Source: an uncultured bacterium | GTDB taxonomy: Bacteria > Verrucomicrobiota > Lentisphaeria > Victivallales > UBA1829 | Length of the DNA: 64,000 bases | Direction of reading: 5' to 3' | Assembly (NCBI GenBank): GCA_900548385.1 | Contig: URKJ01000001.1 | Coordinates: 72,360 to 136,359 of the forward strand | Shown here: positions 1 through 64,000 of the stretch, piece by piece | Position numbering within the stretch: the stretch's first letter is position 1 | Layout of the letters: the number at the start of each line of letters is the position of its first letter | Notes under the pieces: generated by a model | Seen by the model: only the letters and a program-made list of their open reading frames with translations | Told to the model about the DNA's origin: nothing | The model's database searches: none | Program-made: the position numbers and the translations under genes

Positions 1-147
1 AAAAAGACCTTGTTTTGATTAATGAAATGTTCCGCAGGCAGAATAATGTAGCGATCTTTGCGGAAAAATCAACTGTTTTTCTTTTTTTTCATGAAAAGCG
101 GGTGTATATTATATCATTATAAATTGCATTACAACCGGAGATTTGTT

Positions 148-2013
148 TTGAGCGCTGAATATTTTGATGTTGTCGTGGTGGGCGGCGGCCATGCCGCATG
201 TGAAGCCGCACTGGCTTCCGCAAGAACGGGCGCGTCCACGCTGATGCTTGCGATCAATCTGGACCATATTGCACAGATGAGCTGCAACCCTGCGATCGGC
301 GGGATCGCGAAAGGACACGTCGTCCGTGAGATTGATGCGCTCGGCGGAGCGATGGGACGTGTCACGGATGCCGCGGCGCTCCAGTTCCGTCTCCTGAACC
401 TTGGAAAAGGGCCCGCCGTCTGGTCGCCCCGTGCCCAGTGCGACAAAGTGTGTTACCAGAAAGCGATGAAACGGGAAGTGGAGCTTCAGCCCAATCTTCA
501 GATCCGTCAGGGGACCGCATGTTCGTTTCTGCTGGAAAACGGCAGGATCGCCGGGATTGTCGGAGAACTCGGCGAGGAGTTCCGCGCGAAAGCCGTGGTT
601 CTGGCGACCGGGACGTTTCTGCACGGGAAACTGCATTACGGGCTCCGCAACATGCCCGGAGGACGCGCCGGGGATCCGCCGTCGGTGGAGCTTGCCGTTG
701 CGCTCCGGGAGCAGCTGAACCTGCGGGTCGGACGCCTCAAAACCGGAACGCCGCCGCGCATTCTCGGCAAATCCATTGATTTTTCGCAGATGGATACTCA
801 GGCCTCCGACGACGTGGAGGAGCAGTTTTCCTTTTTCCCGTCCGACTCCGTCCGCCCGCGCGCGGAACACCGCAATGTGCCCTGCCATCTGGTCTATTCC
901 AATCAGAAAACCGCTCAGATCGTCCGTGACAATCTTGATAAGGCTCCGATGTACCGCGGTGTGATTGAGGGGGTCGGCGCACGGTACTGTCCGTCGTTTG
1001 AAGACAAGGTCGTCCGGTTCGCCCATCATGAGCGTCATCTGCTCTATATCGAACCGGAGGGCGAGAATACGGACGAATATTATATCAACGGAATCTCGAC
1101 CAGTCTGCCGCCGGAAATTCAGATTCAGATGCTGCGGACCGTTCCCGGACTGGAGCGGGTGGAGATTGCGCGCTATGCGTATGCGATCGAATATGATTTC
1201 GTCTACCCGGAAGAGTTGTCGCGTTCGCTCGGCGTGAAAAAATATCCCGGTCTGTTTCATGCCGGACAGCTGAACGGGACCAGCGGCTACGAGGAGGCCG
1301 CGGGGCAGGGGCTCGTCGCCGGACTCAATGCCGCCCGCTATGCCGCCGGGCTTGATCCCGTTGAATTCGGACGCGACGAGGCGTATATCGGGGTGATGAT
1401 TGACGACCTGGTGACGAAGGAGATTGTCGAGCCGTACCGTCTGTTCACGAGCCGCGCGGAACACCGGCTTTCCCTCCGTCAGGACAACGCGGATTTCCGG
1501 CTCTGCGAAAAAGCGTATTCGCTGGGGCTTCTTCCGGAAGAAAAATACCGGAACTTCAGGGAATATGCCGCTCTCTGCGATACGGTCGAAATCCGTTGCA
1601 AGACTCAGAAGGAGCGGGGACGCTCTCTGTGGGATCATCTCAAGGATCAGCAGGGGACTTACAATGCGGAAACTCTTCCGTTTGATCTGGCACAGCTCGA
1701 ACTTGATAACGGGAATCCGCTTCACCGCCGTGTGATGCGCCAGCTTGCGATCCGTTCGCACTATGAGGGATATTTGAAGCGGGAAGAGCAGTCCGTCGCA
1801 AAACTGCACGCTCTGGAAGCATGGCGCATTCCGGAAGATTTCGATTACGAAACGGTCAAGGGACTCCGGAACGAATCCCGGATGAAGCTGACGAAAACGC
1901 GCCCGACCAGTCTTGCGCAGGCGGGGCGGATCGACGGTGTGACGCCCTCCGAAATCGCATTGCTGCAGGTGCATATCATGCGCCGCCGCAGAGAGGCGGA
2001 ACGGCATGGCTGA
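148..2013 (+). CDS. mnmG: tRNA uridine 5-carboxymethylaminomethyl modification enzyme MnmG (GidA)
   Basis: ORF 58..2013. FAD-binding DVVVVGGGHAACEAA and MSCNPAIGGIAKGHVVREIDALGG are typical of MnmG. Start placed at TTG 148, preceded by GGAG (137-140); ATG 91 is an alternative. Confidence 0.93.
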   Translation: MSAEYFDVVVVGGGHAACEAALASARTGASTLMLAINLDHIAQMSCNPAIGGIAKGHVVREIDALGGAMGRVTDAAALQFRLLNLGKGPAVWSPRAQCDKVCYQKAMKREVELQPNLQIRQGTACSFLLENGRIAGIVGELGEEFRAKAVVLATGTFLHGKLHYGLRNMPGGRAGDPPSVELAVALREQLNLRVGRLKTGTPPRILGKSIDFSQMDTQASDDVEEQFSFFPSDSVRPRAEHRNVPCHLVYSNQKTAQIVRDNLDKAPMYRGVIEGVGARYCPSFEDKVVRFAHHERHLLYIEPEGENTDEYYINGISTSLPPEIQIQMLRTVPGLERVEIARYAYAIEYDFVYPEELSRSLGVKKYPGLFHAGQLNGTSGYEEAAGQGLVAGLNAARYAAGLDPVEFGRDEAYIGVMIDDLVTKEIVEPYRLFTSRAEHRLSLRQDNADFRLCEKAYSLGLLPEEKYRNFREYAALCDTVEIRCKTQKERGRSLWDHLKDQQGTYNAETLPFDLAQLELDNGNPLHRRVMRQLAIRSHYEGYLKREEQSVAKLHALEAWRIPEDFDYETVKGLRNESRMKLTKTRPTSLAQAGRIDGVTPSEIALLQVHIMRRRREAERHG

Positions 2014-2962
2014 TTCCTCCGACGGTTTTCTGCCGTCCGCAGGCGGTGTCCTGCGGCGTCTCTGCGCGCGGAAACTGGCGCTTGTTTCCCTGATCGTTAC
2101 GCTCGTTTATCTGGGAATGGCGGTTTTTGCGGAGGGATATGCCGCCTGGTGTTCCGCCCGCAATACGGAGCCGGTCTACCAGCTGCGGGACGAATCCGCG
2201 CGGAATCAGGCGCCGTCTGCCGCCCACTGGCTTGGAACGGATTACCTCGGACGCGACGTACTGATCCGGGCGCTGTTTGCGACTCGGACCGCAGTGAAAG
2301 TCGGGCTGATCGCGTCCCTGATCGCTACCCTGTTCGGCGTTACGCTTGGAATCTGCGCCGGGTACTTCGGCGGGACGGCGGACGATATTGTCGTGTGGAT
2401 TTACAGCACGTTTGCTTCCATGCCGTCTCTGTTGTTTATTCTGGCGTTTGCCCTGCTTGTGACCAAAGGTTTTCTGCTGCCGTCGATGAAGAGCGTTTTT
2501 GACTCAATCGCACATGTTCTGCGGGCGGAACCGGGAATGTTGGCGGTTTATCTGGGAATCGGATTGACCGGCTGGGTGTCGCTTTGCCGCGTGGTCCGTG
2601 CGGAGGCGATGCGGATCCGGGAGACGCAGTATGTTCAGGCGGCGCGTACGCTTGGAGCAAGCTCGTTCTCAATCGTTTTCCGGCATGTGCTTCCGAATCT
2701 GATGCACCTGGTTATTATTTACTTCACCATGCAGTTCGCGTTTGCGATCATGACGGAAGTCATTGTCAGCTATCTGGGGCTCGGTGTGCAGTTCGAGCCG
2801 AGCTGGGGCGTGATGATCGCCGACGGGCAGGAGCGGCTGTGGCGCGGCGTCTGGTGGGAAGTCGGTACGGCGACTCTGTTCATGTTCGTGCTGGTTCTCT
2901 GCCTGAACATTCTGGGTGACGCTCTGCGTGACGCGCTGGATCCCTCATTACGCGGCAGCTGA
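2006..2962 (+). CDS. ABC transporter permease, DppC/OppC (binding-protein-dependent transport inner membrane component) family
   Basis: LGTDYLGRDVLIRALFATRTAVKVGLIASLIATLFGVTLGICAGYFGG matches the OppC/DppC N-terminal signature. Multiple hydrophobic spans. Overlaps the mnmG stop by 8 nt. Confidence 0.85.
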   Translation: MADSSDGFLPSAGGVLRRLCARKLALVSLIVTLVYLGMAVFAEGYAAWCSARNTEPVYQLRDESARNQAPSAAHWLGTDYLGRDVLIRALFATRTAVKVGLIASLIATLFGVTLGICAGYFGGTADDIVVWIYSTFASMPSLLFILAFALLVTKGFLLPSMKSVFDSIAHVLRAEPGMLAVYLGIGLTGWVSLCRVVRAEAMRIRETQYVQAARTLGASSFSIVFRHVLPNLMHLVIIYFTMQFAFAIMTEVIVSYLGLGVQFEPSWGVMIADGQERLWRGVWWEVGTATLFMFVLVLCLNILGDALRDALDPSLRGS

Positions 2963-2965
2963 AAA

Positions 2966-3670
2966 TCAGGATTCCGACCGCCGGACCAGTTCCTGAAACA
3001 GAATGCGCGCATGATCCGCCGCATGAAACATGCGTTCCGGATGCCACTGAATCCCCCAGATAAAGGATTTCCCGTTTACCGCGATTGCTTCAATAAGCCC
3101 GTCATCCGCTTTTGTCATGACCGTCGTTCCCGGTGCGGGAAGACGGATCCCCTGATGGTGCAGACTGTTCACTTCCAGAGAGCCTGCCGGGATCAACTTG
3201 TGCAACGGGGTGCCCGGACACAGATTGACCTTGTGGACCGGTTTGTCATGGGGGAGCCGCTGACGGTGCGTAAGCGGTGTCCGGGTTTGTGACGGCAGGT
3301 CCTGCCAGAGTTTGCCGCCGAGCAGGACATTGATCAGCTGTGCACCCCGGCAGATTCCGAGCAGAGGCAGATCCCGTTCCATTGCGTATTGAAAAACGAT
3401 CCGGTCTGTCCGGTCCCGGTGCGGACAGATTTTTCCGCATTCGGGCAGGGGGTGTTCCCCGTACAGTTCCGGGTCGACGTCCTGTCCGCCGGTCAGAAGA
3501 ATGCCGCTGCAGAGGCTGATTGCCCGCTGCAGAACGACGCTGTCATCCGTCAGCGGCAGGATGACGGGAACGCCGCCTGCGTTCTGGACGGCATCCATGT
3601 AATCCGCCCGCATCTGCAGACAGCGGTTTTCTTCCTCATACAGCGGAGTGAGACCGATTACTGGTTTCAT
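2966..3670 (-). CDS. Class I glutamine amidotransferase-like hydrolase (peptidase C26, gamma-glutamyl-GABA hydrolase PuuD-like)
   Basis: Nucleophile elbow GICRGAQLINVLLGG, plus HHQ and IWGIQWHPE (His/Glu of the triad). Confidence 0.85.
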   Translation of the reverse strand: MKPVIGLTPLYEEENRCLQMRADYMDAVQNAGGVPVILPLTDDSVVLQRAISLCSGILLTGGQDVDPELYGEHPLPECGKICPHRDRTDRIVFQYAMERDLPLLGICRGAQLINVLLGGKLWQDLPSQTRTPLTHRQRLPHDKPVHKVNLCPGTPLHKLIPAGSLEVNSLHHQGIRLPAPGTTVMTKADDGLIEAIAVNGKSFIWGIQWHPERMFHAADHARILFQELVRRSES

Positions 3671-3765
3671 CTTGAATCCTTTGAAAAGAAGAGAGGCAAT
3701 AATGCGTGAACATTATTACCTCTCCGGTTCATGCGTCTCTTCCCGTCTGCCGGGAAGAATCCGGC

Positions 3766-6700
3766 TTATCTGGTGGAATACGCCAGATTATAGGAGTTCG
3801 ACCACGAATTGACGTTGTTCGGACTCTTGGCGCGGATTTCCACGAAGTACTCGCCTGCGGCAAGCATACTCTTCGAGCTGTATCCGCTGTCTGTCTTGAT
3901 CAGAGAGACATTACCCGATTTTCCGCCATACTCGCTGGTCATCTTGAGGCTGACTTTTCCGCTGAAGTTGAAATTCAGATCAAGATAGCTTTCCTTATCC
4001 AGAGTGATCTTGTAGAAGTCACTGGGTTCATTATAGCCGACCCAGTCGGAAGTCGTCTGTCCGGCGGTGAGCGCCATGGCGTTTTCCTTGACGTTGTTGC
4101 CGCGGGAAGCGGGGGCGTAGCTCTCGTTGATCGAGAGATTGTAGAACGAGTTCTGATACCCCTTGCCTTTATCTCCGGATTCAACCGAGATATAGTACTC
4201 CTGTCCGGCTTTCAGCAGAACGTCCTTGCCGAAGATGTCGGCTGTTGCGTACTTTGCATCGGGTGTGCCCTTGATCGTTTTGCTCTTGAGCTTTTTGCCG
4301 GTGGTGTCGTACAGCGTCACTTTTATCTTGGATTCCACTTCCGTTATACCGAGTTCGACTGCTCCGTTGAGTGCGGATGTGAACTTGTAGTAGTCCACTT
4401 TGTCTCCGTATCCGACCCATCCGCCGGAGAAGAGACCGTGCCCGTTGACGTCGAGGAGAACCGACTGTGCGGATCCCGTGTCATTGTTCGCGGTTGCCGG
4501 CTGGAAGAGGTTGTCGGAAACGCCGATCGTGTAATCTGCGTTCTGCTTGCCTTTTCCTTTGTCGCCGGATTCCACCACGATGTACACTTTGCCTGAGGGG
4601 CAGAGAGCCGGTTTTTTGAAGATATTGGAATACTGTCCGGCTTTTACCGAAGCGGATGTAATCTTTCTGTAATCCGCATTGTAAACCGTTACCTTGACTT
4701 TGGCATTGGTGGAAACCGAAAGATTCAGGGAACCGGCAATGTCGCTGTTGATGACATAGTAGTCCTGAGCTTCGAGGTATCCCACGAATCCGGAAATGGA
4801 TCCGGTCTTCTGGCTGTCCGTCGTTGTCAGAATGATCTCTTCCGACTGATCGCCGAACCCTTTGTTCGGGGTCCAGTCCGGGAAGTAGGTCGAATCGAAA
4901 TTCAGGACATAGGAAGTCTGGGTATTGAACTTCTTCTTGTCCATGGCTTCCACCTTGATATAATAGAGGTTGGAGGCCAGGAGGTAATCGCTGAGCAAGG
5001 TTCCGCCGCCTGCGTTGACGGTGAACGATTTGAGCTTTTTCCATTTTCCGGACTGGTTGTCGGCATACAGCGTGATCTTGACTTTCTGGGAAAGTCCGGT
5101 GATGGAGAGGTTCAGTCTGCCGTTTTTCTCCACGCCGTCGTAACGGTAATAATGTTCGACATTGCCTTCCGTTCCGATCGTGCTGGTGATCGTTGCGGAA
5201 TAGGATCTGTCCGGCGTCGCGGAGGCGTTTGTATGTCCTTCCGGGTCCATGATTGATGTTCCGCTGCCCGGGTATATGGGATTCGGGACACCGCAATGTA
5301 CGGTCTGGCTGTTGCTGACCGGACTCCGTTTGCCGGAACCGTCGATAGCCGTCACCGTGACGGTGTAGGTACCCGCCGAGACCGGGAGCTCTTTGCCGCC
5401 GATAACGACCGTTGTGTCATTGATGTGCGGCTGAGTATAGAACAGCAGGGGCGCATCCACTCCGTTGGAGAGTGCGATTTCGTAGGTGTAGATTCCGAAC
5501 GGATCGAATACCGGCGACCATTCCAGATTCCACAGCGTTCCGTTGCTGCCTTCGACTTCTTCCGGAGCGTAAAGCTCCACCTGATCCGGAGCATAGTAAT
5601 CGTTCAAAGAGCGGTCCAGATCCTTGTCGGCGAGTTTGAACACATTTGTCTTGGAGTAGACGGTCTCGTTGCCGTAGGAGTCGATTGCGCAAACGCGCCA
5701 GTAAATGTCGGGGACATCGTTGTAGGTTGAGTAATAACCGTTTTTGCCCTGAGCCATTCCGGCGATATAGGCAATGCCGTTGTTGTCGGTGCTGAGCGTG
5801 AAGCTGCTGCCGGTGAACTCCTCGGAAAGGAGGAGATAATCGGAAGCGAAGTCCGCGGAGCTTGCCAGCTCGATCCGGTATTTGACCGCATCCGTGAACG
5901 TCGAATCCATGTCGAACTTGACGCTGATGCTGGTCGGCTGCCGGACCTGTGCACCGTTGCTGACTGTCGGGTCGTCCACCATCTCGTATGAAACGGTGAT
6001 GGTGGTATCCATGTCCGTGAATTCGCCTTTCGGCGGAGTCAGCTTGACGAAGAACGATCCCTGACCCTGAAGATAGCCTTCGTTTCCTGCCCAGTCTTTG
6101 GCTCCGACCCACCAGTTGTAGGTGCCTTCGGAGATGCCGTTGGCGAGGAGAATATCTCTTGTCAGAGTATAATTCGTTGCTCCGCCGACCGTGATGCAGA
6201 TCGCTTTTCCCGGATCGAGGGTCGAACTGGTGCTGAAGTAGAGGTTGTACTCTTTCAGACCGGAGACCGGTTCCCCGGCGGCACCGTTCGGATCGACTGC
6301 TCCGGACCATGTCAGCTGATAATTGTTGCCGGTGAGATCGGTGAGCGTCGTATTGGAGCTCGTAAACACCGGCTTCGTGACGTCGGTCATAGTCGAGAGG
6401 ACTTTGGATGTGACGGGCACATCAGGATAGTTCGTATCTCTGGCAACGATCACATAATCATATTTCGCATTGGGCGACACGGTGAAATTGAATTTCGTGG
6501 CGGAGGCGTCGGCTGTCATGAACGTTTCATAAACACCGCTGCCTGCAACGGCGCGTTTCAGTTCATAACCGGTTGGGATTCCGGAGCCGATGGACCACGA
6601 AATCGTAATGTTCAGCATGTCATTTTCATAAACGGACACGAGCTGTTCGTTTTTGAAAGTGAACGATTCCGGCGGCGGAACATAGCCGTCAAGCGTGAAC

Positions 6701-9700
6701 GTCTTATCGGCTTTCTGTTTGCCGGAGGAGAAGCCTTTTTCGTCAAAGGCTTCAACCGCCCATTCATAGACCGTATCTCCGAGGAGGACTTTGGTCATGG
6801 TGTCGTTCAGGAACGCTTTGACCGTGATGTTGGTCGATGTGTATTCCGGGGTGACTTCAATCCACTCCGTGGTGTTCTGCTGACGGACGTAGAGTTTGTA
6901 CCCTGAAAGCTGATAGGGCGATGAACTCGCTTCCGCCCAGGTGAAGTTGACGGTATAACCGTAATTTTCCACGGTTGCGCTGACATCCATTTCTCCGGTA
7001 GAGAGCAGGATCGTTCCCGGTTCTTCCGCCGTGATGGTCAGAGTCGGGGATTCAAAGACATTGCCGGCATTGTCTTCAACAAGAAGCCGCCAGTAAGTCG
7101 GGCATTCGTTGTTGTCGCCGACAACCGGAATATCCCGGGTGTCGATGGGCGGAGCCGTAACCGTGTAGGAGGACAGACCTTCCAGTTGAGCCGCATAACG
7201 GACATCAACGGTGATCCACTGCTTTTGTCCGCCGCTGGAGATTTTCTGGTACTGAACCGTATAGCTGTAAATGCCGGAAGGCGCGTCGATTTCCGAACTT
7301 TCCGGATCGTAGCCGCAGTTGACGGTCAGAGTCACCGCAAAATTTCTGCCGCCGGACGGATTTTCCACATACAGGTCATTTTTGTTTTCCGGTTCTTCCC
7401 AGGCGATGCTTGCCCCTGCCGGTTTGGTGATGTCTCCCTGCAGATCGCCGGATTTCAGGGCAGCGGATTCATTGCCGGAATAATCACGGGCGGTAATGTA
7501 ATAGCTGATCTTCTGATTCAGGCCGGAAAGACCGCTGATCACCGCTTTGTAATACTGATCCGAGTTCGGAGCAAGACGGATAGACTTATAGGAGGAGTCG
7601 CCTTCTTCTTTGTAGTAGAGCACATAGAATGCAATACCGGAACCGGTATCGTCCGCCAGTTTGCCATACCAGTTCAGGGTGACGGTATTCTTCGCATAAT
7701 TGTTCAGCGTCTGTTCCCCTGTATTCGGATTGGTTTCTTCCACACCGTCTGTTTTGACATAGTAGAAGTGGGGAGTGATTGCGATATTCTGACTGTTCGG
7801 AGTTGCAACCGGCGCTGTTGTATCGCCTCCGACCGTTGTGAAATGATAATTTTCACTCCAGATTTCATCCGCCGGTTCTCCGCCGGTCCCGTTGTTGGAA
7901 ACCGCTTTGACCCTCCAGTAATAATTGTTGCTGAAATCGACGTTGGACAGATAGAATTTATTGGTCGTGACACGGCGTGTCACAACTGTAAAGTTGGTAT
8001 TGTTTCCACTCCAGATCGCTTCCAGTTCCTCATCCGTCAAATTGGAGATGCTCTCGTCGTTGGTTGTAAAGAACTGGATCTCATAATATTGAAGTCCGGA
8101 TTCAAACGTATCACGCATATCATCCCACTGAAGAATGCTGACGGAATCGGCAAGCTGCCCGACCCGGAGATTCATCAGACCGGCAACCTGTGCCGTTTCT
8201 TCCTTGAGTGTGCCGTTTTCGATTTCGATTACATCGGACCATTCACTGGTCGTATAGGAACTGGTCGACGCAACATTTTTCAAACGGAGGCGGACTCTGA
8301 CCGCATCGCCCTGCTGAATATCGCTGAGCGTGTAAGAGGTCGCCAGATAATCCAGCGTGACAACGGTAGAGTTGCTCCAGCTGCCGTCTTTCTTTTTAAT
8401 GCTGTATTCCAGTTCATAACGGTTGGCATCCGTCAGGGCTTTGTTCAGCGCGGTATTCCATTCGACAATGAACTCTTCCGCTTCGGAGTCGATTCTTCCG
8501 GTTACGGTGAGGGTATCAATGCGTTCGGAGGAACCGGAAGCCGTATTGATGATTTCCGTCTGAATATTTTTGATCGTGTAGTCTGCCGGAACGGTGAAGC
8601 TGCTGCTTGTGCAGGGAACCGTGAGCTCGTAGGTTCTGGCTTTGCCTGTTTCATCGGTTACGATATTGCCGTTTCCGTCATACAGATTGTAGGTGATGTG
8701 GAGACTGTAATTGCTGTCATAGTTGAGCTTGTCGCGGTCGATGTCATTGGAGAATGTGTAGGAAATCACATTGCCGTTGATTTCCAGATTGACCGTGTTG
8801 GCAAGCCGTCCCTGATATGCCGTTGCCGATTTCGTTACTTCGACGGAGACCGTATTTCCCTGAACTCTGCCGGTGATACTCGTTCCATCGGTAAAGGTGA
8901 CAACCGGGCTGGAATTCATATTCAGCAGTTTTGCTTCTCCCTTGTAGACTACGGTCAGGTTTTTGCTGCCGCCGGCGACCATGCCGCTGTCAAAGAGCGT
9001 ATAAGTCACACCGCTTGCCGCATCGTTGAGGTCGACGACATAAGTCGTACTTTCTTCGATGAAACTGCCGTTGTAGACTTTTTCGTTGCGGATGTCTCCG
9101 TTGACGGAACCATATTGATTCAGCATGAACGTAACGTTTCTTCTTCCGCCCTGATCGGTGGCGTCTGAAATCAGTTCTCCATTGATCTGTGCGTTACTGT
9201 CAATATAGATTTCATCGGTTCCGGAACCAAGATTGATGTTTCCTGTGATCGTGGCTCCCGCTGCGATTTCAATGTGGTCATTTCCTCCGCGCCAGGTTGT
9301 AAGCGTGTAACCGCGTCCGTTTGCGGAGGATTTGGACGGCTGATAAGAATAATAGCCGGAATAGATGGCGTAGTCGCCCGCTGTTCTTCCGACATTGATG
9401 TCGGAAGAAATGCGGATGTTGGTGGCTCCGGAATCCCGGATCATCAGACCGACTTTAATTGCATTGGTTCCGGTTACGGTAATATCCCCGATAATATCGA
9501 ACGAGGAGGTCTGGACGTTGAAGACGGAATCCACATTATTGACGAATTTGTCAATCTGAGCGCCGATAGCCAACCCGGTTTCAACTGTGAGATTGATATT
9601 CGCCGCCAAAGAACCTGCGTTCAGCGTTTCCGCCTTGATGCCGATCACCGTTGCATAAGCTCTTTCGCCGGCTTCCGCTCCGCTGAGGTTCATTGTGATA

Positions 9701-11256
9701 TTCGAGTCAAACACACCGGTTCCGGAACCGACGGTGATCGTATTTCCCGCATAAATGCCGTAGAAGTTTCCTGTCCAGCTGTCGATCGCCGGAGTCAGGG
9801 AGGAACTGCTGTCCCAGACGACGGAAATATTTCCGGACAGGTAGTTTGAAACGGTGATGGAGTCGCTGAAATAGAGACCGCCGGCGGAAAGGACAACGGC
9901 TGTCCCCGTACCGTCCGCCGGTTGCTGCGCGGAGAAAGAAAGACCCCGGATTGCGGTGTTGATGTCTCCAAGGAAAGAGCCGGTCACACTGAAGTTTTGT
10001 GCGGTCAGGCTGTATGCTTTCAAATCAATGGAGAGGCTTGCTTTCTGATTATCTCCCTTCGCATGAGCGGAAACCGTGATATTCTGGAGGGTCGTGTTGA
10101 CCTCGGCCTCGAACCCTTTTTTCATTTCAATGGCATTGGCTGCCCGGATTCCATAAACGCCGATTTGATTGCCTGTGGCGGATCCTGCCATGGAATCGGA
10201 AGCATAAACAGTTCTCTGCAGAAGCTCACCGGAAATGAGCATCTGTTCTGCGCCGGCAAGATCGTTGAACTGTTCCTGTGTGTATACACGCTTATTGTCC
10301 GGCTCCACACTTGTGCGGGGATAATAAGATCCGCCTACCAACTCGTAATCCTTTTTTTGATTCGGGCTGAGTGCGTTGTATTCCTCTTCAGTGATCCGTC
10401 TGTAATAACGGATTTCGGATGAATCGGAAGACACCAGGCTGGTTTCCGCCCGGATTTCGATACTTTCCGTTTCGACCGTGATGGATCCTTTGGTTGCGCC
10501 GTTTTTCTGGATACCGAAACGTCCATCGGCGACAATACTTCCTGTATCGGCCCACAATCCTTGCAGGGTGATCGTGTTGTTATTGGCTGCGGCGCTCTGG
10601 AAGCAACGGATGATTGCGGTCTGTTTTGCCGTAATGTCTCCGATGAAGTTGTTGTAAAGTTCAACGGAGTTTGCGCGCAGAGTCGCTGTTGTGATTGTAT
10701 TGTCGCTGGAGTTGTTGACCGGCTTGCCATCTTTGTCCCTTAACCCGGTCAGACTGGTCGTATGATGGGTCGAGATCGTGCCGACGAGGTCGGAAACAAC
10801 CCGGAACGTTCCGCCGGAAGACTGGAATGTCCCGAATTCATAGGTCCCGGAGGTGGGGACCCGTTCCGTGCTGGCATTTTGCGAAATGTTATGTGAAAAC
10901 TCCGTATTGATGACGAGGCGGTCGTCTGAATACTGGGAGGTTTCATTGTGTCCGTTCTGCCGCTGGATATCCCCTGTCTGGGCGGAGAGATTCAAGCTGC
11001 CGCCGGAGGTGAATGCGGCAACATACAGAGTGCTGGGCTTATCCTCTTTATCGGTTCCGCTAAAGGAGATATTGCCCTGAGCGTAATTGCCGGCGATCGC
11101 CAACTCTCCGCCGGAAACGGTGATTTGACTGATTCCATCCGTTCTGCCGCCGCCGGAAGTGCTATCGTCCCCCGGAGGAAGCAGGAACACGTTTGTTCCG
11201 CTGATTGTACCTCCTTGCGGAGTAAAATAAATTGAGTAAAGATCGGAATCCGCCAT
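3766..11256 (-). CDS. Giant (2496 aa) surface/adhesin-type protein: beta-helix-like N-terminal region, array of FN3-like modules, four C-terminal PPC-like modules
   Basis: Single uninterrupted ORF. Strong RBS (AGGAGG, 8 nt before ATG 11256). The N-terminal ~700 aa are rich in G/S/T/N repeats (GNISFSG, GNINLGSGTDEIYIDSNAQINGEL), like autotransporter/Pmp passenger beta-helices. The middle has recurring W..(x)D..SG(I/L)..Y modules (e.g. TLNWYGKLADDTGSGIAFYVLYY, LTWSGAVDPNGAAGEPVSGLKEYNLYF), typical of FN3-like domains. The C-terminus has DYYKF-type pre-peptidase C-terminal (PPC) modules. Confidence 0.9.
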   Translation of the reverse strand: MADSDLYSIYFTPQGGTISGTNVFLLPPGDDSTSGGGRTDGISQITVSGGELAIAGNYAQGNISFSGTDKEDKPSTLYVAAFTSGGSLNLSAQTGDIQRQNGHNETSQYSDDRLVINTEFSHNISQNASTERVPTSGTYEFGTFQSSGGTFRVVSDLVGTISTHHTTSLTGLRDKDGKPVNNSSDNTITTATLRANSVELYNNFIGDITAKQTAIIRCFQSAAANNNTITLQGLWADTGSIVADGRFGIQKNGATKGSITVETESIEIRAETSLVSSDSSEIRYYRRITEEEYNALSPNQKKDYELVGGSYYPRTSVEPDNKRVYTQEQFNDLAGAEQMLISGELLQRTVYASDSMAGSATGNQIGVYGIRAANAIEMKKGFEAEVNTTLQNITVSAHAKGDNQKASLSIDLKAYSLTAQNFSVTGSFLGDINTAIRGLSFSAQQPADGTGTAVVLSAGGLYFSDSITVSNYLSGNISVVWDSSSSLTPAIDSWTGNFYGIYAGNTITVGSGTGVFDSNITMNLSGAEAGERAYATVIGIKAETLNAGSLAANINLTVETGLAIGAQIDKFVNNVDSVFNVQTSSFDIIGDITVTGTNAIKVGLMIRDSGATNIRISSDINVGRTAGDYAIYSGYYSYQPSKSSANGRGYTLTTWRGGNDHIEIAAGATITGNINLGSGTDEIYIDSNAQINGELISDATDQGGRRNVTFMLNQYGSVNGDIRNEKVYNGSFIEESTTYVVDLNDAASGVTYTLFDSGMVAGGSKNLTVVYKGEAKLLNMNSSPVVTFTDGTSITGRVQGNTVSVEVTKSATAYQGRLANTVNLEINGNVISYTFSNDIDRDKLNYDSNYSLHITYNLYDGNGNIVTDETGKARTYELTVPCTSSSFTVPADYTIKNIQTEIINTASGSSERIDTLTVTGRIDSEAEEFIVEWNTALNKALTDANRYELEYSIKKKDGSWSNSTVVTLDYLATSYTLSDIQQGDAVRVRLRLKNVASTSSYTTSEWSDVIEIENGTLKEETAQVAGLMNLRVGQLADSVSILQWDDMRDTFESGLQYYEIQFFTTNDESISNLTDEELEAIWSGNNTNFTVVTRRVTTNKFYLSNVDFSNNYYWRVKAVSNNGTGGEPADEIWSENYHFTTVGGDTTAPVATPNSQNIAITPHFYYVKTDGVEETNPNTGEQTLNNYAKNTVTLNWYGKLADDTGSGIAFYVLYYKEEGDSSYKSIRLAPNSDQYYKAVISGLSGLNQKISYYITARDYSGNESAALKSGDLQGDITKPAGASIAWEEPENKNDLYVENPSGGRNFAVTLTVNCGYDPESSEIDAPSGIYSYTVQYQKISSGGQKQWITVDVRYAAQLEGLSSYTVTAPPIDTRDIPVVGDNNECPTYWRLLVEDNAGNVFESPTLTITAEEPGTILLSTGEMDVSATVENYGYTVNFTWAEASSSPYQLSGYKLYVRQQNTTEWIEVTPEYTSTNITVKAFLNDTMTKVLLGDTVYEWAVEAFDEKGFSSGKQKADKTFTLDGYVPPPESFTFKNEQLVSVYENDMLNITISWSIGSGIPTGYELKRAVAGSGVYETFMTADASATKFNFTVSPNAKYDYVIVARDTNYPDVPVTSKVLSTMTDVTKPVFTSSNTTLTDLTGNNYQLTWSGAVDPNGAAGEPVSGLKEYNLYFSTSSTLDPGKAICITVGGATNYTLTRDILLANGISEGTYNWWVGAKDWAGNEGYLQGQGSFFVKLTPPKGEFTDMDTTITVSYEMVDDPTVSNGAQVRQPTSISVKFDMDSTFTDAVKYRIELASSADFASDYLLLSEEFTGSSFTLSTDNNGIAYIAGMAQGKNGYYSTYNDVPDIYWRVCAIDSYGNETVYSKTNVFKLADKDLDRSLNDYYAPDQVELYAPEEVEGSNGTLWNLEWSPVFDPFGIYTYEIALSNGVDAPLLFYTQPHINDTTVVIGGKELPVSAGTYTVTVTAIDGSGKRSPVSNSQTVHCGVPNPIYPGSGTSIMDPEGHTNASATPDRSYSATITSTIGTEGNVEHYYRYDGVEKNGRLNLSITGLSQKVKITLYADNQSGKWKKLKSFTVNAGGGTLLSDYLLASNLYYIKVEAMDKKKFNTQTSYVLNFDSTYFPDWTPNKGFGDQSEEIILTTTDSQKTGSISGFVGYLEAQDYYVINSDIAGSLNLSVSTNAKVKVTVYNADYRKITSASVKAGQYSNIFKKPALCPSGKVYIVVESGDKGKGKQNADYTIGVSDNLFQPATANNDTGSAQSVLLDVNGHGLFSGGWVGYGDKVDYYKFTSALNGAVELGITEVESKIKVTLYDTTGKKLKSKTIKGTPDAKYATADIFGKDVLLKAGQEYYISVESGDKGKGYQNSFYNLSINESYAPASRGNNVKENAMALTAGQTTSDWVGYNEPSDFYKITLDKESYLDLNFNFSGKVSLKMTSEYGGKSGNVSLIKTDSGYSSKSMLAAGEYFVEIRAKSPNNVNSWSNSYNLAYSTR
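3769..5247 (-). repeat. Four tandem PPC-like (pre-peptidase C-terminal type) beta-sandwich modules encoded at the 3' end of the giant gene
   Basis: The last 493 aa contain four ~115-130 aa units. Each has an aromatic motif ((E/D)HYYRY, QDYYVI, VDYYKF, SDFYKI), a K(V/I)K(V/I)T(L/V)Y strand, and a Y(Y/I)(I/V)(K/V/S)VE...Y.(L/I) end. The units are diverged at DNA level. Confidence 0.7.
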
Positions 11257-11692
11257 ATTTGAACCTCCTGTTTAATTGTTCCGTCGGGGAAGAATTACAT
11301 TCCTTTTATTTTCTTCCGATTCAACACGCTCTGTAGGGTTTTATCCGTTTTCGGCAGGAAGAGCGCGTTTATTCCTGCCGCCGTATCAATTATTCTTGTA
11401 TTATACTGTCTGCCGGAATCATTTCGCGAATGTTTTCCGACCGAATTTTATTGCATCAATAAGTATCTGACCCTCCTGAATAAACTCAATCGCTTATTAT
11501 ATACTACAATTTGAAAGAAAAATCAAGTCTTTGTTCCTTTTATTAGTATAAAAAAACAGCTTTTTTTTGAATTTTCTTTTGTCGAGAGCTGTTTCCATTA
11601 AAAAACAGGAGTCTGTTCCGGGATTTCCGGGGCGGACGGGTTGCATTTTTCCGGAAATCCGTTAAAGTATCAGCAGCAACCGGAGATTGAAA

Positions 11693-12100
11693 ATGAGATC
11701 ATGGGATGAATTATATGAAGCCGCATTGGCAAAATTGAGCCCGCGCGCGGTGTCGCCGTTCGTTGAGGCGGGCGGAGTCGCGGCGGCGATCGGAACGGAG
11801 ACGGGGAATATCTATTGCGGAGTCTGCATGGATACCGCGTGTTCGCTCGGAATGTGTGCGGAACGCGCCGCCGTTGCGGCGATGATCACCGCGGGAGAAA
11901 GCAGAATCCGCCGGATCGTCTGTCTGATGGGCGACCGGAAGCCCGGAATGCCCTGCGGAGCCTGCCGGGAACTGCTGATGCAGCTGGACGGGGAGAGCGG
12001 TTCGATTGAAATCCTCTCCGGATATCCGGAAATACAGACCGTGACGCTCGGCGAGCTTTCGCCTGCGTGGTGGGGCAGAGAGCGGTTCAATGGCGAATGA
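11693..12100 (+). CDS. cdd: Cytidine/deoxycytidylate deaminase family protein (cytidine deaminase-like)
   Basis: Zinc-binding motifs CAERAAVAAM and PCGACRELL. ATG 11693 is preceded by GGAG (11682-11685). Confidence 0.85.
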   Translation: MRSWDELYEAALAKLSPRAVSPFVEAGGVAAAIGTETGNIYCGVCMDTACSLGMCAERAAVAAMITAGESRIRRIVCLMGDRKPGMPCGACRELLMQLDGESGSIEILSGYPEIQTVTLGELSPAWWGRERFNGE

Positions 12101-12704
12101 CACTGGAATGTTCCGCAAGGAGGCGGCGCGCCTGATCCGTATGCGGGAAGAGGATTTTGCTCTGCGGCAGTCTCTGCTTGATGCCGGGGAGCTTTTGGAC
12201 GGCTATCATCCCCGGATGGAGGCGATGCACCGGAGTCATGCGGAGTCTCTGCGGGAGATCATCGCCCGGATCGGTTATCCGACTGTGAGGAAAGTCGGTG
12301 CGGATGCGTCGAACGCCGCGTGGCTGATTGTTCAGCATGCGATCGGCGAACCGGATTTCATGCGGGAGATCTGCGCCCGGCTGCGAAGTCTCGCCCCGGA
12401 GGACGCCGATCCGCGCAATGCCGCGTTTCTGGAAGACCGTATCCGGATGTATGAGGGGCGTCCCCAGCTTTACGGAACCCAGTTCGATTTTGATGATTCC
12501 GGCGTGCTGTCGCCCGTGCCGTTTGACGACCGGGAGGCGGTGAACCGTCGCCGCGCCGCGCTTGGAATGAACTCTTTGGAAGAGCGTACGGAGGAGATCC
12601 GCCGTGCACAGGGCGGGGACCGGGTTCTGCCGCCGGAGGAACTGAAACGCTATCGTGCCGCTTACCGCAAATGGCTTGCGGCGACCGGATGGCGGCAGAG
12701 CTGA
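12090..12704 (+). CDS. Conserved hypothetical protein (possibly DUF6624-like)
   Basis: 204-aa ORF with coding-like composition. NAAWLIVQHA segment. Overlaps the cdd end by 11 nt. No catalytic motif recognised. Confidence 0.6.
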   Translation: MANDTGMFRKEAARLIRMREEDFALRQSLLDAGELLDGYHPRMEAMHRSHAESLREIIARIGYPTVRKVGADASNAAWLIVQHAIGEPDFMREICARLRSLAPEDADPRNAAFLEDRIRMYEGRPQLYGTQFDFDDSGVLSPVPFDDREAVNRRRAALGMNSLEERTEEIRRAQGGDRVLPPEELKRYRAAYRKWLAATGWRQS

Positions 12705-12708
12705 ACCG

Positions 12709-13296
12709 TCAGTTCTGCTCTGCCCGCTGTTTTGCTTCGATGGCTTCCCGGAGGGGCTTCCCGTTGATGATCAGTTCTTTCACCGCATAATTGCCGTCCG
12801 GGTAGACCAGAACGAGAAGTTCCGCCTGTTTTGCTTTGCGCAGGAGCTCGTCCGCCGCAGATGCGTTTTTCTCATTGAGAAAATAACGGGTGAACGGGAA
12901 GACAAAGCGATGGGTGCCCCGTTCGAGTCTCTGATTGCCCTGCCATTTTCTGGTGATTCCGTGGTAGCGGATCCGCAGACAGGGACGGTTTGGGGCGTTC
13001 TTTTCCGAGAGCTCCGTTACAGTGGCAAAATTGTCCTTGTCGCGTCCGAGAACCGCATATTTATAAGGACGGAAAGTGAAATCTTCCGTTTCCAGTTCCG
13101 GAGTTTTGATGTCGAGCGTGATGTAGCGTCCGCGGAACGGATCGTATGGATCGACGCCGGCAACCCGGAAGCGGAATTCCTGCGGCGGAACCGCGGGGAA
13201 TTCGTAGGAGCGGATCTTCTGCGCCGGATACCAGAGCGCGGCAAGCAGAAGCGGGATAAGGGCGAGCAGACGGAGTTTTGCGGTCCGGTTCATCAT
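12709..13296 (-). CDS. GDYXXLXY domain-containing membrane-anchored protein
   Basis: N-terminal signal/anchor (LRLLALIPLLLAALW). DPYDPFRGRYITLDI corresponds to the GDYXXLXY-family core. ATGA overlap with the upstream DUF2157 gene, the usual partner of this family. Confidence 0.75.
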   Translation of the reverse strand: MMNRTAKLRLLALIPLLLAALWYPAQKIRSYEFPAVPPQEFRFRVAGVDPYDPFRGRYITLDIKTPELETEDFTFRPYKYAVLGRDKDNFATVTELSEKNAPNRPCLRIRYHGITRKWQGNQRLERGTHRFVFPFTRYFLNEKNASAADELLRKAKQAELLVLVYPDGNYAVKELIINGKPLREAIEAKQRAEQN

Positions 13297-14522
13297 GCGT
13301 GGCCTCCTTTCCGGGTAAAGCGGCGCGACAGCCAGAGGTTCAGGAGCAGGAAGATGATCCCTGCCGTCAGGAATGCGACCGCGCGGTCAAGAATGGTGTA
13401 ATGCCCTCCGAAGAAGTGGACAGCCAACAGTGCGTAAAGCTGGAGTTGACCGAGGTTCAGCAGGAGCAGATCGGCGCGGCGGACGCCGTCGATCAGAAAC
13501 AGGGCTCCGGAAAGGATCAGCAGTCCGGACGCTGTCAGTTCGGTGGTTCCCGGCGAGAGCGAACAGAGGAACGGGAACACCGCGTAGAGGGTCAGCAGCA
13601 GATTCAGCGCATTGACATGCCGGAACAGCTGTACGGAAAGCATTGCCAGAAAGATCGCGCCCGACAGGATGAATTTCCAGTTCGGATCAAAGATTTTCGT
13701 AAGCGAATCCGTACTGAAGATGAGCAGATAAACGGTGACTGTGACGAATCCGCACTGAAGCCACGGATCGCGGAACCAGGCGGCTTTTCCGGTTTGCCGC
13801 AGATTGAATCCGCCGCACAGGAACGCGGCTGCGGCAAGCGGGATCAGGAACTGTATATTTTTTCCCACCGAGCAGAGAAGTGCGATTCCCGCGGGGATCG
13901 CGGCATAACGGATCAGCATGGAGTCGCGTCGCAGATGCGGAACGGCAAAGGGAATCCAGAGAATCGTGCAGACTATCGGAAACCAGTGTTCGCCGCTCCA
14001 GTCCGTGATTGCAAACTGGACCAGGGCAATCGCAACGATCAGGGCGAGGACCCGGCTGTTGAACAGATACATCAGGACGAGGGCGAACGGCAGGTTCAGC
14101 GTCAGGAAATCAAACAGGGAGCCGTCGATGTGATAGATCTGCGAGACCAGAGCGTTGAGTGTGACGATCGCCGCTGTGAGCAGAAGTGCCGCGGCTTCCA
14201 GCCAGACTCCTGTTTTTCCGCGGATCAGTACAAATCCGGCAAACAGCGCCGCGAGAAGGAACGGAATAAAGGTGATCAGGAGTCGCCCTGTTTTGGGAAG
14301 AGCGTCCCAGTTGTGCGCCGTGAACAGGATAATGCTTCCGGCGATCAGCAGAGCGGCGAAGATGCCGAGAACGGTGAACAGGAGTCCCCGCAGGGAGTTT
14401 TCCTTGAGTTCGCCGGAATAATGTTCGCGGAGTCGTTCCGCGGCGGTGCTGTCGATCACTCCCGCATTCTGCAATCGGGGCAGCTCGTTCAGGAACCATT
14501 GAATGGATTTCAGATCTTTCAT
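13293..14522 (-). CDS. DUF2157-type polytopic membrane protein
   Basis: Soluble N-terminal segment WFLNELPRLQNAGVIDSTAAERLREHY, followed by about 10 or more hydrophobic helices. Typical neighbour of GDYXXLXY proteins. Confidence 0.75.
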   Translation of the reverse strand: MKDLKSIQWFLNELPRLQNAGVIDSTAAERLREHYSGELKENSLRGLLFTVLGIFAALLIAGSIILFTAHNWDALPKTGRLLITFIPFLLAALFAGFVLIRGKTGVWLEAAALLLTAAIVTLNALVSQIYHIDGSLFDFLTLNLPFALVLMYLFNSRVLALIVAIALVQFAITDWSGEHWFPIVCTILWIPFAVPHLRRDSMLIRYAAIPAGIALLCSVGKNIQFLIPLAAAAFLCGGFNLRQTGKAAWFRDPWLQCGFVTVTVYLLIFSTDSLTKIFDPNWKFILSGAIFLAMLSVQLFRHVNALNLLLTLYAVFPFLCSLSPGTTELTASGLLILSGALFLIDGVRRADLLLLNLGQLQLYALLAVHFFGGHYTILDRAVAFLTAGIIFLLLNLWLSRRFTRKGGHA

Positions 14523-14543
14523 AGCTTTCCTTTCGTCTTGAGA

Positions 14544-16418
14544 TTAATGGAGAACGGGAGGATAACGGTGTGTGCCGTGGGGCGGATCGCACCGGTCTTC
14601 ATTCGTCGGGATGACTTCGTCCGGTTTTTCCGGATCCGGTTCCCACAGAGGGGTTTCGAGCCAGGTGATGCCGCTCTGACGCCACGCCTGGTCGCTGAGT
14701 TTTTTCAGCATTGTGTGATAGAACCCGAATTTGTTCTGCATGTCCTGCGGGATTTCGTCAAGCGAGTTGACCGTTCCCAGTTTGGGCAGATATTCCACGA
14801 TGAATTCAAACCAGAGATAATCCGCCAGCTGGTTGCGTCCGGGATCTTCCAGCGAGGTCGGTATGATGGCGCTGTTGGTGAAGACCGGCAGGACGATTCC
14901 GGAAAGATGCGGCGGCTGGAGGTCGTTATCCACGGAAAGCGCGCCGAACGGTTTCGCCACGGAATAGGCGTAAATATGCGGCGCGTTGTGCTGGAGACGG
15001 CTCTGTGCGTAATCCAGCCGGTTTTCACCGGATCCGGTTTGAAGATATTCCGTGGTTTCGCCGGATGTTTTCGGCATGAAGCTGTTCCGGAAGATGTCGC
15101 CGAGACGTTTATCCTTGTCCCCGTTGACGCCGAGAGTTCCGGTTACCGTAACTGTTTCCGTTTCGATGTCCATGCGGGACACTGCGCCGGAATAGTAAAG
15201 CGCCTGTTTTTTGAACGGTGCGGAAAGGTAGTCTTCCCAGAGTGAGGTCTGTGTCTGGTCATAGCTGCGCCACCGCCAGTTGTAGTATGCCCAGCTGAGC
15301 GCGGGGAGGGGATTGAGCTTGCGGTCCCTGTCGCCGTTCGGGGTATCGACGATTTCGCCGTCCCGGTTGTAGACCGGATCGAACAGATCGTAATGGTCCA
15401 TGAGTTTGGTTGCGTTGTAACCGGCTTTTTTCAGCTGGTCGTCGATCAGGGAACTTTCTTTCAGAACGTTCCAGGTGTTGCTCTGTGCGTTTTTGATTTC
15501 CACGCCGACCGGCAGGTATTCGCTTTCCTGCCGGAATGTCGCGTCTTCATCGGTGACCAGGTTTCCCCACCAGTTGGAGGCGTCGAAGTTCATGCGCAGG
15601 AGCTCTTTCAGCCAGCACCAGTAATTTGCCTGAATCGCATCATAGATATACCGGGACTGGAGGTATCCGGCAAAATCGTTTCCGGTCGGCGGAACGGTTT
15701 TGACTCTGGGTGAGCCGAGCAGCTGCGCGTTCGGCAGAACGGCGATTCCTTTGGAGGTGTCGCCGCCGTCGTTCAGCAGGATGGTGTCGAGAGTGCCGAG
15801 GTACGGGGCTTTCCAGTTGTAGCCGAACATGTTCCGTCTGATATAATCGGGCGTCATATATTGTTCAAAGACGTTTTTCCGGTTTACGTTGGTCGGATTT
15901 TCCACATAGAGCATTTGATTGCGGACCGCTTCGCCGTATGACTCGTTATAATTGAGTCCGTTGTTTTTTGCGGTCTGCTGTGCCGCTCCGAATCCGATCA
16001 GCGGGACGATGAACAGCGCTCTCTGCTGAATCTGGGAAACGGTATCGGAGGCGATTTCCAGTTCTTTCAGCTGAGTGGCGCGTTTCTGTATGGCGTCTTC
16101 TTCGTTTTCAACATGCAGAAAGCTGTCCGGCGTTTGCTGCATTCCCGTCCCGAACATGGAATCGGAGATCAGAACGGTTGTGGCTTTGACAAGATTCAGT
16201 TCTCCGATCAGGTTCAGCGTATGTCTCTGCCAGTTGGCGCCGGTCAGAGCCGCCGCATCGACGGCGTTCTGGGATTTGACTTTGGCGCGGATTACGTTGG
16301 AAATGTCAAGCAGGAGAAATATCGCCAGCGTCAGGATCAGCAGAGCGATCAGCGCCAGGATCAGAACCTGTCCGCGCTCCCGGTGTTTTCTGTAAAAACG
16401 CGTTTTCATCATGATCAT
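14544..16418 (-). CDS. TadG-like / Tad-domain pseudopilin-like protein (624 aa)
   Basis: N-terminus RERGQVLILALIALLILTLAIFLLLDISNVIRAKVKSQNAVDAAALTGA matches the Tad (putative Flp pilus assembly TadE/G-like) N-terminal domain. Start ATG 16418 forms an ATGA overlap with the upstream gene stop. No vWA MIDAS motif seen. Confidence 0.8.
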   Translation of the reverse strand: MIMMKTRFYRKHRERGQVLILALIALLILTLAIFLLLDISNVIRAKVKSQNAVDAAALTGANWQRHTLNLIGELNLVKATTVLISDSMFGTGMQQTPDSFLHVENEEDAIQKRATQLKELEIASDTVSQIQQRALFIVPLIGFGAAQQTAKNNGLNYNESYGEAVRNQMLYVENPTNVNRKNVFEQYMTPDYIRRNMFGYNWKAPYLGTLDTILLNDGGDTSKGIAVLPNAQLLGSPRVKTVPPTGNDFAGYLQSRYIYDAIQANYWCWLKELLRMNFDASNWWGNLVTDEDATFRQESEYLPVGVEIKNAQSNTWNVLKESSLIDDQLKKAGYNATKLMDHYDLFDPVYNRDGEIVDTPNGDRDRKLNPLPALSWAYYNWRWRSYDQTQTSLWEDYLSAPFKKQALYYSGAVSRMDIETETVTVTGTLGVNGDKDKRLGDIFRNSFMPKTSGETTEYLQTGSGENRLDYAQSRLQHNAPHIYAYSVAKPFGALSVDNDLQPPHLSGIVLPVFTNSAIIPTSLEDPGRNQLADYLWFEFIVEYLPKLGTVNSLDEIPQDMQNKFGFYHTMLKKLSDQAWRQSGITWLETPLWEPDPEKPDEVIPTNEDRCDPPHGTHRYPPVLH

Positions 16419-17050
16419 TCCAGATATGCGGTTGACTGTTTTGCCATTTTCGTTTCTCCGGAGATGTTCATTTTTCCGCCGGTCTGAGGCTGGAATGCTC
16501 CGCGGAAAGGCATGACCCACGGATAATCCCTGAATTCGGAGCGGGCGGTGAACGTGTCGCCCTGATGAGTCAGTCCGGTCTCGAAACTGGTTTTGTATTC
16601 GGAGAGGTCATTATTCTCTCCTTCCCTGTTCCACCAGTATTGATAGCGCAGGCCGTTCTGCCGTTGACGCATATAATCCAAAATGACCAGGCGTTCGTAG
16701 TAAAACTGTTCGATTGCCGTTTTGAAAGGCAGGGAATCGCTGTTTCCGTTGAGCAGATCGACCGGTGCGCGCATCTGTCCGGCGGCGGGAATGACTTTGA
16801 GGCGCGCCTCCCGCTGATAGGCGTCTTCGCGGAAACCGACCGTAGCCGAGCGCGCGGCGCGGAATGCCGCATAGTCCGTGACCATCTGAGCGACTGAATA
16901 GTAGAAGAACTGGAGCAGCCCGAATGTCAGCAGAAGGATCAGGAACATGCAGAGCATGGCTTCCACAATAGAGGAAGCCCGCTCTCCGGACCGGATTTGC
17001 GGGCGCAGTTTCCGCATTGGTTCTCTTTCGCGTGTGACGAAAGCGGTCAC
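16415..17050 (-). CDS. TadE-like pseudopilin
   Basis: GERASSIVEAMLCMFLILLLTFGLLQFFYY matches the TadE-like N-terminal motif (G-x4-E + hydrophobic helix). GTG 17050 overlaps the flp stop (GTGA); ATG 17017 is an alternative start. Confidence 0.8.
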   Translation of the reverse strand: MTAFVTREREPMRKLRPQIRSGERASSIVEAMLCMFLILLLTFGLLQFFYYSVAQMVTDYAAFRAARSATVGFREDAYQREARLKVIPAAGQMRAPVDLLNGNSDSLPFKTAIEQFYYERLVILDYMRQRQNGLRYQYWWNREGENNDLSEYKTSFETGLTHQGDTFTARSEFRDYPWVMPFRGAFQPQTGGKMNISGETKMAKQSTAYLE

Positions 17051-17298
17051 TCGGTGGTAATGCCGCCCTTGTCGAGCTCTTTGAGGGTCTCGACCGAGCC
17101 CTTGTCCACGGCGGAATCGACATCCTTGGAGGTTCCGAGCGTAGCGGCGGCTCCGCCGATCTTTTCCCGGATCGTGTCGCTGAAAATTCCCAGCACAGCA
17201 AGAGCGGCGAGCGCAACGATTACCACAATAATGATATATTCCACGATCGCCTGTCCTTTGCAGCGTTTTTTCATCTGTTTGAGTTTTGCCATGTCCAT
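17047..17298 (-). CDS. flp: Flp family type IVb pilin
   Basis: KGQAIVEYIIIVVIVALAALAVLGIF is the Flp motif (G/xxxxEY followed by a hydrophobic helix). GGAG lies 8 nt upstream of ATG. Confidence 0.85.
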   Translation of the reverse strand: MDMAKLKQMKKRCKGQAIVEYIIIVVIVALAALAVLGIFSDTIREKIGGAAATLGTSKDVDSAVDKGSVETLKELDKGGITTE

Positions 17299-17314
17299 AG
17301 CCGATACTCCTTTC

Positions 17315-17488
17315 TTACACCCACGGCTCCCAGCCGATCAGTGCGGTTATTCTCCATCCGTACTCAAGAAACACCGCCAGCAAAAGAAGCATGACGGCTG
17401 CCACCAAAACAAACATGACGATCAGAATCGCGTATTCCGTGAGGACCTGTCCCCGTTCCGCGCGGTTCTTTTTCATCCATGTCTGCAT
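17315..17488 (-). CDS. Second Flp-like pilin (57 aa)
   Basis: MQTWMKKNRAERGQVLTEYAILIVMFVLVAAVMLLLL carries the G/QVLTEY Flp motif. GGAG RBS. The TTGCGT-17-TATAAT promoter lies immediately upstream. The longer ORF-track start (17611) would run through that promoter. Confidence 0.7.
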   Translation of the reverse strand: MQTWMKKNRAERGQVLTEYAILIVMFVLVAAVMLLLLAVFLEYGWRITALIGWEPWV

Positions 17489-17512
17489 AGGGGTTCTCCG
17501 GTTTTCTGCGGT

Positions 17513-17541
17513 AATTATAGCATGAAAGAGAAGACAACGCA
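17513..17541 (-). promoter_or_regulatory. Sigma70-type promoter for the flp/tad operon
   Basis: Minus strand reads TTGCGT (17541-17536), 17-nt spacer, TATAAT (17518-17513), about 25 nt upstream of ATG 17488. Confidence 0.55.
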
Positions 17542-17605
17542 AGAGGAGTTTCAGAAAAAAATTCATTTTCCCGCAATATTTTTTCTTTTTTCTCCGTTTG
17601 AAAAA

Positions 17606-17633
17606 TTGCAAAAGACGGAAGAGAGGCTATATT
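17606..17633 (+). promoter_or_regulatory. Sigma70-type promoter for the TPR-like gene
   Basis: TTGCAA (17606-17611), 16-nt spacer, TATATT (17628-17633), 52 nt upstream of ATG 17686. Confidence 0.45.
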
Positions 17634-17685
17634 TCCTCACATTCATACGAGAATAACGATGGAAAAATAACAGGAGCATCCGATA

Positions 17686-18360
17686 ATGGCAAAGCAGAAA
17701 AAGGTCATGGAATCAGAAGTCATTGCAGACGGTATTACCAGGGATTGCAATACGTTTGAAGCGTGGTTTATCGAGAATGGGAAAACCGTTGCATGGGCAT
17801 GCGTTGCGATCATTGTGATTGTGGCGGTTGTCTTTACCGTGATCCAGATCCGCAAGAGCGCGGACGCGAAAGCCTATTCCGCTCTTGCTTCCGCCACGAC
17901 CGAACAGCAGATACAGGATGCTCTGAAACAGTATCCGAAAGGAACGGCGGCCGCGGAAGCGCGGTTCCGTCTTGCCGGACTTCTGATCAAGGCGAAAAAC
18001 AACAAAGCCGCCATCGAACAGCTGGCTCTGATCGCCGACGACGCGGATGCCATGCCGTTCACCCGTGCCCGCGCCATTCTGGATGCCGGTTATCTTTATG
18101 AAAACGACGGCAAGACCAAAGACGCTCTTTCCCGTTATGAGAAAGCCGCATCCGATCTTCAGCTGCCCGAAGATGCCCGTCTGGAAGGATATTATGCCGC
18201 CGGACGTATGCAGCTGCTGCTGAAAGATGTTGCCAAAGCGCGTGCCGCATTCAAACAGGCGTCCAATGCCGCGGTCCGTTCGCAGGGCGCGTTTTTCTGG
18301 AGCTCCCAGGCTCAGGCGGCCCTGAACCGTTTGCCAGCGGAAACCGCCGCCGCGAAATAA
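17686..18360 (+). CDS. Membrane-anchored TPR-like protein (YfgM-like architecture)
   Basis: One TM helix (VAWACVAIIVIVAVVFTVI) followed by an Ala-rich helical repeat region (AAAEARFRLAGLLIKAKNNKAAIEQL...). GGAG RBS. Confidence 0.65.
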   Translation: MAKQKKVMESEVIADGITRDCNTFEAWFIENGKTVAWACVAIIVIVAVVFTVIQIRKSADAKAYSALASATTEQQIQDALKQYPKGTAAAEARFRLAGLLIKAKNNKAAIEQLALIADDADAMPFTRARAILDAGYLYENDGKTKDALSRYEKAASDLQLPEDARLEGYYAAGRMQLLLKDVAKARAAFKQASNAAVRSQGAFFWSSQAQAALNRLPAETAAAK

Positions 18361-18363
18361 TCC

Positions 18364-19134
18364 GTGGAGACTATATTGTCAAAGCGCCGGGAGTCGCTGC
18401 TCCGCGCTTTGACGACCCGTCACGGCAGAAAGAACAGCGGTTATTGCCTTGTGGAAGGCTTGCGGTGCGTCAACGAGATTCTGACTCTGCGTCCCGATTT
18501 GATCGAAGTCTGCATTCTCCGTGAAGACATGGCGGACCGGGTCGATGCCCCCGATGACCGTACCGTGGTGCTTCCCCGCGCAAAATTTGATTCTCTCGCC
18601 GCCACGGTGAACTCGCAGGGAGTGCTTGTTCTGGCGGAGCAGCCCGGCTATCTGCCGCTTTCCGGAACGCCAGCCGACCCGTTTGCCCTGGTGCTGGACC
18701 GGATTGCCGATCCGGGAAATTTCGGGACGATCATCCGTACCGCCCGCGCCGTCGGGCTGAATGAAATCTGGATTGTGAAAGGCGGTGTGGATCCGTTCGG
18801 GGACAAAGCGGTCCGGTCTGCTTCCAGTGCCCAGTTCGCGGTAGGGATCCGGCTTGCAGACTCTCTGGACGAAGCTGTTTCCGCGCTCCGGCAGCTTGGC
18901 GTGACCCGGTTTTTCCGGACGGAGCCCGCGGAGGGACACAGTGTCTTTACCGAGCCCGGACTGTTTTCCGGTTCCGCGATCGTGCTTGGTAATGAGGCGA
19001 ACGGAGCCGGTCCGGTTCACGGTTCCCTGCCGCTGAATATTCCGATGCCCGGTTCCGCCGAATCGCTGAACGTGGCACAGGCGGCGACCGTGATTCTGTT
19101 CGAATATGTCCGCCGCATGGGAGGAACGGTATGA
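18364..19134 (+). CDS. TrmH/SpoU family RNA 2'-O-methyltransferase
   Basis: SPOUT motifs DRIADPGNFGTIIRTA, VLGNEANG and ESLNVAQAATVILFE. GTG start. Confidence 0.85.
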   Translation: METILSKRRESLLRALTTRHGRKNSGYCLVEGLRCVNEILTLRPDLIEVCILREDMADRVDAPDDRTVVLPRAKFDSLAATVNSQGVLVLAEQPGYLPLSGTPADPFALVLDRIADPGNFGTIIRTARAVGLNEIWIVKGGVDPFGDKAVRSASSAQFAVGIRLADSLDEAVSALRQLGVTRFFRTEPAEGHSVFTEPGLFSGSAIVLGNEANGAGPVHGSLPLNIPMPGSAESLNVAQAATVILFEYVRRMGGTV

Positions 19135-19937
19135 AAACAATGCAGTTTGTCAAGATGGACGGTGCCGGAAATGATTTTGTCGTTGCCGCCGAATTACCCG
19201 GCAATATGGTGCTTCATACGCCCGATGCAGTCCGTGCAGTTTGCGACCGCCGCCGGGGTATCGGGGCGGATGGTATGCTGATCCTCCGTCCGGTTTCGCC
19301 CGGCGAGCTGACTATGACCTACTATAATTCCGACGGATCTCCGGCGGATCTGTGCGGCAACGGTCTCCGCTGCTGCATGGAGTTCGCCGCTCTTGCCGGG
19401 TTGGCGGGGGATCATGCGGTGTTTCATACCGGGGCGGGGAGGCTGGAGGCGTGGCGGATCGCGCCGGAACAGATCCGGATTCAGATGCCGTCCGCAGAGC
19501 CGTTCCGGGAACTGACCGTGTGCGGATATCCGCTCTTTCTGACATCGACCGGAGTCCCTCATGCCGTGGTGCCGCTGATGAAACGGGGGTTTGAGGAGCT
19601 GGATGCGGTGCGGACCGGACGTTCCATCCGGCTAGCGGAGGAACTGGAGCCCGCAGGGGCAAATGTGGATTTTATCGAAGTTCTTGATCCCGACACTGCA
19701 CGGGTCCGCACTTACGAGCGCGGTGTGGAGGATGAGACGCTTGCGTGCGGGACCGGAGCCGCCGCCGTCGGCGCTTTCCTCTGGCGGAAACATGGCGGAG
19801 ACCGGAAAAAACGCATAATTTGCGTCGGAGGCGATGTTTTGAGTATTGAATTAACCGTAAACGGGAATATTTTAAAAGAGATTCATCTTTCAGGACCCGC
19901 ACGCGCGGTGTTCTCCGGAAACTGGAACTGGAAATAA
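19131..19937 (+). CDS. dapF: Diaminopimelate epimerase
   Basis: FVKMDGAGNDFVV, plus catalytic Cys motifs CGNGLRC and ACGTGAAA. Confidence 0.93.
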   Translation: MKTMQFVKMDGAGNDFVVAAELPGNMVLHTPDAVRAVCDRRRGIGADGMLILRPVSPGELTMTYYNSDGSPADLCGNGLRCCMEFAALAGLAGDHAVFHTGAGRLEAWRIAPEQIRIQMPSAEPFRELTVCGYPLFLTSTGVPHAVVPLMKRGFEELDAVRTGRSIRLAEELEPAGANVDFIEVLDPDTARVRTYERGVEDETLACGTGAAAVGAFLWRKHGGDRKKRIICVGGDVLSIELTVNGNILKEIHLSGPARAVFSGNWNWK

Positions 19938-19967
19938 CAAACATTCAACATATTGGAGATAGACACA

Positions 19968-20834
19968 ATGAGCATCCAAGGACTTTATACCGCACTGATC
20001 ACACCGTTTTCTCATGGAGCCGTGGATTACGGCAAGCTCAAAGAAGTGGTGGAACAGCAGATCGCCGGCGGCGTTGACGGTATTCTGCCGACCGGAACCA
20101 CCGGCGAATCCCCGACTTTGAGCGTCGAAGAACATCTCGACGTGATTGAGAAAGTCATCGAATATGCCAACGGCCGCTGTAAAATCATGGCGGGTACCGG
20201 AGCGAACTGCACCGAAGAGGCGATCCGCCTGACGCATAAAGCCAAGGCGATGGGCGCGGATTCCTGTCTGCAGGTGACGCCGTATTACAACAAGCCGACT
20301 CAGGAAGGACTGTACCGCCATTTCAGCAAAATCGCCGATGACTGCGGGCTTCCGGTCGTTCTTTACAACGTGCCGGGAAGAACGGGAATTCCGATCGCGG
20401 CGGAAACCGTTGCGCGCCTGTCCTCCAATCCGAACATCGTTGCGGTGAAGGAGGCGGGCGGTTCCGTGGAGCGTGTTTCCGAAATCCTGAATCTCTGCGA
20501 CATTACCGTGATGTCCGGTGACGACAGCCTCACGCTTCCGATGATGTCCGTCGGAGCGAAAGGCATCATTTCCGTCGCCTCGAACATTTACCCCGCCGAG
20601 CTGAAAAAGATGGTCGATCTCTGCGCCGCCGGAAACTTTGCGGAGGGGCTCCGGATTCATCGCAGATTCTATAATCTGTTCAAGCACCTGTTCATCGAAT
20701 CGAATCCGATTCCCGTCAAAGCCGCGATGGCGATGATGGGAATGATCGAAGAGGAATACCGTCTGCCGCTCTGCCCGATTTCCGAAAAGAACCGCGCCGT
20801 TCTGAAGGCGACTCTGGACGCACTGAACAAATGA
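19968..20834 (+). CDS. dapA: 4-hydroxy-tetrahydrodipicolinate synthase
   Basis: GLYTALITPF, GTTGESPTLS and VAVKEAGG (Schiff-base Lys region). ATG 19968 with GGAG 9 nt upstream. Confidence 0.93.
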   Translation: MSIQGLYTALITPFSHGAVDYGKLKEVVEQQIAGGVDGILPTGTTGESPTLSVEEHLDVIEKVIEYANGRCKIMAGTGANCTEEAIRLTHKAKAMGADSCLQVTPYYNKPTQEGLYRHFSKIADDCGLPVVLYNVPGRTGIPIAAETVARLSSNPNIVAVKEAGGSVERVSEILNLCDITVMSGDDSLTLPMMSVGAKGIISVASNIYPAELKKMVDLCAAGNFAEGLRIHRRFYNLFKHLFIESNPIPVKAAMAMMGMIEEEYRLPLCPISEKNRAVLKATLDALNK

Positions 20835-22003
20835 AAGTTGCAGTTCTTTCCGGTCTGAGACGGAAAGCGGGGGATCTCAGCGAATTCTTTCTGCTGCGTG
20901 CGATTCACGCTGCAGCGTCGTATCTGAACGCGGAGGCGATGGTCGTTTGCGGTCCCCTCTGCGCCTCCACCGCGGAAAAACTGGATTTTGCGGAAACGGT
21001 GTTCGCATCGGTCAAGCGGAGAAAGCTCGCGATCCGGCTGATCTGGATGAAAGGGGAGGGAGACCCTGCGGATTATTACGATCATTTTCCCGAACCTGTC
21101 GGCGAGACGCTGGACGGATTGCCGGTTCCCGCGTTTCTTGCGCTGTTGGGAGAGGTGCCGGAAATGTCCGCGCCCGAATTCCCGTTCGTGACTGTGGAAT
21201 TGAACGGCGGGCGGATGGAAAACCGTACCGTTCACTCTCTTGCCGTTCCGTCCGAGTGGCGGGGACGGCTGACCGATTATCACGTTCACACGAATCTGGC
21301 TTATTGTTCTGAAAATATGACGGTTCCGTCTGCGTTGCGGCTTGCAAAGATGGCGGGAGTGGGGCGTCTGAATTTCGCGGAACATTCCGGTCAGCTTTAT
21401 TTCGGAAACGATGACTACTGGGCGGGACGTTATGTCATGCGGACGCGCGGAACGCCGGAAGGCGTGCCGGAACAGCTCCGTCTGCCGCTGTACCGCGATT
21501 TGATCGCCAGATATTATGACGGTTCCTTTTCCTACGGTTTCGAGGTCGATGCCGATCCGGAGGGCGTGCCTGCCATTACGCCGGACGCCGTCGCGTTTGC
21601 CCGGATCCGTGTCGGTTCCATTCATCACCTGTTCTGTGCGGAGACTCCTGCCGCGCTGAAAGAGGAGTTTCTGCGGAAAGTGGAAGCTCTGCTGCAGTCC
21701 GGTGTGCGCATTCTGGCGCATCCTTTCCGGATCTTTACAAAGGGATTCGGTATGGCGGAACCGGAGGAACTGTATCTGCCGACCATTGAACTGCTGAAAC
21801 GGTATGGCGCGGCGGCGGAGATCAACTGTCATGCCGGATACCGTCCGAATCCCGCATTTTTTGCGCTGTGCCTGAAACACGGGGTGAAACTTTCCATCGG
21901 GACAGACTCCCATAATCTTTATGAAGTCGGTTTCCTGACGCCGCATTTCGCGATTCTGAAAGCGATTGATGCGTATTCCCGTCTGGATGAAGTCCTGATC
22001 TGA
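20831..22003 (+). CDS. PHP (polymerase/histidinol phosphatase-like) domain protein with unassigned ~140-aa N-terminal domain
   Basis: DYHVHTNLAYCSE and NFAEHSGQ resemble PHP metal-binding motifs; later GTDSH. ATGA overlap with the dapA stop. Confidence 0.65.
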   Translation: MKVAVLSGLRRKAGDLSEFFLLRAIHAAASYLNAEAMVVCGPLCASTAEKLDFAETVFASVKRRKLAIRLIWMKGEGDPADYYDHFPEPVGETLDGLPVPAFLALLGEVPEMSAPEFPFVTVELNGGRMENRTVHSLAVPSEWRGRLTDYHVHTNLAYCSENMTVPSALRLAKMAGVGRLNFAEHSGQLYFGNDDYWAGRYVMRTRGTPEGVPEQLRLPLYRDLIARYYDGSFSYGFEVDADPEGVPAITPDAVAFARIRVGSIHHLFCAETPAALKEEFLRKVEALLQSGVRILAHPFRIFTKGFGMAEPEELYLPTIELLKRYGAAAEINCHAGYRPNPAFFALCLKHGVKLSIGTDSHNLYEVGFLTPHFAILKAIDAYSRLDEVLI

Positions 22004-22016
22004 TTCCGCTTCAGAT

Positions 22017-22988
22017 TCAGATATTGGTCTGTGTGAACAGATACGAGGGGGAGCGGAGCATTCCCGCACAGATGCCGTACGGTGTGACGCGGAATTCATA
22101 GCTTCCGGTCAGCTCCAGCGCGCAGCGGAGAATCATTGCGCCGGAAGCGATGGTCGGTGCCATCTGCCTGTCGATTCCCGGCAGGCCCGTTACCGATTCT
22201 TTGGATCGTGCGACAAGATTTCTGCTGAGCTCGACAAGGGCGGCGGTTTTCTGCGGGATCGCCGCGATTGAGTCCACGGATTCGTAGACGGAGTGTTTGG
22301 TGAGGAGGCTCAGGCAACCGAACGAGAGCGGCCCGACCGCCATAAATTCCGGTTCCACGGCAAGGTTGCTGCGCCACTTCCGGTAATCGGCGGACAGACC
22401 GGACAGTTTTTTCGTAACGTACCGGTGCAGTGCGATCTGCCGGAAGAGGGTCAGATGTCTGCGCCGTTTGAAATGCCGGTCCACTTTGGATACTCCGAGA
22501 TCGAGCTCGACAGCACCGTCGATCGTTGATGCCGTTCCGTAGGAAAAACAGAAATTGCTGTAACCGACATAAGTGACGATAACCGGCAGGTTCGCCATGG
22601 CGTCCGTGACTGCTCCGGCAAAGTTGAGGCGCAGCTCATCGCGTCCGCTCAGCAGACGGGGAAACGTGCCGAATTCCCGTTGACAGCCGAGAAGCAGCAG
22701 ACTGCGGTTCGGGACTTTCCGCAGGGAGGAGGTCGCCGCCACATAGAATGTGCTGACGCCTTCCAGACGCGCGGTTTCGTGAAATTCCCGGAGGGCGTCG
22801 AGCACCCGTTTCATTCCCGCATCGGAGAGCAGACCGTCTTCCGTGCGGTCGAGGGCCATATCGGTAAATGTCGTGAACTGGTTGATCGTTTCAAAAGAGG
22901 TGCCGTTGGGCAGCATCCGGGCAATCAGCATCTGCGCGGTATAGGCTCCGATATAGATTGCGGCGGAAATTGTTTCATTTATTGGCAT
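22017..22988 (-). CDS. Ppx/GppA phosphatase-fold protein with degenerate phosphate-binding motifs
   Basis: VLDALREFHETARLEGVSTFYVAATSSLRKVPN....LSGRDELRLNFAGAV is colinear with Ppx/GppA N-terminal domains. However, the DxGSNS and DIGGGS motifs read IYIGAYT and TYVGYSN. Confidence 0.7.
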   Translation of the reverse strand: MPINETISAAIYIGAYTAQMLIARMLPNGTSFETINQFTTFTDMALDRTEDGLLSDAGMKRVLDALREFHETARLEGVSTFYVAATSSLRKVPNRSLLLLGCQREFGTFPRLLSGRDELRLNFAGAVTDAMANLPVIVTYVGYSNFCFSYGTASTIDGAVELDLGVSKVDRHFKRRRHLTLFRQIALHRYVTKKLSGLSADYRKWRSNLAVEPEFMAVGPLSFGCLSLLTKHSVYESVDSIAAIPQKTAALVELSRNLVARSKESVTGLPGIDRQMAPTIASGAMILRCALELTGSYEFRVTPYGICAGMLRSPSYLFTQTNI

Positions 22989-23142
22989 ATTTTTTCATTC
23001 TTTCGCTTGCTTTTTTTTCTCTTTTCTGCCATTGTATAATGTAGCTCGGAAAATTGATTGTGCAAATGAAAAATTTTCCATTGGAACAGAGACCTTGTAT
23101 TTTGAGCTGAAATAAGGGTCAAAAAAGTTGAAAGTGGTCAAA

Positions 23143-24159
23143 ATGATTATTGTTTTCAAACCGAACAGTCCGGAAACCGAAATCAGAAAAGTTGAAAAAA
23201 TGGTTGCGGACATGGGGTATGAACCGCGTCTGATCAAAGGCGTTGAGCATACCGTTCTCGGTGCGGTGGGTGACGAGAACATGCACATGTCGCTCGAAGC
23301 TCTCAGAAATCTGCCTTGCATCGAAGATGTACACCCGATCCAGAAAAAATATAAACTGGCGAGCCGTGAGTTTCATCCCGACAACTCGGAATTCAAGATC
23401 GGCAAAGAGGTGATCGGCGGAAAGAAATTCCAGATCATTGCCGGTCCCTGTTCCATCGAATCCGCCGAACAGATGGATATTGTCGCTTCCACTTTGACCG
23501 CGGACGGCGTCGGCATTCTGCGCGGCGGAGCGTTCAAGCCCCGTACGTCTCCTTACGATTTTCAGGGACTCGGTCAGGGCGGAATTGATATTCTCAAAGC
23601 GGTCAAGGAAAAATACGACGTCCCGGTCATTACGGAGGTCGTCGGCATTCCGACGATTCAGGCGGTCGCCGAGGTGGCGGACTGCATTCAGATCGGCGCG
23701 CGCAACTGCCAGAATTACAATCTGCTGGAAAACGTCGCCAAGGCGGGACGTCCCGTTCTGCTCAAACGCGGCATGTCCACCACCATCGAAGAGTGGCTGA
23801 ACGCGGCGGAATATCTGTTGGCGAACGGCTGCGCCAATGTGGTTCTTTGTGAACGCGGAATCCGTACGTTCGAGACCGCAACGCGCAACACGCTGGACAT
23901 CAGTGCGGTTGCAGTGGTCAAGAAAGAGTCGCATCTCCCGATCGTGATTGATCCGAGCCATGCGGCGGGTAAACTGGAATATGTGCTTCCGCTTGCGAAA
24001 GCCGCTGCGGCGATCGGTGCGGACGGTCTCATTGTGGAATCCCATCCGCAGCCGGTCAAGGCGCTCAGCGATGCCGCACAACAGATCCCGTGCGCCGATT
24101 TCAAGAAATTCCTGGATGAACTCCGGCCCTTCGTCGAGGCTGCCGGCAGAACGTTATGA
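23143..24159 (+). CDS. aroF: 3-deoxy-7-phosphoheptulonate (DAHP) synthase, type I-beta with N-terminal regulatory ferredoxin-like domain
   Basis: MIIVFKP...regulatory domain, as in Thermotoga-type DAHPS. Also KPRTSPYDFQGLG and DPSHAAG. Start ATG 23143 (TTG 23128 possible). Confidence 0.9.
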   Translation: MIIVFKPNSPETEIRKVEKMVADMGYEPRLIKGVEHTVLGAVGDENMHMSLEALRNLPCIEDVHPIQKKYKLASREFHPDNSEFKIGKEVIGGKKFQIIAGPCSIESAEQMDIVASTLTADGVGILRGGAFKPRTSPYDFQGLGQGGIDILKAVKEKYDVPVITEVVGIPTIQAVAEVADCIQIGARNCQNYNLLENVAKAGRPVLLKRGMSTTIEEWLNAAEYLLANGCANVVLCERGIRTFETATRNTLDISAVAVVKKESHLPIVIDPSHAAGKLEYVLPLAKAAAAIGADGLIVESHPQPVKALSDAAQQIPCADFKKFLDELRPFVEAAGRTL

Positions 24160-24716
24160 GCGATGACCTGAAGGATTTATGGCGTTCACTGGAGCGTCCG
24201 AGAGAGATCTTCAGGTCCCGTGTCATTACTCTGTGCGCGGAGCATTACAAGTGCCTGCGCACAGGGGCTGTTCATGAATTCATCACCTGCCGCTCCTGCG
24301 ACTGGGTCAACGTGGTCGCCGTCACCAGACGGCGGGAACTGCTGCTGATCCGGCAGTTCCGGCACGGTTCGCGCAAAACGGAATGGGAGATTCCCGGCGG
24401 CTGTATTGATCCCTCGGATCCGTCTCCCGAAGCCGCGGGAATCCGGGAGCTGATGGAGGAGACCGGATTTGCCGGAAAAAACGCGCGGATCATCGGACGT
24501 GTCCATCCGAATCCGGCGCTTCAGGGCAATTACTGCCATACCGTCCTGATCGAGGACGCCGAACAGGTCTCGGAACCGCACTTGGAGCCGACGGAATGCA
24601 TCGTGTCCGCCCTGCTTCCGGAGGAGAAGGTGCGGGAGATGATCCGGGGCGGCGTGATTGAGCATGGGCTCGTTCTGAATGCCCTGATGTTTTATTTTAT
24701 GGAGAAACAGAAATGA
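24156..24716 (+). CDS. NUDIX hydrolase (ADP-ribose pyrophosphatase-like)
   Basis: Nudix box GGCIDPSDPSPEAAGIRELMEETGF. ATGA overlap with aroF. Confidence 0.88.
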   Translation: MSDDLKDLWRSLERPREIFRSRVITLCAEHYKCLRTGAVHEFITCRSCDWVNVVAVTRRRELLLIRQFRHGSRKTEWEIPGGCIDPSDPSPEAAGIRELMEETGFAGKNARIIGRVHPNPALQGNYCHTVLIEDAEQVSEPHLEPTECIVSALLPEEKVREMIRGGVIEHGLVLNALMFYFMEKQK

Positions 24717-24976
24717 AGAGTGCTTATGAACTTGCGCTGGAGCGCAGCGGCGGGATCCTGAACGCGGTCCCGGAGGAAATCAAAGAAAAACTCGCGGAGA
24801 TCGAACAGATCCGCAAAGCGAAAGTCGCCGAGGCGGAGCTTTCCGCCCAACAGAGAATCGCACGGGAATCCGATCCGGAAAAAGCCGCTGAAGTCAAAGA
24901 GGCGCTTGTGACGGAGATCGCCGCGATCAACGATAAATACGAACGGGAAAAAGAGAAGATCCGCAACGGGAAATAA
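24713..24976 (+). CDS. Small charged coiled-coil protein, function unknown
   Basis: 87-aa K/E/A-rich ORF. ATGA overlap with the NUDIX gene stop suggests translational coupling. Confidence 0.55.
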   Translation: MKSAYELALERSGGILNAVPEEIKEKLAEIEQIRKAKVAEAELSAQQRIARESDPEKAAEVKEALVTEIAAINDKYEREKEKIRNGK

Positions 24977-25020
24977 CCCCCGTCGGCAGTTGTTCCGCTG
25001 GAAATCAGTTTCGGGAATGT

Positions 25021-25917
25021 TTATTGCGCATTCCCGAAAACTTCCTCCGCGGATGGAATGGAAACGGCGGCTCCTGCCCGGCTTACGGCGATACTGCCCG
25101 CCAGTGCGGCAAGCTCCATTGTGCGTTCCGGAGAAAATCCGCGCAGTTTTGCGGCGAGATAATAACCGGAAAAGGTGTCGCCCGCACTGGTGGTGTCCAC
25201 GACTTTCACGTCCGGGCTCGGTACATGGAAACGGTCCGCGCCTTTGGCATAACAGGCGCCGTCTCCGCCGAGCGTCATAACGATTTCGCTTTCCGGATAG
25301 CGTGCGCTCAGAATATCCAGAACCGCATCCGGCGAACCTTCCGAGCCGGAGAGCTGGGCGGCTTCGATCTCATTGACGAACAGCACATCGGCAAGTTCCA
25401 ACGGGTAATCCGCGACTTCCGGACCGCAGGGAGCCGGATTGATCGCGATCAGGAGTCCGCGTGCTTTTGCCTCCCGCATCAGAAACGGGATTTCATTGAT
25501 CTCATTCTGCAGCAGAAGCCAGCTTCCATGGCTCTGTTGATCAAGAACGTTGCGGATTTCCTCCCGTGTGACCGCCCGGTTCGCTCCGGGATAAAGCAGA
25601 ATACAGTTCTGACCGTTCCGGTCGACTTGAATGATCGCGTGTCCGGTCGGCTGTTCTCCGTGGATCAGAAACCGGGTATCGACTCCGGCGAGCCGCAGAG
25701 TCTCTTCCAGAAACGCTCCGTCTGCCCCGATTTTTCCCGCGTGCGCGGTCCGGACGCCGGCACGGGCGAGCGCGACGGACTGGTTCAGCCCTTTTCCGCC
25801 GGCAAATTGTGCGTAATCCGCGCAGGCGAGCGTTTCCGCCGGGCGAACGAAGTGCGGAACCTGATAGACATGGTCAATGTTCAGCGATCCGAAATTCAGT
25901 ACTTGAATATTCTGCAT
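25021..25917 (-). CDS. rbsK: Ribokinase (PfkB family)
   Basis: GSLNIDHVY, GGKGLNQSVALARAG and DTTSAGDTFSG (PfkB signature 2). Confidence 0.88.
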   Translation of the reverse strand: MQNIQVLNFGSLNIDHVYQVPHFVRPAETLACADYAQFAGGKGLNQSVALARAGVRTAHAGKIGADGAFLEETLRLAGVDTRFLIHGEQPTGHAIIQVDRNGQNCILLYPGANRAVTREEIRNVLDQQSHGSWLLLQNEINEIPFLMREAKARGLLIAINPAPCGPEVADYPLELADVLFVNEIEAAQLSGSEGSPDAVLDILSARYPESEIVMTLGGDGACYAKGADRFHVPSPDVKVVDTTSAGDTFSGYYLAAKLRGFSPERTMELAALAGSIAVSRAGAAVSIPSAEEVFGNAQ

Positions 25918-25923
25918 GTGCGC

Positions 25924-26274
25924 TCAGTATTTAACGATGACGGCGAGCACTTCCAGCGTGTCCGTGCCGATGTTTTTCAGGTAATGACTTTCCCCGCCGC
26001 GGCAGATGCTGGCGTCGCCGGGATTGAGGACTTCCGTTTTGCCGTTATCGAGCGTTTCCGCCGTTCCCGTCAGTACAAAGAACAGTTCTTCTTCGTTTTC
26101 GTGCGTGTGCTCTCCGATGGAACAGCCGGGTTCCAGCACGAGTTTGGAATACATGCGGGTATTGGATTTCATTTCTTCGCCCGGTTTCCAGATGGCGGAA
26201 AAGAGGACTTCGCCATTGCCGCCGCGCGCGTTTTTACGGATTTCGCCGACGAATTCATCCGGTCTCTTGATCAT
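25924..26274 (-). CDS. Cupin domain protein
   Basis: GEHTHENEEELFFVLTG ... NPGD....GESHYLKN (cupin motifs 1 and 2). Confidence 0.8.
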   Translation of the reverse strand: MIKRPDEFVGEIRKNARGGNGEVLFSAIWKPGEEMKSNTRMYSKLVLEPGCSIGEHTHENEEELFFVLTGTAETLDNGKTEVLNPGDASICRGGESHYLKNIGTDTLEVLAVIVKY

Positions 26275-26278
26275 GATG

Positions 26279-28363
26279 TTATGCTCCTTTGATTCTGCCG
26301 AACATATTGCCGAATTTCTTGGCGTTCAGCGATTCGGTGAACGATGATATTTTGGTGAGAGTGCTGCACGGATCCGTGGTCGGGTCCATGCAGTCCCCGT
26401 CGAGAGTGAGAAGCGGAAGACCGACATTGTCGAGCTCTTCGCGCAGGTGCTTGGCGAAACAGCTGTCGGAAAGTGAGCAGCGCCCGAAACCGTGATTGTA
26501 AAGAATGCAGCCGTTGAGCTGAGCTTTTTTCGCGGTTTCCAGAATGTAATGGACCCGGAGTTTCGGATCAAGATAACCGACTGTCAGCAGTTTGCGTGCG
26601 AGCGAGCGGTAAGGATCGGCGGGGTCCAGCCTGTCCCAGTCCACAAAGTTCACTTCTTCAAAAACGATCGGCGCGTTGCAGACCGTTTCGATATAATCGA
26701 GCACTTTTGTGTCGTAGAACGGCGGGAGGTGCAGCCAGAGCAGGCGGTGCGTATCTTCGATCCTGTAATGTTTTTCCGCCCATTCCTTTTTCCGGCAGAG
26801 TTCGTCATGGAACTGCTTCTGGATGTCGATCAGTTCCTGACGTCCCCAGAGCTGGGAGAAGAGAACGGCACTGTAAACGCCTTCGGCTCCGCGGATCAGC
26901 GGGGGACTCGTCCAGCGCAGTTCGTTGCAGCGTTTTGAAAGCTCCGCCGCCTGATTGGAGAGTTCGCAGGCTTCCGCGAGGCGCGCCGGATCCATTTTCA
27001 TGCCGAGCGCTTTTTCCATCAGATAGACCGCTTCCTGAAGTCCCTCGGCGATCTGATCGACGGAATAGGGATCGTCCGCGTTGATCGGCGTGTGAAGAGA
27101 GTAGAAACGGTCGGTGAAATTGTATTGGCGGGCGAGGTCCTGAAAGATCCGTTCCCCCTGCTGGCACGGCTGGGAGGTGGAAACTCCGAATGCGGGCTGC
27201 GGGAGCTCGGTGCCTTCCTGGACGCGCAGGAAGGAACAGGTTTCGCCGGCGAATCCCTTGTAGGCGGCGATGTCGAGTGCTTTTTTGGTGCGTTTGTAGT
27301 TCCGGGCAAAGAGTGCGGCGTAGGTTTCCAGAGTCAGCATCTTGACGCCGAGAGCATTGAGGATCTCGGTCGGAAAGAAGAGGTTCCGCCAGACCATCGG
27401 GCCGCCTTTGCTCTTGGAGAAGAATTCCCGCCGCGTGTTGTTGGCGCGCATGGAAACCGATTTCATCGGCGTTGGCTCGTACTGGACTCTGTCCATGCTG
27501 AGCGAACCTTTGAGCTGGGTATATTTCCGTGCGAGACAGGCGGCTCCGAGTGCCCCCATCACCTGATGAAATTCGGGAATGATGATGTTGTTGCCGGTGA
27601 TTTCTTTCAGATAATAGGCGACCGCCCGGTTGGAGGCGACACCGCCCTGAAACACGATGTCGCCTTTGTAATTGAAGAGCAGCTGACCGACGCCGGAAAT
27701 GATGGTCCGTGCCTGTGCGCGGCATGCGCCGCCGATGACCTGTCCGAGCGGCATACGGTTTTTGAACTTGTTGATGGAAGTCGCGCTGAGAACGGCGCAG
27801 ACCGAGGAAAATTCGAGATCGGTGTCATAATTGACCTTGTCCGCCATCTCTTCGACGGGAATTCCGAGTTTGAGAGCGACACTGTCGAGGAACGCGCCCG
27901 TTCCGGCGGCGCAGATGCCGCTCATCTTCGAGGTCCACATTCCCATCTTTTCGTTGTAGATCATCGCTTTGCTGTCTTGACCGCCGACGTCGAGGATCGC
28001 TTTGACATGCGGATGATAGTGCAGGGCTCCGGCGACGTGGGCGGAGACTTCGCTGACCTGGAAATCGTAATTGATGAAGCGTTTCATGCCTTCGACGATC
28101 TGGCTTCCGGTGACGACGGTGCAGTGAATGTCCTCCGGTTTCATCCCGGCGTCGGCGAGAAACGAAAGCACGGTTTTCTTGAGCGCTCCGAGATTGCAGT
28201 TGCCGCATTCCGAACACTTGCTGGAACAGGTGACGCGGCCGGATTCGACCGGCTTCGTGCGCTGATAGGTCACATGTTCGACTTTTCCGTCTTCTGTCAT
28301 GATGACGGCTTTGAACGTGGTGGAACCGATGTCGATTCCCAGATAACGGTTTTGGTTTGCCAT
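26279..28363 (-). CDS. Fusion protein: BcrAD/BadFG-type ATPase (2-hydroxyacyl-CoA dehydratase activase-like) plus 2-hydroxyacyl-CoA dehydratase (HgdA/B-like) domain
   Basis: N-terminal half: YLGIDIGSTTFKAV, DVGGQDSK, ICAAGTGAFLD, FQGGVASN (ASKHA activase motifs). C-terminal ~380 aa are Cys-containing and dehydratase-component-like. An extra CSSKCSECGNC insert is present. Confidence 0.8.
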   Translation of the reverse strand: MANQNRYLGIDIGSTTFKAVIMTEDGKVEHVTYQRTKPVESGRVTCSSKCSECGNCNLGALKKTVLSFLADAGMKPEDIHCTVVTGSQIVEGMKRFINYDFQVSEVSAHVAGALHYHPHVKAILDVGGQDSKAMIYNEKMGMWTSKMSGICAAGTGAFLDSVALKLGIPVEEMADKVNYDTDLEFSSVCAVLSATSINKFKNRMPLGQVIGGACRAQARTIISGVGQLLFNYKGDIVFQGGVASNRAVAYYLKEITGNNIIIPEFHQVMGALGAACLARKYTQLKGSLSMDRVQYEPTPMKSVSMRANNTRREFFSKSKGGPMVWRNLFFPTEILNALGVKMLTLETYAALFARNYKRTKKALDIAAYKGFAGETCSFLRVQEGTELPQPAFGVSTSQPCQQGERIFQDLARQYNFTDRFYSLHTPINADDPYSVDQIAEGLQEAVYLMEKALGMKMDPARLAEACELSNQAAELSKRCNELRWTSPPLIRGAEGVYSAVLFSQLWGRQELIDIQKQFHDELCRKKEWAEKHYRIEDTHRLLWLHLPPFYDTKVLDYIETVCNAPIVFEEVNFVDWDRLDPADPYRSLARKLLTVGYLDPKLRVHYILETAKKAQLNGCILYNHGFGRCSLSDSCFAKHLREELDNVGLPLLTLDGDCMDPTTDPCSTLTKISSFTESLNAKKFGNMFGRIKGA

Positions 28364-28455
28364 AGTGCTTATATCCTGCTGTAAAAACGATAAAACTCTT
28401 TCATTTTAAGAATATATCTCAAAAAGATTTTTTTTCAACCTGTTTTCCAAAATAT

Positions 28456-29295
28456 TCAGTCCTGCGAATTTTTTATTTTTTGAAAACATTCCGCAATCGT
28501 GCGGAACTGCTCCAACGTGACGCGTTCCGCACGGATGTCTTCGGACAGCCCCGCCGCTTTATACGCCGCTTCCACGTTGTCGCGTCCGAACACGGCGGCA
28601 AGCTGTTTGATCATTTTCTTGCGGCGCTGAGAGAAACCGAGACGCACCACCTGGGAAAACAGAGTCCGGAATGCGCATGACGGCATGTCCGCCCGTTTCC
28701 GCATCCGCAGAACGCAGGAATCCACTTCCGGTTTCGGGTGGAACAGCTGCGGCGGAACCATGCGGAGCGGCGTGACTTCGTAAGCGAGCTGAGCCCGAAC
28801 CGAAAGCGCGCCGTATTCTTCCTCCCCGGCTTGCGCAGCAAGACGCATCGCGACTTCTTTCTGAAGCATGATGATCATTTCTTCCGGCGGATTTTCGACT
28901 TCCAGCAGTTTGGCGACAACCACCGTTCCCGCCGAATAGGGCAGGTTGGAGACGAGACGGAACGGCACGCCCGCTCCGTACAGCGTGCTGAAATCCACTT
29001 TGCAGGCGTCGCCCTCCACGAGACGCAGGCCTTTCGGAACGAGGACCGAGCGGAGCCATTCGCAGATGCGGTGATCGAATTCCACCGCGGTGACTTCGGC
29101 GCCGAGGTCAAGCATTCGCTGGGTCAATGCGCCGAAACCGGGACCGACTTCGACGATCTTCTCCCCTTGCGCCGCTCCGGCCTCTTTGACGATCCAGTCG
29201 AGAAAGTTTTCATCGACCAGAAAGTTCTGTCCGAGTTTGCGGCTGGGTTCGAGTCCGATGGCGGCGAGCAGGGCGGTCAGTTCGCTTTTTTTCAT
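28456..29295 (-). CDS. rsmA: 16S rRNA (adenine1518/1519-N6)-dimethyltransferase
   Basis: LGQNFLVDENFL and VEVGPGFGALT (SAM site). Start set at MKKSELT (ATG 29295), because the longer ORF-track start overlaps the upstream zinc-ribbon gene. Confidence 0.9.
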   Translation of the reverse strand: MKKSELTALLAAIGLEPSRKLGQNFLVDENFLDWIVKEAGAAQGEKIVEVGPGFGALTQRMLDLGAEVTAVEFDHRICEWLRSVLVPKGLRLVEGDACKVDFSTLYGAGVPFRLVSNLPYSAGTVVVAKLLEVENPPEEMIIMLQKEVAMRLAAQAGEEEYGALSVRAQLAYEVTPLRMVPPQLFHPKPEVDSCVLRMRKRADMPSCAFRTLFSQVVRLGFSQRRKKMIKQLAAVFGRDNVEAAYKAAGLSEDIRAERVTLEQFRTIAECFQKIKNSQD

Positions 29296-29302
29296 GGTCG
29301 CC

Positions 29303-29539
29303 TCAGTGATGATGTCCGCATCCGCCGTGTCCGCATCCGCAACCGCCGCTTTTGGCGGACGGGCAGAACGCCTGCGACGGGCATCCGCCGCTCTCTTTGA
29401 CCGCTGCCGCAAACCTGGAAAGTTTCTTTGCGGTCTCCTTTTCCCCGCATACGGGACAGGACGGTTTGGCGGAGGCGTTTGGTACCAGCTGTTCGAATTC
29501 TTTGCCGCATTTCCGGCAGACATATTCAAAGATGGGCAT
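29303..29539 (-). CDS. FmdB-family zinc-ribbon protein with Cys/Gly/His-rich tail
   Basis: MPIFEYVCRKCGKEFE...CPVCG (two CxxC pairs). C-terminus GGCGCGHGGCGHHH. Confidence 0.8.
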   Translation of the reverse strand: MPIFEYVCRKCGKEFEQLVPNASAKPSCPVCGEKETAKKLSRFAAAVKESGGCPSQAFCPSAKSGGCGCGHGGCGHHH

Positions 29540-29619
29540 GATCCGGTTTTCCTTATTCTGAATTTTTTACTGAATTTGAATACAGAAGTAATTTACACTC
29601 TCAATCCGGCTCTTACAAG

Positions 29620-30453
29620 TTACTCCGGCAAATTCTTTGCGCGGTATTGCGTTGGTGTGAGCCCCGTATATTTTTTGAAGATGCGGAAAAAGAAAAATTC
29701 GTTCTCGAATCCGGTCCGGAGCGCGATCTCCTTGATCGGATCCTGTGTACGGAGCAGAAGCATTTTCGCCTTGCTGATCCGCCGGATGGAGAGGTATTGT
29801 TTCGGGGGGACGCCCATCGCCCGGCGGAACTGGGCGGAGAATTCGGGACCGGAGAGAGAGGTCATGGCGCGCAGTTCCGCGATTTCAAGCGGCCGTTCCA
29901 GATTATTGTCGATATAGTCGGTGATATGGGAGAACCGGTCGCTGCTGAAACGCAGACCGTGCCCGTCGGCAAGTTTTTCCAGCAGAATAGTCAGAACGGA
30001 GATGACCTTATGTTTCACCTCGAAGACTTCGGAGATGGTCCGTGCAGAGGAGAATCCGCGGACGATTTCCCGGAAGAGCGGACGGAGCGTTCCGGTGGCG
30101 ACCGGCAGGCGGAACGGCTCGCCGAGTCCCTGGATATGTCCCAGTTCATCGGAAAAAAAGTGTATCCAGTAATGGGTGGATGGGGTAATGCTCCGGACGA
30201 GGAAAGGTGCATAGGGCGGGATCAGATAAAGATTGTCCGGGACGATCGCGTATTCCTCGTAAGTGTATTGCAGGCGGAAATCGCCTTTGACGGGCAGGTA
30301 AATGCGCCAGAACGGGTCCCCGACCGCCTGAACGTGTTCCGGCCATTCCGTGATTTCGGTGCTGAATCCGGAGATCAGCAGCTCAAGATCAAGCCTGCTG
30401 ATAAAACCGAGATACGGATGCCGGATGCGGTGATAATAATGGTGTCGTGACAT
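29620..30453 (-). CDS. AraC family transcriptional regulator
   Basis: C-terminal double HTH (FSAQFRRAMGVPPKQYLSIRRISKAKMLLLRTQDPIKEIALRTGFENEFFFFRIFKKYTGLTPTQYR). Cupin-like N-terminal sensor domain. GGAG RBS. Confidence 0.87.
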   Translation of the reverse strand: MSRHHYYHRIRHPYLGFISRLDLELLISGFSTEITEWPEHVQAVGDPFWRIYLPVKGDFRLQYTYEEYAIVPDNLYLIPPYAPFLVRSITPSTHYWIHFFSDELGHIQGLGEPFRLPVATGTLRPLFREIVRGFSSARTISEVFEVKHKVISVLTILLEKLADGHGLRFSSDRFSHITDYIDNNLERPLEIAELRAMTSLSGPEFSAQFRRAMGVPPKQYLSIRRISKAKMLLLRTQDPIKEIALRTGFENEFFFFRIFKKYTGLTPTQYRAKNLPE

Positions 30454-30507
30454 GAAAAAATCTCCGTTTTCTGAAAAAAAGTATATAATATTATTACAAT
30501 AACTGCA

Positions 30508-30536
30508 TTTACAAAAAGATGCAAATGATGTATAAT
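30508..30536 (+). promoter_or_regulatory. Sigma70-type promoter of H-X9-DG/CAZyme cassette 1
   Basis: TTTACA (30508-30513), 17-nt spacer, TATAAT (30531-30536), 39 nt upstream of ATG 30576. Confidence 0.6.
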
Positions 30537-30575
30537 GAATGCAATGTTAATTTTAAACAAAAAATGGAGGTTTGT

Positions 30576-31316
30576 ATGATCAAATGTCGGTTTACCATTC
30601 TGGAGCTCCTCGTCGTAATCGCCGTGATTTCCATTCTGGCGGCTCTGCTGCTGCCCGCTTTGAATTCGGCGCGGGAAACGGCGAGGGGGGCGCGATGCCT
30701 CAGCAACATCAAACAGGTCAATACCGCTCTGACTGCGTACACGGTTGATTTTACGTTTTATCCATGGCCGTTCCGGACTGCGGAGAATATCGGTATGGAA
30801 CAGCGGATCATCGAGGCCGGGTATATGAAACCGCTTCGCCGGGGAGCTCAGACCTACAAGGACCGTTTTGAGGTGCAGTGCGATTCCCTCCGGGATCTTG
30901 TCTGCGCGGAAGGTTCCACCTATCCCGTGAGTTCCTATATTCCGAATTACAGCAACACTTACGGAGGTGTGCTGACTGCCGGAAGTCATGGCATTACCGG
31001 AGACGAGGAGTATCCGGAACTGACACTTGCCAGACCGGAAAAGGTGAAAGCCCCGTCGCGGAAAGTCGTATTTGCGGAACGGAAAAATTCCGGCGGACAT
31101 CTTCATTATATTATGGATTGCCGGAATCTTTATGATCCATCCCATACGGGAAGCGAGGAAAGACTCGGTCCCGTCCACCGGCAGAATGCGTCGTTTGCTT
31201 TCGCTGACGGTCATGCCGCATCCTGGAACGTCGTTACGCAGTTGAGTCATGGCGGAGACGTGTACGGTTACGGACTCCGTCTGTGGAAAAAATATTTCAA
31301 CATCTCGGAACCTTGA
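30576..31316 (+). CDS. Prepilin-type N-terminal domain protein of the H-X9-DG family (DUF1559-like pseudopilin)
   Basis: [35 protein letters not shown]-terminus. C-terminal [12 protein letters not shown] (H-X9-DG). GGAGG RBS before ATG 30576. Confidence 0.87.
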
Positions 31317-31335
31317 TAACCGGAAGGAAAATGAA

Positions 31336-34300
31336 ATGATGAATTGCCGTTATTGGATCTTTGCCGGAAGTATTGCCGCCGCTCTGCTGTCCGCCGCGGA
31401 AAAACTGCCGGTTCCTGCTGGGAAAGCCGGACTGCCGGAAACGGTCTCCGCCGGAAAAGCGGAAGTGTTGAACCCTGAAATCCGGGGGACGTCACTGGTT
31501 GCCGGAACAAAACAGCTTCAGCTGCTGAACAATTTTCAGATCGGGATCAGCGACAGCGGGATTCCGATTGCAAATTCCGGTCCCGTCTGTCTGGTGAAAG
31601 AGCTTGACAGCGGGAAAGAGCACTGGCTCGGACTCCGGGCGCAGCCGGGGATGTTTACCGTCAAACGGGAGGGAAACCGCTTTCTTTATATACAGCGGGC
31701 GAAGCTCGAAAATGACACATGGGAACTGGCACGTCAGGAAACGGAGTTTCTGCCGGACGGCCTTGTCCGGGTGACTTTCCGCTGGAATCCGCCCGATCCG
31801 GCGAAATATTCGTTCCGCAGTTTCGGATTCTTTCTGGATATTCCGTATTCCGCCGGTTCCGGGAAAAAGGTCGTCTGCGACGGAAAGGCGTACACGCTTC
31901 CCGGAAAGGCGGTCAACAGCGTTCTGCACGCAGGAGGGACCAAAGCGCACCGTCTGGAGTTTTTTCCGGACGAACCCGCACGCTGTTTCACCGTTTTCAC
32001 AAAGGAAAAGGAGTCGAACGGCATTTCCTGCTACGCCGTTAAAAATGCGATTTCGTTCCGTTTGCAGGAGAGCGGAGACAGCCGGGAACTGACGTTTTAT
32101 CTCGACATCCGCCGCGGCGTGCGCGCTTCCCGTTCGGAGTCCCTGCGCGGCGGAGTGGATTTCCGCGCGGTGGAGAATCTGACGATGCCCGATGATTCCA
32201 GCCGCAATCTCATCGTGAATCCCTCGTTCGAGCAGGGAATGACGGGGTATCACCTTTTTCGGCATTCCGGCTACAACTACTCCAGGGAAAAGTGGGAAAC
32301 GGAACTCTATGCGCTGGATGACCGCGTGAGCCGGTTCGGCGGAACGTCTCTGCGCATGACCACGTTTTTCGCACAGAAAAAAGGGGACGATTACCGGAAT
32401 CTGAGCTCTTCCGGCAATCTTTCCACACACCATACCGCCGTGGCTCCGGGCGTCTATACCCTGAGCTTTTACATCAAGGGGACGCATCCCGGCGAACAGA
32501 CGTTCAACGCATGGGTTTCCCCCTACAACTACGGGCCGTACAATCATTGGCTTGCGGTGAAAGGCGGCGTTGTGAGCGTTCCCGTGACGACGGAGTGGAC
32601 GCGTCACACCGCGACATTCCGGATCGATTCCATGATGCCGTTGAACGTGCGCTTCAACGCGGTCGGCTCCCGGCGGCGCGGATTCGTCTGGGTCGACGGC
32701 ATTCAGGTGGAGAAAGGGGATCGGGCGACCGCGTTTGACGTGAAGCCCGTCGAAGCGCGCCTTGTGACTTCAGATCCGGAAAACTTCCTCTCCGCCAAAG
32801 CCCGGATCGGTGCGAAACTGAAACTGACGGTTCCGCCGGATGCGTCGGGAAAAGGTGTGACGACGATCCGCAACTTTTACGGAGAAACCGTGTTCCGGCA
32901 GGATTTCCGGTTCCGTGCCGACCGTTCGGGCAGGGCGGAGGTCGCGCTGGATCTGGACCGGAATCATCCCGGCAAGGGTATTCTCATGCTCCGCACCGAT
33001 TACGAACTTGCGGACGGACGCAAATGTTACGATCTGCACCGTCTGACGATTCTTGATTTTCTTGAAAACAAACATCCGCACCGTTTTCTGTTCAGTGACA
33101 ATTACGGCGATCTTTACGAGAATCCGTTGCTGTACCGGATTCTGGAGCGTTGGAAAAAGGTCGGATTCGGTGCGAAAGCGCAGATATTCACGCCCGATCC
33201 GCTGATTCATGACACGTTTGCGAAATTCGGGATTCCCATTACCGAAGTGATCCTTGTCCGCAAACTGTGGAACAGTCCCGACGGGCGTGCGCACTGGGGC
33301 GTTTCCTCCCGTTTTCAGATGCGGGACCGTCTGACTCCCGACGATCCGTCGCTGCTGTTCCGGGATTTTTTTCTGGATGCCGGCGGCGAGGTCACGCCGG
33401 AGTATCTGGCAAAGGTGCGCAATGCCTGCCGGAAGATCGCGGAACGTTATCCGAAGATCATCCGCTGGCAGTTCTCCAATGAAATGGGTGCCGGATTCCC
33501 GCGCGAATGGTGGTCGCGGGAGGGATCGGCGGAGAAACGCGCCGAACGGTTCGCTCTGATCGTGAAAGCGTTTGCCGACGGTATCCGCGCCGGAAATCCG
33601 GCGGCGCAGGTCAGCGCGGACTGCCCATGGAACATGAACCCCGATGGCGGCATTGCCGAAACGGAAGCCCTGCTGAAAGCCGCAAACCGGATCGGGCTCC
33701 GTCTGGACCGTCTGGCGACGCACACTTACCGTGCCACGCCGGAAAGTCCGGATCTGGATGCGGATACCGCGCTTTATCTGAAACGCGCGGCGGAAGCCGG
33801 GTATACGAAAGAACCGCTGTTCTGGAGCGAGATGATGCACTGGGGACCCTATACCGTTCCTGCGTGGGGAGTCGTCTCGGCAGACTGGATGGGGACCCCG
33901 AAGACGTGGTACGGCGGCCCCGTCAGTTACGATATGGGATGGAATGAAAAAGTTTCCGCCGCATGGCGCGCCCGTTCGTGGCTTGTGGGACTCAAATATT
34001 CCGATCGCGTGAAAACCGCCTGTTCCAGTTCGGATATGAACAATTTCATCATGGATCTGGACCTGACGCCGTTTGCATCGCAGGTGATACCGAACACGCT
34101 TGGAAACCTACTTGGCGATTCGACGTTCCGGAAAGACATCCGCTTTGCCGCATATATCCGCGCCTATGTGTTTGAGGATGCGCAGAAACGTCCGGTGGCG
34201 GCGGTATGGTGTCATCTGCCGGAACTTGACGAAGGACGGCAGGACGCTCCGGTCGCGGAGGCGGATTTCGGGTCCGCGCTGGAGTCCGTGATTGATCTGA

Positions 34301-35361
34301 TGAACAATGAACGCGCGTTTGCGCCGGGCAGACTCCGTTTTCCCGTCACGCCGTTCCCGCTGTTCTTCCGGGGAAAGCCGGGAACGCTCGATGCTGTGAT
34401 CCGTGCGTTGGAAAATGCGGTGATCGTGGCGGGAAAAGGCGTTTCGCGTCTTCAGGTTTCGGCGAATCCTTCCACGCCGGAGACGGTGACGCTGAATATG
34501 AAAAATCTGCTCTCGTCCGCGTTCACCGGAACGGCGGGGGAAAAACCGTTTACCGTTCCCGGATCGCAGTCAGCGTCGGTGACGCTGCCGCTGCCGGAAA
34601 AGTTGTCGTACAGCCGGATCGCGGAGGAGAAACTTCCGCTTGTCATCAAGGGGACGGCGTCAAACGAACGGATGACGGTCGATCTTTCGTTCCGCGGGAT
34701 TCTCTGCAGACGGGTCGGGGACGATGTGACGCCGGCGGACATCCGCTGGGATTCGCTTCCCGCCGTCCGTCTGGCGCCTGCCGCGAACATGCCGGAGCTG
34801 ACCGGAGGCGTTTACCGGATGGCGTGGAATTCCAAAGGGCTCTTTCTGCGCGTCGAAGTCCGGGACCCGGTGTTTTCCCATATTGAGTTTCCGAAACCGG
34901 CGGCCCGCTGGGCGAACGATTCGCTGCAGCTCTACTTTGATACATACGCCGATGCCCGCGCGCGTCAGACGCGCGGTTCCGATGACAACGATTATGAGTA
35001 TATGCTGTTTCCGGATTCCGCCGGAATCTCCTGTTCGGTCTACCGCGCCCGGATGGTGGACTGGCAGCTCGGACTCGGCACCTCGCAGGCGAAAGCCGGC
35101 ACGTTTGCCGCTGATATTCCGTCCACGTTCCGGCGGTCCGCCAACGGCTATGTGTATGACGTTTTCTTCCCGGCGAAAGATCTGCTCCCGGTGCAGTTCC
35201 GGAAAGGGTATGTATTCGGATTCGGCATTTATCTGAACAATGCTGATGATCCGGCGGAGAAAAGTCATAAACGCCGCATCTCCGCTCTGACCAATGCCGC
35301 GGGAGGCGGAACCTGTTACAACGCTCCGCATCTCTGGCCGGCGGTTCTGCTGTGGGAATAA
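31336..35361 (+). CDS. Secreted multi-domain CAZyme-like protein (1341 aa): CBM-like jelly roll, TIM-barrel glycoside-hydrolase-like region, C-terminal CBM9-like module
   Basis: Signal peptide MMNCRYWIFAGSIAAALLSAAE. NLIVNPSFEQG...GFVWVDGIQVEKG (CBM4_9-like boundaries). WQFSNEMG (clan GH-A style Asn-Glu). C-terminus NDSLQLYFD...GFGIYLNNADD resembles CBM9/DOMON-like modules. Confidence 0.8.
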   Translation: MMNCRYWIFAGSIAAALLSAAEKLPVPAGKAGLPETVSAGKAEVLNPEIRGTSLVAGTKQLQLLNNFQIGISDSGIPIANSGPVCLVKELDSGKEHWLGLRAQPGMFTVKREGNRFLYIQRAKLENDTWELARQETEFLPDGLVRVTFRWNPPDPAKYSFRSFGFFLDIPYSAGSGKKVVCDGKAYTLPGKAVNSVLHAGGTKAHRLEFFPDEPARCFTVFTKEKESNGISCYAVKNAISFRLQESGDSRELTFYLDIRRGVRASRSESLRGGVDFRAVENLTMPDDSSRNLIVNPSFEQGMTGYHLFRHSGYNYSREKWETELYALDDRVSRFGGTSLRMTTFFAQKKGDDYRNLSSSGNLSTHHTAVAPGVYTLSFYIKGTHPGEQTFNAWVSPYNYGPYNHWLAVKGGVVSVPVTTEWTRHTATFRIDSMMPLNVRFNAVGSRRRGFVWVDGIQVEKGDRATAFDVKPVEARLVTSDPENFLSAKARIGAKLKLTVPPDASGKGVTTIRNFYGETVFRQDFRFRADRSGRAEVALDLDRNHPGKGILMLRTDYELADGRKCYDLHRLTILDFLENKHPHRFLFSDNYGDLYENPLLYRILERWKKVGFGAKAQIFTPDPLIHDTFAKFGIPITEVILVRKLWNSPDGRAHWGVSSRFQMRDRLTPDDPSLLFRDFFLDAGGEVTPEYLAKVRNACRKIAERYPKIIRWQFSNEMGAGFPREWWSREGSAEKRAERFALIVKAFADGIRAGNPAAQVSADCPWNMNPDGGIAETEALLKAANRIGLRLDRLATHTYRATPESPDLDADTALYLKRAAEAGYTKEPLFWSEMMHWGPYTVPAWGVVSADWMGTPKTWYGGPVSYDMGWNEKVSAAWRARSWLVGLKYSDRVKTACSSSDMNNFIMDLDLTPFASQVIPNTLGNLLGDSTFRKDIRFAAYIRAYVFEDAQKRPVAAVWCHLPELDEGRQDAPVAEADFGSALESVIDLMNNERAFAPGRLRFPVTPFPLFFRGKPGTLDAVIRALENAVIVAGKGVSRLQVSANPSTPETVTLNMKNLLSSAFTGTAGEKPFTVPGSQSASVTLPLPEKLSYSRIAEEKLPLVIKGTASNERMTVDLSFRGILCRRVGDDVTPADIRWDSLPAVRLAPAANMPELTGGVYRMAWNSKGLFLRVEVRDPVFSHIEFPKPAARWANDSLQLYFDTYADARARQTRGSDDNDYEYMLFPDSAGISCSVYRARMVDWQLGLGTSQAKAGTFAADIPSTFRRSANGYVYDVFFPAKDLLPVQFRKGYVFGFGIYLNNADDPAEKSHKRRISALTNAAGGGTCYNAPHLWPAVLLWE

Positions 35362-35410
35362 GAAGAACGGGAAGTGCGCCGCTCCGTTGGGAAACGGCGC
35401 GCTTTCCGTA

Positions 35411-36307
35411 TCAGAGGGAAACGGCGATCAGTCCCGCGACGATCAGGATGATGCCGATCAGTTTCGCCTGGCTGCATGGTTCCTTGAGGATGAACACACC
35501 CGCCAGAACGCCGAGGGGAAGACTCATCTGGCGGAATGCCTGAATGTAGCTGACATTGGTGACGAATCCCATCGCCAGCAGGATCAGCGCATATGCGGAG
35601 GAGCTGAACACTCCGGTGATGAACGGCCATGGTGTTTTCAGAAACAGACGGCGGAATTCCGCCCGTTCCCGTTTCTGCGTCAGGACGAAGAGTCCGAGCG
35701 ATGCCGCGAGTCCCGCTTCAATGAGGAAAAGATAGAACAGCGAGCGGGAGATTCGCGATGCTCCGGTTGTCTGTTCCAACAGCTTTGCCGCCTGACTGTC
35801 GAAGATCGTGTAGCCTGTCGTTCCGATTGCGATCAGAATCACGAAAAACAGTACACGGGAGCAGTAGGTGCGCCAGTGGAAATCGCGGAACCGGTTCAGC
35901 GGCAGGAGCAGACAGCCGAACGAGATCACCGCCATTCCGCACAGTGCGAGCGGACCGGGCGTTTTGCCCAGTCCGAACAGAAGTGTCACGCCGGCGACCA
36001 TCAGCACCGGCAGGGCGCGGCCGAGCGGATAGACGAGGGAAATGTCGCCGCAGCGGTATCCGTAGGCGAGACCGAGGACATACACCATTTCCGTAAGAAC
36101 GCTCAAGCCGAACAGACACCAGAATCTGCCCGGAAGAGCGGCGCAGTCGATGCCGGAATGCAGAAAGAATCCCAGCCAGATCAGCGCACCGGTTGAGCTG
36201 GCAAGCATATAGAATGCGCCGGACGGATTGCTCTTCTTGCTCAGGAAGTTCCATCCGGCATGAAGAAAGACCGAGATGAAAACCAGACAGAATGCGGAGA
36301 GTGTCAT
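35411..36307 (-). CDS. EamA/DMT superfamily transporter
   Basis: About 10 predicted TM helices in two similar halves. N-terminus FISVFLHAGWNFLSKK. ATGA-type 4-nt overlap with the upstream gene. Confidence 0.82.
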   Translation of the reverse strand: MTLSAFCLVFISVFLHAGWNFLSKKSNPSGAFYMLASSTGALIWLGFFLHSGIDCAALPGRFWCLFGLSVLTEMVYVLGLAYGYRCGDISLVYPLGRALPVLMVAGVTLLFGLGKTPGPLALCGMAVISFGCLLLPLNRFRDFHWRTYCSRVLFFVILIAIGTTGYTIFDSQAAKLLEQTTGASRISRSLFYLFLIEAGLAASLGLFVLTQKRERAEFRRLFLKTPWPFITGVFSSSAYALILLAMGFVTNVSYIQAFRQMSLPLGVLAGVFILKEPCSQAKLIGIILIVAGLIAVSL

Positions 36308-37659
36308 TTCTCCACATCTCCGAACGAGTTCCTGCGGTACGTTTCAACGCGGTTGCCGAGGGCGTCAAGCGCGGTTTTCGCATTCGCGTTCCCTGCGATG
36401 ATCTCCTGCATCAGCGCTCCTTCCACGGCACAGAGACGGGTCTGCGCGGGGAAATAATCCTGAATCAGAAACGAGACGTATTTTACCAGTCGGAATCCGC
36501 CGACGACATGCGGAATCTTGTTTCCCATGATTTCCACCGCCGCGCAGGTTCCGGCTTTCATGGCGGCGATCAGGTCGGCAAGTTCGTCGGACTCCGCGAG
36601 AACGACCGTGAAATTGCGGAACGCCAGCTGGTCGCGGTCGGTTCCGTGGGAGTCGCTGACTCCGGCGACGGGGAACCGGTTTCCTTTGGCGGTCTCTTCG
36701 TAATAACGGGCGATCTGGCAGTTGTTGGACCGCCACTGATAATCGTAAAAACCGCCGATTACCTCGAAAATATCGAACTTTTTCCGCCGGAACATGGCGT
36801 CGGTGATCCATTCGCCGATCACATAGCGGTTCTGCTGCCAGTAGGGGTGACAGAACATGGCGAGTCCGTTTCCTTCCCGGATCCGGTCAAACGCCCATTC
36901 GCTTGCGGCGACGGGAAAGGGCGTTTCCCCGTCCGGGATCAGTTCCGGAGGCAGGGATCGGCTGATCTCCTCCACTTCGCGCCGGTACCGTTCCGGTTCG
37001 TTTTTCGCCAGGTCGTTGACGCTGAACGTGCCGCCGAAATTGATGATGTGGACCGGATTGTCCGGGGTATGCACCTCTTCGCCGGGAAACAGACGGAAGC
37101 CGTTCCTGAGGTCTTTCCAGAACTTCATCGTATGCAGGGAGGGGGCATATTTCCCGTGATCGGTGACGGCGATAAAGTCGAATCCCTCTTCCCGGTAGCG
37201 TGCCGCGACGTATTCCGGCGCTTCCATGCCGTCGGAGCAGAGAGAATGCAGATGAATGTCGCCTTTGTAGGGGCGCAGTTTCATCAGGTCGGGATAAAGG
37301 GAGTAGAGATTGAAGCGGATGGCATTCATGTCCCGTGCGACCCAGGCGGAGGAGGCGCGGCGCGCGGGAAGATCGTGCAGATCAAGTATGAGGCTGTGTT
37401 CCTGTTCTCCGGCGAAGAAGATGCGCAGAATCAGCGAGCCGTCCCGGAGTTCGGCGGAGCGGATCGCTCTGCTTGCCTCTTCCGTTTGCTTGCCGTCTTC
37501 GGGAGCGAACTGACCGCTCACCGGCAGGCAGCGGATCGTGATTTTATCCAATTCCGGCAGTTCCGCATGGGGAACGCGCGGGGTGATGCGGATTTCCGAT
37601 TCCTGATCGGCGGGGACAATGCGGGGAAAAACATCGAAATAATCCTGAAAGCTCTTCAT
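36304..37659 (-). CDS. PHP-domain (CehA/McbA-like) metal-dependent hydrolase with N-terminal beta-sandwich region
   Basis: GDIHLHSLCSDG and AVTDHG resemble PHP motifs. Start ATG 37659 with GGAG RBS. Confidence 0.65.
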   Translation of the reverse strand: MKSFQDYFDVFPRIVPADQESEIRITPRVPHAELPELDKITIRCLPVSGQFAPEDGKQTEEASRAIRSAELRDGSLILRIFFAGEQEHSLILDLHDLPARRASSAWVARDMNAIRFNLYSLYPDLMKLRPYKGDIHLHSLCSDGMEAPEYVAARYREEGFDFIAVTDHGKYAPSLHTMKFWKDLRNGFRLFPGEEVHTPDNPVHIINFGGTFSVNDLAKNEPERYRREVEEISRSLPPELIPDGETPFPVAASEWAFDRIREGNGLAMFCHPYWQQNRYVIGEWITDAMFRRKKFDIFEVIGGFYDYQWRSNNCQIARYYEETAKGNRFPVAGVSDSHGTDRDQLAFRNFTVVLAESDELADLIAAMKAGTCAAVEIMGNKIPHVVGGFRLVKYVSFLIQDYFPAQTRLCAVEGALMQEIIAGNANAKTALDALGNRVETYRRNSFGDVEK

Positions 37660-37787
37660 TTTTGCTCCTTTTTTTGAAATGTCGCTTTCAATAAACACGA
37701 TAGATGCTACTGTACAGTCTGTATGGCGAATTTCAACAGGAACAACAAAAATAAATGATGTCGCTTTTTTACGACATGGGAGGCTAT

Positions 37788-38531
37788 ATGAACATTATCG
37801 ACCAGTTGAACAATCTGGGATTGAACGGCAGACAGGCGCGGGTGTATCTGTCGATTCTGCAGCTCGGCCCCGCTTCGGCGATTGAGATAGCCAAGCACTC
37901 CGGATTCAAACACCCGACCGTGTACGATGTGCTGGATGTACTGAAGGAACGGCGTCTGGTTACGGAAAGCACGATCAACGGACGCAAGGTGTTTGCTCCG
38001 GAGGATCCGTCGTCGCTGCTGCAGATGGAGGAGGAACGCCGGATCATGCTGGAGTCGATCCTGCCTGATCTGCGGGATCTTTATCTCGGCGGGACTCACC
38101 GGACGCGGATTCATTTTTATGAGGGAAGAGCGGGAGTGATGGCGATCCGGACCGAACTGCTCAATGTCCGTTCGAAAGAGTATTTTTATTTCGGTTCCGT
38201 GCAGGAGATGCTGAAACTTTCCTCGCCGGAGGAGGAAGAGGAGTTCGTGAGGGAACGGATGCGGCGGGGAATCTGGTCGTGGTCGATCCGCAACCGGATG
38301 CGCGAGGTCCCGTTTGAATATATGAAACCCGGCGAACACAATTTCCGGCATGTTCGCTACTTTCCGCGTCCGATGAGCGACAGCGTTTCCGGCCTGTATA
38401 TTTATGACGACAAAATCGCGATCGGCTCCGCTCTCAAGGAGAACTATTCGATCATCATCGAGAGCCGCGAACTGTTCACGCTGATGAAAGCGCTCTGGCA
38501 ATGTATCTGGGACATTGCGGAGGAGCCGTGA
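37788..38531 (+). CDS. TrmB family transcriptional regulator
   Basis: LGLNGRQARVYLSILQLGPASAIEIAKHSGFKHPTVYDVLDVLKERRLV (TrmB winged helix). GGGAGG RBS before ATG 37788. Confidence 0.8.
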   Translation: MNIIDQLNNLGLNGRQARVYLSILQLGPASAIEIAKHSGFKHPTVYDVLDVLKERRLVTESTINGRKVFAPEDPSSLLQMEEERRIMLESILPDLRDLYLGGTHRTRIHFYEGRAGVMAIRTELLNVRSKEYFYFGSVQEMLKLSSPEEEEEFVRERMRRGIWSWSIRNRMREVPFEYMKPGEHNFRHVRYFPRPMSDSVSGLYIYDDKIAIGSALKENYSIIIESRELFTLMKALWQCIWDIAEEP

Positions 38532-38535
38532 GCGG

Positions 38536-39396
38536 TCAGCGCTTGCTGAACTGTCTGCGGTAAAGTTCGGGCGAGGCGCCCATCCGCAGTTTGAACCGCC
38601 GGCTGAAATGATAGGGATCGTTGTAACCGAACTGACGGGCGATCGTGCGGATGGAAAAATCCGTGGAGAGCAGCCGGTCGGCGGCGCTGCGCAGCTTGCA
38701 TTCTTCCAGATAGGCTTTCGGAAGCATTCCCGTGTGCGCGAGGAACCGCCGCCGCAGAACTTCACTGGAAAGCGAGGCCAGTTCGGCAAGCTCTTCCACG
38801 GTCCACCAGCGCTGGAGATCGTTCTGGATCAGCTGCAGAAGTTCTTCCATCTGACTGCTCCGGGAACGTTCGCGGTTGCTGAAATAGAGCTCGGTCAGCA
38901 GATTCTGCAGCTGAATGTTCGCATGGATCTGTGCGTCCCGGCTGGGATCCGCGATCTGTTCGATGATCGGACAGAGACGGCGGACCGTTCCGAGTTCATA
39001 GGCACCGGAAACAAGAATGCCGGATGCCGCCATCATGTCGGCGACGGGACCGCAGAAACGGATGGAGTCTTCCACATACGGCAGTCCGTTTCCGCCGTAC
39101 CGGTTGCGGATTCCCGGAGTAATGACCACGAGCGTTCCGGGAGTGAGTTCCTGTTCGTCCTGCTGCTCGATCCACAGCCTGCCGCCGCCTTCGATAAGGT
39201 GTGAGATGGAATAAAATTCAAATTTCCGTTCGGGACAACGCGCAAAGCCGTCCGGAGCGCTGCGCACGGCAAATGAAGCATTGATGATCCAGAGCCCGTA
39301 CCGCCGGTTGAATTCCGGCATTTGCGCCACGAGTCTGTGTATCGGCGGCGAAGCGGAGATGATGATTTTGTCATTACTCATACGTTTTTTATCCAT
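38536..39396 (-). CDS. AraC family transcriptional regulator
   Basis: C-terminal HTH pair (WTVEELAELASLSSEVLRRRFLAHTGMLPKAYL ... IRTIARQFGYNDPYHFSRRFKLRMGASPELYR). Start uncertain (ATG 39396, 39381 or 39450). Confidence 0.8.
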   Translation of the reverse strand: MDKKRMSNDKIIISASPPIHRLVAQMPEFNRRYGLWIINASFAVRSAPDGFARCPERKFEFYSISHLIEGGGRLWIEQQDEQELTPGTLVVITPGIRNRYGGNGLPYVEDSIRFCGPVADMMAASGILVSGAYELGTVRRLCPIIEQIADPSRDAQIHANIQLQNLLTELYFSNRERSRSSQMEELLQLIQNDLQRWWTVEELAELASLSSEVLRRRFLAHTGMLPKAYLEECKLRSAADRLLSTDFSIRTIARQFGYNDPYHFSRRFKLRMGASPELYRRQFSKR

Positions 39397-39483
39397 TCCA
39401 TTTCTTTTCTTATCGTGTATAATATATCGCAAACAGGGTCTTCCTGTCAAGTTTTTTTCAAAAAATCAAAGGAGTTTTTCAGA

Positions 39484-40620
39484 ATGAGCGGAAAACAGAT
39501 CGGTGTGGCGGTGATCGGAAACGGACAGCGTGCGAAACATGTCGTTTCGAATCTTCTCCGTGACTCGGAACGAATGGTGAAAATCGTGTCGGTCTATGAT
39601 CCCGATGTCGAAGTGTCGAAAACGTGTATGAAGTTCTGGCAGTCCCCTGATGCGAAAATCTGCGGAAGCTGCGAAGAAGCGGTCAACACGCCCGGCGTTG
39701 ACTGGGTCATGGTCTTTTCGCCGAACGCACACCACAAGGAAGGCATTCTTACCGGATTTGCGGCGGGAAAGCACGTCTTTTCGGAAAAGCCGCTTGCAAC
39801 GACGATTGATGACTGCCGTGCAATTTACGAGGCTCATCAGAAGAGCGGTCTCCTCTTTGCAACCGGATTCGTTCTGCGGTATGCTCCGATTTACCGCCGG
39901 ATCAAGGAAATCCTGGATTCCGGCGTGCTCGGTTCGATCATTGCGATCGACGCCAACGAGAACATCACTCCCGAACACGGCGGCTACATCATGTGCAACT
40001 GGCGCCGCCATACATCCGAGGCGGGACCGCACATTCTGGAAAAATGCTGTCACGACCTGGACCTGCTTCTCTGGTTTATCGGATCGCTGCCGTCCCGCGT
40101 CGCTTCTTTCGGCGGACGCAATTTCTTTACTTCCGCGAATGCGAAACTGATGGAGAAATACGGGAAAAAGACTTTCTGCACCTGGCCTGATCCCCATGCG
40201 ACGGAAACACCGTTCACGGAAGATACCGATCTGATGGACAACAGCGTTTCCGTCGCGGAATTCCGCAACGGCGTCCGCATGACGTTCACCGCCACGATGA
40301 GCAACGCGATGCCGGAACGCCGGATGCTGTTTTCCTGTTCGGAAGGGACGCTGTCGATGGATCTCTATTCCCTGCTTATCCGCTATAAACGTCTCGGTTC
40401 CGACGAGATTACGGAAATCTCGTTCCGCGGAGACGGGCATGGCGGCGGCGACTCTTTCATCATGAAAGAGCTTTATGAGACGATGTGCACCGGAAGCCTG
40501 CCGAAATGCAGCGGCAATGAAGGATTGCAGAGCGCCGTGTTTGCCTTGGCAATGGATGAGGCGGCACGCAAAGGCTCCGTGGTTGATCTGGAACCTGTCT
40601 GGAGCTCGCTCGGACGCTGA
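39484..40620 (+). CDS. Gfo/Idh/MocA family oxidoreductase
   Basis: Rossmann N-terminus IGVAVIGNGQRAKHV. EKPLATT motif. Confidence 0.88.
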   Translation: MSGKQIGVAVIGNGQRAKHVVSNLLRDSERMVKIVSVYDPDVEVSKTCMKFWQSPDAKICGSCEEAVNTPGVDWVMVFSPNAHHKEGILTGFAAGKHVFSEKPLATTIDDCRAIYEAHQKSGLLFATGFVLRYAPIYRRIKEILDSGVLGSIIAIDANENITPEHGGYIMCNWRRHTSEAGPHILEKCCHDLDLLLWFIGSLPSRVASFGGRNFFTSANAKLMEKYGKKTFCTWPDPHATETPFTEDTDLMDNSVSVAEFRNGVRMTFTATMSNAMPERRMLFSCSEGTLSMDLYSLLIRYKRLGSDEITEISFRGDGHGGGDSFIMKELYETMCTGSLPKCSGNEGLQSAVFALAMDEAARKGSVVDLEPVWSSLGR

Positions 40621-40639
40621 TTCTTTGTTTGAAACGCAG

Positions 40640-40681
40640 AAAGCGGACTGTTTCCGGAATTGGAAAACAGTCCGCTTTTTT
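40640..40681. terminator. Bidirectional rho-independent terminator between convergent genes
   Basis: GCGGACTGTTTCC (40643-40655) pairs with GGAAAACAGTCCGC (40663-40676). Flanked by an A-run upstream and a T-run downstream. Confidence 0.75.
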
Positions 40682-40706
40682 ACGTTATCAATTACAGGAA
40701 AACCGG

Positions 40707-41183
40707 TCAGGCTTCCGCGCGGGAAAGAATTTCAAGACAGTTTTTCGGATCGGGAGACGCAAGGAACGCGGCTTTGAGACGGCCGTCATAGAAGAGCGAT
40801 CCGATGGAGGCAAGGATTTTCAGATGGGTGGCGCGCTGCTGTCCGCCTGCCACGACCATAAACACCAGTTTGACCGGCTGGTTGTCGGGTGACTGGTAAT
40901 CGGCGATGCCGTCGGGGCAGACTGCGAGCGCCATGCTGGGTGTGTCGATATTGTCAAGGCGGACATGCGGGACGGCGATGCCGTTTCCGATCCCGGTGCT
41001 CATCAGGCTTTCCCGGTGAAAGATTCCCCATGCCAGATCGTCGTGCGGAACCATGCCGTCAACCTGCGCCAGCCGGTCGATCAGAGTGTTGAGCACTTCG
41101 TCTTTTGTCAGGTTTCCGTGCAGAACGAGAATCCGATCGCTGAGGAGCGGACCGATGGGGATTTGTTTCGTGTCACGAGCCAT
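40707..41183 (-). CDS. ptsN: PTS EIIA (PtsN / nitrogen-regulatory EIIA-Ntr-like) protein
   Basis: GIGNGIAVPHVRL (phosphorylatable His motif). ~158 aa. Confidence 0.82.
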   Translation of the reverse strand: MARDTKQIPIGPLLSDRILVLHGNLTKDEVLNTLIDRLAQVDGMVPHDDLAWGIFHRESLMSTGIGNGIAVPHVRLDNIDTPSMALAVCPDGIADYQSPDNQPVKLVFMVVAGGQQRATHLKILASIGSLFYDGRLKAAFLASPDPKNCLEILSRAEA

Positions 41184-41361
41184 TATAGTTTTCTTTTCTC
41201 CGGTAATCTTGAGTTTTCTGAAATTTACCATGATTTTTGATATTTTCAAGCCTTGTGCCGTCTTTTCCGCTTGACAATTTCAAAAAATGGTATACGTTAG
41301 TTCCATCCCCCCATTATTTACGGTATGTGAAACGAAAAACCAAAACCTGAGGAGTGGGAAA

Positions 41362-41676
41362 ATGGCTGAAGTCATGCATTTTACAGAAGAGGAATTTGAA
41401 GCGAAAACTTCAAAAGGAGTTGTTCTTGTTGATTTCTGGGCGGAATGGTGCGGACCCTGCAGAATGCTCGGACCCGTGCTGGACCAGGTCGCGAACGAAG
41501 TCGACGGAAAAGCGATTGTCGTTAAAATGAACGTGGATGAGGTTCCTGCGCTGGCGAAGAAATTTGCCGTCCGCACGATCCCCGCGCTGTTCATTCTCAA
41601 AGACGGCGAGATCGTCAAACAGTTTACCGGAGTGCAGGATAAAGCAAAACTGGTAAAGGAAATCGAAAGTGTATGA
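41362..41676 (+). CDS. trxA: Thioredoxin
   Basis: VLVDFWAEWCGPCRMLGP active site. GAGG RBS before ATG 41362. Confidence 0.95.
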   Translation: MAEVMHFTEEEFEAKTSKGVVLVDFWAEWCGPCRMLGPVLDQVANEVDGKAIVVKMNVDEVPALAKKFAVRTIPALFILKDGEIVKQFTGVQDKAKLVKEIESV

Positions 41677-43034
41677 GTCTTTCGCTTCCCGCTGAAACCG
41701 CGGAATTCTTGCGCGGGAGAACCGTGCTTTGCGGATTCAGCGGCGGATCGGACAGTCTCTGTCTTCTTTTGGCGCTGAACGAATGTTCGGCGCCTTTTCA
41801 TTTTCAGCTTTATGCGGTCCATTTCAATCATGGTTTGCGCGGAGCCGAGAGCGATGCCGATGAAGCGTGGTGCAGGGAAAAATGCAGTCGGCTTTCCATT
41901 CCGTTCCGTTCGATTGCACTGGATGTTCCCGGCGCCCGGAAAGCGGGCGAAAGCGAGGAGACCGCCGCACGGCGGTTGCGTCTGGCCGGGTGGAAACGGC
42001 TGACGGAAGAGATTCCCGGAGCGGTCGTCGCTCTCGGTCATCATGCGGACGACCGCACGGAAAATCTGCTGCTGCGTCTGTTCCGCGGTTCCAATGTTTC
42101 CGGGTTGACCTCCATGCGGAGCCGCTGGCTTGTGGACGGTGTGACGTTCGTGCGTCCGCTTCTCTCTTTTACCCGCGCGGAGCTTGAGGCGGAACTCCGG
42201 GAGCGCGGCGAGTCGTGGCGGACGGATTCCACGAACAACAACGCGTGTTGCGGCCGTAATTTTCTGCGTTTGGAACTGATCCCGTCGCTGACGGAGCGTT
42301 TTCCGTTCGCTCCCGGTGGAATGCGCCGTTCGATTGCCGCGCTGGAACAGGATGCGGATTGTCTGGAACAGGAAGCGCGTGCGGTCTACGGTTCCGGAAA
42401 CGTGAAAACGCCGTCGGACTGGGCGGCGCTTCATCCGGCGCTCCGCTGTCGTGTTCTCCGCTGTTTTCTGGAGGAACATCGCGGGGGGATCATTCCGGAT
42501 GCGGCGCTTCTGGAACGGTTCGCCGGAGCGGTGGCGTCTCCGCCGGAAAATGGCGAATGCATACGGATCCCCGTATCCGGCGGCGGTGAGATTCTCGTGG
42601 AGCGGGAGAGGGTGCTGTTCCGGACGGAAACGGCGTTTTTGCCGGAACTCTGGGATTTGCAGGATCGGACGGAGTGCAGATTCGGGGAGTTTCTGCTGAC
42701 GGCGGATCGGACAGAGACCGCCGGGCTTCCGCAGCCGGATTCCCGGACGGTGTTTTTTTCGGCGGAACTTCCGAGGGTTCTGGAGGTTTCCGCCCGGCGG
42801 GACGGCGACAGGATGGTGCCGTTCGGCCGTCATCATTCCGTGCCATTGAAAAAATTGTATTCGGAGGCGGGGATCCGTTCGTATGAACGGGATTCCGTGC
42901 CTGTTTTGCGGACGCTTGAGGGAACGGTCCTGTGGATTCCCGGCGTCCGGCGTTCGGCGTTTTTCCCTGTGCCGTCCGGAGGGGGAAGCGTATGGAGAAT
43001 CCGGGCGGAACGGGTCATTCCGGAAAGGAGTTGA
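41673..43034 (+). CDS. tilS: tRNA(Ile)-lysidine synthase
   Basis: PP-loop CGFSGGSDSLCLL. ATGA overlap with trxA. Confidence 0.9.
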   Translation: MSLSLPAETAEFLRGRTVLCGFSGGSDSLCLLLALNECSAPFHFQLYAVHFNHGLRGAESDADEAWCREKCSRLSIPFRSIALDVPGARKAGESEETAARRLRLAGWKRLTEEIPGAVVALGHHADDRTENLLLRLFRGSNVSGLTSMRSRWLVDGVTFVRPLLSFTRAELEAELRERGESWRTDSTNNNACCGRNFLRLELIPSLTERFPFAPGGMRRSIAALEQDADCLEQEARAVYGSGNVKTPSDWAALHPALRCRVLRCFLEEHRGGIIPDAALLERFAGAVASPPENGECIRIPVSGGGEILVERERVLFRTETAFLPELWDLQDRTECRFGEFLLTADRTETAGLPQPDSRTVFFSAELPRVLEVSARRDGDRMVPFGRHHSVPLKKLYSEAGIRSYERDSVPVLRTLEGTVLWIPGVRRSAFFPVPSGGGSVWRIRAERVIPERS

Positions 43035-43036
43035 AA

Positions 43037-43849
43037 ATGAAAAGTGCATTGCGTCCGTGGGAGGAATATTTGCCGCCGTTTCATGTTTGCGGAAAACTCT
43101 GGCATGTCGGCGGGAAAAGTTCTCCGTCTTATCTGTTCGATACCGGGGACGGACTGCTGCTTTTGGATACCGGATACCCGAAAACGGCGTATCTGCTGAT
43201 TCAGAATATTCATGAGCTCGGTTTCGATCCGCGGAAGATCCGCTGGATTCTTCATTCCCATGGTCATATTGATCACATGGGGGCGACCCGTGCGCTTGTC
43301 GAACTGACCGGAGCGAAGACGTATATCGGCGCCGGGGACCGGGAGATCGTCAACGGGTCCGTGGATCTCTCCTGGGCGCGGGAACTCAACACGGAGTTCG
43401 TGGAGCCGTTTGAGCCGGATGTTCTGATCCGGGACGGCGATGTGCTGACGTTCGGAGCTCTCTCGTTCCGCTGTCTTTCGACTCCGGGGCATACGCCGGG
43501 AGTGATCTCTTATTTTTTTGAACTGGAGGAAGACGGCGTCGTTTACCGGGCGGGAATGCACGGCGGAGTCGGGTTCAACTCCATGGCGGGGGAATTCCTG
43601 CGCCGTTACGGACTCTCGACGGAGTGCCGGACTCAGTTCCTTGCCGGACTCGACCGTTTGAAACGGGAGCCCGTGGACGTTTTTGTCGGCAATCATCTCG
43701 GCAACAACCGTTCTCTGGAGAAAGTCGCCCGGCGGGAAGCCGCTCCGGATGGCCCGAATCCGTTTATTGATCCGGAAGAATGGCTTCGCTTCCTGAACAG
43801 CAAGGAAGCGGATTTCCGCCGTTTTCTGGAAGAAGAAAATAAAAAATAA
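43037..43849 (+). CDS. MBL-fold metallo-hydrolase
   Basis: HSHGHIDHMG (HxHxDH). Start 2 nt after the tilS stop. Confidence 0.85.
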   Translation: MKSALRPWEEYLPPFHVCGKLWHVGGKSSPSYLFDTGDGLLLLDTGYPKTAYLLIQNIHELGFDPRKIRWILHSHGHIDHMGATRALVELTGAKTYIGAGDREIVNGSVDLSWARELNTEFVEPFEPDVLIRDGDVLTFGALSFRCLSTPGHTPGVISYFFELEEDGVVYRAGMHGGVGFNSMAGEFLRRYGLSTECRTQFLAGLDRLKREPVDVFVGNHLGNNRSLEKVARREAAPDGPNPFIDPEEWLRFLNSKEADFRRFLEEENKK

Positions 43850-43858
43850 GTTTTTGCT

Positions 43859-43884
43859 GTAACCTTTTCCGGTTGTATGCGTTT
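43859..43884 (+). promoter_or_regulatory. ECF-sigma-like promoter motif TGTAAC-N16-CGTT upstream of GG-leader gene 1
   Basis: TGTAAC 43859-43864 and CGTT 43881-43884. About 40 nt (CTGTAACCTTT..CCG.T.TA..GCGTTT.CA.GGTG.AA) are shared with the upstream region of the second GG-leader gene (61646-61672, minus). Confidence 0.45.
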
Positions 43885-43947
43885 TCATGGTGAAAACGGT
43901 TGCAGAACAGCTGAAACCGGTAAAAAAAATGAAATGGAGTGTGCGTT

Positions 43948-44235
43948 ATGAAAACAATCTGTGAACTGAGTGATTCCGAGCTTGAAAACGTGGTCGGCGG
44001 TCTGCATTACTATGTGGACAAGAGCAATCCGGTACAGGGAAAAAACGGTCGGCTCTGCTACAATATTTATTCAAGTTCGGTGGAGGCTTCCGGAGATTGG
44101 CAGAACCTGTTCAAAGGAAAAGGCGCAAAGGATATGTCGATCAGCATGTCAATGTCTCACAAGGTGATCCCTGTGGATCAATATGATGCGTTCCGTGAAC
44201 GTGCGGCGGGCAAGCACACGTTCCACGAGTGCTGA
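43948..44235 (+). CDS. Small secreted-type protein with double-glycine (bacteriocin-type) leader
   Basis: MKTICELSDSELENVVGG|LHYY... fits the LSxxELxxVxGG leader consensus. GGAG lies 8 nt before ATG 43948. Hairpin terminator follows directly. Confidence 0.6.
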   Translation: MKTICELSDSELENVVGGLHYYVDKSNPVQGKNGRLCYNIYSSSVEASGDWQNLFKGKGAKDMSISMSMSHKVIPVDQYDAFRERAAGKHTFHEC

Positions 44236-44244
44236 TTGCGCGAT

Positions 44245-44273
44245 CCGGAGCCGGAGATCCGGCTCCGGTTTTT
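44245..44273. terminator. Rho-independent terminator (shared by convergent genes)
   Basis: CCGGAGCCGG-AGAT-CCGGCTCCGG followed by TTTTT. Confidence 0.8.
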
Positions 44274-44277
44274 CTGT

Positions 44278-47200
44278 TTATTCCGGAATCCAGAATCCGA
44301 AATTGTGGCGGAACTGGTGATTGAATCTGGTTCCGCTCCAGGTTTTTTGAAGACGGCGCCTTTTGCCGTCGTTGTCGTTGACCGAAATATCAAACGATAC
44401 CGGAGTGCCCGGAGCCTGACGCAGTTCCCGCCACGGGATTTCCAGTACGGCGGCGTAACCGTTTTCCGTGTCCGTGAGTTTCCAGCGGATGGAGGAGAGG
44501 TCGACGTCGCCGCTTTTGTCCAGACGTGCCGGTTTGCCCTCCGCGCCGGCGGTCATATACAGCCGGAAGGTGTCTTTCCGGTATTCTTTCCGTTCCATAT
44601 CCGCGAGCGGGGCGCGGTCGAAATACAGCTCAATGCAGTCGCCGTTCCAGAATTCCGGAGGAGAATATCTGCCGCGTTTCACGTCGCGCACCTGAATGTT
44701 CAGCCGGAACATTTTACTGTCTCCGGAAGCCTGAAAGGATGCGGAAAACGGATCGTCGTTCTCCGCTTTTCCGGTAGTGACCTGCGTAATTTGCGCGGTT
44801 TCTCCGGAGCGCAGGAAACGTTGAGCTTCCACGGGAACGGAAACGGTCCGTGTGACTTTTCCGTCGTAGATCATCAGTTTGACCGTTCCGCCGGGCAGGA
44901 CGGAGCCTTTCGTTTCGACCGGGATCAGCAGAACGGCGGTTTTTCCCGCCGGAAGCCGCAGGGAGGCGGAGCCCGGTTTTGCCGCTTTTGCCGAGGGCGC
45001 GGAGAGCAGCCGTACTTTCAGTTCCTGTGCTTCCAGCGTGCTGCGGAATTCCAGCGCAAGGACCGGCTTTCCCTGTTCCGCGAACCAGCGGGCACGGGTG
45101 ATTTCATATCCGTTTTCCGGTACGATCCTGCTTTCATTCAGCATTTTCCGCAAGGCGTCGAGCCCCTGCCTGCCGCGGATATACATCGGGGTGTTGGTCA
45201 GCGGCATGGCGGGAACCGCTTTTACCGGGTTGCCGAATACGTCGAACAGGTCTACAGTTTGAGGATTGGAGAACGTGATTGAGAATTTCCGGTTCGGCGT
45301 GTAATTCCAGACCGCCGCCATCGGCTGCTTTCCGGGGATTGTGTACAGATATGCCGTGGTTCCGAGCGGCGTATTGAGTTTGCCTGCGGGAACCGCGCGT
45401 TCCATCAGACGGGCGAACGCATTGGCGGCAACGTAAATATCGGTGGGAATCAGGCGCCTCTGAACGCGTTCCCTGATATAGCCGTAACCGGGATTGCGGT
45501 CGCCCCGGTAGCTTGTTTCACAGGGCAGAAGCGTTTCCTGTTTCACTCCTTCCCCGAGGTCGAGCAGAACGCGGCGGATGAAACTTTGCGCGGAAACGAT
45601 TCCATTGGTTACGGCGTCTGCATTGTGCCGCTGCACCGTGTAATAAAGTTCCGTGTTCCAGAGCGGCAGACCTTTGCGGTATTTGGCGATGATCCGCTTG
45701 ATGTCCCGGACTGCCTCGTGTGCGGGATAAGGCGAATGTTCCTCGCGGGAAGAGTAGGGGTGAAAGGAAACGATGTCTGTGTACTGATAGCCGCCGAGTT
45801 TGCCGAACCGCTCCAGAAAATCTCCCATCTGCCCGCCGAGGTCGCCGGTGACGTTCGGGGCGATGACGCGGATCGCCGGGTCAATTTTCCGGCACTCTTC
45901 AAATGCGATCTTTGCAAGTTTGACATAATCCTCCGGCGAGGTCGTCAGGTTGGCTTCATTCAGGATTTCCCAGTACCGGATACGGCCTTTGAAATGGGAA
46001 ACCGTCGCGCGGACATAGTTCCGCCAGTCGTCAAGATTCGGCATGATCGCCGGTTTGCCGTGCATTTTAAAGGTGGAGCTCAGCGTGCCGCGCCGCTGTG
46101 CCCATTCCGGCAGATAACGTTCCAGCAGAACGTTGCCGAGAACACCGAGCAGAACATTGCCGTACCCGAGCCGCTGATTCACAAAACGGTCGGCGAGGCG
46201 GAAATCGAATTTCCCCTGTTCCGGCTCCACGGTCGCCCACTCGAAAATCCGGTATACACCGTTGCCGATCCGGTTGATCCGGTAGCCCTGATTGCGGTTG
46301 ATCCGGTGATAATCCGCTTCATCCGACTCCAGCAGCTGAAAGAACGCTTTTCCGCCGTTGATGTTCGGACAGCCGAAATGGAATCCCTCTTCGACTCCGA
46401 GTACAAAATCGCGGTCCGGGTGAAACGGTTCCGGCGTGTATTTGCCGGAGAACGCATAGAGAAACGGCAGCACCCGTTCCTGTTTGCCGTTGAGCATAAA
46501 AACCGCTTCCGTTGAGTATACGCCGTAAGGACGCATCGGAACGGTGAACGTTTTCGACGCTGTTCTGCCTGCCGGAACGGTCAGTTCCGCCGGACGTTCC
46601 GTCAGAGCTTTTCCGGTATAGTCGTCACGGTCGCGGAAAAGAAACTTCACGGTTCTGTCGTTCTTTCCGTAATTGATTCCGGTGAGGGTGAAGGTCAGCG
46701 GCTGTTCGCCGTCGATATGCAGATGGCGCGGAGCCGTGAGCGTGAATTCCATATCGCTTTTCAGCGAGAACGGCGTTGCCTGTGTGCCGGGTTCCACCTG
46801 AAGCGCGTCGAACCAGACGGTCGCATCGCTGTCTTCGCCCCACAGGAAATCAAGAAGGTACGATTTATGACCGTTCGGCGGCAGAAACGTGTAGGTATAG
46901 CGTTTCCAATCGGTCGAGAGCGTGACGGTTCGGGACGGATTGAACCAGTCCCGTGCGGCTCTGCCGTTCTTTTCCGCCGGGATGATGGAGATCGGCAGAT
47001 AGCGGAGTTTGACCGGCTTGGAACTTTTCGCATAGAAACTGAGCGTGTACGGCTTGCCGGGCGTTACGCTGAAGTCCGGTGAACGCAGAACGGCGGGAGT
47101 CGCGTCCGGATTGTCGAAACGCAGACTCTGTCTGCCGTGGACCCTGGTGTTTTGATCCGGTACGGGCGGCAGATATTTTACTTCTTCCGGCTGCATCGGG

Positions 47201-47319
47201 CGCGCGTAGCGCAGTTTTGCATAATCCGCGCCGCCGAGTTCAAAACTGGCGTCGGGAAGGAGGTTTCCCGCCGCGAGCAGTACGGGCAATGCAAGAAAGG
47301 GATAAAAAAGATGTTTCAT
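44278..47319 (-). CDS. Secreted multi-domain CAZyme-like protein (1013 aa): N-terminal CBM-like module, TIM-barrel GH-like core, C-terminal CBM9-like module
   Basis: Signal peptide MKHLFYPFLALPVLLAAGN. LLPDASFELGG...VWFDALQVEPG (CBM4_9-like). WEILNEANL (Asn-Glu acid/base style motif). C-terminus NGDCIELYFD...ISVNDNDG (CBM9-like). Confidence 0.8.
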   Translation of the reverse strand: MKHLFYPFLALPVLLAAGNLLPDASFELGGADYAKLRYARPMQPEEVKYLPPVPDQNTRVHGRQSLRFDNPDATPAVLRSPDFSVTPGKPYTLSFYAKSSKPVKLRYLPISIIPAEKNGRAARDWFNPSRTVTLSTDWKRYTYTFLPPNGHKSYLLDFLWGEDSDATVWFDALQVEPGTQATPFSLKSDMEFTLTAPRHLHIDGEQPLTFTLTGINYGKNDRTVKFLFRDRDDYTGKALTERPAELTVPAGRTASKTFTVPMRPYGVYSTEAVFMLNGKQERVLPFLYAFSGKYTPEPFHPDRDFVLGVEEGFHFGCPNINGGKAFFQLLESDEADYHRINRNQGYRINRIGNGVYRIFEWATVEPEQGKFDFRLADRFVNQRLGYGNVLLGVLGNVLLERYLPEWAQRRGTLSSTFKMHGKPAIMPNLDDWRNYVRATVSHFKGRIRYWEILNEANLTTSPEDYVKLAKIAFEECRKIDPAIRVIAPNVTGDLGGQMGDFLERFGKLGGYQYTDIVSFHPYSSREEHSPYPAHEAVRDIKRIIAKYRKGLPLWNTELYYTVQRHNADAVTNGIVSAQSFIRRVLLDLGEGVKQETLLPCETSYRGDRNPGYGYIRERVQRRLIPTDIYVAANAFARLMERAVPAGKLNTPLGTTAYLYTIPGKQPMAAVWNYTPNRKFSITFSNPQTVDLFDVFGNPVKAVPAMPLTNTPMYIRGRQGLDALRKMLNESRIVPENGYEITRARWFAEQGKPVLALEFRSTLEAQELKVRLLSAPSAKAAKPGSASLRLPAGKTAVLLIPVETKGSVLPGGTVKLMIYDGKVTRTVSVPVEAQRFLRSGETAQITQVTTGKAENDDPFSASFQASGDSKMFRLNIQVRDVKRGRYSPPEFWNGDCIELYFDRAPLADMERKEYRKDTFRLYMTAGAEGKPARLDKSGDVDLSSIRWKLTDTENGYAAVLEIPWRELRQAPGTPVSFDISVNDNDGKRRRLQKTWSGTRFNHQFRHNFGFWIPE

Positions 47320-48203
47320 TTCAGCTCCTTGAGTTCTGCTGTTTTGATGTCAAGCCACTGCAGGGGTGCGTTCAGTTCCACTTTGAGTGCCATCATTCCG
47401 CGGTAAAGCGTTTCTTCGGGCGCGGTGAAGCGGATCGAATATTCCTGCCATCCGGTTTCGAGACGGATTTTCTTCATGCGGTACCAGTGCTTTTTCCCGC
47501 CGGGGACCCAGCCGTCGATGAAGAAAGCCGCCGGGATTGCGGCAGAGGCTTTGAGCCACAGCGAGATCTGATATTCCCTGCCGGGAAGAACAGGGAACGC
47601 CACGGATTGGATCGCGGCCTTTTTGCCGTTTTCCGGACGGAAGCGAAGAGCTTTTCCGCCGTCGATATGGTCTTCCGCTCCGGTATATTCAAATTTGTAA
47701 TTCGTATTCCGGGTGTTCCATTGCGGTCCCCAAAATGGAGTGAAACGGCTGTCGGGTTCCTGCTTGAATACTGCGGACGGATGAAATGCGGTCAGCCGGA
47801 TGTTGCGGACCATGACGGCGGCAGGCGATTTGCTTTCCGCAAAAATGTTGATCCGCGCGGGACCGTCCTCCGGCTGATAGAGAAAACCGTTCATCGTGCG
47901 CGGGGAACCATTCGGGGCGAAATCACTGAACTGCCGTCCGTATTCTTTCCGGTTCTGCGGAAACAGGCTGAGTGTGATCCGTGTTCCGGCGGGTGTGTTG
48001 TGCTCGAGAGAGAGCAGATAGTACCCTTTTTTCAGCGGAAGCTGCTGCGTGACTGCGCTCCATTTACCCGGAGTGACGTTGATTTGCACTCCGTTGTTCT
48101 TGACTTCCGCGCAGGAGCGTCCGAACTGATGCGGATTTTCCGGCAGAAGATTCTGCGCGGAAATCGGGAGAGCGAGGGCGAGAAGGAGGGGTGTCGTTTT
48201 CAT
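47316..48203 (-). CDS. Secreted protein with two jelly-roll (CBM-like) halves
   Basis: Signal peptide MKTTPLLLALALPISAQN followed by LLPENP... Two ~130-aa beta-rich halves ending in VRNIRLTAF and LDIKTAELKELK. ATGA overlap with the downstream 1013-aa gene. Confidence 0.65.
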   Translation of the reverse strand: MKTTPLLLALALPISAQNLLPENPHQFGRSCAEVKNNGVQINVTPGKWSAVTQQLPLKKGYYLLSLEHNTPAGTRITLSLFPQNRKEYGRQFSDFAPNGSPRTMNGFLYQPEDGPARINIFAESKSPAAVMVRNIRLTAFHPSAVFKQEPDSRFTPFWGPQWNTRNTNYKFEYTGAEDHIDGGKALRFRPENGKKAAIQSVAFPVLPGREYQISLWLKASAAIPAAFFIDGWVPGGKKHWYRMKKIRLETGWQEYSIRFTAPEETLYRGMMALKVELNAPLQWLDIKTAELKELK

Positions 48204-48222
48204 AAAACAGCCTTTCTTATTT

Positions 48223-48969
48223 TTATTTTGCAAGATTCAGATCGAATGACCACCCGCCGGCGCCCCTGATGGTTACCCAGCTGAGCCGCATGGAGCTGCT
48301 GCGGGATGTGACGTTTCCGCTTGTTTGCAGAAAATTGGTCCTTCCGTTATGAGTAAACAGGTCTTTCCGGAGGATTTCTGGAGCGATAGTATCCGAACCG
48401 CAGTTGAATTTCGTCTGCATGATAGGATCGTAGCATGCGATCGCATTTCTCCAGGAGACATACTCCGGTGTCATGCTTGCCATCAGTGCGACACCGCTGG
48501 AAAGTGCCGTGATCCGGGAACCTTTCACCTGTTCTCCGCCGCTCTCATTCTGCGCTATGACATACCAGCTGAATCCGGGGGTATTATTAGGAACAGAACC
48601 TAAAAGAGTCTGATAGGAGGAATAGTACTTGGTGTTCGCATTGACCGGAGGGACAATATCATGGGTCGGGCAGAAGAGTACGCCTTTCTGTGCCGTTTCG
48701 TATTCCGCAATGCCGAGATAACGGTGGAAATAATCCCGGAAATATTGATTGCTGGCGTTCCAGACCGGCGGCAGCATATCGTCGGAGTCGCCGACATAAT
48801 TCGCGATGGCGGTGCCGATCTGTTTCATGTTGCCCATGCACAGGGCTTCCCGCGCTTTGTTTCTTGCCGAGTTCAGCGCCGGAAGAAGCATGCCGGCAAG
48901 GATTGCGATAATCGCAATTACTATGAGGAGTTCTATGAGGGTGAATTTGTTTCTCTCCGGTCTTTCCAT
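48223..48969 (-). CDS. Prepilin-type N-terminal domain protein of the H-X9-DG family (variant H-X9-SG)
   Basis: [42 protein letters not shown]-terminal [12 protein letters not shown]. Confidence 0.87.
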
Positions 48970-49022
48970 AATTGTGTTCCTTTCTCGTTTTCAGTTTTTC
49001 CGACTCTTTGTCGCTGTTTTTA

Positions 49023-49051
49023 ATTATAGCAAATTTTCCATGAAAAAACAA
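49023..49051 (-). promoter_or_regulatory. Sigma70-type promoter of H-X9-DG/CAZyme cassette 2
   Basis: Minus strand reads TTGTTT (49051-49046), 17 nt, TATAAT (49028-49023). Confidence 0.45.
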
Positions 49052-49148
49052 GAGGGAAAGGTGTTTTTTTGAGAAACATTTATGATACAGCTTGAAACAT
49101 TTGAAACAACGGTTATTGTATACGGAGAAAAACACAGGGAGAACGGAG

Positions 49149-50141
49149 ATGAAGGCAACGGTCCGGACGATTGCAAAAGAGGCGGGAGTTTCCCCGGCAA
49201 CGGTGTCGCGTGTATTCAGCGGAGCGGCGAAAGTGTCGCCGCAGGTTCGGCAGCGCGTATTGAACGCGGCGGCGCAGGCGGGATACGATTCCGGGGAGAA
49301 AAAGAATGTGGCGGTGATCATACCGGAAAACAGCGGGCTTTCCGGATACGGGGGGATGATTCTGGAATCCCTGTTCCTTGAGCTGAACAGTCACGGTTTC
49401 CGGGCGCTGGCGATCACTGCGGACGATATTGCGCTTCTGGATGAAACGGTTGTTGCCGGTGCGATTTCCGTGATCTACCGGCATGGACTGGAGAAGATGT
49501 GGAACAAGAAGCGCGCGGTTCCGTTGATCTGCATCAACAGCTATGGTTATCCGATCGACGGCGTTTACGAGGTGAGTTCCAATGATGGACAGGGAATCAC
49601 TGCCGCGATGAATTTGCTGTATGAGAAAGGACACCGCCGGATCGGGATGATGACGAATATTTTTGATATGTCGAATTCCCGCAATTCAGCGATCCGCGCC
49701 CGCACGTTTGACTCTTTTATCAAAAGCCATTCCGACTGTTCCGGCATTTTCCGCAACTGCATGTTGTCAGCCGGCTTTCTGGATACGGTTATGGAATTTG
49801 TCCGCTTCGGGGTGACGGCGATCATTGCCGCCGGGGAGAGTCTGGCGGCTCCGGTCAATCATATTCTGAGTACCTGCGGGATCCGCGTGCCGGAGGATAT
49901 TTCTCTGATCGGGTTTGAATCCCGGCATGTCTCCGAGTATCTCCATCCGCCGGTAACGTGTCTGGAACAGCGCATGGGACGGCTGGCGGAGCTGGCCGTG
50001 GAGCTGCTGGCGAAACAGCTCCGCGGCGAACACAATCTGAAAAACGAACGTGTCGATTACAATCTGTTCATTCGCGACAGTGTGGGTGCTCCTCCGCTTA
50101 TTCCAGTTTCAGAACGGTTATATTCCGGCTCCGGCTGCTGA
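49149..50141 (+). CDS. LacI family transcriptional regulator
   Basis: MKATVRTIAKEAGVSPATVSRVFSG HTH plus a periplasmic-binding-fold body. GGAG RBS before ATG 49149. Confidence 0.9.
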   Translation: MKATVRTIAKEAGVSPATVSRVFSGAAKVSPQVRQRVLNAAAQAGYDSGEKKNVAVIIPENSGLSGYGGMILESLFLELNSHGFRALAITADDIALLDETVVAGAISVIYRHGLEKMWNKKRAVPLICINSYGYPIDGVYEVSSNDGQGITAAMNLLYEKGHRRIGMMTNIFDMSNSRNSAIRARTFDSFIKSHSDCSGIFRNCMLSAGFLDTVMEFVRFGVTAIIAAGESLAAPVNHILSTCGIRVPEDISLIGFESRHVSEYLHPPVTCLEQRMGRLAELAVELLAKQLRGEHNLKNERVDYNLFIRDSVGAPPLIPVSERLYSGSGC

Positions 50142-51417
50142 GCTTGACGGTCCGGCGGAACGTTCCGGAGTCCGTGGAAATCTCCGCCTCGTAATCGCCG
50201 TAGAATCCATGGAACAGATTCATTGCGCCGTCGCGGTAATCCAGTTCGGTTTCGGTGTGCCATTCCTGCCTGATGAGCCGTTCCAGAGTTTTGAACGCGG
50301 GTTTCGGTGAAAAGTCGTAGTTGACGAGTCCGGCGCGGAGGCTGTTTTCGCCCTGTTCGCTGCCGAGCGGCGCATAAGCCGCCGTTCCGTCAACAAGATT
50401 CCACCAGGTGATCGCGTCGACTGCCGGATGACTGAACCACAGACGGTACAGTTTTTCCGTAACGAGTTCCTGAAATGCGTCGCCGTCGCCGAGATCCCGG
50501 CGGCTGATAATGCTGACTTCGGAAAAGTTGACGGGGATTCCGAGCTTGCCGTAAAGATCGAGACAGGCAAACAGGATGCGCGGGTTCATGAAACTGTTGT
50601 GCTCGCCGTGCAGCAGACTGTCGAACATGTGATATTGCAGACCGAGTCCGCCGACGCGGCAGCCGTGGTCCAGAAGCGAGCGGACCAGCAGATAAACGGG
50701 CGAATAGTCGCCGTGAAGATTCCACCAGCGGCGGTCGTCGTTGTACAACAGGGTCGAGGTCGGAAAATGACGGTCGGCGAGACGGAACGCTTCGTGGACG
50801 TGATTGTCCGGATACGCGGGCGTCAGTTTCCGGAACTGCGGTGCGCGCGATTGCGCTTCGTTCACACAGTCCCAGAGGAAAATCTTGTCACCGTACCGCT
50901 CCGCGATCTCCGCAAACCGGCGGTCGAGGCGCCGCATCAGTTCCGGCGTTGTTTCGGGAAGCCATGCCGGAGCGAAATTGTGCCAACAGAGCGGGTGCCC
51001 TTTCGGCGTGATGCCGTTGCGGCGACAGAAATCAAGGACGTCGTCGGTTGGCGGACGACGGTAGATCGGAACGCTTCCGGATTCAAAACGCAGTTTGCCG
51101 TCTTCCGGTTCCAGATCGGACCAGTAGAACGGAATGACCGCTTCGTTGAACAGGGAAGCGAACGTTTCTTCGTATTGGCGGTTCTGCTCCTCTTCCGGGA
51201 ACTGGCCGAGCATGAACGCATTGCAGCCGAACAGGAATTCATGCGTTTTCTGTTTCAGTCGGATTCGCGCATTTCCGACCGGTTTTCCGTCCGGAGTTTC
51301 CAGATGGAGCTGTCCGAATCCCTTGCGGTACATTTCGGTTCCCTGTCTGATACGGAATTCCACTTCCGCATCTTCCCGGAGCAGGTGTTTTGTGAGTGCG
51401 CTTGCGAGTTCGTTCAT
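50098..51417 (-). CDS. Glycoside hydrolase family 10-like protein (no signal peptide)
   Basis: LWDCVNEAQS (GH10 WDVVNE acid/base), GLGLQYHMF (GxQxH) and NFSEVSI (ITELD-equivalent nucleophile region). N-terminus MNELASALTKHLL is not signal-like. Confidence 0.75.
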   Translation of the reverse strand: MNELASALTKHLLREDAEVEFRIRQGTEMYRKGFGQLHLETPDGKPVGNARIRLKQKTHEFLFGCNAFMLGQFPEEEQNRQYEETFASLFNEAVIPFYWSDLEPEDGKLRFESGSVPIYRRPPTDDVLDFCRRNGITPKGHPLCWHNFAPAWLPETTPELMRRLDRRFAEIAERYGDKIFLWDCVNEAQSRAPQFRKLTPAYPDNHVHEAFRLADRHFPTSTLLYNDDRRWWNLHGDYSPVYLLVRSLLDHGCRVGGLGLQYHMFDSLLHGEHNSFMNPRILFACLDLYGKLGIPVNFSEVSIISRRDLGDGDAFQELVTEKLYRLWFSHPAVDAITWWNLVDGTAAYAPLGSEQGENSLRAGLVNYDFSPKPAFKTLERLIRQEWHTETELDYRDGAMNLFHGFYGDYEAEISTDSGTFRRTVKLSSRSRNITVLKLE

Positions 51418-51428
51418 GTCGTCATTCC

Positions 51429-52181
51429 TTATTTGATGAGTTGTTCTGCAACGCGGTCCAGCATCCGGTGCAGAGTGTCGATACGGTCCTGTGTGGCGCG
51501 TATTGCGGGGATGTAGCCGCCGAGAGCGCCGAGAAACGTTTCTTTCCCGGAAAACACGGGGCGCGCCGCCGCGTAAAATCCGCTCTCTTTTTCCGCTTTG
51601 ATGCAGAGATTCCGCTGCCGGATCTCCGCCAGCGCGCGATCAAGTCCTTTTTCAGAAAGTTCCGGCCACGCTTTGTGATTGACGGGATTTGCGGCAAGGA
51701 ACATCGCCCGTTCGTATTCCGGCGCAAACGCCAGCAGAACGCGGGTCGTGACACGGGAATAGTTGAACCGGCGTTCATTTTCGATCAGCGCCGGATTGAC
51801 CGAGATCACGGAGTTGCCGGAAACGGAGGCTATGATCATGCGTTCCCCGTTGAACAGCGTGGTGAGGATGAACGATTCTCCGGTCTGTTCCGCCGCGTCC
51901 CGGAGCAGGCGGACCGCCATCGGCCGGATCTGTCCGGCGAATGCCCCCGCTTTGGAAAGCATGGCGCATTTTTCGCCGGCGGCATAGATACCGCGTGCGC
52001 TCCGCCGGATATAGCCGCAGAATTCGAGCGTCTGCATCATATTCCGAGCCGTGGTTTTCCGCATTCCGAACCGTTCGGCGATTTCCGCCAGCCCCGTTCC
52101 TTCCGAGATCATGGAACATTCCAGAACGTATTCCAGAATCGCGAACGCGTTGGCAACGGATTGTATGGACGGTTTATTCAT
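51429..52181 (-). CDS. IclR family transcriptional regulator
   Basis: SVANAFAILEYVLE...GLAEIAERFGMRKTTARNMMQTLEFCGYIRR winged helix, plus an IclR effector domain. Confidence 0.85.
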   Translation of the reverse strand: MNKPSIQSVANAFAILEYVLECSMISEGTGLAEIAERFGMRKTTARNMMQTLEFCGYIRRSARGIYAAGEKCAMLSKAGAFAGQIRPMAVRLLRDAAEQTGESFILTTLFNGERMIIASVSGNSVISVNPALIENERRFNYSRVTTRVLLAFAPEYERAMFLAANPVNHKAWPELSEKGLDRALAEIRQRNLCIKAEKESGFYAAARPVFSGKETFLGALGGYIPAIRATQDRIDTLHRMLDRVAEQLIK

Positions 52182-52232
52182 TATAAAAATATCCTATTCA
52201 TTATTATTGAATATTCCGTTATTAATATAAAT

Positions 52233-52301
52233 CTGTTTTTCCGGTTGTCAAGAATTTTTTTCAAAAAAAGAGCGTTCCGGGGGCTTGACAAAACGGTGAT
52301 C
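52233..52301. repeat. Copy A of a ~68-nt intergenic element (inverted repeat TTGTCAAG ... CTTGACAA)
   Basis: CTGTTTTTCCGGTTGTCAAGAATTTTTTTCAAAAAAAGAGCGTTCCGGGGGCTTGACAAAACGGTGATC. Near-identical copy at 58323-58389 (differences: one T in each of two T-runs, one G/C). Confidence 0.85.
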
Positions 52302-52313
52302 TTGTTTTATAAT
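52285..52313 (+). promoter_or_regulatory. Consensus sigma70 promoter (TTGACA-17-TATAAT) for the GntR/LacI-hybrid regulator operon
   Basis: TTGACA 52285-52290, 17-nt spacer, TATAAT 52308-52313. The -35 box is the right arm of the repeated element. Confidence 0.7.
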
Positions 52314-52342
52314 ATAACCATTATACACCTTTATACATAATT

Positions 52343-53458
52343 TTGGAGGTTTTTGTTTTGGGAGAAGGATTGACCAAACAGGAGCGGATTTTTCAGACAC
52401 TGGTGCTGGAAATCGAAAAAGGGATCTGGCCTGTGGATTCACTGCTTCCTTCGGGTGCCAGGCTGGCGGAACGTTTTGATGTGGCTCCGCTGACGGTACG
52501 CAGGGTTCTTCTGGAATTGCAGAATCAGCATTATATCCGGACCGTGAACGGGGTCGGGAGTTTCGTCCTGTCGCGTCCGCAGGAGGACGAACCGAAAATT
52601 CTGGTGGTGACTACGCCGACTTTTACACAGGAAAGCTGTTTGCTGTATATCATTTCCGGAATCATGGAAAGCTGTCAGGAACGGAAAGTGAAGGTCGATT
52701 TTCTGCTGGAGAGTTTTCTGCGCGGCGACGACCGGATCGCTTTTGCCCGGAATTTGCGCAGAAAAAATTATCTGGGGGTGATTTTCACCCGCTGTCTTTT
52801 TGTCGGGGATGAACCGGAATTTGCGGCGCTCCGGGAACTGAATATTCCGGTTTTGCTGCCTCATGCGACACCGGAAGACAGGAAAATGACCGGTTTCGCC
52901 ACATTGTTTACAGATGAAGCCGCCGCATGGGAAGATGCTTTAGTTTATTTACGGGAGCTGGGACACCGGCGGATCGCACAGCTGATGCGTCCACTGCATA
53001 CCGGCAGATTCCGGTCGCGGACCTGGGTGCAGCATCAGAATCTGCTGAAAAAACTGGGACTGGATGCTTCTCCGGATCTGTTTTGCATCCTGAACGATTA
53101 CAATTCTCCGGATTTTGTTCCGCTGCTGACCGGATTGCTTCAGAAGCCGGAACGGCCTACGGCGATACTGGGCTTTTCGGACTTCTTTGCGCTTCGTGCC
53201 TGTGATGAATTGGCACGTCTGCGGATCGGGGTTCCGGACGAGCTGTCGGTGATGGGATTTTGCGGTTACCCAGGAGGCGAGTCCAGAGCGTGTCCGCTGT
53301 CCACAATGGATTTCATGTACGGCAGAATCGGGGATCAGGCTGTGCGGACTCTGCTCCATGCTTCGGAATGGTTCGGCGGCGGAAAAAAGGTGCCGCTGCT
53401 GAAAACTCCATACCGGCTGGTCGAACGGAGTACAACGGGTTTATGCCACGGAACGTGA
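52343..53458 (+). CDS. GntR-type HTH fused to LacI/periplasmic-binding-fold sensor (transcriptional regulator)
   Basis: IFQTLVLEIEKGIWPVDSLLPSGARLAERFDVAPLTVRRVLLELQNQHYIRTVNGVGSFV (GntR wHTH), followed by a sugar-binding-like domain (ILGFSDFFALRA). TTG start uncertain. Confidence 0.78.
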   Translation: MEVFVLGEGLTKQERIFQTLVLEIEKGIWPVDSLLPSGARLAERFDVAPLTVRRVLLELQNQHYIRTVNGVGSFVLSRPQEDEPKILVVTTPTFTQESCLLYIISGIMESCQERKVKVDFLLESFLRGDDRIAFARNLRRKNYLGVIFTRCLFVGDEPEFAALRELNIPVLLPHATPEDRKMTGFATLFTDEAAAWEDALVYLRELGHRRIAQLMRPLHTGRFRSRTWVQHQNLLKKLGLDASPDLFCILNDYNSPDFVPLLTGLLQKPERPTAILGFSDFFALRACDELARLRIGVPDELSVMGFCGYPGGESRACPLSTMDFMYGRIGDQAVRTLLHASEWFGGGKKVPLLKTPYRLVERSTTGLCHGT

Positions 53459-53529
53459 CTGCATGAAATGCTGATCGCAGAAACGAATTCGTATAAGAAA
53501 CGAAACATATGCAAAAGGAGATATGAATT

Positions 53530-54390
53530 ATGAAACGAAACTCATTCAAGGGCAGGCGGAGGCGAAAGAATGATCTTCCTCTGAAATTCCAGACTTACTT
53601 TTCCATGATAGAGCTTTTACTAGTTATTTCAATTATTGCAATATTGGCGTCTCTTCTGCTTCCCGTTCTGAACCGCGCCCGCGATTCCGCTCAGCAGTCC
53701 GCCTGCCGTTCCAACCTGAAACAGCTCGGCGCGGCGCTGGCCGGCTATACGGTTGATTCCGACGACTATTTTCATTTTTCCAAAACAGAGAGGAACAGTT
53801 CCTATCTGTACAAGACCTGGACGATGCTGTATGTTCAGAATGCCTATACTTCGGCAAAGCTGTTTCTGTGCGGAAGCCGCATCCCGGACAGTGAAACAAA
53901 GAGAAATTACAGGACGCGTTTAAAGACTTTCACCGCGACGACGGACAAGGGGTGGCCATGGCATTTTCCTGATTACGGTTACAATCATCTGCTGGGGAGC
54001 GATCATGCCGGAGTGCGCTGTTCACAAGGGCATACGGGGGTGCTGGATGCAGGGGTGAGAGTTGGACAGGTCCGGCGTCCATCGGGGATTCTGGCATTCG
54101 GAGAGTCACGCGAGGCGTTGACAGATGCAGCCCTTGCCAATCCTGCCGGTTATTTTATCGTTCATTCGAGATACAGTTTGAATACAAAATGCCATCATGG
54201 CTACACTTCCGGCAATCTGTTTCCCGTTCATGGCGTGATCTGCAATACGGTTTTCGTCGACGGACATACCGCTGCGTACCGGGCGCAGATTCCAGGTATT
54301 GAGGGAGGACGTTCCCTGTATGAGCAGCAGAGACTCGGCAACTGGTATATGGGAAAAACGGAAAACAACAGTTTTTATCCGTTGGAATAA
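53530..54390 (+). CDS. Prepilin-type N-terminal domain protein of the H-X9-DG family
   Basis: [31 protein letters not shown]-terminal [12 protein letters not shown]. Confidence 0.85.
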
Positions 54391-54435
54391 CAATAGATTT
54401 CATTCCGTAAGATAACCATTTGAAAGGAGAATTGT

Positions 54436-56958
54436 ATGAGAAAAAAAAGATGGGGGCACCTCTTTGTCCTATTTGGATTTCTGAGCGTGCTCACGGCGGC
54501 GGAGAAAGAGTTTGATACCGGGGATGCGGTCCGTGGATCGGCGCCTGGAAATCTTTTTCTGGAATCGGAAAAATTGCTGTTTTCGCTTCGTCTTCCGCCA
54601 GGGGAAACACTGTATACCGTGACCGACGTTTACGGAAAAGTTCATGCATCCGGGACTTGGATCGGCGCGGATACCGCCGAGCTGCCGCGTCTGCCGCGCG
54701 GGTTGTATGAGATTGTCCTGAACAATAAAAATGCGGTCTTTACCCGGAACGTCACGTTTTCCGTTCTGCCGCCGCCGGCAAAAGTCGAGGATACGGTGCA
54801 GATATTCGGGTTCGATTCGGCGATCGACTGCTCCGACGGGGCGGACAGCGGGAGCGCTGAACTCCGTATCCGTCCCTCGCGGGAATGTCTGCTTGCCGCC
54901 GCCGTCCGCACGGGAATGCGCACGGTCCGGGTGCGGACGGGATGGCGTCAGTTGGTGAAAGACCGGTATGATGTGCTGCATCTGAAAAGCAAGCGGGCGA
55001 TTGCCGAATTGATGAAATCATACGGCATTGATTCCGCGGGCTGTATTGAAGGACCTAAAAACGATCCCTGGCGGAGAAGCGGAACGAAAATACCGCGCCG
55101 CGCTCAGATGAATGATAAATTCACGTCTCCGGATGATCTGTTTGATGCTTACCGGTACTGTAAAACGCTTGCCGCGACGATCGGCGGTGACGCTCTCCGT
55201 TATTGTGAATACCTCAACGAGCCTGATCTCAAGGGAGATCCGACGTGGGAAGTCGCCGCTCATTTCAAAGCCGCAGCACTGGGATTCCGGGCGGGCGACC
55301 CGAAGATGCGTATTATGACGCCGAGTTTCTGTCAGGAGGATCCCGTGATGCTGGACATCTTTCTCGGCAGCGATACCCGGTATTATTTTGATGTGTTCAA
55401 TATGCACTGTTACTGGGATTTGCTGGCGCACGGACGCTATTTCGGTACATTCCGCGATGCCATGCGCCGTGCCGGATGCGGCGACCGTGCAATCTTCGTA
55501 TCCGAAAACGGCGACGGCATGACTGCGATGAAGAAGAATCCGCGTTTTTCCGTCCGCGCGAAAAAATACCGCGAACTCTCACGGAAACAGGAGTTCGCAC
55601 AGGCGGAATGGCTTGCCAAAACCAGCCTTTCCATGCAGCGGCTTGGAATCTCCGTCAATATGATTTTCTATCTGACAACCCGTTTCGAGGGGGAGGCTCT
55701 GGACTGGGGACACTTCCGGACCGACCATTCGGCGCGTCCGTCGTTGACGGTGCAGGCGAATCTCGCTCATCATCTCATGCCGTGCCGGTATCTGGGCGTG
55801 TATAATCCGGCTCCCGGATTGCGGGGGATGCTTTATGCCCGTCTGGACGGGCTTCAGACTCTGCTGTTTTGGTCGGAGAATGATTTTGACAAGAAGGGAA
55901 AGGTAAGCCACTATGTCATTCCTGCTCCGAAGAAGCTTCGCACGTTTTCCCTGCCGGCACCCGATGGGGACTATCCGTTGTATGATATGTATGGATCAAC
56001 GCGTCCGGCGGTCCGTGTGAGCAATGGTAGAGCGTCCGCGGAGGTGTCTTCCATGCCGACGATCCTGACCGGAGTTTCCGGGTTGTCGCCGCAGGAACCT
56101 GCGCCGCCGCGTCCGCGGTTCACTGCCGATACGGATCCGGCGCTTGATATGGGAATTGTTGCCCGGATCATTCCCGGAGACGGTCTGGAACCGGATTCCG
56201 CCGGACATTTTGCGGAGCAGACAAAAAAGCGTGCGCAGTGCCGGATTGAACTTTATAATTTCGACGACAAGCCGAAATCCGGAACTCTGACCCTCTCCGG
56301 CTGCCGGATCATCAATGCTCCGGGAAAAGTGACTTTGCCGCCGGAATCGGCGGTCATGCTGGCGTTCGAGGTCGAACCGGAACAGAAAGGGGACTTTCAG
56401 TCTGTTCTGGAAGTCGGCGGCAAATTCGGCGGCAAGCGCATATCGCGGGCGTTCATGCCTGTCCGGTATGTGTTTGATCCTGCGGCGTTTGATATGATCC
56501 CATGTCCGGAACTGCTGGTGCCGGAACGCTGGCGTCCGATCTCGTCCAGTCCGATGCGGATCTTTTCGCCGGAACCGGGTGTGATCGCATTCCGGGTTGA
56601 TAAATTTCTCAACAACAATCGCTGGACGGCTCCTTCCACACTGCTGAAACCGGGTGAGTTCAACCTGGCGGATACCATCGGCATTGCGTTTGAGACGAGG
56701 ACGCTGGGAAAGGTCGTGTCGCCGAATCGCAACGTGGCGCTGCTTCGTCAAAAGGTGAAAGAACAGGGGAATGCCCGTACTTCCCTCTATCGAATTCCGC
56801 AAAACCAGGAATGGCACGAGTGCCGGGTTTTCTGGAATGCGGACCGGAAATGGCTTGAAAAGACCACGCAGATTCGGTTCGGTGGCAGTTCCAGCAAAAG
56901 CGAGTGGGTCGAATTCCAATATCGGAATATCCGTTTCCTCAAATTGAAAGGAAAATAA
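54436..56958 (+). CDS. Secreted glycoside-hydrolase-like protein (840 aa; TIM-barrel-like core plus C-terminal beta-sandwich modules)
   Basis: Signal peptide MRKKRWGHLFVLFGFLSVLTAAE. CEYLNEPDL (Asn-Glu motif). FVSENGD candidate nucleophile region. C-terminal EFQYRNIRFLKL. Confidence 0.72.
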   Translation: MRKKRWGHLFVLFGFLSVLTAAEKEFDTGDAVRGSAPGNLFLESEKLLFSLRLPPGETLYTVTDVYGKVHASGTWIGADTAELPRLPRGLYEIVLNNKNAVFTRNVTFSVLPPPAKVEDTVQIFGFDSAIDCSDGADSGSAELRIRPSRECLLAAAVRTGMRTVRVRTGWRQLVKDRYDVLHLKSKRAIAELMKSYGIDSAGCIEGPKNDPWRRSGTKIPRRAQMNDKFTSPDDLFDAYRYCKTLAATIGGDALRYCEYLNEPDLKGDPTWEVAAHFKAAALGFRAGDPKMRIMTPSFCQEDPVMLDIFLGSDTRYYFDVFNMHCYWDLLAHGRYFGTFRDAMRRAGCGDRAIFVSENGDGMTAMKKNPRFSVRAKKYRELSRKQEFAQAEWLAKTSLSMQRLGISVNMIFYLTTRFEGEALDWGHFRTDHSARPSLTVQANLAHHLMPCRYLGVYNPAPGLRGMLYARLDGLQTLLFWSENDFDKKGKVSHYVIPAPKKLRTFSLPAPDGDYPLYDMYGSTRPAVRVSNGRASAEVSSMPTILTGVSGLSPQEPAPPRPRFTADTDPALDMGIVARIIPGDGLEPDSAGHFAEQTKKRAQCRIELYNFDDKPKSGTLTLSGCRIINAPGKVTLPPESAVMLAFEVEPEQKGDFQSVLEVGGKFGGKRISRAFMPVRYVFDPAAFDMIPCPELLVPERWRPISSSPMRIFSPEPGVIAFRVDKFLNNNRWTAPSTLLKPGEFNLADTIGIAFETRTLGKVVSPNRNVALLRQKVKEQGNARTSLYRIPQNQEWHECRVFWNADRKWLEKTTQIRFGGSSSKSEWVEFQYRNIRFLKLKGK

Positions 56959-56961
56959 AGA

Positions 56962-58281
56962 ATGCGGAAAATCGTTCAAATACTTGTCGGCATTGTCGTT
57001 CTTCTGACGGCTGTCGCGGAATCGGCGGAACCTGCGGACTGTTCTTTGCGTGACGGACTGCCGTTTTTTGTGGAAAAGCTCCGTAACGGAAAACCGGTGA
57101 CGGTTGTCTATTTCGGCGGCAGTATAACATATGACCGGCGTGGTTGGCGCGTGCTTGTTTCCGACTGGTTGAACCGTAAACATCCGAATGTGAAATTCCG
57201 TCATGTCAATGCCGCTGTCGGCGGGACTGGATCGGATGTCGGATTTTTCCGGCTGGAAAAAGACGTTCTGGCGCACAGTCCGGATCTGGTCTTTGTGGAG
57301 TTTGCGGTAAATGACCGCAACAAAGCGGCTCTCTATACACAGCGCTGCATGGAGGGGATCGTCCGGAAGATCCGGAGTCGTCTGCCGAATTGTGATATCT
57401 GTTTTGTCTATACTGCCACGGCGCAGGATTTGAAGAATTTTGCCGGCGGAACCTGGATGAGATCCGTTGAAGCGATGGAAAAGGTTGCGGAACATTACCG
57501 TCTGCCGAGTGTGTTCCTGGCTGCCGATGCGCTGCGGCTGTACAAAAAGGGAAAATTGCGGCTTCAAACGGATTCCCGGCTGGAATTGCGTCGGGGCGAT
57601 GGAAAACGGTTAGGTCTGAATCTGATGGAGACCAACGGGGCTGAATTCGGCATTGCCCTGCCGGTGCGGGTTGACAGGGAAGGGTGTATGGTTTTCAGCC
57701 GGGACGGCGTGCATCCTCTTTTTGATACGGGACATCAGCTGTATTTCAACGTTCTCCGTCGTGCGCTGTCAGCGCTTCCGCCGCAATCTTCCGCTCCCCG
57801 GTCTCTTCCGGAACCGCTGGATGAGGACAACCTTGCAGCAATGAAAACAGTGCTTCCCGATCCGCGGAATATTACCGGTGGCATTGCGGAAAAACTGTCG
57901 GAACGTTCCGTTCCCGGACGCATTTATCAGAATGAAATATGGAAACTGCCGGCAGGAAGCGAAATGCTGCTGGAGTTCAACGGCTCCATGCTGCTGTTGA
58001 ATACTCTGCGCGGTCCTGATTGCGGTTGGGTGGAGTTTTCTGTGGATGGCGGCAAGCCTGTGCGCGTTCTCAACTTCACACCGATTTCCTCCGGTTATAC
58101 TCCGTCGAATATCATGCTCCCGGCGGGAACTGCCGGACGTCATCAGCTGAGACTCCGGGTATTGAATGAGAGTGTAAACAAGAAAAAGATTCTTCGTCCC
58201 AACCTCCGATCCAGCATGGACAAGACTCCGGAACGGTTCCGGGAAACAAATTTTTATCTGCGTTTTATTCTAGTCCGCTGA
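56962..58281 (+). CDS. SGNH/GDSL-type hydrolase (esterase) with C-terminal beta-sandwich domain
   Basis: Signal peptide. Block I VVYFGGSITYD, FVEFAVNDRN, block V SRDGVHP. Confidence 0.82.
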   Translation: MRKIVQILVGIVVLLTAVAESAEPADCSLRDGLPFFVEKLRNGKPVTVVYFGGSITYDRRGWRVLVSDWLNRKHPNVKFRHVNAAVGGTGSDVGFFRLEKDVLAHSPDLVFVEFAVNDRNKAALYTQRCMEGIVRKIRSRLPNCDICFVYTATAQDLKNFAGGTWMRSVEAMEKVAEHYRLPSVFLAADALRLYKKGKLRLQTDSRLELRRGDGKRLGLNLMETNGAEFGIALPVRVDREGCMVFSRDGVHPLFDTGHQLYFNVLRRALSALPPQSSAPRSLPEPLDEDNLAAMKTVLPDPRNITGGIAEKLSERSVPGRIYQNEIWKLPAGSEMLLEFNGSMLLLNTLRGPDCGWVEFSVDGGKPVRVLNFTPISSGYTPSNIMLPAGTAGRHQLRLRVLNESVNKKKILRPNLRSSMDKTPERFRETNFYLRFILVR

Positions 58282-58287
58282 AAAACA

Positions 58288-58322
58288 CTCCGCCGGATGA
58301 TCCTGTCCGGCGGAGCGTTTTC
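58288..58322 (+). terminator. Rho-independent terminator after the SGNH gene
   Basis: CTCCGCCGGA (58288-58297) pairs with TCCGGCGGAG (58306-58315), followed by CGTTTTCCTGTTTT. Confidence 0.7.
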
Positions 58323-58389
58323 CTGTTTTCCGCTTGTCAAGAATTTTTTCAAAAAAAGAGCGTTCCGGGGGCTTGACAAAACGGTGATC
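58323..58389. repeat. Copy B of the ~68-nt intergenic element (inverted repeat TTGTCAAG ... CTTGACAA)
   Basis: CTGTTTTCCGCTTGTCAAGAATTTTTTCAAAAAAAGAGCGTTCCGGGGGCTTGACAAAACGGTGATC. See copy A at 52233-52301. Confidence 0.85.
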
Positions 58390-58549
58390 CGGCAAATTTG
58401 GCACACACAAGCAGTGTTTTAATTAATTCGCTGTTTTGTCGTTTCTCATTTGAATTTTTCATCGTTGAGCAATATTGTACTTCCTGATTGAAAGCTGCAA
58501 ATCATTTGGTTTCTGATTAATGGAAAGCAACACAGGGAGATTCCGTTTT

Positions 58550-61204
58550 ATGACTGATATCAGAAATACACCGCCGCCGTTTCCGCAGGGCGAACCGCGA
58601 TTCGTTGAAGCATTGCGCAGAAAACCGGAGTTCCGTCCGTACTGGAACCGGAACCTGGAACCTCGGAAAGACGAGGCGGATTTCCGCAAAGGGCTTGATT
58701 TCCGCGCGGAATTTCCCGATCCGGAAGAACTGCTCGTCACCGCAACGGAGGAAATGCTCCGTTTTCTTCGGGAAGCCGATATTTTCGTTCCCGGTGCAAC
58801 GTCGATCATTACACGCAAAGCCGGGAATCTCGAAGGGGAAAGTTTCCGCATCGTCGTCGAACGGGATCAAATCACTATTGAAGCCGGTGATACCGAAGGA
58901 ATCCGCCGCGGAGTTTACTACTTGGAGGATCTTCTCGCTGGAAGCCGCGCCCCTTTTCTGAAACTTGGAGAAACCCGTCGTGATCCGTGGCTGAAAAACC
59001 GCATTTCCCGCTGTTTCTTCGGTCCGATCAAACGCCCGCCGTTCAACCGCGACGAACTGATGGATGAAATCGACTATTATCCGGAAGAGTACCTGAACCG
59101 TCTTGCCAGGGAAGGGGTCAACGGCTTGTGGCTGACGATTGTTTTCCGGGAAATCTGCACGACATCTTTTTATCCCCGCAACCCGGATGCGGAAAGGCGT
59201 CTCGAAAAACTTCGCCGCTCCGTCAGGAAATGCCGACGCTACGGAATTAAAATATGGGTTTTCTGCATTGAGCCTGCCTGCTGGGGGGCAGCCAATCCCT
59301 GTCCGGAAGGGCATCCGGAACTCAAAGGGCCTCCTTCCTATGTCGGGCCGAGTTTCTGCCCGGATTCGGACGCGGCAAAACAATATTTATACGAATGCAC
59401 AAACAGTCTTTTTGCCGCGGTTCCGGATCTCGGCGGGCTCATCACAATCTCTCACGGGGAGCGTCCGACCTCCTGTTTGAGCACGCTTTCGGTTTATGGT
59501 CACAAGAAAAATCCATGCGAAGGCAAGTGTGATCTTTCCATCGGGGAAATCCTGAGCAGGGTTCTGCTTCCCATGGCGGACGGTATGCATGCGGCAAATC
59601 CGAACGCCGAACTCATCAGCTGGCTTTACATGCCTTACCGCGATCAGCTCTCCGGCTGGATTTATGAAATGCCCGAACGGCTTACAAAGGACGTAATTCT
59701 CGCTTTCAATTTTGAATCGGGATGCAACAAGGAACAGCTTGGTAAAGTGCGGAGCGGCGGTGATTACTGGCTCTCATGCGTCGGACCGAGCGATCGTTTC
59801 GGACGCATGGCGGCGGCAGCGCGCGGCAGGTGCGAAATGGCGGCAAAACTGCAGGTCTGCTGTTCCCACGAAGTCGCCACGATCCCGTTCCTTCCCGTTC
59901 CCGGACTCATTTACCGGAAATACAGAGAAATGAAAAAACTCGGCGTCAGGCACGTCATTCAATGCTGGTATTTCGGAAACTATCCCGGACTCATGAACAA
60001 GGCGGCGGGACTTCTCGCGTTTGAAGATTTCACGCGCCCGGAAAAGGAATTTCTTGAAGAACTCGCATTCAGCGAATGGGGTGCACATGCGGAGGACATG
60101 GCTGAAATATGGAACGACTTCGCGGAGGCTTACTCCAATTATCCGCTTGATATCCAGTTCCAGTATTACGGACCGATGCACGACGGTCCGGTCTGGCCCC
60201 TGCATTTGAAACAGGTTATGAAACAGCTTCCCCGGACATGGAAGCCGGACTATGCTCCCGCAGGCGATGCCGTCGGTGAATGCATGTTCAACCATGAACT
60301 TCCGGAGACCATGCTTCTTACGCGGAAAATTGCGGACGGCTGGCACAAAGGCATGGAAAAACTCAATACATTCGTCCGTGAATATCTGGATCGTTCCGAA
60401 CGGATGCTTGACGCTTCGCTGTATGAGGCGCTTGACATTCAGTTCCGTTCCGGAGCCAATATTCTCGAATTTTTCACGCTCAGAAACCGTCTGATGGATT
60501 CGCCCCCGGATGCGGAAAAACTTCTGGACCGGCTGGAAGCCATCGTGAAAGAGGAGATCGAAAACAGCCTCCGTCTGGCGGAGCTCTGCGAGGCGGATTC
60601 CCGTCTCGGCTATCATTCCGAGGCGGAAGTCTATAAATATTTTCCGGAAAAACTGCGCTGGCGCGTTGCGGTTCTGCAGGATATTCTTGCGGAAGATTTT
60701 GCCGGATGCCGGATCAAACTCCGGGAAGGAGCTCCGGCAGGGGACTTCCTGCGGAAGCAGGAGAAAATTCATACGGCAGGTTCCGTTTACCATGCCGGCA
60801 ATATCTCATGGAGTATGACGGCGGATATTGAAAATGTCGTATTTGATATTGAATGCCGCCGTAATGACAGCCGCGGAGAAAATGGAAAGATTTCCTTGTT
60901 TCTCATGGATCGCAAAGGGGAACGTACTCCCTGGCGTATTTGCATTGATAATAATGACACCGTGTTTGGTTCCTGGGACGCGGTGCATGTCGAATCGAAA
61001 GAGGAGAACGGCTGCAGAAAAATCGCAGCGGTGTTCCCGCGTGCAATGATCGGCAACAATGAATTCTATTTCGGAATTGAGCATTGCTGGAACGATGCGC
61101 AGGGAGTTCATTCGGAACATTATCCGGCGGGAAATTATCCGGATGAACAGCGTCTGAATCTCGGAACGTTCTCCCCGGACCGGATGGTTCTGGTCCGGAT
61201 TTAA
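58550..61204 (+). CDS. Large glycoside-hydrolase-like protein without signal peptide (884 aa), with C-terminal CBM9-like module
   Basis: N-terminal alpha/beta module ending DTEGIRRGVYYLEDLL (like the N-domains of GH20/GH67-type enzymes). TIM-barrel-like GVNGLWLTIVFRE...IKIWVFCIEP. C-terminus FYFGIEHCWND...RLNLGTFSPDRMVLV. Start ATG 58550 or 58520. Confidence 0.65.
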   Translation: MTDIRNTPPPFPQGEPRFVEALRRKPEFRPYWNRNLEPRKDEADFRKGLDFRAEFPDPEELLVTATEEMLRFLREADIFVPGATSIITRKAGNLEGESFRIVVERDQITIEAGDTEGIRRGVYYLEDLLAGSRAPFLKLGETRRDPWLKNRISRCFFGPIKRPPFNRDELMDEIDYYPEEYLNRLAREGVNGLWLTIVFREICTTSFYPRNPDAERRLEKLRRSVRKCRRYGIKIWVFCIEPACWGAANPCPEGHPELKGPPSYVGPSFCPDSDAAKQYLYECTNSLFAAVPDLGGLITISHGERPTSCLSTLSVYGHKKNPCEGKCDLSIGEILSRVLLPMADGMHAANPNAELISWLYMPYRDQLSGWIYEMPERLTKDVILAFNFESGCNKEQLGKVRSGGDYWLSCVGPSDRFGRMAAAARGRCEMAAKLQVCCSHEVATIPFLPVPGLIYRKYREMKKLGVRHVIQCWYFGNYPGLMNKAAGLLAFEDFTRPEKEFLEELAFSEWGAHAEDMAEIWNDFAEAYSNYPLDIQFQYYGPMHDGPVWPLHLKQVMKQLPRTWKPDYAPAGDAVGECMFNHELPETMLLTRKIADGWHKGMEKLNTFVREYLDRSERMLDASLYEALDIQFRSGANILEFFTLRNRLMDSPPDAEKLLDRLEAIVKEEIENSLRLAELCEADSRLGYHSEAEVYKYFPEKLRWRVAVLQDILAEDFAGCRIKLREGAPAGDFLRKQEKIHTAGSVYHAGNISWSMTADIENVVFDIECRRNDSRGENGKISLFLMDRKGERTPWRICIDNNDTVFGSWDAVHVESKEENGCRKIAAVFPRAMIGNNEFYFGIEHCWNDAQGVHSEHYPAGNYPDEQRLNLGTFSPDRMVLVRI

Positions 61205-61211
61205 AAATCGT

Positions 61212-61251
61212 GATGCTGTCCGCGGCTTGTCTGATGAGCCCGGACAGCATC
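61212..61251. terminator. Hairpin terminator between convergent genes
   Basis: GATGCTGTCCG (61212-61222) pairs with CGGACAGCATC (61241-61251). On the minus strand the hairpin is followed by ACGATTTTT. Confidence 0.6.
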
Positions 61252-61277
61252 ATGACTGAACCTGTTTTCTGTTTCCG

Positions 61278-61610
61278 TTATCCCAGCAGGGCTTTGGCCT
61301 TGTCAGGTGAAAAATTGACCCATTGACCGTTGTTGTCCAGAATATCAATGGAAGTCACTTCCGCTTTGGAGAACTGCCTGCGGAGTGTTGTTTCCGAAGA
61401 TGTTCCCATGAAAGAAACATCGTGTCCCATCACGGCCCGGACCAGCGGATCACTGGAATGAATCCTGACGCGGAGCCCCTGTGCTCCGCTTTTCCCCGTA
61501 AAAACCTGCAGATTATTCTGCTGGATGAAGTTCTGGTTGAACACTCCGCCGACAACCGTGTCGAGGTCTTCCTTGCCGAGTTCCTGAATCTTGTCATTGA
61601 ATTCTTTCAT
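61278..61610 (-). CDS. Small secreted-type protein with double-glycine (bacteriocin-type) leader, apparent paralog of 43948..44235
   Basis: MKEFNDKIQELGKEDLDTVVGG|VFNQ... fits the LxxxDLxxVxGG consensus. AAAGGAA RBS. Core shares GK(N/S)G...I(Y/H)SS...D(M/V)S...Q(Y/F) landmarks with the other GG protein. Confidence 0.6.
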   Translation of the reverse strand: MKEFNDKIQELGKEDLDTVVGGVFNQNFIQQNNLQVFTGKSGAQGLRVRIHSSDPLVRAVMGHDVSFMGTSSETTLRRQFSKAEVTSIDILDNNGQWVNFSPDKAKALLG

Positions 61611-61645
61611 TTTGCATTCCTTTCAGTTAATTGTTACACCTTGTA

Positions 61646-61671
61646 AACGCAGTATACGGTGAAAGGTTACA
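61646..61671 (-). promoter_or_regulatory. ECF-sigma-like promoter motif TGTAAC-N16-CGTT upstream of GG-leader gene 2
   Basis: Minus strand reads TGTAAC (61671-61666), 16 nt, CGTT (61649-61646). The flanks are conserved with 43858-43900. Confidence 0.45.
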
Positions 61672-61895
61672 GGGGAAAAGTTTTTTTTAACGGGAAACGA
61701 CAGAGGATGATCAAGACAACCAACTTGCCGCTCAAGGAGCTTTGAACCCGGTTTTCCGGTCATCGCTGCCCAAGTTATCCCTGAATTCTTATTTCCTGTT
61801 TTTTCCCGTGAAAGGATCAAACAATTCCGGCTGTGCTGGCTTGGTCCGCTGAATTTTTCCTTGTGACGCCCGCATAATATATATTGTATATATCT

Positions 61896-64000
61896 CTAAG
61901 GAGTGCTCCGCGTCAGATGGTAAGCCATGACGCCGCCGGGAAAAAGGTCGGTCGCGATGCGGAAACGGAGTGTTCCGTTCCGGAAAGAGGTTTTGACGTC
62001 GCCGAGCTCCGCTCCGTTGCAGGAGAGTGCGCGCACCCGGAACGGATGTCCGCCGGTTTTCAGCGCGATTTCCGCACTGCCGCGCCGGACAAGACGGGGG
62101 AGGCTGCCCGCTTTTCGCATGATCCTCCGGGACGCGTCGTCGAACCGGGTTCCGCTGTTTTCTGTGTTGGTCAGCTGCAGAAGCAGAATCGAGGCACTGT
62201 CCGCAAGAGGTTTGTTGTCCAGCGAGATCGCGGCAACCGTCTGAAAACAGCTTGCATTTTGAACATGCAGGATTTTTCCGTTCAATGCTCCTCCGGGAAG
62301 TGTCAGCGATTCCGTTTTCGGGGAGACCGCGGCGAATGTGCCGTTTTCGGCGGAAAGGCGCAGTTCTCCGGTGTCGCTGACGATCGTTCCTGTCCGGCGG
62401 ATGGACGGCGAGGGTTCCGGATAATCCGGAACTGCTGTCCCGCGGACGTAACTGCCGATCTGGGAAACGAGTCCGGCCTCCTGAGATGCGGCGGAAAATT
62501 CCGCATTGCTTCCCGCCTCGTCCGGGGAAACGCCGAATGCGTATTGGTTCCGTGCCGGGGCGATGTCTCCGCGCAGGAACAGCGCAGCCGCGAGACGGTC
62601 GGAGAGCAGCGCCAACGGATCGTTGACGGCATCGAACGTGCGGATCCGGAACGGTGCTGTCATATAGGCGCGTTCGTGACTCCAGGCGAACCGGAACAGC
62701 CCGTCCCAGTTCTGAAGAGCGGCATACGAGTACATCAGCGGAACGCTTTCCGCGCGGAAGATGTTCGGATAGGTGAAGTTGTATTCGGTCACAATGAACG
62801 GTTTTCCCCAAAGACGCGTCGCCATCATCCGGCGGGGGACGATTGCATTAAGCCGGATGGAAGAGCCTTGCGAGTGACGGATCGGATATTGCCATGCTTT
62901 CTCCGGGAACTTCGGATGATCGAAATATTCGTGATTGTCCACGAGGTCCAAATGATTGCGCACCAGAGTCATGTTGCGCTTGTTGCGGTAATTGAGATCG
63001 GTCAGAAGCGGCTTGAGTTTCAGGTCTTCTTTCAGAAAACGCATTTGTTCGCGGATTGTCCGGAGTTGGAGATCGTTCAGAAAACGGCGGTAGTGGCAGT
63101 CCGGTGATTCGCCCGTCTTGGCGGGATTCTCCGTGCTCCAGACGTGATAACGGCGGCGGTAGAGCGGATTGTCAAACGTCAGTTCGTTTTCGTTTACGAG
63201 ATTGAGACAGAAGAGCGCCGGGTCTTGTCCCCATGCGATCCCTGTATACGGGTTGACATGCGTCATCCAGTTGCGGGCGAACTGTTTCCAGTTTTCCATT
63301 GCGCGGGGGCTGACGGCGATCAGTTTTTTCATGGTGTCGTTTTCCGGCGACAGTTCCGGGATGTTGTCGCCTTTGCGGAAACGCCGGTTCGTGTAAAGGT
63401 CGGTCGTCATGTAAATGCCGCTCTGCTTCAAGCGGTGGAACAGATAATCGAGTTTGTCCAGATTCTGTTTGTTCAGCTCTGTGGAGACCGGGGAAGCGGG
63501 ATCGGAAAGCAGAGTGTCATGATGGTGAAAGCGAACCGCATTGTAACCGCAGCGGACAAGTTCCGCGACAAGTTCGTCCGCCTCGTTCCGTTCGAGATAG
63601 TTCGAGGAGAAGCAGAGATTGACTCCGTGCAGACGCAGCCGTTTTTCCGGCGCCCGCTCAAAAGTCAGCGTACCGTCTTCCGCCGCCCGGACTGCACCGT
63701 ATTTTCCCGCCGGAGCGTCCTGCAGAAAGCTGAAATCAAGCGCGCTTCCCGGCAGAGTGGATCGGGGGCATTCGAGCCGGACCCAGTCTTTGCCCGCGCG
63801 GATTACATCGGGGCGACTCCGTTTGACCGGAAGCTGAACGGAGCGGTCCGCCAGGGAGACGGCAGCGATCATCCATGCCGCACTGTCGGAAGCCATGCGG
63901 AAAGAGAGCGTTTCGGGATCGCCGGATTCAAGCGGAAACGCCGAAATATACAATCCGACTTCTGCCGCCGAGTTTGCGGCGGACCAGAGCACACGCGCGT
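61896..64000 (-). CDS. Glycoside-hydrolase-like protein (clan GH-A/GH5-like TIM barrel), 5' end outside window
   Basis: RLHGVNLCFSSNYL...GYNAVRFHHHD and KPFIVTEYNF (candidate nucleophile Glu). The reading frame stays open to the window edge, so the N-terminus is missing. Confidence 0.72.
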   Translation of the reverse strand, partial: ARVLWSAANSAAEVGLYISAFPLESGDPETLSFRMASDSAAWMIAAVSLADRSVQLPVKRSRPDVIRAGKDWVRLECPRSTLPGSALDFSFLQDAPAGKYGAVRAAEDGTLTFERAPEKRLRLHGVNLCFSSNYLERNEADELVAELVRCGYNAVRFHHHDTLLSDPASPVSTELNKQNLDKLDYLFHRLKQSGIYMTTDLYTNRRFRKGDNIPELSPENDTMKKLIAVSPRAMENWKQFARNWMTHVNPYTGIAWGQDPALFCLNLVNENELTFDNPLYRRRYHVWSTENPAKTGESPDCHYRRFLNDLQLRTIREQMRFLKEDLKLKPLLTDLNYRNKRNMTLVRNHLDLVDNHEYFDHPKFPEKAWQYPIRHSQGSSIRLNAIVPRRMMATRLWGKPFIVTEYNFTYPNIFRAESVPLMYSYAALQNWDGLFRFAWSHERAYMTAPFRIRTFDAVNDPLALLSDRLAAALFLRGDIAPARNQYAFGVSPDEAGSNAEFSAASQEAGLVSQIGSYVRGTAVPDYPEPSPSIRRTGTIVSDTGELRLSAENGTFAAVSPKTESLTLPGGALNGKILHVQNASCFQTVAAISLDNKPLADSASILLLQLTNTENSGTRFDDASRRIMRKAGSLPRLVRRGSAEIALKTGGHPFRVRALSCNGAELGDVKTSFRNGTLRFRIATDLFPGGVMAYHLTRSTP

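Follow-up and report, generated by a model that had tools for sequence, protein, structure and literature searches.

The locus analyzed here raises the question of which machine serves a set of Tad pilin genes that stands apart from any Tad machinery, and whether the two membrane protein genes behind these pilin genes belong to the same system. A preliminary description of the window, i.e. the whole 64,000-nucleotide stretch of DNA from an uncultured bacterium (GCA_900548385.1 URKJ01000001.1:72360-136359), had reported six minus-strand genes, and our open reading frame listing recovered all of them at the same coordinates. The spacings of 16 nt (flp1 to flp2) and 21 nt (tadG to DUF2157) as well as the ATGA overlaps at 16415-16418 and 13293-13296 agreed with the sequence, and the window indeed contains no Tad machinery. 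The region consists of two separate, unrelated modules, a pilin cassette (17488-14544) and a membrane pair (14522-12709). None of the six proteins received an NCBIfam name above any cut-off. Moreover, a paralogue search within the genome found no close relatives of them elsewhere, and Flp2 and TadE gave weak matches (E about 1e-3) to the pilins of two Tad loci on contigs C5 and C47.

The first two genes of the cassette encode Flp1 (17315..17488, minus strand; 57 aa), with a GGAG 8 nt upstream of the start, and Flp2 (17047..17298, minus strand; 83 aa). Both carry, ahead of a hydrophobic helix, the G/XXXXEY prepilin motif, which reads ERG/QVLTEY in Flp1 (here within MQTWMKKNRAERG/QVLTEY) and KG/QAIVEY in Flp2 (within KG/QAIVEYIIIVV). 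Flp1 homologues from 68 related loci share a conserved GQvl.EY and a C-terminal eYGwRi..Lv.weP, and GQAIVEYIII is nearly invariant in the Flp2 family of 77 homologues. Flp1 had no Pfam match and Flp2 scored 15.1 bits for PF04964, which is under the cut-off of 32.2. Therefore, we regard both as Flp-type by motif and context and not as members of PF04964. The TadE-like protein (16415..17050, minus strand) matched PF07811 at residues 26-67 (28.7 bits; cut-off 22.9), and 80 homologues occupy the same position in the cassette. The homologues as called begin after a gap and the family alignment opens near the methionine of an ATG at 17017, so that this start, giving a protein of 200 aa and a 29-nt gap, appears more likely than the GTG at 17050. 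Therefore, the GTGA overlap between flp2 and tadE that had been proposed is doubtful.

The fourth gene, whose start overlaps the tadE stop, encodes a large TadG-like protein of 624 aa (14544..16418, minus strand). It matched PF13400 at residues 16-61 only (38.4 bits; cut-off 22.3), and the Pfam search detected no vWA domain, as expected from the preliminary description, and no recognised domain in the C-terminal region. We found 212 full-length relatives, and those named all belong to Lentisphaeria; an alignment of 22 sequences contains 62 invariant columns. The protein consists of an N-terminal Tad domain and long helices followed by a conserved C-terminal domain, and its AF2 model (pLDDT 79, pTM 0.74) had no match in the PDB at E<=0.001.

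Upstream of flp1 a TTGCGT-17-TATAAT promoter had been suggested (17514..17542, minus strand), with TTGCGT at 17542-17537, a 17-nt spacer and an extended -10 element TGcTATAAT at 17522-17514. The -35 box agrees with TTGACA at only three of six positions, which explains why the site is absent from the list of the consensus scan. Nevertheless, CTTGCGTT-N15-TGCTATAAT, which includes the -10 element TGcTATAAT, is invariant while the flanks diverge in eight loci of the clade where TadG shares only 44-94% identity with its counterpart in the window. This conservation of CTTGCGTT-N15-TGcTATAAT across divergent loci suggests that the promoter is probably real.

The genes flp1, flp2, tadE and tadG form a discrete stand-alone cassette. 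Their order is kept in most of the 78 related loci that we collected from Lentisphaeria, Kiritimatiellota and Verrucomicrobia metagenome-assembled genomes, the exceptions being truncated contigs and very distant loci, and the flanking genes rearrange around the cassette. No Tad machinery was found close to it in the loci examined in detail.

The preliminary description had offered as one reading that the cassette supplies substrates to a Tad system encoded elsewhere, and we searched the genome for such machinery. Three loci on contigs C5, C6 and C47 encode a CpaF/TadA ATPase together with TadB and TadC. Those on C5 and C47 are complete and include, in each case, a pair of Flp genes, TadE and TadG genes, a secretin and a small, dedicated A24 peptidase (178-184 aa). 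The core on C6 (C6:125518-133514 in genome G000) comprises RcpC/CpaB, a CpaF with an N-terminal FHA domain, TadB, TadC, a DUF192 protein, an FHA protein and a PEGA lipoprotein, and the locus contains no pilin, secretin or peptidase gene. A TadV/CpaA prepilin peptidase or RcpA/CpaC secretin was found neither in the window nor in the C6-type core.

Across 61 Lentisphaeria genomes the cassette was present in 19, and a C6-type CpaF was found in exactly these (19 of 19 as against 0 of 42), counts which are not phylogenetically independent; only about four separate events of joint absence are visible. Seventeen of the 19 CpaF matches scored 642 bits or more at an identity of 55% or higher; the remaining two calls are fragments at contig ends (G019, G181). 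Eight genomes with only a CpaF of the C5/C47 type (<=520 bits) have no cassette, and 34 of the 61 contain neither a CpaF nor the cassette. Within genus g9, both cassette and C6-type CpaF are missing from three genomes (G025, G043, G046) and present in two (G019, G037), and in family f44 both are absent from G163 and present in G178. Physical linkage was observed as well. In G167 the whole cassette lies in divergent orientation beside RcpC-CpaF-TadB-TadC, and in G037 Flp1 and Flp2 adjoin the C6-type core while TadE and TadG stand alone on another contig. Because of this exact co-occurrence and the adjacency with a core that has no pilins of its own, the substrate reading is supported and its partner can be named. 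Moreover, six genomes (G016, G049, G010, G031, G037, G052) combine the cassette with a C6-type CpaF only; motors of the C5/C47 type are not required by the cassette.

We thus consider it likely that the region combines the pilin set of a split Tad system, served by the C6 motor, with an unrelated membrane pair, probably in one transcript within the genus. The cassette would encode all pilins of a split Tad (type IVc) pilus with its motor on another contig, and RcpC/CpaB, the FHA-CpaF, TadB, TadC and the other proteins of the C6 core would assemble its pilins. Flp2, the candidate major pilin, probably builds the fibre, with Flp1 as a probable minor or adapter pilin. The TadE-like protein may act as a minor pilin and the TadG-like protein as a large minor pilin that presents its conserved C-terminal domain at the pilus tip. 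The leader peptides may be cleaved after the conserved glycine by the general PilD-type A24 peptidase; the relatives with only a C6-type Tad system, the six genomes mentioned above, contain no other A24 peptidase, and theirs is encoded by an open frame of 282-320 aa. Gene content, conservation, co-occurrence and adjacency are what the sequences show, and the roles of single pilins, the peptidase, cotranscription and the making of a pilus are inferred. In the genomes scored for secretins there were 6-13 secretin matches. Choosing a secretin partner by size class was considered and rejected as too weak.

Two other uses of the pilins have to be weighed against assembly by the C6 core. The cassette could supply extra, interchangeable pilins or tips to one of the complete systems, C5 or C47, which own the small peptidases and secretins that C6 lacks, and interchangeable tip sets on one machine are documented in Myxococcus (PMC12075869). 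However, both loci come with Flp, TadE and TadG sets of their own, the observed adjacency is with the C6-type core, and neither the six cassette genomes without a C5/C47-type CpaF nor the eight genomes that have this type only and no cassette fit such a supply, so that we judge it very unlikely. The C6 core lacks a secretin and a dedicated peptidase and could therefore form a non-canonical Tad-like device, e.g. a periplasmic pseudopilus. There would then be no external adhesive pilus; cassette and core would build a secretion device or a short pseudopilus, or the products of the cassette would act without any Tad motor. The lack of both genes in or beside either module, the several secretin matches in the scored genomes and a TadG-like C-terminal domain without a known fold are in line with this. 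On the other hand, the classical G/XXXXEY motif is intact in both Flp families, the perfect co-occurrence argues for dependence on the motor, and the C6 core retains RcpC. In the structure published for P. aeruginosa, RcpC forms a periplasmic conduit for pilus extension (PMC12307814). On balance, a pseudopilus or motor-free function seems unlikely.

The second module comprises a polytopic membrane protein of 409 aa (13293..14522, minus strand), which matched DUF2157 (PF09925, residues 16-159) at 90.5 bits (cut-off 32.4), and a protein of 195 aa with an N-terminal membrane anchor (12709..13296, minus strand) of the GDYXXLXY family (PF14345; 50.4 bits, cut-off 27). The start of the latter overlaps the DUF2157 stop. 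Both genes are single-copy in the genome, and in all 20 Lentisphaeria loci they are neighbours. The C-terminal 250 aa of the DUF2157 protein had no Pfam match even at E=10, DUF4401 included.

According to the second reading in the preliminary description, this pair might provide a membrane platform or anchor for the pilins. Profiling and comparison of gene neighbourhoods did not support this. Adjacency of cassette and pair was limited to the GTDB genus of the window and one unplaced close relative; it is not strictly unique to this genome since it persists within the genus, but it extends no further. Of the 20 Lentisphaeria genomes that contain the pair, only the four of this genus have the cassette next to it. 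In the TadG tree all ten linked loci fall into one shallow clade of 14 tips (support 1.0), in three loci of this clade tadG is not followed by the pair, and the 50 other informative loci are unlinked. In the 23 genomes scored for both, the two modules occur independently of each other: four contain both, nine only the cassette, four only the pair and six neither. As adjacency is limited to the genus and module presence is independent, the platform reading is unlikely.

A role of the pair as an accessory of the pilins, be it platform, anchor or chaperone, could still be restricted to this genus. A ribosome-binding site (AAGGA) sits in the 21 nt that separate tadG from DUF2157, a stretch free of terminator-like sites; in close relatives (L024, L025, L033, L089) the two genes overlap or stand 10 nt apart, and adjacency is kept while TadG diverges to 42-53% identity. 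Such tight junctions of 21 nt, 10 nt or an overlap are compatible with functional recruitment within the genus. Nevertheless, adjacency is absent in every other sampled genus, also in five genomes of the same family that carry the pair, and the independent distribution of the modules and the three clade members without a downstream pair also speak against it. Besides, in the sister subclade L021/L027/L028/L036 the spacer measures 166-168 nt and contains, 64 nt ahead of the DUF2157 start, a conserved TGGCAY-N5-YTGCT of sigma-54-like type; this suggests a separate promoter of DUF2157 there. This motif was absent in the other 24 loci scanned, and in the window no sigma-54 promoter matched near 14523-14700 or upstream of flp1. 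We therefore regard an accessory function as improbable, and there is equally little probability that the pair, once captured into the pilin operon of this genus, now works with the Tad pilus, e.g. by holding pilins at the inner membrane. With a 21-nt gap and no terminator-like site, cotranscription of cassette and pair is plausible here. The pair would have come to lie behind tadG when the genus arose, in its ancestor, and would probably be read through from the cassette promoter, with no part in pilus biogenesis.

The split arrangement has a parallel in Myxococcus xanthus, where the Kil Tad system also has pilin genes encoded away from the machinery clusters and uses tip clusters of minor pilins (TadE/F/G-like) at separate loci (PMC12075869). 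One of these clusters includes a 59-aa Flp, and the tip backbone was proposed to be a large TadG-like protein whose C-terminal domain varies (PMC12075869). In contrast to Kil, there is one cassette here instead of four, and it carries a probable major pilin, one TadE-like gene and no TadF; the organism is a gut Lentisphaeria, and no connection with predation or a T3SS is known. Our literature search for work joining Lentisphaerae, Flp and Tad found none.

The tad locus of Aggregatibacter has the layout flp-tadV-rcpCAB-tadZABCDEFG, and its equivalent in Caulobacter is cpa. These canonical loci and the genome's own C5 and C47 loci share with the cassette and the C6 core the families Flp (G/XXXXEY), TadE, Tad-domain TadG, RcpC/CpaB, CpaF, TadB and TadC. 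However, the components are split over two loci here, and the C6 core lacks secretin, TadV-type peptidase and pilin and contains the FHA-CpaF, DUF192, the FHA protein and the PEGA lipoprotein.

The finding is ordinary, with a useful refinement. In many Lentisphaeria, and also in some other PVC bacteria, gut members included, Tad pilin and motor genes routinely lie apart, and in such genomes an "orphan" Flp/TadE/TadG cassette should be read jointly with a "pilin-less" CpaF locus. The TadG-like C-terminal domain without a solved relative is a candidate adhesive tip for these mucosa- and glycan-associated bacteria. The partnership of pilins and membrane pair mostly dissolves, which avoids a misleading guilt by association for a widespread module of unknown function; if the pair did work with the pilus, this would be the first functional handle on that module. 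With both families above their cut-offs and an ATGA overlap, the genes correspond to the usual tight pair of the DUF2157/DUF4401/GDYXXLXY module. Unlike in the typical module, the DUF4401-like part is undetectable here, the motif that gives GDYXXLXY its name is degenerate (GRYITLDI), and the position behind Tad pilin genes is peculiar to the window's genus and its one unplaced relative. A literature search on GDYXXLXY returned passing mentions only; in Fusobacterium a protein of this family was among 16 that co-purified with FtsX/EnvC.

All six minus-strand open reading frames named in the preliminary description were found again in the window. The two small genes flp1 (17315-17488) and flp2 (17047-17298) both encode the classical Flp motif (ERG/QVLTEY and KG/QAIVEY, respectively); Flp1 had no Pfam match and Flp2 scored 15.1 bits against PF04964, which is below the cut-off of 32.2. 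They are followed by tadE (16415-17050; PF07811, 28.7 bits) and by the gene of the 624-aa TadG-like protein (14544-16418). For the latter, Pfam gave a Tad domain at residues 16-61 (PF13400, 38.4 bits) and nothing further, in line with the reported lack of a vWA motif. Downstream of this cassette lies a pair of membrane protein genes encoding DUF2157 (13293-14522; PF09925, 90.5 bits, residues 16-159) and GDYXXLXY (12709-13296; PF14345, 50.4 bits) proteins. The intergenic gaps and overlaps were as described, except that ATG 17017 is the more likely start of tadE than GTG 17050. On the plus strand a DUF6624 gene (12090-12704; PF20329, 58.7 bits) runs towards the GDYXXLXY gene, the two stop codons lying only 4 nt apart, and in the window a terminator-like site was predicted for neither of the two.

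The named relatives of the window proteins all belong to Lentisphaeria or Victivallales and are mostly from gut or rumen MAGs. Full-length relatives of the TadG-like protein number 212, and our survey of the cassette is based on 78 genome loci that its alignment retrieved, which span Victivallales, Lentisphaerales and a few Kiritimatiellota, Verrucomicrobia and PVC MAGs. One cassette-bearing locus, L078, belongs to a MAG record labelled Victivallis vadensis. The order Flp1-Flp2-TadE-TadG recurs in the set of 78, and most loci have all four genes; those that do not are on truncated contigs or are the most distant ones. No Tad machinery was found near the cassette in the loci examined gene by gene. 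Besides, its neighbours vary, and around two loci (L029 and L030) the TPR-TrmH-DapF block beside the cassette is flipped with respect to it. Taken together, the conserved gene order, the lack of nearby machinery and the changing flanks indicate that the cassette behaves as a discrete module. In more distant Victivallales panD (aspartate decarboxylase) lies ahead of the cassette together with a divergent, asparagine-synthase-like GATase_6/7 gene, a neighbourhood that recurs at L022:6471-6848 and L023:6388-6744 and is absent from the window. The promoter proposed upstream of flp1 has a poor -35 box and was not listed by a consensus scan. Nevertheless, the element CTTGCGTT-N15-TGcTATAAT is invariant across eight loci while its flanks vary and TadG is only 44-94% identical to that of the window, and it is therefore probably the cassette promoter.

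The preliminary description suggested that the cassette supplies substrates to a Tad system encoded elsewhere. A search of the whole genome (4.5 Mb in 77 contigs, with the window at C1:72360-136359) revealed three CpaF-like ATPases on contigs C5, C6 and C47, each with an N-terminal FHA domain and with two single-domain T2SSF genes (TadB and TadC) behind it. C5 and C47 hold complete tad loci. Alongside RcpC, a secretin, FHA-CpaF, TadB and TadC, each has two Flp genes, TadG, two copies of TadE and a small A24 peptidase of 178-184 aa; only the C5 peptidase was named by Pfam directly, the others by their sequence motifs and by matches to protein families across the whole genome. The C6 core (C6:125518-133514) encodes RcpC, FHA-CpaF, TadB, TadC, DUF192, an FHA protein of 445 aa, a lipoprotein with four PEGA domains and a small membrane protein of 190 aa, and no pilin, peptidase or secretin gene was annotated in this region. 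The order RcpC-CpaF-TadB-TadC-DUF192-FHA-PEGA is kept in the C6-type cores of three further genomes (G049, G016 and G178), where no pilins were found within 19 kb of the core.

In a presence/absence profile over 61 Lentisphaeria genomes the cassette occurred in 19, and a C6-type CpaF was found in exactly the same 19 (17 at ≥642 bits and ≥55% identity, two as contig-end fragments). The eight genomes with only C5/C47-type CpaF (≤520 bits, about 48% identity) all lack the cassette, and the remaining 34 have neither the cassette nor either type of CpaF. Joint absences of cassette and C6-type CpaF are seen within genus g9 and within family f44 as well as in genera g8 and g12. The co-occurrence therefore does not come down to one split on the tree, though the genome counts are non-independent. 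Six genomes carry the cassette with the C6-type as sole CpaF type, which excludes the C5/C47-type motors as its required partner. Moreover, in G167 the whole cassette adjoins RcpC-CpaF-TadB-TadC in divergent orientation. In G037 the Flp1 and Flp2 orthologues lie beside RcpC-CpaF, again divergently oriented (L154, on contig C36), with no TadB or TadC following CpaF, and TadE and TadG stand alone on another contig; a TadE-TadG pair without Flp genes was also found in G019. L160 (G037:C1) is the second locus of this further scattered system of genus g9. The matching phyletic profile and the physical adjacency thus support the reading that the window cassette and the C6 core together make up one Tad system split between two loci, which gives the proposed substrate cassette a named partner.

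A precedent is the Kil Tad system of Myxococcus, in which TadE/F/G-like tip gene clusters, one of them carrying a 59-aa Flp adapter, are located apart from the machinery, and TadG-like proteins were proposed as tip backbone (PMC12075869); the Lentisphaeria system is likewise split. Relatives with only the split system have one A24 peptidase each, with an open frame of 282-320 aa (PilD size), and its counterpart at C20:10344 may be the processing enzyme here. Secretin-domain matches numbered 6-13 per genome in six genomes (the window genome G000 as well as G016, G049, G031, G037 and G052), many as adjacent pairs such as the one at C1:42251 and C1:44938, close upstream of the window, and none of them could be tied to the split system. 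The system is of an already known type, here with a hitchhiking membrane protein pair, and the finding is of modest annotation value.

The TadG-like protein is a candidate for a new tip-adhesin fold. An AlphaFold2 model built from a 22-sequence alignment (mean pLDDT 79, pTM 0.74) predicts a long helix at the N-terminus, a helical bundle, and a C-terminal part of mixed alpha/beta structure. The C-terminal region of about residues 200-610 was confidently modelled, but Foldseek of the model against the PDB gave no match at E≤0.001. In the alignment 62 columns are invariant, among them a GFGAAQQ.AKNNG block and the cysteines Cys268 and Cys610. The protein is best read as a conserved tip minor pilin without known fold.

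While the observations of the preliminary description were largely right and its substrate-cassette reading held, its second reading, a membrane platform for the pilins formed by DUF2157 and GDYXXLXY, fared poorly. Literature on this pair is almost absent. Of the 151 genomes sampled from the phylum, 48 have PF14345, and both genes are adjacent to each other in all 20 fetched Lentisphaeria loci. In only four of these genomes, those of the GTDB genus to which the window belongs, is the cassette next to the pair; it is not there in five genomes from other genera of the family or in eleven that are more distantly related. Among 23 genomes scored for both modules, four have both (non-adjacent in two), nine only the cassette, four only the pair and six neither. 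With an adjacency limited to the genus and modules that occur separately, a platform function is improbable, and nothing points to a shared function. In the TadG tree all ten linked loci, in which the pair adjoins the cassette, fall into one 14-tip clade (support 1.0), whose remaining tips are three unlinked loci and one that is too short for a call; the other 50 informative loci are all unlinked. The simplest reading would be a single juxtaposition in the ancestor of the window's genus. The tadG-DUF2157 junction differs within the linked clade: in the window's subclade the two genes overlap or lie 10-21 nt apart, the L021/L036 subclade has 166-168 nt between them, and L032 has 880 nt. The spacer may have collapsed later in the window's lineage, so that the pair would now probably be transcribed by read-through, and the window has no terminator-like site between tadG and DUF2157. 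The 166-168-nt spacer contains a conserved sigma-54-like motif, TGGCAY-N5-YTGCT, 64 nt before the DUF2157 start (L021:9920-9940 and the aligned position in L036, L027 and L028), which is absent from the window and 24 other DUF2157 loci. In L021 a sigma-54 activator gene (5312-6820) is located just upstream of the cassette.

What the first reader, a model, noticed from the sequence alone, without database searches (positions are those of the whole stretch)
29620..35361. Recurrent regulator / H-X9-DG pseudopilin / secreted CAZyme cassette (copy 1 of 3): candidate PVC-type polysaccharide-utilisation module
Seen:
- A 246-aa protein has a prepilin-type N-terminal helix ([29 protein letters not shown]) and a C-terminal H-X9-DG motif ([12 protein letters not shown]).
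- It is driven by a near-consensus TTTACA-17-TATAAT promoter.
- 19 nt downstream starts a 1341-aa signal-peptide protein with a CBM-like module, a GH-like TIM-barrel segment (WQFSNEMG) and a CBM9-like C-terminus.
- An AraC regulator lies divergently upstream.
- The same order (dedicated regulator, one H-X9-DG gene, then one to three secreted carbohydrate-active proteins) recurs at 44278-50141 and 52233-58281. The regulator families and enzymes differ between copies.

Established: H-X9-DG prepilin-like proteins (TIGR04294/DUF1559 type) are hugely expanded in Planctomycetota, Verrucomicrobiota and Lentisphaerota, and have no experimentally defined role.

Inference: each H-X9-DG paralog is a substrate-specific accessory of its neighbouring enzyme(s). 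It might act as a secretion adaptor, a surface tether or a glycan-capture pseudopilus tip. That would make the cassette a functional analogue of Bacteroidota PULs, built on pseudopilins rather than SusC/D.
Basis: partly seen in the sequence, partly recalled or inferred. Interest (0 to 1): 0.72.

Follow-up and report, generated by a model that had tools for sequence, protein, structure and literature searches.

The report
Sugar-switched pilin-plus-secreted-enzyme operons in Lentisphaeria
In this gut Lentisphaeria genome, and in its relatives, a sugar-type regulator gene is repeatedly followed by one or two pilin-like "H-X9-DG" genes and then by exported carbohydrate-degrading enzymes, which gives the first strong contextual clue to what this huge uncharacterised protein family does.

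Summary
The window holds an AraC regulator (29620-30453, -), a TTTACA-17-TATAAT promoter, a 246-aa H-X9-DG pilin-like gene (30576-31316) and, 19 nt later, a 1341-aa signal-peptide protein (31336-35361). That protein has a GH2-like multidomain fold, two conserved candidate catalytic glutamates and a CBM9 domain. Two further cassettes lie at 44278-50141 and 52285-58315.

The pattern is not chance. In ten Lentisphaeria loci, 16 of 19 pilin clusters have a sugar-type regulator immediately upstream (background 0.13, p=4e-12). Of 29 downstream operon proteins, 25 carry signal peptides, against 0 of 8 sugar enzymes outside such operons.

It is not PVC-wide. In a broad metagenome sample, about 4 of 50 upstream neighbours were such regulators, and downstream genes were small and varied.

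Two results complicate the "dedicated adaptor" idea:
- Orthologous enzymes (62-65% identical) are preceded by unrelated pilin heads.
- The Lentisphaeria pilins lack the canonical Gly at -1 of the prepilin-peptidase site (0 of 74).

My best reading (confidence about 0.4) is an inducible operon whose pilin-like protein plugs into a shared type II secretion or type IV pilus-like machine, to export or retain the co-encoded enzymes at the surface. Function remains inferred. I rate it a new variant of a known kind.

The parts
29620..30453 (-). AraC-family regulator of cassette 1 (cupin-type ligand domain plus HTH_18), divergent from the pilin gene
   Evidence: Pfam HTH_18 4.3e-20, HTH_AraC 9.6e-11, AraC_binding 4.1e-5. 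Orthologs at about 44% identity occupy the same position in L005-L007.
30508..30536 (+). Sigma-70-like promoter TTTACA-17-TATAAT in front of the pilin gene
   Evidence: 11 of 12 consensus matches. It is the best site in 29400-36400 and was read directly.
30576..31316 (+). H-X9-DG pilin-like protein 1 (246 aa): 5-residue basic leader, F+1/E+5 helix, variable beta head, H201-X9-D211-G212-H213
   Evidence: AF2 model pLDDT 87. No solved structural neighbour.
31336..35361 (+). Exported 1341-aa putative glycoside hydrolase: signal peptide, N-terminal beta domains, CBM4_9-like module, clan GH-A-like (beta/alpha)8 barrel with candidate catalytic E716 and E832, beta-sandwich domains, C-terminal CBM9
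   Evidence: CBM9 1i82 at 1.8e-5; PslG/GH39 at 3.6e-3; GH2 enzymes at E 4e-10 to 1e-7; CBM9 TM 0.76-0.79.
49092..50141 (+). LacI-family regulator of cassette 2, divergent from pilin 2
   Evidence: Pfam LacI 2e-12, Peripla_BP_3 1.4e-23.
48223..48969 (-). Pilin-like protein 2 (248 aa) with degenerate H-X9-SG-N motif
   Evidence: N_methyl and DUF1559 at threshold, TIGR02532 at 21.8 bits. Aligned in A1.
47316..48203 (-). Exported CBM4_9-like protein (about 295 aa from MKTTP...), starting 19 nt after pilin 2
   Evidence: CBM_4_9 6.4e-5, below cut-off. Signal peptide.
44278..47319 (-). Exported 1013-aa enzyme with CBM4_9, a GH10-like clan GH-A barrel and CBM9. Same architecture as the 1341-aa protein. 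Start overlaps the previous stop by 4 nt.
   Evidence: Pfam CBM9_1 4.9e-10, CBM_4_9 5.3e-7, Glyco_hydro_10 2.4e-5. PDB GH10 xylanases about 1e-4 and CBM4 1gui 4e-5. Shared modules with enzyme 1.
44245..44268 (.). G+C-rich 10-bp hairpin at the 3' end of cassette 2
52285..52313 (+). Perfect TTGACA-17-TATAAT promoter in front of the cassette 3 regulator
   Evidence: 12 of 12 matches.
52343..53458 (+). GntR-HTH / Peripla_BP_3 hybrid regulator of cassette 3, co-directional with the pilin
   Evidence: Pfam GntR 1.7e-8, Peripla_BP_3 6.6e-16.
53530..54390 (+). H-X9-DG pilin-like protein 3 (286 aa, 23-residue basic leader, [13 protein letters not shown])
54436..56958 (+). Exported 840-aa protein with a weak GH5 (Cellulase) match
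   Evidence: Pfam Cellulase 7.1e-4, below cut-off. Signal peptide. No PDB sequence match.
56962..58281 (+). Exported GDSL/SGNH esterase (439 aa)
   Evidence: Lipase_GDSL_2 1.8e-11. Signal peptide.
58288..58315 (+). Intrinsic-terminator-like hairpin (12-bp stem) closing cassette 3

Best explanation
Each cassette is a carbohydrate-responsive operon of a Victivallales-type Lentisphaeria bacterium.

The proposed sequence of events is:
1. A dedicated cytoplasmic sugar-sensing regulator (AraC, LacI or a GntR-PBP hybrid) switches on one transcript.
2. That transcript encodes first one or two H-X9-DG pilin-like proteins, then one to three Sec-exported polysaccharide-degrading enzymes that carry carbohydrate-binding modules.
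3. The pilin-like protein inserts into the inner membrane through its N-terminal helix. That helix is nearly identical among thousands of paralogs, so it should dock on one shared type II secretion / type IV pilus-like assembly machine.
4. The hypervariable periplasmic or surface head then couples the co-induced enzymes to that machine, either for passage across the outer membrane or for retention at the cell surface.

Shown here: the gene order, its recurrence and enrichment, probable co-transcription, export signals on the enzymes, a glycoside-hydrolase-like fold with CBM9, and the conserved helix with variable head.

Inferred: assembly into a filament, use of a type II secretion machine, and any physical or functional coupling between pilin and enzyme.
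For: - **Operon anatomy.** Promoter, Shine-Dalgarno sequences, gaps of 19 nt, 19 nt and 45 nt or overlaps, and no internal terminator.
- **Regulator adjacency.** 16 of 19 pilin clusters in ten Lentisphaeria loci have a sugar-type HTH regulator immediately upstream, and 18 of 19 within two genes. Background is 0.129, p=4e-12. All 7 'bystander' clusters that were not used to fetch the loci show the same arrangement (p=6e-7).
- **Export.** 25 of 29 proteins downstream in pilin operons have signal peptides, against 0 of 8 sugar enzymes outside them (Fisher p=1.3e-5). In the window, the GH10 without a signal peptide (50098-51417) is not in a pilin operon.
- **Conserved position.** Adjacency is kept across species at 62-89% enzyme identity.
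- **Shared interface, variable head.** Mean pairwise identity is 0.77 for mature residues 1-35 and 0.18 for the head. F+1 and E+5 are invariant.
- **Machine present.** A secretin gene lies in one related locus (L090).
- **Published precedent.** In Verruconatronum alginivorum a pulG-like pseudopilin with 67 paralogs lies in one of two gene clusters that together held 14 of the 17 genes over-expressed on alginate. A further pseudopilin is over-expressed on alginate (PMC13274419).
- **Fusion.** A single-ORF fusion of the pilin/H-X..DGH module to a beta-propeller-like region and a Laminin_G_3 lectin-fold domain (L045) shows the module can carry an extracytoplasmic cargo domain.
Against: - No experiment bears on this organism.
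- The canonical Gly at -1 of the prepilin-peptidase site is absent: 0 of 74 close relatives and 2 of 117 hits. Planctomycete-type relatives have G or A in 28 of 28. Processing and filament assembly are therefore unproven.
- The head has no structural neighbour among solved pilins or pseudopilins, and the GspG equivalog score is far below its cut-off (39.6 against 88.85 bits).
- The pilin in front of an orthologous enzyme can be replaced by unrelated paralogs. This argues against a tight one-to-one protein-protein fit.
- Some pilin clusters lack an enzyme (L088 at 10001) or lack both regulator and enzyme (L091).
- The closest paralog subfamily of pilin 1 (P0009, 36% identity) sits before an enzyme with no BLAST-detectable similarity to enzyme 1.
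Confidence: 0.4

Rival explanations
1. Glycan-capture or uptake pilin ('fishing rod' or bindosome-like). The variable head binds the cassette's target polysaccharide or its fragments. It presents them to the enzymes, or pulls them into the periplasm by pilus retraction. The analogy is to DNA uptake by competence pili, or to the pilin-signal sugar-binding proteins of Sulfolobus.
For: - The heads are hypervariable and the helix is constant.
- The L045 fusion carries a lectin-fold Laminin_G_3 domain.
- Induction is by sugar-type regulators.
- Pfam files DUF1559 as 'SBP_bac_10', and an earlier paper calls it a new solute-binding family (PMC2754498).
- From my own knowledge: cellulose-binding type IV pilin-like proteins exist in Ruminococcus and Fibrobacter, and class III signal-peptide sugar-binding proteins exist in Sulfolobus.
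Against: - The AF2 head (pLDDT 87) shows no similarity to any periplasmic-binding-protein fold or lectin in the PDB. The best Foldseek E-value is 2.
- No transporter gene sits in any of the three cassettes.
- The enzymes carry their own CBMs.
- An orthologous enzyme, presumably with the same substrate, pairs with unrelated heads.
Confidence: 0.2
2. Generic supply of filament subunits. The operon-borne pilin simply raises the pool of (pseudo)pilus subunits whenever a large secreted enzyme is induced. Head diversity reflects drift, or diversifying selection by phages or the host, and not substrate or cargo specificity.
For: - Non-orthologous replacement occurs at a conserved position, and copy number varies from one to two per operon.
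- The helix is near-identical across paralogs.
- Pilin subfamily does not track enzyme family.
Against: - It is hard to see why dozens to hundreds of distinct heads would be kept, each behind its own regulator.
- Within a clade the heads are conserved as well as the enzymes are: 74-94% against 80-93%. That points to purifying selection on each head.
Confidence: 0.15
3. Not a filament subunit at all. Without Gly at -1 the protein is never cleaved. It stays as a bitopic inner-membrane protein whose periplasmic head acts as an escort, folding or holding factor, or as a membrane tether, for the newly exported enzymes.
For: - Gly at -1 is lost specifically in the Lentisphaeria clade.
- TIGR02532 is below threshold for pilin 1, and pilin 3 has no hit.
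- There is no structural match to solved pilins.
- The association is strict with Sec-exported partners.
Against: - A mere membrane anchor would not keep 77% identity over 35 residues, or an invariant F+1 and E+5. Those are the hallmarks of processing and subunit-subunit packing.
- The Lentisphaeria peptidase may simply have a relaxed -1 preference.
Confidence: 0.15
4. Chance adjacency. H-X9-DG genes and CAZyme genes are both so numerous in these genomes that neighbours arise without functional meaning.
For: The family is very large: more than 6409 hits among 8000 scored candidates. In the broad metagenome sample the neighbours are heterogeneous.
Against: - Binomial p=4e-12 for regulators and p=4e-4 for downstream genes of at least 600 aa. 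Fisher p=1.3e-5 for signal peptides.
- The position is conserved across species.
- Operon spacing is tight.
Confidence: 0.02

Closest known systems
H-X9-DG / DUF1559 prepilin-like paralog family (TIGR04294, PF07596 'SBP_bac_10') of Planctomycetota, Verrucomicrobiota and Lentisphaerota
   Same: - [16 protein letters not shown]...LLPAL helix.
- C-terminal H-X9-DG(H) block.
- Length of 220-290 aa.
- Homologs that JGI names 'prepilin-type processing-associated H-X9-DG protein'.
- Function unknown according to the literature (PMC10632474).
   Different: - The Lentisphaeria members have lost Gly at -1.
- They are embedded as the first genes of regulator-controlled operons for exported enzymes.
- Planctomycete-type members in the sample keep G or A at -1, are longer (about 320-360 aa), and are followed mostly by small ORFs.
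Type II secretion pseudopilins (GspG/PulG and minor GspH-K), with the pullulanase (Pul) secreton as the classic sugar-induced case
   Same: - N-terminal helix with F+1 and E+5.
- A small beta head.
- Association with Sec-exported polysaccharide hydrolases that must cross the outer membrane.
- Maltose-type induction logic (this last point is from my own knowledge).
   Different: - No gsp/pul machinery genes lie in the cassette.
- There is one head per enzyme operon, not one fixed set of five.
- The GspG equivalog score is far below its cut-off.
- Gly at -1 is absent.
- The head is unlike solved pseudopilins.
Bacteroidota polysaccharide utilisation loci (SusC/SusD PULs)
   Same: A substrate-responsive regulator is co-localised with exported CAZymes and a non-catalytic envelope protein. 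Many differently specialised copies occur per genome.
   Different: There is no SusC-like TonB-dependent transporter and no SusD-like protein. No transporter of any kind is encoded in the cassettes. The accessory protein is pilin-like.
Alginate-induced gene cluster of Verruconatronum alginivorum (Opitutales), which contains a pulG-like pseudopilin (PMC13274419)
   Same: A pseudopilin-like gene with many paralogs (67) lies inside a polysaccharide-degradation cluster. A further pseudopilin, outside the two main clusters, is over-expressed on the polysaccharide. The authors suggest type II secretion of the lyases.
   Different: It is a single anecdotal locus in another phylum, with polysaccharide lyases rather than GH-A enzymes. 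It was not generalised into a recurrent regulator-pilin-enzyme unit. I did not check its -1 residue or gene order.
Archaeal bindosome (Sulfolobus sugar-binding proteins with class III pilin-type signal peptides) and cellulose-binding type IV pilin-like proteins of Ruminococcus and Fibrobacter (both from my own knowledge)
   Same: Pilin-type N-termini are used to place carbohydrate-handling proteins at the cell envelope. Expression is sugar-linked.
   Different: The bindosome proteins have the solute-binding-protein fold and sit in ABC-transporter operons. Neither is the case here.

Membership tests
H-X9-DG prepilin-like family (TIGR04294 / DUF1559, PF07596) | N-terminal hydrophobic pilin-type helix with F at +1 and E at +5 | tested here: met
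   All three window proteins have it. F6 and E10 are invariant in the 74-sequence alignment A1.
H-X9-DG prepilin-like family (TIGR04294 / DUF1559, PF07596) | His, nine residues, then Asp-Gly near the C-terminus | tested here: met
   Pilin 1 has [13 protein letters not shown] and pilin 3 has [14 protein letters not shown]201 is invariant and D211/G212/H213 are at least 90% conserved. Pilin 2 is degenerate (H-X9-SG-N).
H-X9-DG prepilin-like family (TIGR04294 / DUF1559, PF07596) | Score above the curated cut-off of the family HMM | tested here: inconclusive
   PF07596 scores 24.9 bits (pilin 1) and 25.9 bits (pilin 2) against a cut-off of 23.3, but only over the first 35-40 profile positions. Pilin 3 has no hit. 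No TIGR04294 hit was returned by NCBIfam, even at E<=10 on the C-terminal segments. Homologs at E about 1e-14 are named H-X9-DG proteins by JGI.
Type IV prepilin / type II secretion pseudopilin (class III signal peptide; TIGR02532, PF07963) | Gly at -1 of the prepilin-peptidase cleavage site | tested here: not met
   The -1 residues are R, K and Y in the three window proteins. Gly occurs in 0 of 74 sequences in A1 and 2 of 117 hits. Planctomycete-type relatives have G in 21 of 28 and A in 7 of 28.
Type IV prepilin / type II secretion pseudopilin (class III signal peptide; TIGR02532, PF07963) | Curated HMM thresholds (TIGR02532 domain; GspG equivalog TIGR01710) | tested here: inconclusive
   TIGR02532: pilin 1 scores 15.9 bits against 16.3 (fails), pilin 2 scores 21.8 (passes), pilin 3 has no hit. 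TIGR01710 scores 30-40 bits against a cut-off of 88.85 and fails for all three.
Type IV prepilin / type II secretion pseudopilin (class III signal peptide; TIGR02532, PF07963) | Pilin fold: long alpha1 helix packed on an antiparallel beta sheet, similar to solved (pseudo)pilins | tested here: inconclusive
   The AF2 model (pLDDT 87) has helix 8-58 followed by a beta-rich head. Foldseek finds no PDB neighbour with an E-value below 2. The profile matches solved pilins only over the helix.
Type IV prepilin / type II secretion pseudopilin (class III signal peptide; TIGR02532, PF07963) | Cleavage and N-methylation by an A24 peptidase, and ATPase-driven assembly into a filament | not testable with these tools
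   This needs N-terminal mass spectrometry and genetics. Neither the peptidase nor an ATPase gene is in the window.
Bacteroidota-type PUL | Adjacent SusC-like TonB-dependent transporter and SusD-like genes | tested here: not met
   No such Pfam families appear in any cassette gene, or elsewhere among the 33 window ORFs scanned.
Bacteroidota-type PUL | Co-localised, co-regulated CAZymes with a dedicated regulator | tested here: met
   Co-regulation itself is inferred from operon anatomy.
Clan GH-A glycoside hydrolase (1341-aa protein) | (beta/alpha)8 barrel with acid/base Glu after strand 4 and nucleophile Glu after strand 7 | tested here: inconclusive
   The AF2 model (pLDDT 69) shows alternating beta/alpha elements. 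Foldseek matches GH2 enzymes at E 4e-10 to 1e-7, but with low TM scores because the proteins are multidomain. The family profile weakly hits PslG/GH39 (3.6e-3). E716 and E832 are conserved, 116 residues apart. Activity was not tested.
Clan GH-A glycoside hydrolase (1341-aa protein) | Membership of a defined CAZy/Pfam GH family | tested here: not met
   No GH Pfam family matches at E<=0.01. No PDB sequence match by phmmer. Only 20 relatives, all unannotated; the one named source is Lentisphaeria.
CBM9 (C-terminus of the 1341-aa and 1013-aa proteins) | Match to PF06452 above cut-off, and structural similarity to solved CBM9 | tested here: met
   32 and 40 bits against a cut-off of 23.4. The family profile matches 1i82 at 1.8e-5. 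Foldseek matches 7nwn, 7nwo and 1i82 with target-normalised TM 0.76-0.79.
Solute-binding protein (as the Pfam name SBP_bac_10 implies) / archaeal bindosome | Two-lobed periplasmic-binding-protein fold; partner ABC transporter in the operon | tested here: not met
   No PBP-fold hit for the confident AF2 model. No ABC transporter in the cassettes.

The most novel reading that the evidence does not exclude
Lentisphaeria may have built a modular polysaccharide-utilisation system on a pilus-type machine. Dozens to hundreds of interchangeable H-X9-DG 'adaptor pilins', each switched on with its own enzyme set, would load onto one shared secretion or pilus apparatus. There they would display or export the enzymes, or capture the glycan. 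Processing would be by a non-canonical mechanism, with no Gly at -1 and possibly a His-Asp-His metal site in the head. This would be a third architecture for glycan foraging, alongside Sus-type PULs and cellulosomes. It would also assign a role to one of the largest uncharacterised paralog families in the PVC superphylum.
Probability: 0.25. Interest if true: 0.85.

Novelty: new variant of a known kind. Interest (0 to 1): 0.62.

Why it matters
H-X9-DG/DUF1559 proteins form the largest paralog group in several PVC genomes: 68 in Planctopirus, 74 in Rhodopirellula, and 67 pulG-like copies in a Verrucomicrobiota isolate. None has a demonstrated function.

In gut and rumen Lentisphaeria these genes turn out to be the leading genes of sugar-regulated operons for exported glycoside hydrolases. 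That converts an annotation void into concrete, testable hypotheses about how diderm bacteria without SusC/D or cellulosomes deliver very large enzymes to insoluble glycans.

It also gives three practical or biological leads:
- A handle for finding new, unclassified carbohydrate-active enzymes: look downstream of these pilin genes. Many partners have no Pfam match.
- An apparent departure from the 'Gly at -1' rule of prepilin processing.
- A case of positional conservation with non-orthologous replacement, which constrains models of specificity.

Tried and rejected
1. **Solute-binding-protein reading.** The Pfam name SBP_bac_10 suggested it. Rejected: the confident AF2 model has no PBP-like neighbour.
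2. **Sequence or profile search for a solved structure of the head.** Only the N-terminal helix matches pilins.
3. **'Rosetta-stone' pilin-enzyme fusion in L006 (776 aa).** Rejected as an artefact. The translation contains a run of X from masked N bases that joins a pilin gene to a separate signal-peptide enzyme gene. The L045 fusion (874 aa) is contiguous and is kept.
4. **Generalising the cassette to the whole family.** The 80-locus metagenome scan showed heterogeneous, mostly small downstream ORFs and few regulators upstream. The claim was narrowed to Lentisphaeria.
5. **Pilin subfamily tracking enzyme family.** The closest paralog subfamily (P0009 and P0011, 35-36% identity) sits before unrelated enzymes, so no such tracking was seen.
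6. **TIGR04294 membership by HMM.** NCBIfam returned nothing.
7. **Assigning enzyme 1 to a CAZy family.** No Pfam GH hit, no PDB sequence hit, and only 20 unannotated relatives. Only fold-level evidence was obtained.
8. **Literature.** 'H-X9-DG', 'DUF1559', and Lentisphaerae/Victivallales combined with pilin or pseudopilin gave no description of this cassette.
9. **RNA genes.** Rfam and tRNA scans of the window found nothing.
10. **Promoter for copy 2.** No promoter-like site at the scan's threshold was found in the 122-nt LacI-pilin 2 intergenic region on the pilin strand.

Full report
**Source and scope.** The window comes from a Lentisphaeria (Victivallales-type) bacterium. The 1341-aa protein is 89% identical to a contig of a Lentisphaeria MAG (isolate HGM23471), and 59-65% identical to four other Lentisphaeria/Victivallales MAGs. 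The first 29 kb is housekeeping: MnmG, a C26 peptidase, a giant 2496-aa ORF, DAHP synthase and others. All three prepilin-motif ORFs of the window lie in the second half.

**Checking the observation.**
- The pilin-like gene is 30576-31316 (246 aa). It reads MIKCR|[29 protein letters not shown]... and ends ...H201[10 protein letters not shown]211-G212-H213.
- TTTACA-17-TATAAT lies at 30508-30536 and is the best promoter-like site in the region, matching 11 of 12 positions. GGAGG precedes the start codon.
- The next gene starts 19 nt after the stop, behind GGAAGG, with no terminator-like site between them.
- That gene's product has a Sec-type signal peptide, a sub-threshold CBM_4_9 match and a significant CBM9 match.
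- AraC lies divergently upstream.
- Copy 2: LacI 49092-50141, divergent from pilin 48223-48969, then an exported CBM4_9-like protein, then a 1013-aa CBM4_9 / GH10-like / CBM9 protein.
- Copy 3: GntR-PBP regulator 52343-53458, pilin 53530-54390, an 840-aa protein with a weak GH5 match, and a GDSL esterase.
- Both further copies are confirmed.
- Corrections: pilin 2 carries a degenerate H-X9-SG-N motif. In copy 3 the regulator heads the unit behind a perfect TTGACA-17-TATAAT (52285-52313), and a 12-bp-stem terminator closes it at 58288-58315.

**The enzyme.**
- No Pfam GH family and no PDB sequence matches the 1341-aa protein. Its family is tiny: 20 unannotated relatives, and the one named source is Lentisphaeria.
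- A profile of that family hits CBM9 (1i82, 1.8e-5) and, weakly, PslG/GH39 (3.6e-3).
- An AF2 model of residues 280-1341 (pLDDT 69) has an alternating beta/alpha core. It matches multidomain GH2 enzymes at E 4e-10 to 1e-7, and CBM9 structures at target-normalised TM 0.76-0.79.
It is conserved in all 11 family members that cover the position, though not in the distant window paralog. A second Glu, E832 (W-P/S-E), is conserved in 16 of 16. The two lie 116 residues apart, as expected for the acid/base and nucleophile of a clan GH-A barrel.
- The 1013-aa protein of copy 2 shares the modular plan.
- 'Secreted CAZyme' is therefore supported at fold level. The family is unassigned and activity is untested.

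**The pilin-like protein.**
- It belongs to an enormous family: at least 6409 hits among 8000 scored candidates. Some are named by JGI 'prepilin-type processing-associated H-X9-DG protein'.
- In a 74-sequence alignment, F+1, E+5, C41, C102 and H201 are invariant. W74, Y121, S161 and D211-G212-H213 are at least 90% conserved.
- Mean pairwise identity is 0.77 over mature residues 1-35 but 0.18 in the head.
- AF2 gives a confident model (pLDDT 87): a helix at 8-58 followed by a beta-rich head.
- Foldseek finds no neighbour in the PDB; the best E-value is 2. Profile-sequence matches cover only the helix of type IV pilins and GspG.
- The fold is therefore not that of a periplasmic solute-binding protein, despite the Pfam name SBP_bac_10 and an older statement in the literature.

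**An unexpected feature.** The canonical glycine at -1 of the prepilin-peptidase site is absent. The window proteins have R, K and Y. None of 74 close relatives and only 2 of 117 hits have G. Planctomycete-type relatives ('LLPAVQxAREA') in my metagenome sample have G (21 of 28) or A (7 of 28). Either the lineage's peptidase is relaxed, or these proteins are not processed.

**Is the cassette more than chance?** I fetched gene neighbourhoods, with precomputed Pfam hits, for nine homologous pilins on long Lentisphaeria contigs. I located every pilin-motif ORF in them.

The same unit recurs with different parts:

| Regulator | Pilins | Downstream genes | Locus |
|---|---|---|---|
| GntR-PBP | 1 | 911-aa protein | L088 |
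| AraC | 1 | 1083-aa protein | L088 |
| GntR | 1 | beta-helix protein | L089 |
| GntR-PBP | 1 | GH42 | L089 |
| PBP-AraC hybrid (divergent) | 2 | GH28 upstream of the pilins; 1118-aa protein and a GH63-like protein downstream | L090 |
| GntR-PBP | 2 | 666-aa protein, GH92 | L092 |
| IclR | 1 | 184-aa protein, DUF4838 | L093 |
| GntR-PBP | 1 | two exported proteins | L093 |
| PBP regulator | 2 | GH39 | L094 |
| LacI | 1 | cut off by the contig end | L094 |
| AraC | 1 | GH42-like protein | L095 |

Counting the window plus these loci:
- 16 of 19 pilin clusters have a sugar-type regulator as immediate upstream neighbour, and 18 of 19 within two genes. Regulators are 12.9% of the other genes. Binomial p=4e-12, or 5e-9 without the window.
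- All 7 clusters that merely happened to lie in the fetched flanks conform (p=6e-7).
- 10 of 18 immediate downstream genes are at least 600 aa, against a background of 18% (p=4e-4).
- 25 of 29 proteins downstream in pilin operons have signal peptides, against 0 of 8 sugar-metabolic enzymes outside such operons (Fisher p=1.3e-5).
- In the window itself, the GH10 gene without a signal peptide (50098-51417) is not in a pilin operon.
- Counter-examples exist. L091 has two pilins with neither regulator nor enzyme. L088 has an AraC-pilin pair with no enzyme.

**How general is it?** A scan of metagenome contigs with the family alignment returned 80 loci, mostly Planctomycete- and Verrucomicrobia-type.
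- Only 3 of 52 downstream ORFs reach 600 aa.
- The only Pfam families hit by more than one downstream neighbour were the pilin families and CarboxypepD_reg. Sulfatase, FGE-sulfatase and sugar-metabolic singletons also occur.
- Only about 4 of 50 upstream neighbours were AraC- or LacI/PBP-type regulators.
- The cassette is therefore a Lentisphaeria organisation, possibly shared with some Verrucomicrobiota. It is not a property of the whole PVC family.
- One published case fits. In Verruconatronum alginivorum, a pulG-like pseudopilin with 67 paralogs lies inside one of two gene clusters that held 14 of the 17 genes over-expressed on alginate. Another pseudopilin is over-expressed on alginate, and the authors suggest type II secretion of the lyases (PMC13274419).
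- I found no paper that describes the recurrent unit.

**Specificity.**
- In L005-L007 the enzyme ortholog (62-65% identical) and the AraC ortholog (about 44%) are kept. Two pilin genes precede the enzyme there. In L005 an extra 757-aa ORF lies between pilB and the enzyme. The heads of those pilins have no detectable similarity to pilin 1 (E>0.009).
- Within that clade the pilins are 74-94% identical, comparable to the enzyme's 80-93%.
- The position is thus conserved and each head is under purifying selection, yet the gene has been replaced non-orthologously.
- The closest paralogs of pilin 1 (P0009, P0011) precede enzymes with no BLAST-detectable similarity to enzyme 1.
- This weakens a strict one-pilin-one-enzyme lock-and-key model.

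**Mechanism.** The best-supported reading is a sugar-inducible operon in which the pilin-like protein couples co-induced, Sec-exported, CBM-bearing enzymes to a shared type II secretion / type IV pilus-like machine, for outer-membrane passage or surface retention.
- Shown: operon anatomy, enrichment, export signals, a conserved docking helix with variable head, and a secretin gene in a related locus.
- Inferred: processing, filament assembly, and coupling to the enzyme.
- A genuine single-ORF fusion of the pilin/H-X..DGH module to a beta-propeller-like region and a Laminin_G_3 domain (L045) shows that the module can carry extracytoplasmic cargo.
- An apparent second fusion in L006 is an artefact of masked bases.
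- Rivals: glycan capture or uptake, generic subunit supply, and an uncleaved membrane-anchored escort. None is excluded. Chance adjacency is excluded.

**Comparison with known systems.**
- The protein is a member of the H-X9-DG/DUF1559 family by motif and homology.
- It fails one defining test of classical prepilins (Gly at -1) and falls below the GspG equivalog threshold. 'Pseudopilin' therefore describes what it resembles, not an established membership.
- The cassette works like a PUL in logic (regulator, enzymes, non-catalytic envelope protein, many specialised copies). It is not one, because there is no SusC/D pair and no transporter.

**Verdict.** I rate the finding a new variant of a known kind, with interest 0.62.

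Noticed in passing
window 30576-30590, 48945-48969, 53530-53598; alignment A1: Lentisphaeria-type H-X9-DG proteins lack the canonical Gly at -1 of the prepilin-peptidase site. R, N, K and A are most common; Gly occurs in 0 of 74. F+1 and E+5 stay invariant. Planctomycete-type relatives keep G or A in 28 of 28.
   Followed up: partly
L005:5931-7488, L006:5621-7201, L007:8355-9918 compared with window 30576-31316: Orthologous enzyme and AraC genes are preceded by two pilin genes whose heads are unrelated to the window's pilin. This is non-orthologous replacement at a conserved operon position.
   Followed up: yes
L045:1043-3667 (+): An 874-aa single ORF fuses the pilin helix and an H-X..DGH head to a beta-propeller-like region and a Laminin_G_3 (concanavalin-like) domain.
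   Followed up: partly
L006:3-2330 (-): An apparent 776-aa pilin-enzyme fusion is an artefact. A run of masked N bases (X in the translation) joins a pilin gene to a separate signal-peptide enzyme gene.
   Followed up: yes
window 50098-51417 (-): A GH10 (E=6.5e-29) without a signal peptide lies convergent with the LacI gene and outside the pilin operon. It may be the cytoplasmic partner of cassette 2, whose exported enzyme is GH10-like with CBM4_9 and CBM9.
   Followed up: partly
window 52224-52313: Back-to-back strong promoter-like sites: TTGACA-17-TATAAT (+, 12 of 12) for the GntR/PBP-pilin-enzyme unit, and TTGACA-16-TATATT (-, 11 of 12) for the divergent 250-aa ORF at 51429-52181.
   Followed up: no
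window 3766-11256 (-): A giant 2496-aa ORF with only weak fn3 and Ig_Rha78A_N matches. Its function is unknown.
   Followed up: no
window 13293-16520 (-): A 658-aa protein with an N-terminal Tad (TadE/G-like) domain lies next to a DUF2157 membrane protein.
   Followed up: no
window 36304-37698 (-) and 20831-22003 (+): Two ORFs with weak PHP-domain matches. The first lies beside an EamA-type transporter directly downstream of, and convergent with, enzyme 1. Both neighbours are conserved in L003.
   Followed up: no
window 37755-41249: A TrmB-family sugar regulator, a 229-aa ORF without Pfam hits, a Gfo/Idh/MocA oxidoreductase and a PTS EIIA-2 protein lie together. This sugar-related cluster has no pilin gene.
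   Followed up: no
window 41280-43049: A 589-aa ORF on the minus strand has no Pfam match. My codon-usage gene calling preferred several short ORFs here, so the coding assignment is ambiguous. GC skew is highest in the window here.
   Followed up: no
window 58520-61204 (+) and 61896-63992 (-): Two large ORFs (894 and 698 aa) with no Pfam match and no signal peptide follow cassette 3.
   Followed up: no
alignment A1 (reference residues 41, 102, 201, 211-213): An invariant Cys pair (C41, C102) and a His...Asp-Gly-His cluster suggest a disulfide and a possible metal site in the head. Coordinates of the model could not be inspected.
   Followed up: no

Follow-up and report, generated by a model that had tools for sequence, protein, structure and literature searches.

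GG1, a 95-aa precursor encoded by a human-gut Victivallales bacterium, appears from its sequence to represent a new kind of secreted protein. We consider it probable (about 0.75) that GG1 is the cargo of a sigma-factor-controlled secretion module with a C39-peptidase ABC exporter (PCAT), the parts of which are dispersed in the genome. The gene lies in the 64,000-nt stretch of DNA analysed here (hereafter the window), and its sequence features are conserved. In relatives, sigma gene, promoter, cargo and exporter are syntenic, and every part is present in the window's species. Scaffolds of the metagenome assemblies ERZ28572939 and ERZ28572851 match the window at 99.98% identity, and NCBI GCA_037064665.1, which carries the annotation 'Victivallales bacterium', matches it at 99.0%. 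In the collection, 214 indexed assembly blocks contain a protein identical to GG1.

In the proposed mechanism, a dedicated ECF sigma factor of 168 aa, the gene of which lies outside the window, would bring RNA polymerase to TGTAACC-N15-CGTT at 43858–43883, resulting in a monocistronic GG1 mRNA that ends at the hairpin at 44245–44268. The C39 domain of an NHLP-type exporter, which consists of an HlyD-like adaptor, PCAT, a second ABC subunit and Peripla_BP_6 and whose genes form a third locus with a housekeeping-type promoter in front, would recognize the 18-aa leader of the 95-aa precursor. After a cut behind G18, the folded, basic and hydrophilic 77-aa protein would leave the cytoplasm for the periplasm or the medium; the parts found do not include an outer-membrane component. 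A second double-glycine protein, GG2 (61278–61610), and a 71-aa ORF beside the sigma gene would belong to the same regulon. The features of the window are as follows.

43858–43883, plus strand: predicted ECF-type promoter of GG1; −35 TGTAACC (43858–43864), then TTT; −10 GCGTT (43879–43883)
43884–43947, plus strand: 5′ leader of the GG1 transcript; conserved TTTCATGGTGAAAAC (consensus TTTCAGGGCAGAAAC) right after the −10; GGAG ribosome-binding site at 43936–43939
43948–44235, plus strand: GG1 ORF, 95 aa; ATG at 43948, stop at 44233–44235; MKTICELSDSELENVVGG followed by LHYY...HTFHEC
43948–44001, plus strand: double-glycine leader of GG1, 18 aa, MKTICELSDSELENVVGG; predicted C39 cleavage after G18
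44002–44235, plus strand: mature GG1 core, 77 aa (LHYYVDKSNPV...HTFHEC) plus stop; new small alpha/beta family
44245–44278, plus strand: intrinsic terminator of GG1; hairpin CCGGAGCCGG-AGAT-CCGGCTCCGG, then a T-run
61278–61610, minus strand: GG2, 110 aa; double-glycine leader MKEFNDKIQELGKEDLDTVVGG followed by VFNQNF...; 88-aa core unrelated to GG1
61646–61671, minus strand: predicted ECF-type promoter copy of GG2, TGTAACCTTTCACCGTATACTGCGTT; precedes this second double-glycine ORF

GG1 gene, leader and core

Since GGAG is located at 43936–43939, 8 nt before the ATG at 43948, this ATG was taken as the start of GG1; the in-frame GTG at 43939, upstream of it, is a less likely alternative. Transcription is predicted to start near 43890. 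The 5′ leader matched no Rfam family (best hit at E = 0.29 and 21 bits; cut-off 106), and a structured RNA in this region was rejected on that ground. The terminator stem contains 10 bp, nine of them G-C pairs (44245–44268), and is followed by TTTTT. The G+C content is 0.42–0.47 over the GG1 gene versus 0.58–0.62 in the flanks. An earlier note on this DNA had described the 95-aa ORF with a double-glycine leader, its own terminator hairpin and its AT-richness relative to the flanking genes, and all three descriptions hold. The absence of a PCAT, an immunity gene and modification enzymes from the window, also stated there, was confirmed: tblastn with sigma, HlyD, PCAT, ABC2 and Peripla_BP_6 queries gave no match within the window, Pfam detected no C39 domain in its large ORFs, and neither a small membrane ORF nor an immunity gene adjoins GG1. 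Modification enzymes were found neither in the window nor in the orthologous operons. GG1 is not linked to a transporter in the window or its 10-kb extensions, and an exporter just outside it was rejected, as 10-kb extensions on the GG2 side contained no sigma or PCAT.

The GG1 leader has Gly at −1 and −2, Val at −4, Leu at −7, Glu at −8 and Leu at −12, and fits the rule for PCAT substrates (15–25 aa; a GG, GA or AG end; hydrophobic residues at −4, −7 and −12; an acidic residue at −8). The leader-HMM search suggested in the earlier note gave a split result: the motif residues are present, but TIGR01847 scores 15.3 bits and narrowly fails its cut-off of 15.7. With the Pfam Lactococcin leader model, the leader reaches 15 bits (cut-off 23.1; E = 0.028), TIGR03798 gives 12.2 bits (cut-off 32.3) with only the last 13 leader residues aligned, the cyanobacterial CTB-family bacteriocin model NF038167 gives 16.4 bits on the leader only, below its cut-off of 32, and TIGR03793 does not match. 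GG or AG occupies the same position in all full-length GG1 homologs, down to 33–36% identity, and the loss of the motif among homologs that the earlier note had envisaged is not seen; the sole homolog noted without a leader, P0451, is a 73-aa core-only fragment. Comparison of GG1 with GG2 by hhalign indicates a homologous leader with 95.8% probability over 23 columns only. Homology of the two cores was rejected, since the alignment covers these leader columns alone. The leader seems to be functional and not accidental, as it is kept in full-length homologs and is common to the unrelated GG2 core, and we infer that a C39 peptidase would cut after G18.

If the likeness of the leader were fortuitous, GG1 would be cytoplasmic or its ORF would not be a real gene, in keeping with the TIGR01847 score just under the cut-off and with a 64-kb window that has no exporter. 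This reading is effectively refuted by the leader shared between homologs and an unrelated core, by the GG1 orthologs in operons with PCAT genes (see below) and by purifying selection on the core (dN 0.056, dS 0.537, dN/dS about 0.10; two orthologs). The identical protein in the 214 assembly blocks and a confident AF2 model also speak against it.

The GG1 core (77 aa, 8.73 kDa, pI 8.6, GRAVY −0.69, two Cys) is predicted to fold well, with an AF2 pLDDT of 84.6 and pTM of 0.76. It has no match in Pfam, NCBIfam, PADLOC, or PDB sequences or folds and is a new protein family, with about seven close clusters in total among 15 billion proteins. The best Foldseek hits were E = 0.7 in the PDB and E = 0.03 (TM 0.41) in BFVD; with matches this weak and an empty HMM search of PDB sequences, a fold assignment was rejected. 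The earlier note had proposed a new family and called for structure prediction, and both the missing matches and the model agree with it. Its claim on core size stands in part: the core is large compared with Gram-positive class II bacteriocins, but normal compared with class II microcins, which are about 5–10 kDa (PMC10233263).

Several further candidates were discarded. The large 'homologs' P0454–P0456, which came up in an exhaustive HMM search, are artefacts of repeats or low complexity. A zinc site of C37, H90, H93 and C95 (HTFHEC), as in zinc-binding anti-sigma factors, was rejected, as the distant homologs P0452 and P0453 lack the C-terminal His and Cys residues and conserve the xCY cysteine alone. 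A link to defence systems or phages was also rejected, PADLOC giving nothing for GG1 and weak noise for GG2.

ECF-type promoter and dispersed module

The 64 kb contain exactly two copies of the pattern TGTAACCTTT-N12-CGTT, one before GG1 and one before GG2, and 100 shuffles gave none. The TGTAAC and CGTT elements that the earlier note saw upstream of GG1 are there, but as TGTAACC-N15-CGTT at 43858–43883, one base off from its 43859–43884. In an ungapped alignment of the promoters of 12 genes from at least five species, TGTAAC, TTT and T-C-(G)-TT are invariant and the spacing is fixed, and the distant homologs P0452 and P0453 both keep the promoter and a GG/AG leader. An ECF sigma gene adjoins the promoter in L001, L021, L027 and L044. 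The fixed spacing and the position directly downstream of the ECF sigma gene in relatives bear out the assignment made in the earlier note, and the element is, as judged by sequence, an ECF-type promoter. For SigX, PMC8024623 quotes the consensus tgtAACnww / CGwCww. The GG1-type promoter resembles those of the Bacillus subtilis SigX/SigW class in the −35 TGTAAC and in a CG-containing −10 about 16 nt downstream, whereas its −10 is GCGTT(T/A)TCA instead of CGwC. The putative cognate sigma scores 80 bits with the general ECF model TIGR02937 (cut-off 42.9) and fails all specific ECF models, including SigX, SigW, SigM and SigZ.

In a related member of the Lentisphaeria, the GG1 ortholog P0004 (59% identity) lies in an operon with the order ECF sigma, TGTAACCTTTTTCCGTTCTCTCCGTT, GG1 ortholog, GG2 ortholog, HlyD, C39-ABC, ABC2, Peripla_BP_6, promoter and 69-aa ORF. 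L027 has the same gene order, the distant L044 again places a GG1-family gene behind a sigma gene and the promoter, and GG1 orthologs are linked to the transporter in L001–L006, L027, L044 and L047. GG2 orthologs adjoin the GG1 ortholog in the sigma/exporter operon. GG1 is missing in L022 and L023, which keep sigma and exporter, and GG2 is duplicated in L023. An ECF promoter before the exporter operon was looked for and not found; the sigma and exporter operons carry a sigma-70-like TTGAAA-N16/17-TATATT in place of the ECF motif, with N17 before the exporter operon. The cassette genes of the relatives, encoding the HlyD-like adaptor, the PCAT, the second ABC subunit and Peripla_BP_6, are contiguous. 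The HlyD protein scores 185.3 bits with TIGR03794 (cut-off 156.2), ABC2 712.9 bits with TIGR03797 (cut-off 709.4) and the PCAT 852.5 bits with TIGR03796 (cut-off 853.3). The exporter linked to the GG1 orthologs can thus be assigned as the NHLM cassette (TIGR03794, TIGR03796 and TIGR03797), with the PCAT 0.8 bit under the cut-off.

In the window's species, the parts are spread over at least four loci: the sigma gene with the 71-aa ORF, the export cassette, GG1 and GG2. The gene for sigma1 (P0126, 168 aa), an ortholog of MEI3040437.1, is followed by the promoter and then by the 71-aa ORF. From adjacency and conservation only, we infer that sigma1 would read the GG1-type promoter. The exporter of the species was identified through protein-cluster membership as HlyD-PCAT(P0367)-ABC2-PBP6, and the cluster representative of P0367 is 84% identical to the PCAT of L001. 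P0367 and P0409, both members of C39-ABC clusters, are located on the 4,556,201-nt contig of GCA_037064665.1, and the PCAT variant P0369 is on a 1,774,816-nt contig, equal in size to the scaffold matching the window at 99.98%. The earlier note had regarded a genome without any PCAT as fatal to its reading; the species has two C39 ABC exporters. The exporter is absent near GG1 because the module that forms one operon in relatives is scattered in the window's species, and this scattered secretion system still appears to be tied together by one shared promoter.

The second exporter belongs to a paralogous module (L046) with the order HlyD-PCAT(P0409)-ABC2-Peripla_BP_6-sigma2-Nif11-Nif11 and a promoter, GGTAACCTTTT...CGCATA (written out, GGTAACCTTTTCCGCTTCAACGCATA), similar to the GG1 type. 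Since this module is complete in the species, its promoter is related and PCATs are often promiscuous (PMC10233263), GG1 might be exported by the second module or by both exporters, and its promoter might be read by sigma2. We regard this as improbable: the −35 and −10 elements upstream of GG1 and GG2 agree at every base with the sigma1-type TGTAACC...GCGTTTTCA and not with the sigma2 variant, sigma2 shares only 39% identity with sigma1, and the GG1 and GG2 orthologs are physically linked to the sigma1-type cassette. We thus keep the sigma1 module as the probable export route of GG1.

The NHLM cassette as such has precedent in this group, Victivallis vadensis being already among its carriers (Haft et al. 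2010, PMC2887384). The word 'sigma' is absent from the text of that paper (PMC2887384), and our literature search did not find double-glycine cargo or NHLP cassettes linked to an ECF sigma. While the exporter of the GG1 orthologs is the cassette that serves NHLP/Nif11 precursors, and a classical module with Nif11 cargo is likewise present in the window's species, the GG1 leader is of the class II type with 18 aa, whereas the leaders of NHLP/Nif11 precursors are NHase- or Nif11-like with roughly 70 aa. The GG1 core is large and folded, whereas theirs are short and modified, and modification enzymes are not near GG1.

Role of the exported protein

GG1 is most likely an effector, unmodified and microcin-like, that serves in antagonism or in another extracellular function; this role is the weakest step of the model. 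Class IIa microcins have a 15–18-aa leader ending in GG or GA and an unmodified 5–10 kDa product, and are exported from a diderm cell by a C39 ABC transporter with an HlyD-type adaptor (PMC10233263). GG1 is similar to these microcins, such as microcin V (CvaC with CvaA/CvaB/TolC), in its leader, in an 8.73-kDa core without modification enzymes and in its predicted export route. On the other hand, its cargo genes are detached from the exporter and are predicted to be transcribed from a dedicated ECF-sigma promoter, the linked exporter has two ABC subunits and Peripla_BP_6, and the host belongs to the Victivallales, whereas the microcins are encoded on Enterobacteriaceae plasmids.

It is possible, but doubtful, that GG1 is itself a class IIa-microcin-like bacteriocin, an unmodified protein toxin of about 9 kDa that would leave the cell by the PCAT/MFP route and kill competitors among the gut bacteria. 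The 18-aa GG leader, the unmodified 8.7-kDa core and the PCAT with HlyD-type adaptor correspond to the parts by which class II microcins are defined (PMC10233263), cargo that varies by strain or species, with GG1 absent in L022 and L023 and GG2 doubled in L023, is typical of antagonism loci, and the GG1 gene is AT-rich relative to its surroundings. However, class II microcins normally have an adjacent immunity gene (PMC10233263), and the toxin reading is weakened because such a gene is missing beside GG1, both here and in the operon form; in the sigma-GG1-GG2-HlyD interval of L001, neither a small membrane ORF nor an immunity gene is present. The core, a folded alpha/beta domain of hydrophilic character, is not of the Gly/Ser-rich or hydrophobic type, and beyond the leader GG1 has no similarity to any microcin or other bacteriocin family.

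A role of GG1 as a regulator or signal instead of an effector, either as an exported anti-sigma or co-regulator or as an autoinducer sensed via Peripla_BP_6, seems unlikely. GG1 is small and soluble, GG1-family genes lie directly behind the ECF sigma gene in three lineages, which is the usual anti-sigma slot, and the cassette includes a conserved protein with a periplasmic-binding fold. Nevertheless, L022 and L023 keep sigma and exporter without GG1, GG2 with its unrelated core can fill the same slot, the candidate metal site at HTFHEC is not kept in distant homologs, and the sigma clade is accompanied much more regularly by a different small protein, which has the AFxLPxPxMPDF motif.

Double-glycine leaders, a PCAT and an alternative sigma also meet in one circuit in the streptococcal ComC/BlpC systems, in which double-glycine peptides are exported by ComAB/BlpAB as short pheromones; a two-component system senses the peptides and then induces ComX, the alternative sigma. 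In the GG1 system, however, the sigma is an ECF factor that appears to transcribe the cargo directly, and the cargo is folded and 77–88 aa long. We retain an extracellular effector as the preferred role of GG1.

Sigma clade and its small partner protein

Secretion-coupled sigma control is exemplified by FlgM and sigma-28. In Bordetella, the ECF sigma BtrS is antagonized by BtrA, which is secreted by the type III secretion system (T3SS) (PMC10732220, PMC7498569). The sigma clade of GG1 has a comparable layout: in most metagenomic relatives, the sigma gene lies in or beside type III secretion clusters and is followed by a conserved small ORF. The clade thus seems to be tied to secretion systems and not to the known envelope-stress sigmas, and its location in type III secretion clusters with a small partner suggests secretion-coupled control. 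The partner has no sequence similarity to BtrA or FlgM, and the machine in the GG1-type systems is a PCAT exporter, not a T3SS.

Relatives with a link to type III secretion have the partner motif DxLGxLVxxAFxLPxPPMPxF at the C-terminus of the small protein. In the branch linked to a PCAT, to which the window's species belongs, the motif is N-terminal and fused to a double-glycine-like leader (EL..DL..LAAAG) with a short tail. We tentatively consider that the exporter gates the sigma: the partner would be a putative anti-sigma that follows the logic of FlgM and BtrA and that has become a C39 substrate or pseudo-substrate in the PCAT branch, and the activity or occupancy of the exporter would set the activity of the sigma. 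If so, the state of the exporter would also control how GG1, GG2 and the gene of the partner itself are transcribed. A sigma checkpoint coupled to secretion would then be known for the first time from a PCAT or type I-like system, and a single regulatory module would have changed its machine from a T3SS to an ABC exporter. Since the same sigma clade serves type III clusters in relatives, with a small conserved partner, secretion-coupled sigma control outside flagellar and injectisome systems becomes a directly testable question.

The dedicated ECF sigma is predicted to add a transcriptional layer to an NHLP-type export cassette. Double-glycine cargo is usually sought beside its exporter, and GG1 and GG2 are orphaned and tied to theirs only by the shared ECF promoter. 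Promoter searches in gut bacteria of the PVC group could therefore reveal secreted proteins missed by neighbourhood-based tools. GG1 and GG2 define two new families of small proteins, predicted to be secreted, in a human-gut lineage that is abundant and has hardly been studied.

The GG1 and GG2 genes of the window

The 95-aa ORF with a double-glycine leader described in the earlier note (GG1) was confirmed, and a six-frame scan of the window found one further convincing double-glycine ORF, GG2.

Elements of the two genes (window coordinates)
43858-43883, promoter motif upstream of GG1
43948-44235, + strand, GG1 ORF (ATG 43948, stop 44233-44235), 95 aa, MKTICELSDSELENVVGG leader and 77-aa core ending HTFHEC
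44245-44268, GG1 terminator hairpin, 10-bp stem (9 GC), then a T-run
61278-61671, - strand, GG2 gene with the same ECF-type promoter
61610-61278, - strand, GG2 ORF, 110 aa, MKEFNDKIQELGKEDLDTVVGG followed by VFNQNF..., 88-aa core, pI 9.5

A GGAG lies 8 nt 5' of the GG1 ATG. By direct reading, the leader has glycine at positions -1 and -2, valine at -4, leucine at -7 and -12, and glutamate at -8, all fitting the double-glycine consensus, although the leader model TIGR01847, proposed earlier as a check, just fails (15.3 bits, cut-off 15.7) and formal HMM membership is narrowly missed; Pfam gave only a weak Lactococcin leader match. Mature GG1 (8.73 kDa, pI 8.6, two cysteines) is as hydrophilic as had been noted (GRAVY -0.69), and the gene's own terminator and its AT-richness were borne out, with G+C of 0.42-0.47 across the gene versus 0.58-0.62 in the flanks. 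The upstream TGTAAC...CGTT motif is also present, one base to the left of its earlier placement.

The neighbours of GG1 are unrelated: thioredoxin, TilS and a metallo-beta-lactamase-fold protein on the 5' side, and a convergent 1013-aa glycoside-hydrolase/CBM protein on the 3' side. The reported absence of an exporter holds, since tblastn detected neither a sigma factor nor HlyD, C39-ABC or any other ABC ATPase in the 64-kb window, and Pfam matched none of these among its large ORFs. Elsewhere in the window lie a very long, 2496-aa ORF (3766-11256, -), a 658-aa ORF (14544-16520, -) whose N terminus matches the TadE/G-like (Flp pilus assembly) domain PF13400 of Pfam (E = 1.6e-9), and an apparently ordinary 694-aa fusion of BcrAD/BadFG ATPase and 2-hydroxyglutaryl-CoA dehydratase D-component (26279-28363, -).

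A narrower form of the promoter motif, TGTAACCTTT-N12-CGTT, has just two occurrences in the window, before GG1 and GG2, and is found in 0 of 100 shuffles, and the two upstream regions align over TGTAACCTTT...TGCGTTT.CA.GGTG. In a profile comparison, the GG1 and GG2 families have the leader alone in common (23 columns, probability 95.8%), and their cores are unrelated. Since leader and promoter are kept while the cores differ, the two genes bear the signature of a putative common regulon and common export route.

Operon and dispersed arrangements

P0004, a GG1 ortholog with 59% identity, was found on 412 contigs and lies in one operon-like locus (L001) in 6 of 6 assemblies, including NCBI GCA_964320795.1.

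Order of the P0004 locus
Gene 1, ECF sigma factor, 173 aa
Element 2, promoter motif TGTAACCTTTTTCCGTTCTCTCCGTT, between the sigma gene and the GG1 ortholog
Gene 3, GG1 ortholog
Element 4, weaker motif, between the GG1 and GG2 orthologs
Gene 5, GG2 ortholog, leader identical in the GG1 and GG2 orthologs
Gene 6, HlyD-like adaptor, 432 aa
Gene 7, C39-peptidase ABC transporter (PCAT), 728 aa
Gene 8, second ABC subunit (ABC2), 861 aa
Gene 9, membrane-anchored Peripla_BP_6 protein (PBP6), 382 aa
Elements 10-11, promoter motif once more, then a 69-aa ORF

By NCBIfam, the transport genes are the NHLP ('NHLM') bacteriocin export cassette, with TIGR03794 at 185 bits (cut-off 156), TIGR03797 at 713 (cut-off 709) and TIGR03796 at 852.5 (cut-off 853.3). 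The cassette was defined by Haft et al., who already recorded Victivallis vadensis as a source (PMC2887384). Relatives keep the layout with varied cargo: GG1 and GG2 in L027, GG2 as the sole cargo of the two in L022, L049 and L050, and two GG2 paralogs in L023. The order in a distant AT-rich relative (L044) is HlyD-PCAT-ABC2-PBP6, promoter, 74-aa ORF, sigma gene, promoter and GG1-family gene, and the promoter is also found on the short contigs bearing the GG1 relatives P0452 and P0453. When 12 promoters from five or more species are aligned, TGTAAC, TTT and T-C-(G)-TT are invariant with ungapped spacing, and a conserved TCAGGGCAGAAAC lies 3' of the -10 element.

The membrane-anchored, ANF_receptor-like Peripla_BP_6 protein is a conserved fourth cassette gene in these PVC-group lineages (L001 16961-18109; L038 14772-15920; also L024, L025, L044 and L046) and falls outside the three families of the original NHLP definition. 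L024, from a horse-faeces MAG that bears the label Alphaproteobacteria, encodes a PCAT of 64% identity and has tandem short GG-leader genes (182-734, -), for example a 46-aa ORF with ...ELKDEELSKISAGG followed by VKDTDWNIDIRSSKTHKSE. Since each of these genes has TTGTAACCATTTT...TCCGTTACAC upstream, the pairing of promoter and cargo reaches much shorter cargo.

Scaffolds of two metagenome assemblies, ERZ28572939 and ERZ28572851, match the window at 99.98% identity; for NCBI GCA_037064665.1, the MAG of a 'Victivallales bacterium' in one contig of 4,556,201 nt, the figure is 99.0%. GG1 has one and the same chromosomal setting in 10 independent assemblies and is thus a stable gene rather than a mobile insert. 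The genome search for C39 ABC transporters proposed in the earlier note yields two PCATs in this species, placed with the sigma factor on the 4.56-Mb contig by cluster look-ups: the ortholog P0367 (MEI3039580.1; cluster representative 84% identical to the L001 PCAT) and P0409 (MEI3037932.1; cluster representative 52% identical). The L001 sigma likewise has an ortholog there, sigma1 (P0126, MEI3040437.1, 168 aa; 60% identity in tblastn). A PCAT variant, P0369, is on a 1,774,816-nt contig, and a scaffold matching the window at 99.98% is also 1,774,816 nt long.

Loci of the window's species outside the window
L021 9946-9973, TTGAAA-N16-TATATT before the sigma1 gene
L021 10001-10800, sigma1 gene, TGTAACC promoter and 71-aa ORF
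L038 8636-8664, TTGAAA-N17-TATATT before the exporter operon
L046 6946-15295, second intact module, headed by PCAT P0409

sigma1 is followed by TGTAACCTTTCCGTTTCCGGTGCGTT and the 71-aa ORF, and no exporter lies closer than 10 kb to the sigma1 gene; the cassette HlyD (428 aa)-PCAT (727 aa)-ABC2 (864 aa)-PBP6 (382 aa) stands by itself. No ECF motif was found upstream of this cassette; a sigma-70-like element is there instead, similar to that upstream of sigma1. TTGAAA-N16/17-TATATT is a possible consensus for housekeeping promoters in this lineage. Judged from these motifs, sigma1 and the exporter appear to be driven by a housekeeping-type promoter, and we infer that GG1, GG2 and the small ORF would be driven by the ECF motif.

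L046 encodes an HlyD-like protein (352 aa), PCAT (729 aa), ABC2 (955 aa), Peripla_BP_6 (381 aa), sigma2 (177 aa, 39% identical to sigma1) and two Nif11-family ORFs, the first of 97 aa with ...EEDMRRIVGG before a 22-aa core, the second of 76 aa. At the sigma2 stop codon, and overlapping it, is GGTAACCTTTTCCGCTTCAACGCATA; the variant promoter there reads GGTAACCTTTT...CGCATA, and those of GG1 and GG2 agree with the sigma1 variant. This second module in the same species indicates that the pairing of ECF sigma and NHLP cassette is recurrent in the lineage.

The GG1 family and its likely role

The GG1 family is very small. Among 5.8 billion cluster representatives, a word-indexed search retrieved four clusters (99, 91, 82 and 59% identity), and exhaustive HMMER of 1.84 billion representatives found two more true relatives, P0452 (AG leader, 36%) and P0453 (GG leader, 33%), and a 73-aa core-only fragment, P0451. 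Three further HMMER matches were repeat artefacts. The earlier note had considered that homologs might lack the GG motif; every full-length homolog retains the leader (GG, or AG in P0452). YY.D.S.P, G..CY..S, GD and GA are conserved, and the C-terminal HTFHEC is lineage-specific. Between the L001 and L027 orthologs, dN is 0.056 and dS 0.537 (ratio ~0.10); dS is saturated in comparisons with the window's copy.

The structure prediction suggested earlier gave an AlphaFold2 model with pLDDT 84.6 and pTM 0.76 from five sequences only.

Predicted elements of GG1 (AlphaFold2)
Residues 20-30 and 36-43, beta-hairpin
Residues 51-55, short helix
Residues 70-75, strand
Residues 76-86, helix
Residues 91-94, final strand

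With Foldseek, no significant match came from PDB (best E = 0.7) or from BFVD (best E = 0.03, TM 0.41), and neither the family HMM against PDB sequences nor PADLOC gave a match, in keeping with the new family proposed before.

Class II microcins have a 15-18-aa GG/GA leader and an unmodified 5-10 kDa product exported by PCAT and MFP (PMC10233263), and GG1 is alike in size and layout. The core is thus large, as had been remarked, but not unusual for a diderm cell. While this likeness favours a microcin-type toxin, GG1 is without an immunity gene and its core is hydrophilic and predicted to be folded, so we regard a toxin as rather doubtful. The best-supported model is that GG1 is probably a sigma-dependent cargo of the PCAT exporter (probability about 0.75).

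The component parts (double-glycine leader, C39 PCAT, NHLP cassette and ECF promoter) are all of known kinds. Our literature search found no description of a dedicated ECF sigma driving the cargo genes for an exporter of this type, of cargo genes dispersed as single-gene units united by an ECF promoter alone, or of the GG1 and GG2 core families.

Sigma1 relatives and the small protein that accompanies them

Relatives of sigma1 (48-63% identity) are encoded within type III secretion (T3SS) clusters, with secretin, HrpJ/TyeA, CesT and YscX in L042 and SctJ, SctL, SctN, SctO, SctR and SctS in L045. The L042 cluster has three TGTAACCTT...CGTA motifs, each before a gene, two of these genes being 5' of the T3SS genes named and the third being the sigma-adjacent small ORF. 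L042, L045 and many of L051-L126 place such relatives in or beside T3SS clusters of Kiritimatiellae- and Lentisphaerae-like gut or rumen bacteria. A metagenome scan gave 80 sigma loci, 21 with T3SS markers and 6 with NHLM markers. At least 330 nt beyond the sigma stop was available in 65 of the 80, and 40 of these 65 have, directly 3' of sigma, an 80-138-aa ORF ending (R/K)DDxLGxL(V/I/M)xxAFxLPxPPMPxF; two more such ORFs fall outside the regular expression behind this count. For the T3SS-linked ORFs, the C-terminal motif can also be written DxLGxLVxxAFxLPPPPMPxF. The 69-79-aa ORFs of NHLM-type loci, including the 71-aa ORF, have the same motif N-terminally (for example DFVDELMERAFSLPAPEMPDFS), then a double-glycine-like segment (ELKDEELDFLAAAG; ELSMDDLDMLAAAG) and a charged tail of 16-24 aa; the 71-aa ORF of L021 reads MKPDKPVPDIDNLMEKAFQLPPPPIPDFS...ELSMDDLDMLAAAG followed by KNAFQETLRKQRKESHDGL. 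No Pfam or NCBIfam model matched the small partner proteins.

Conserved small genes that share a transcript with an ECF sigma stand in the classical anti-sigma position, and FlgM is one example of a secreted anti-sigma. Another, secreted by a T3SS, is established in Bordetella BtrS/BtrA (PMC10732220, PMC7498569). Given this position and the BtrA and FlgM precedents, the PCAT-linked small protein, such as the 71-aa ORF, is a tentative candidate for an anti-sigma recognised by the exporter's peptidase. The sigma clade lies outside the coordinates of GG1 yet bears on its regulation.
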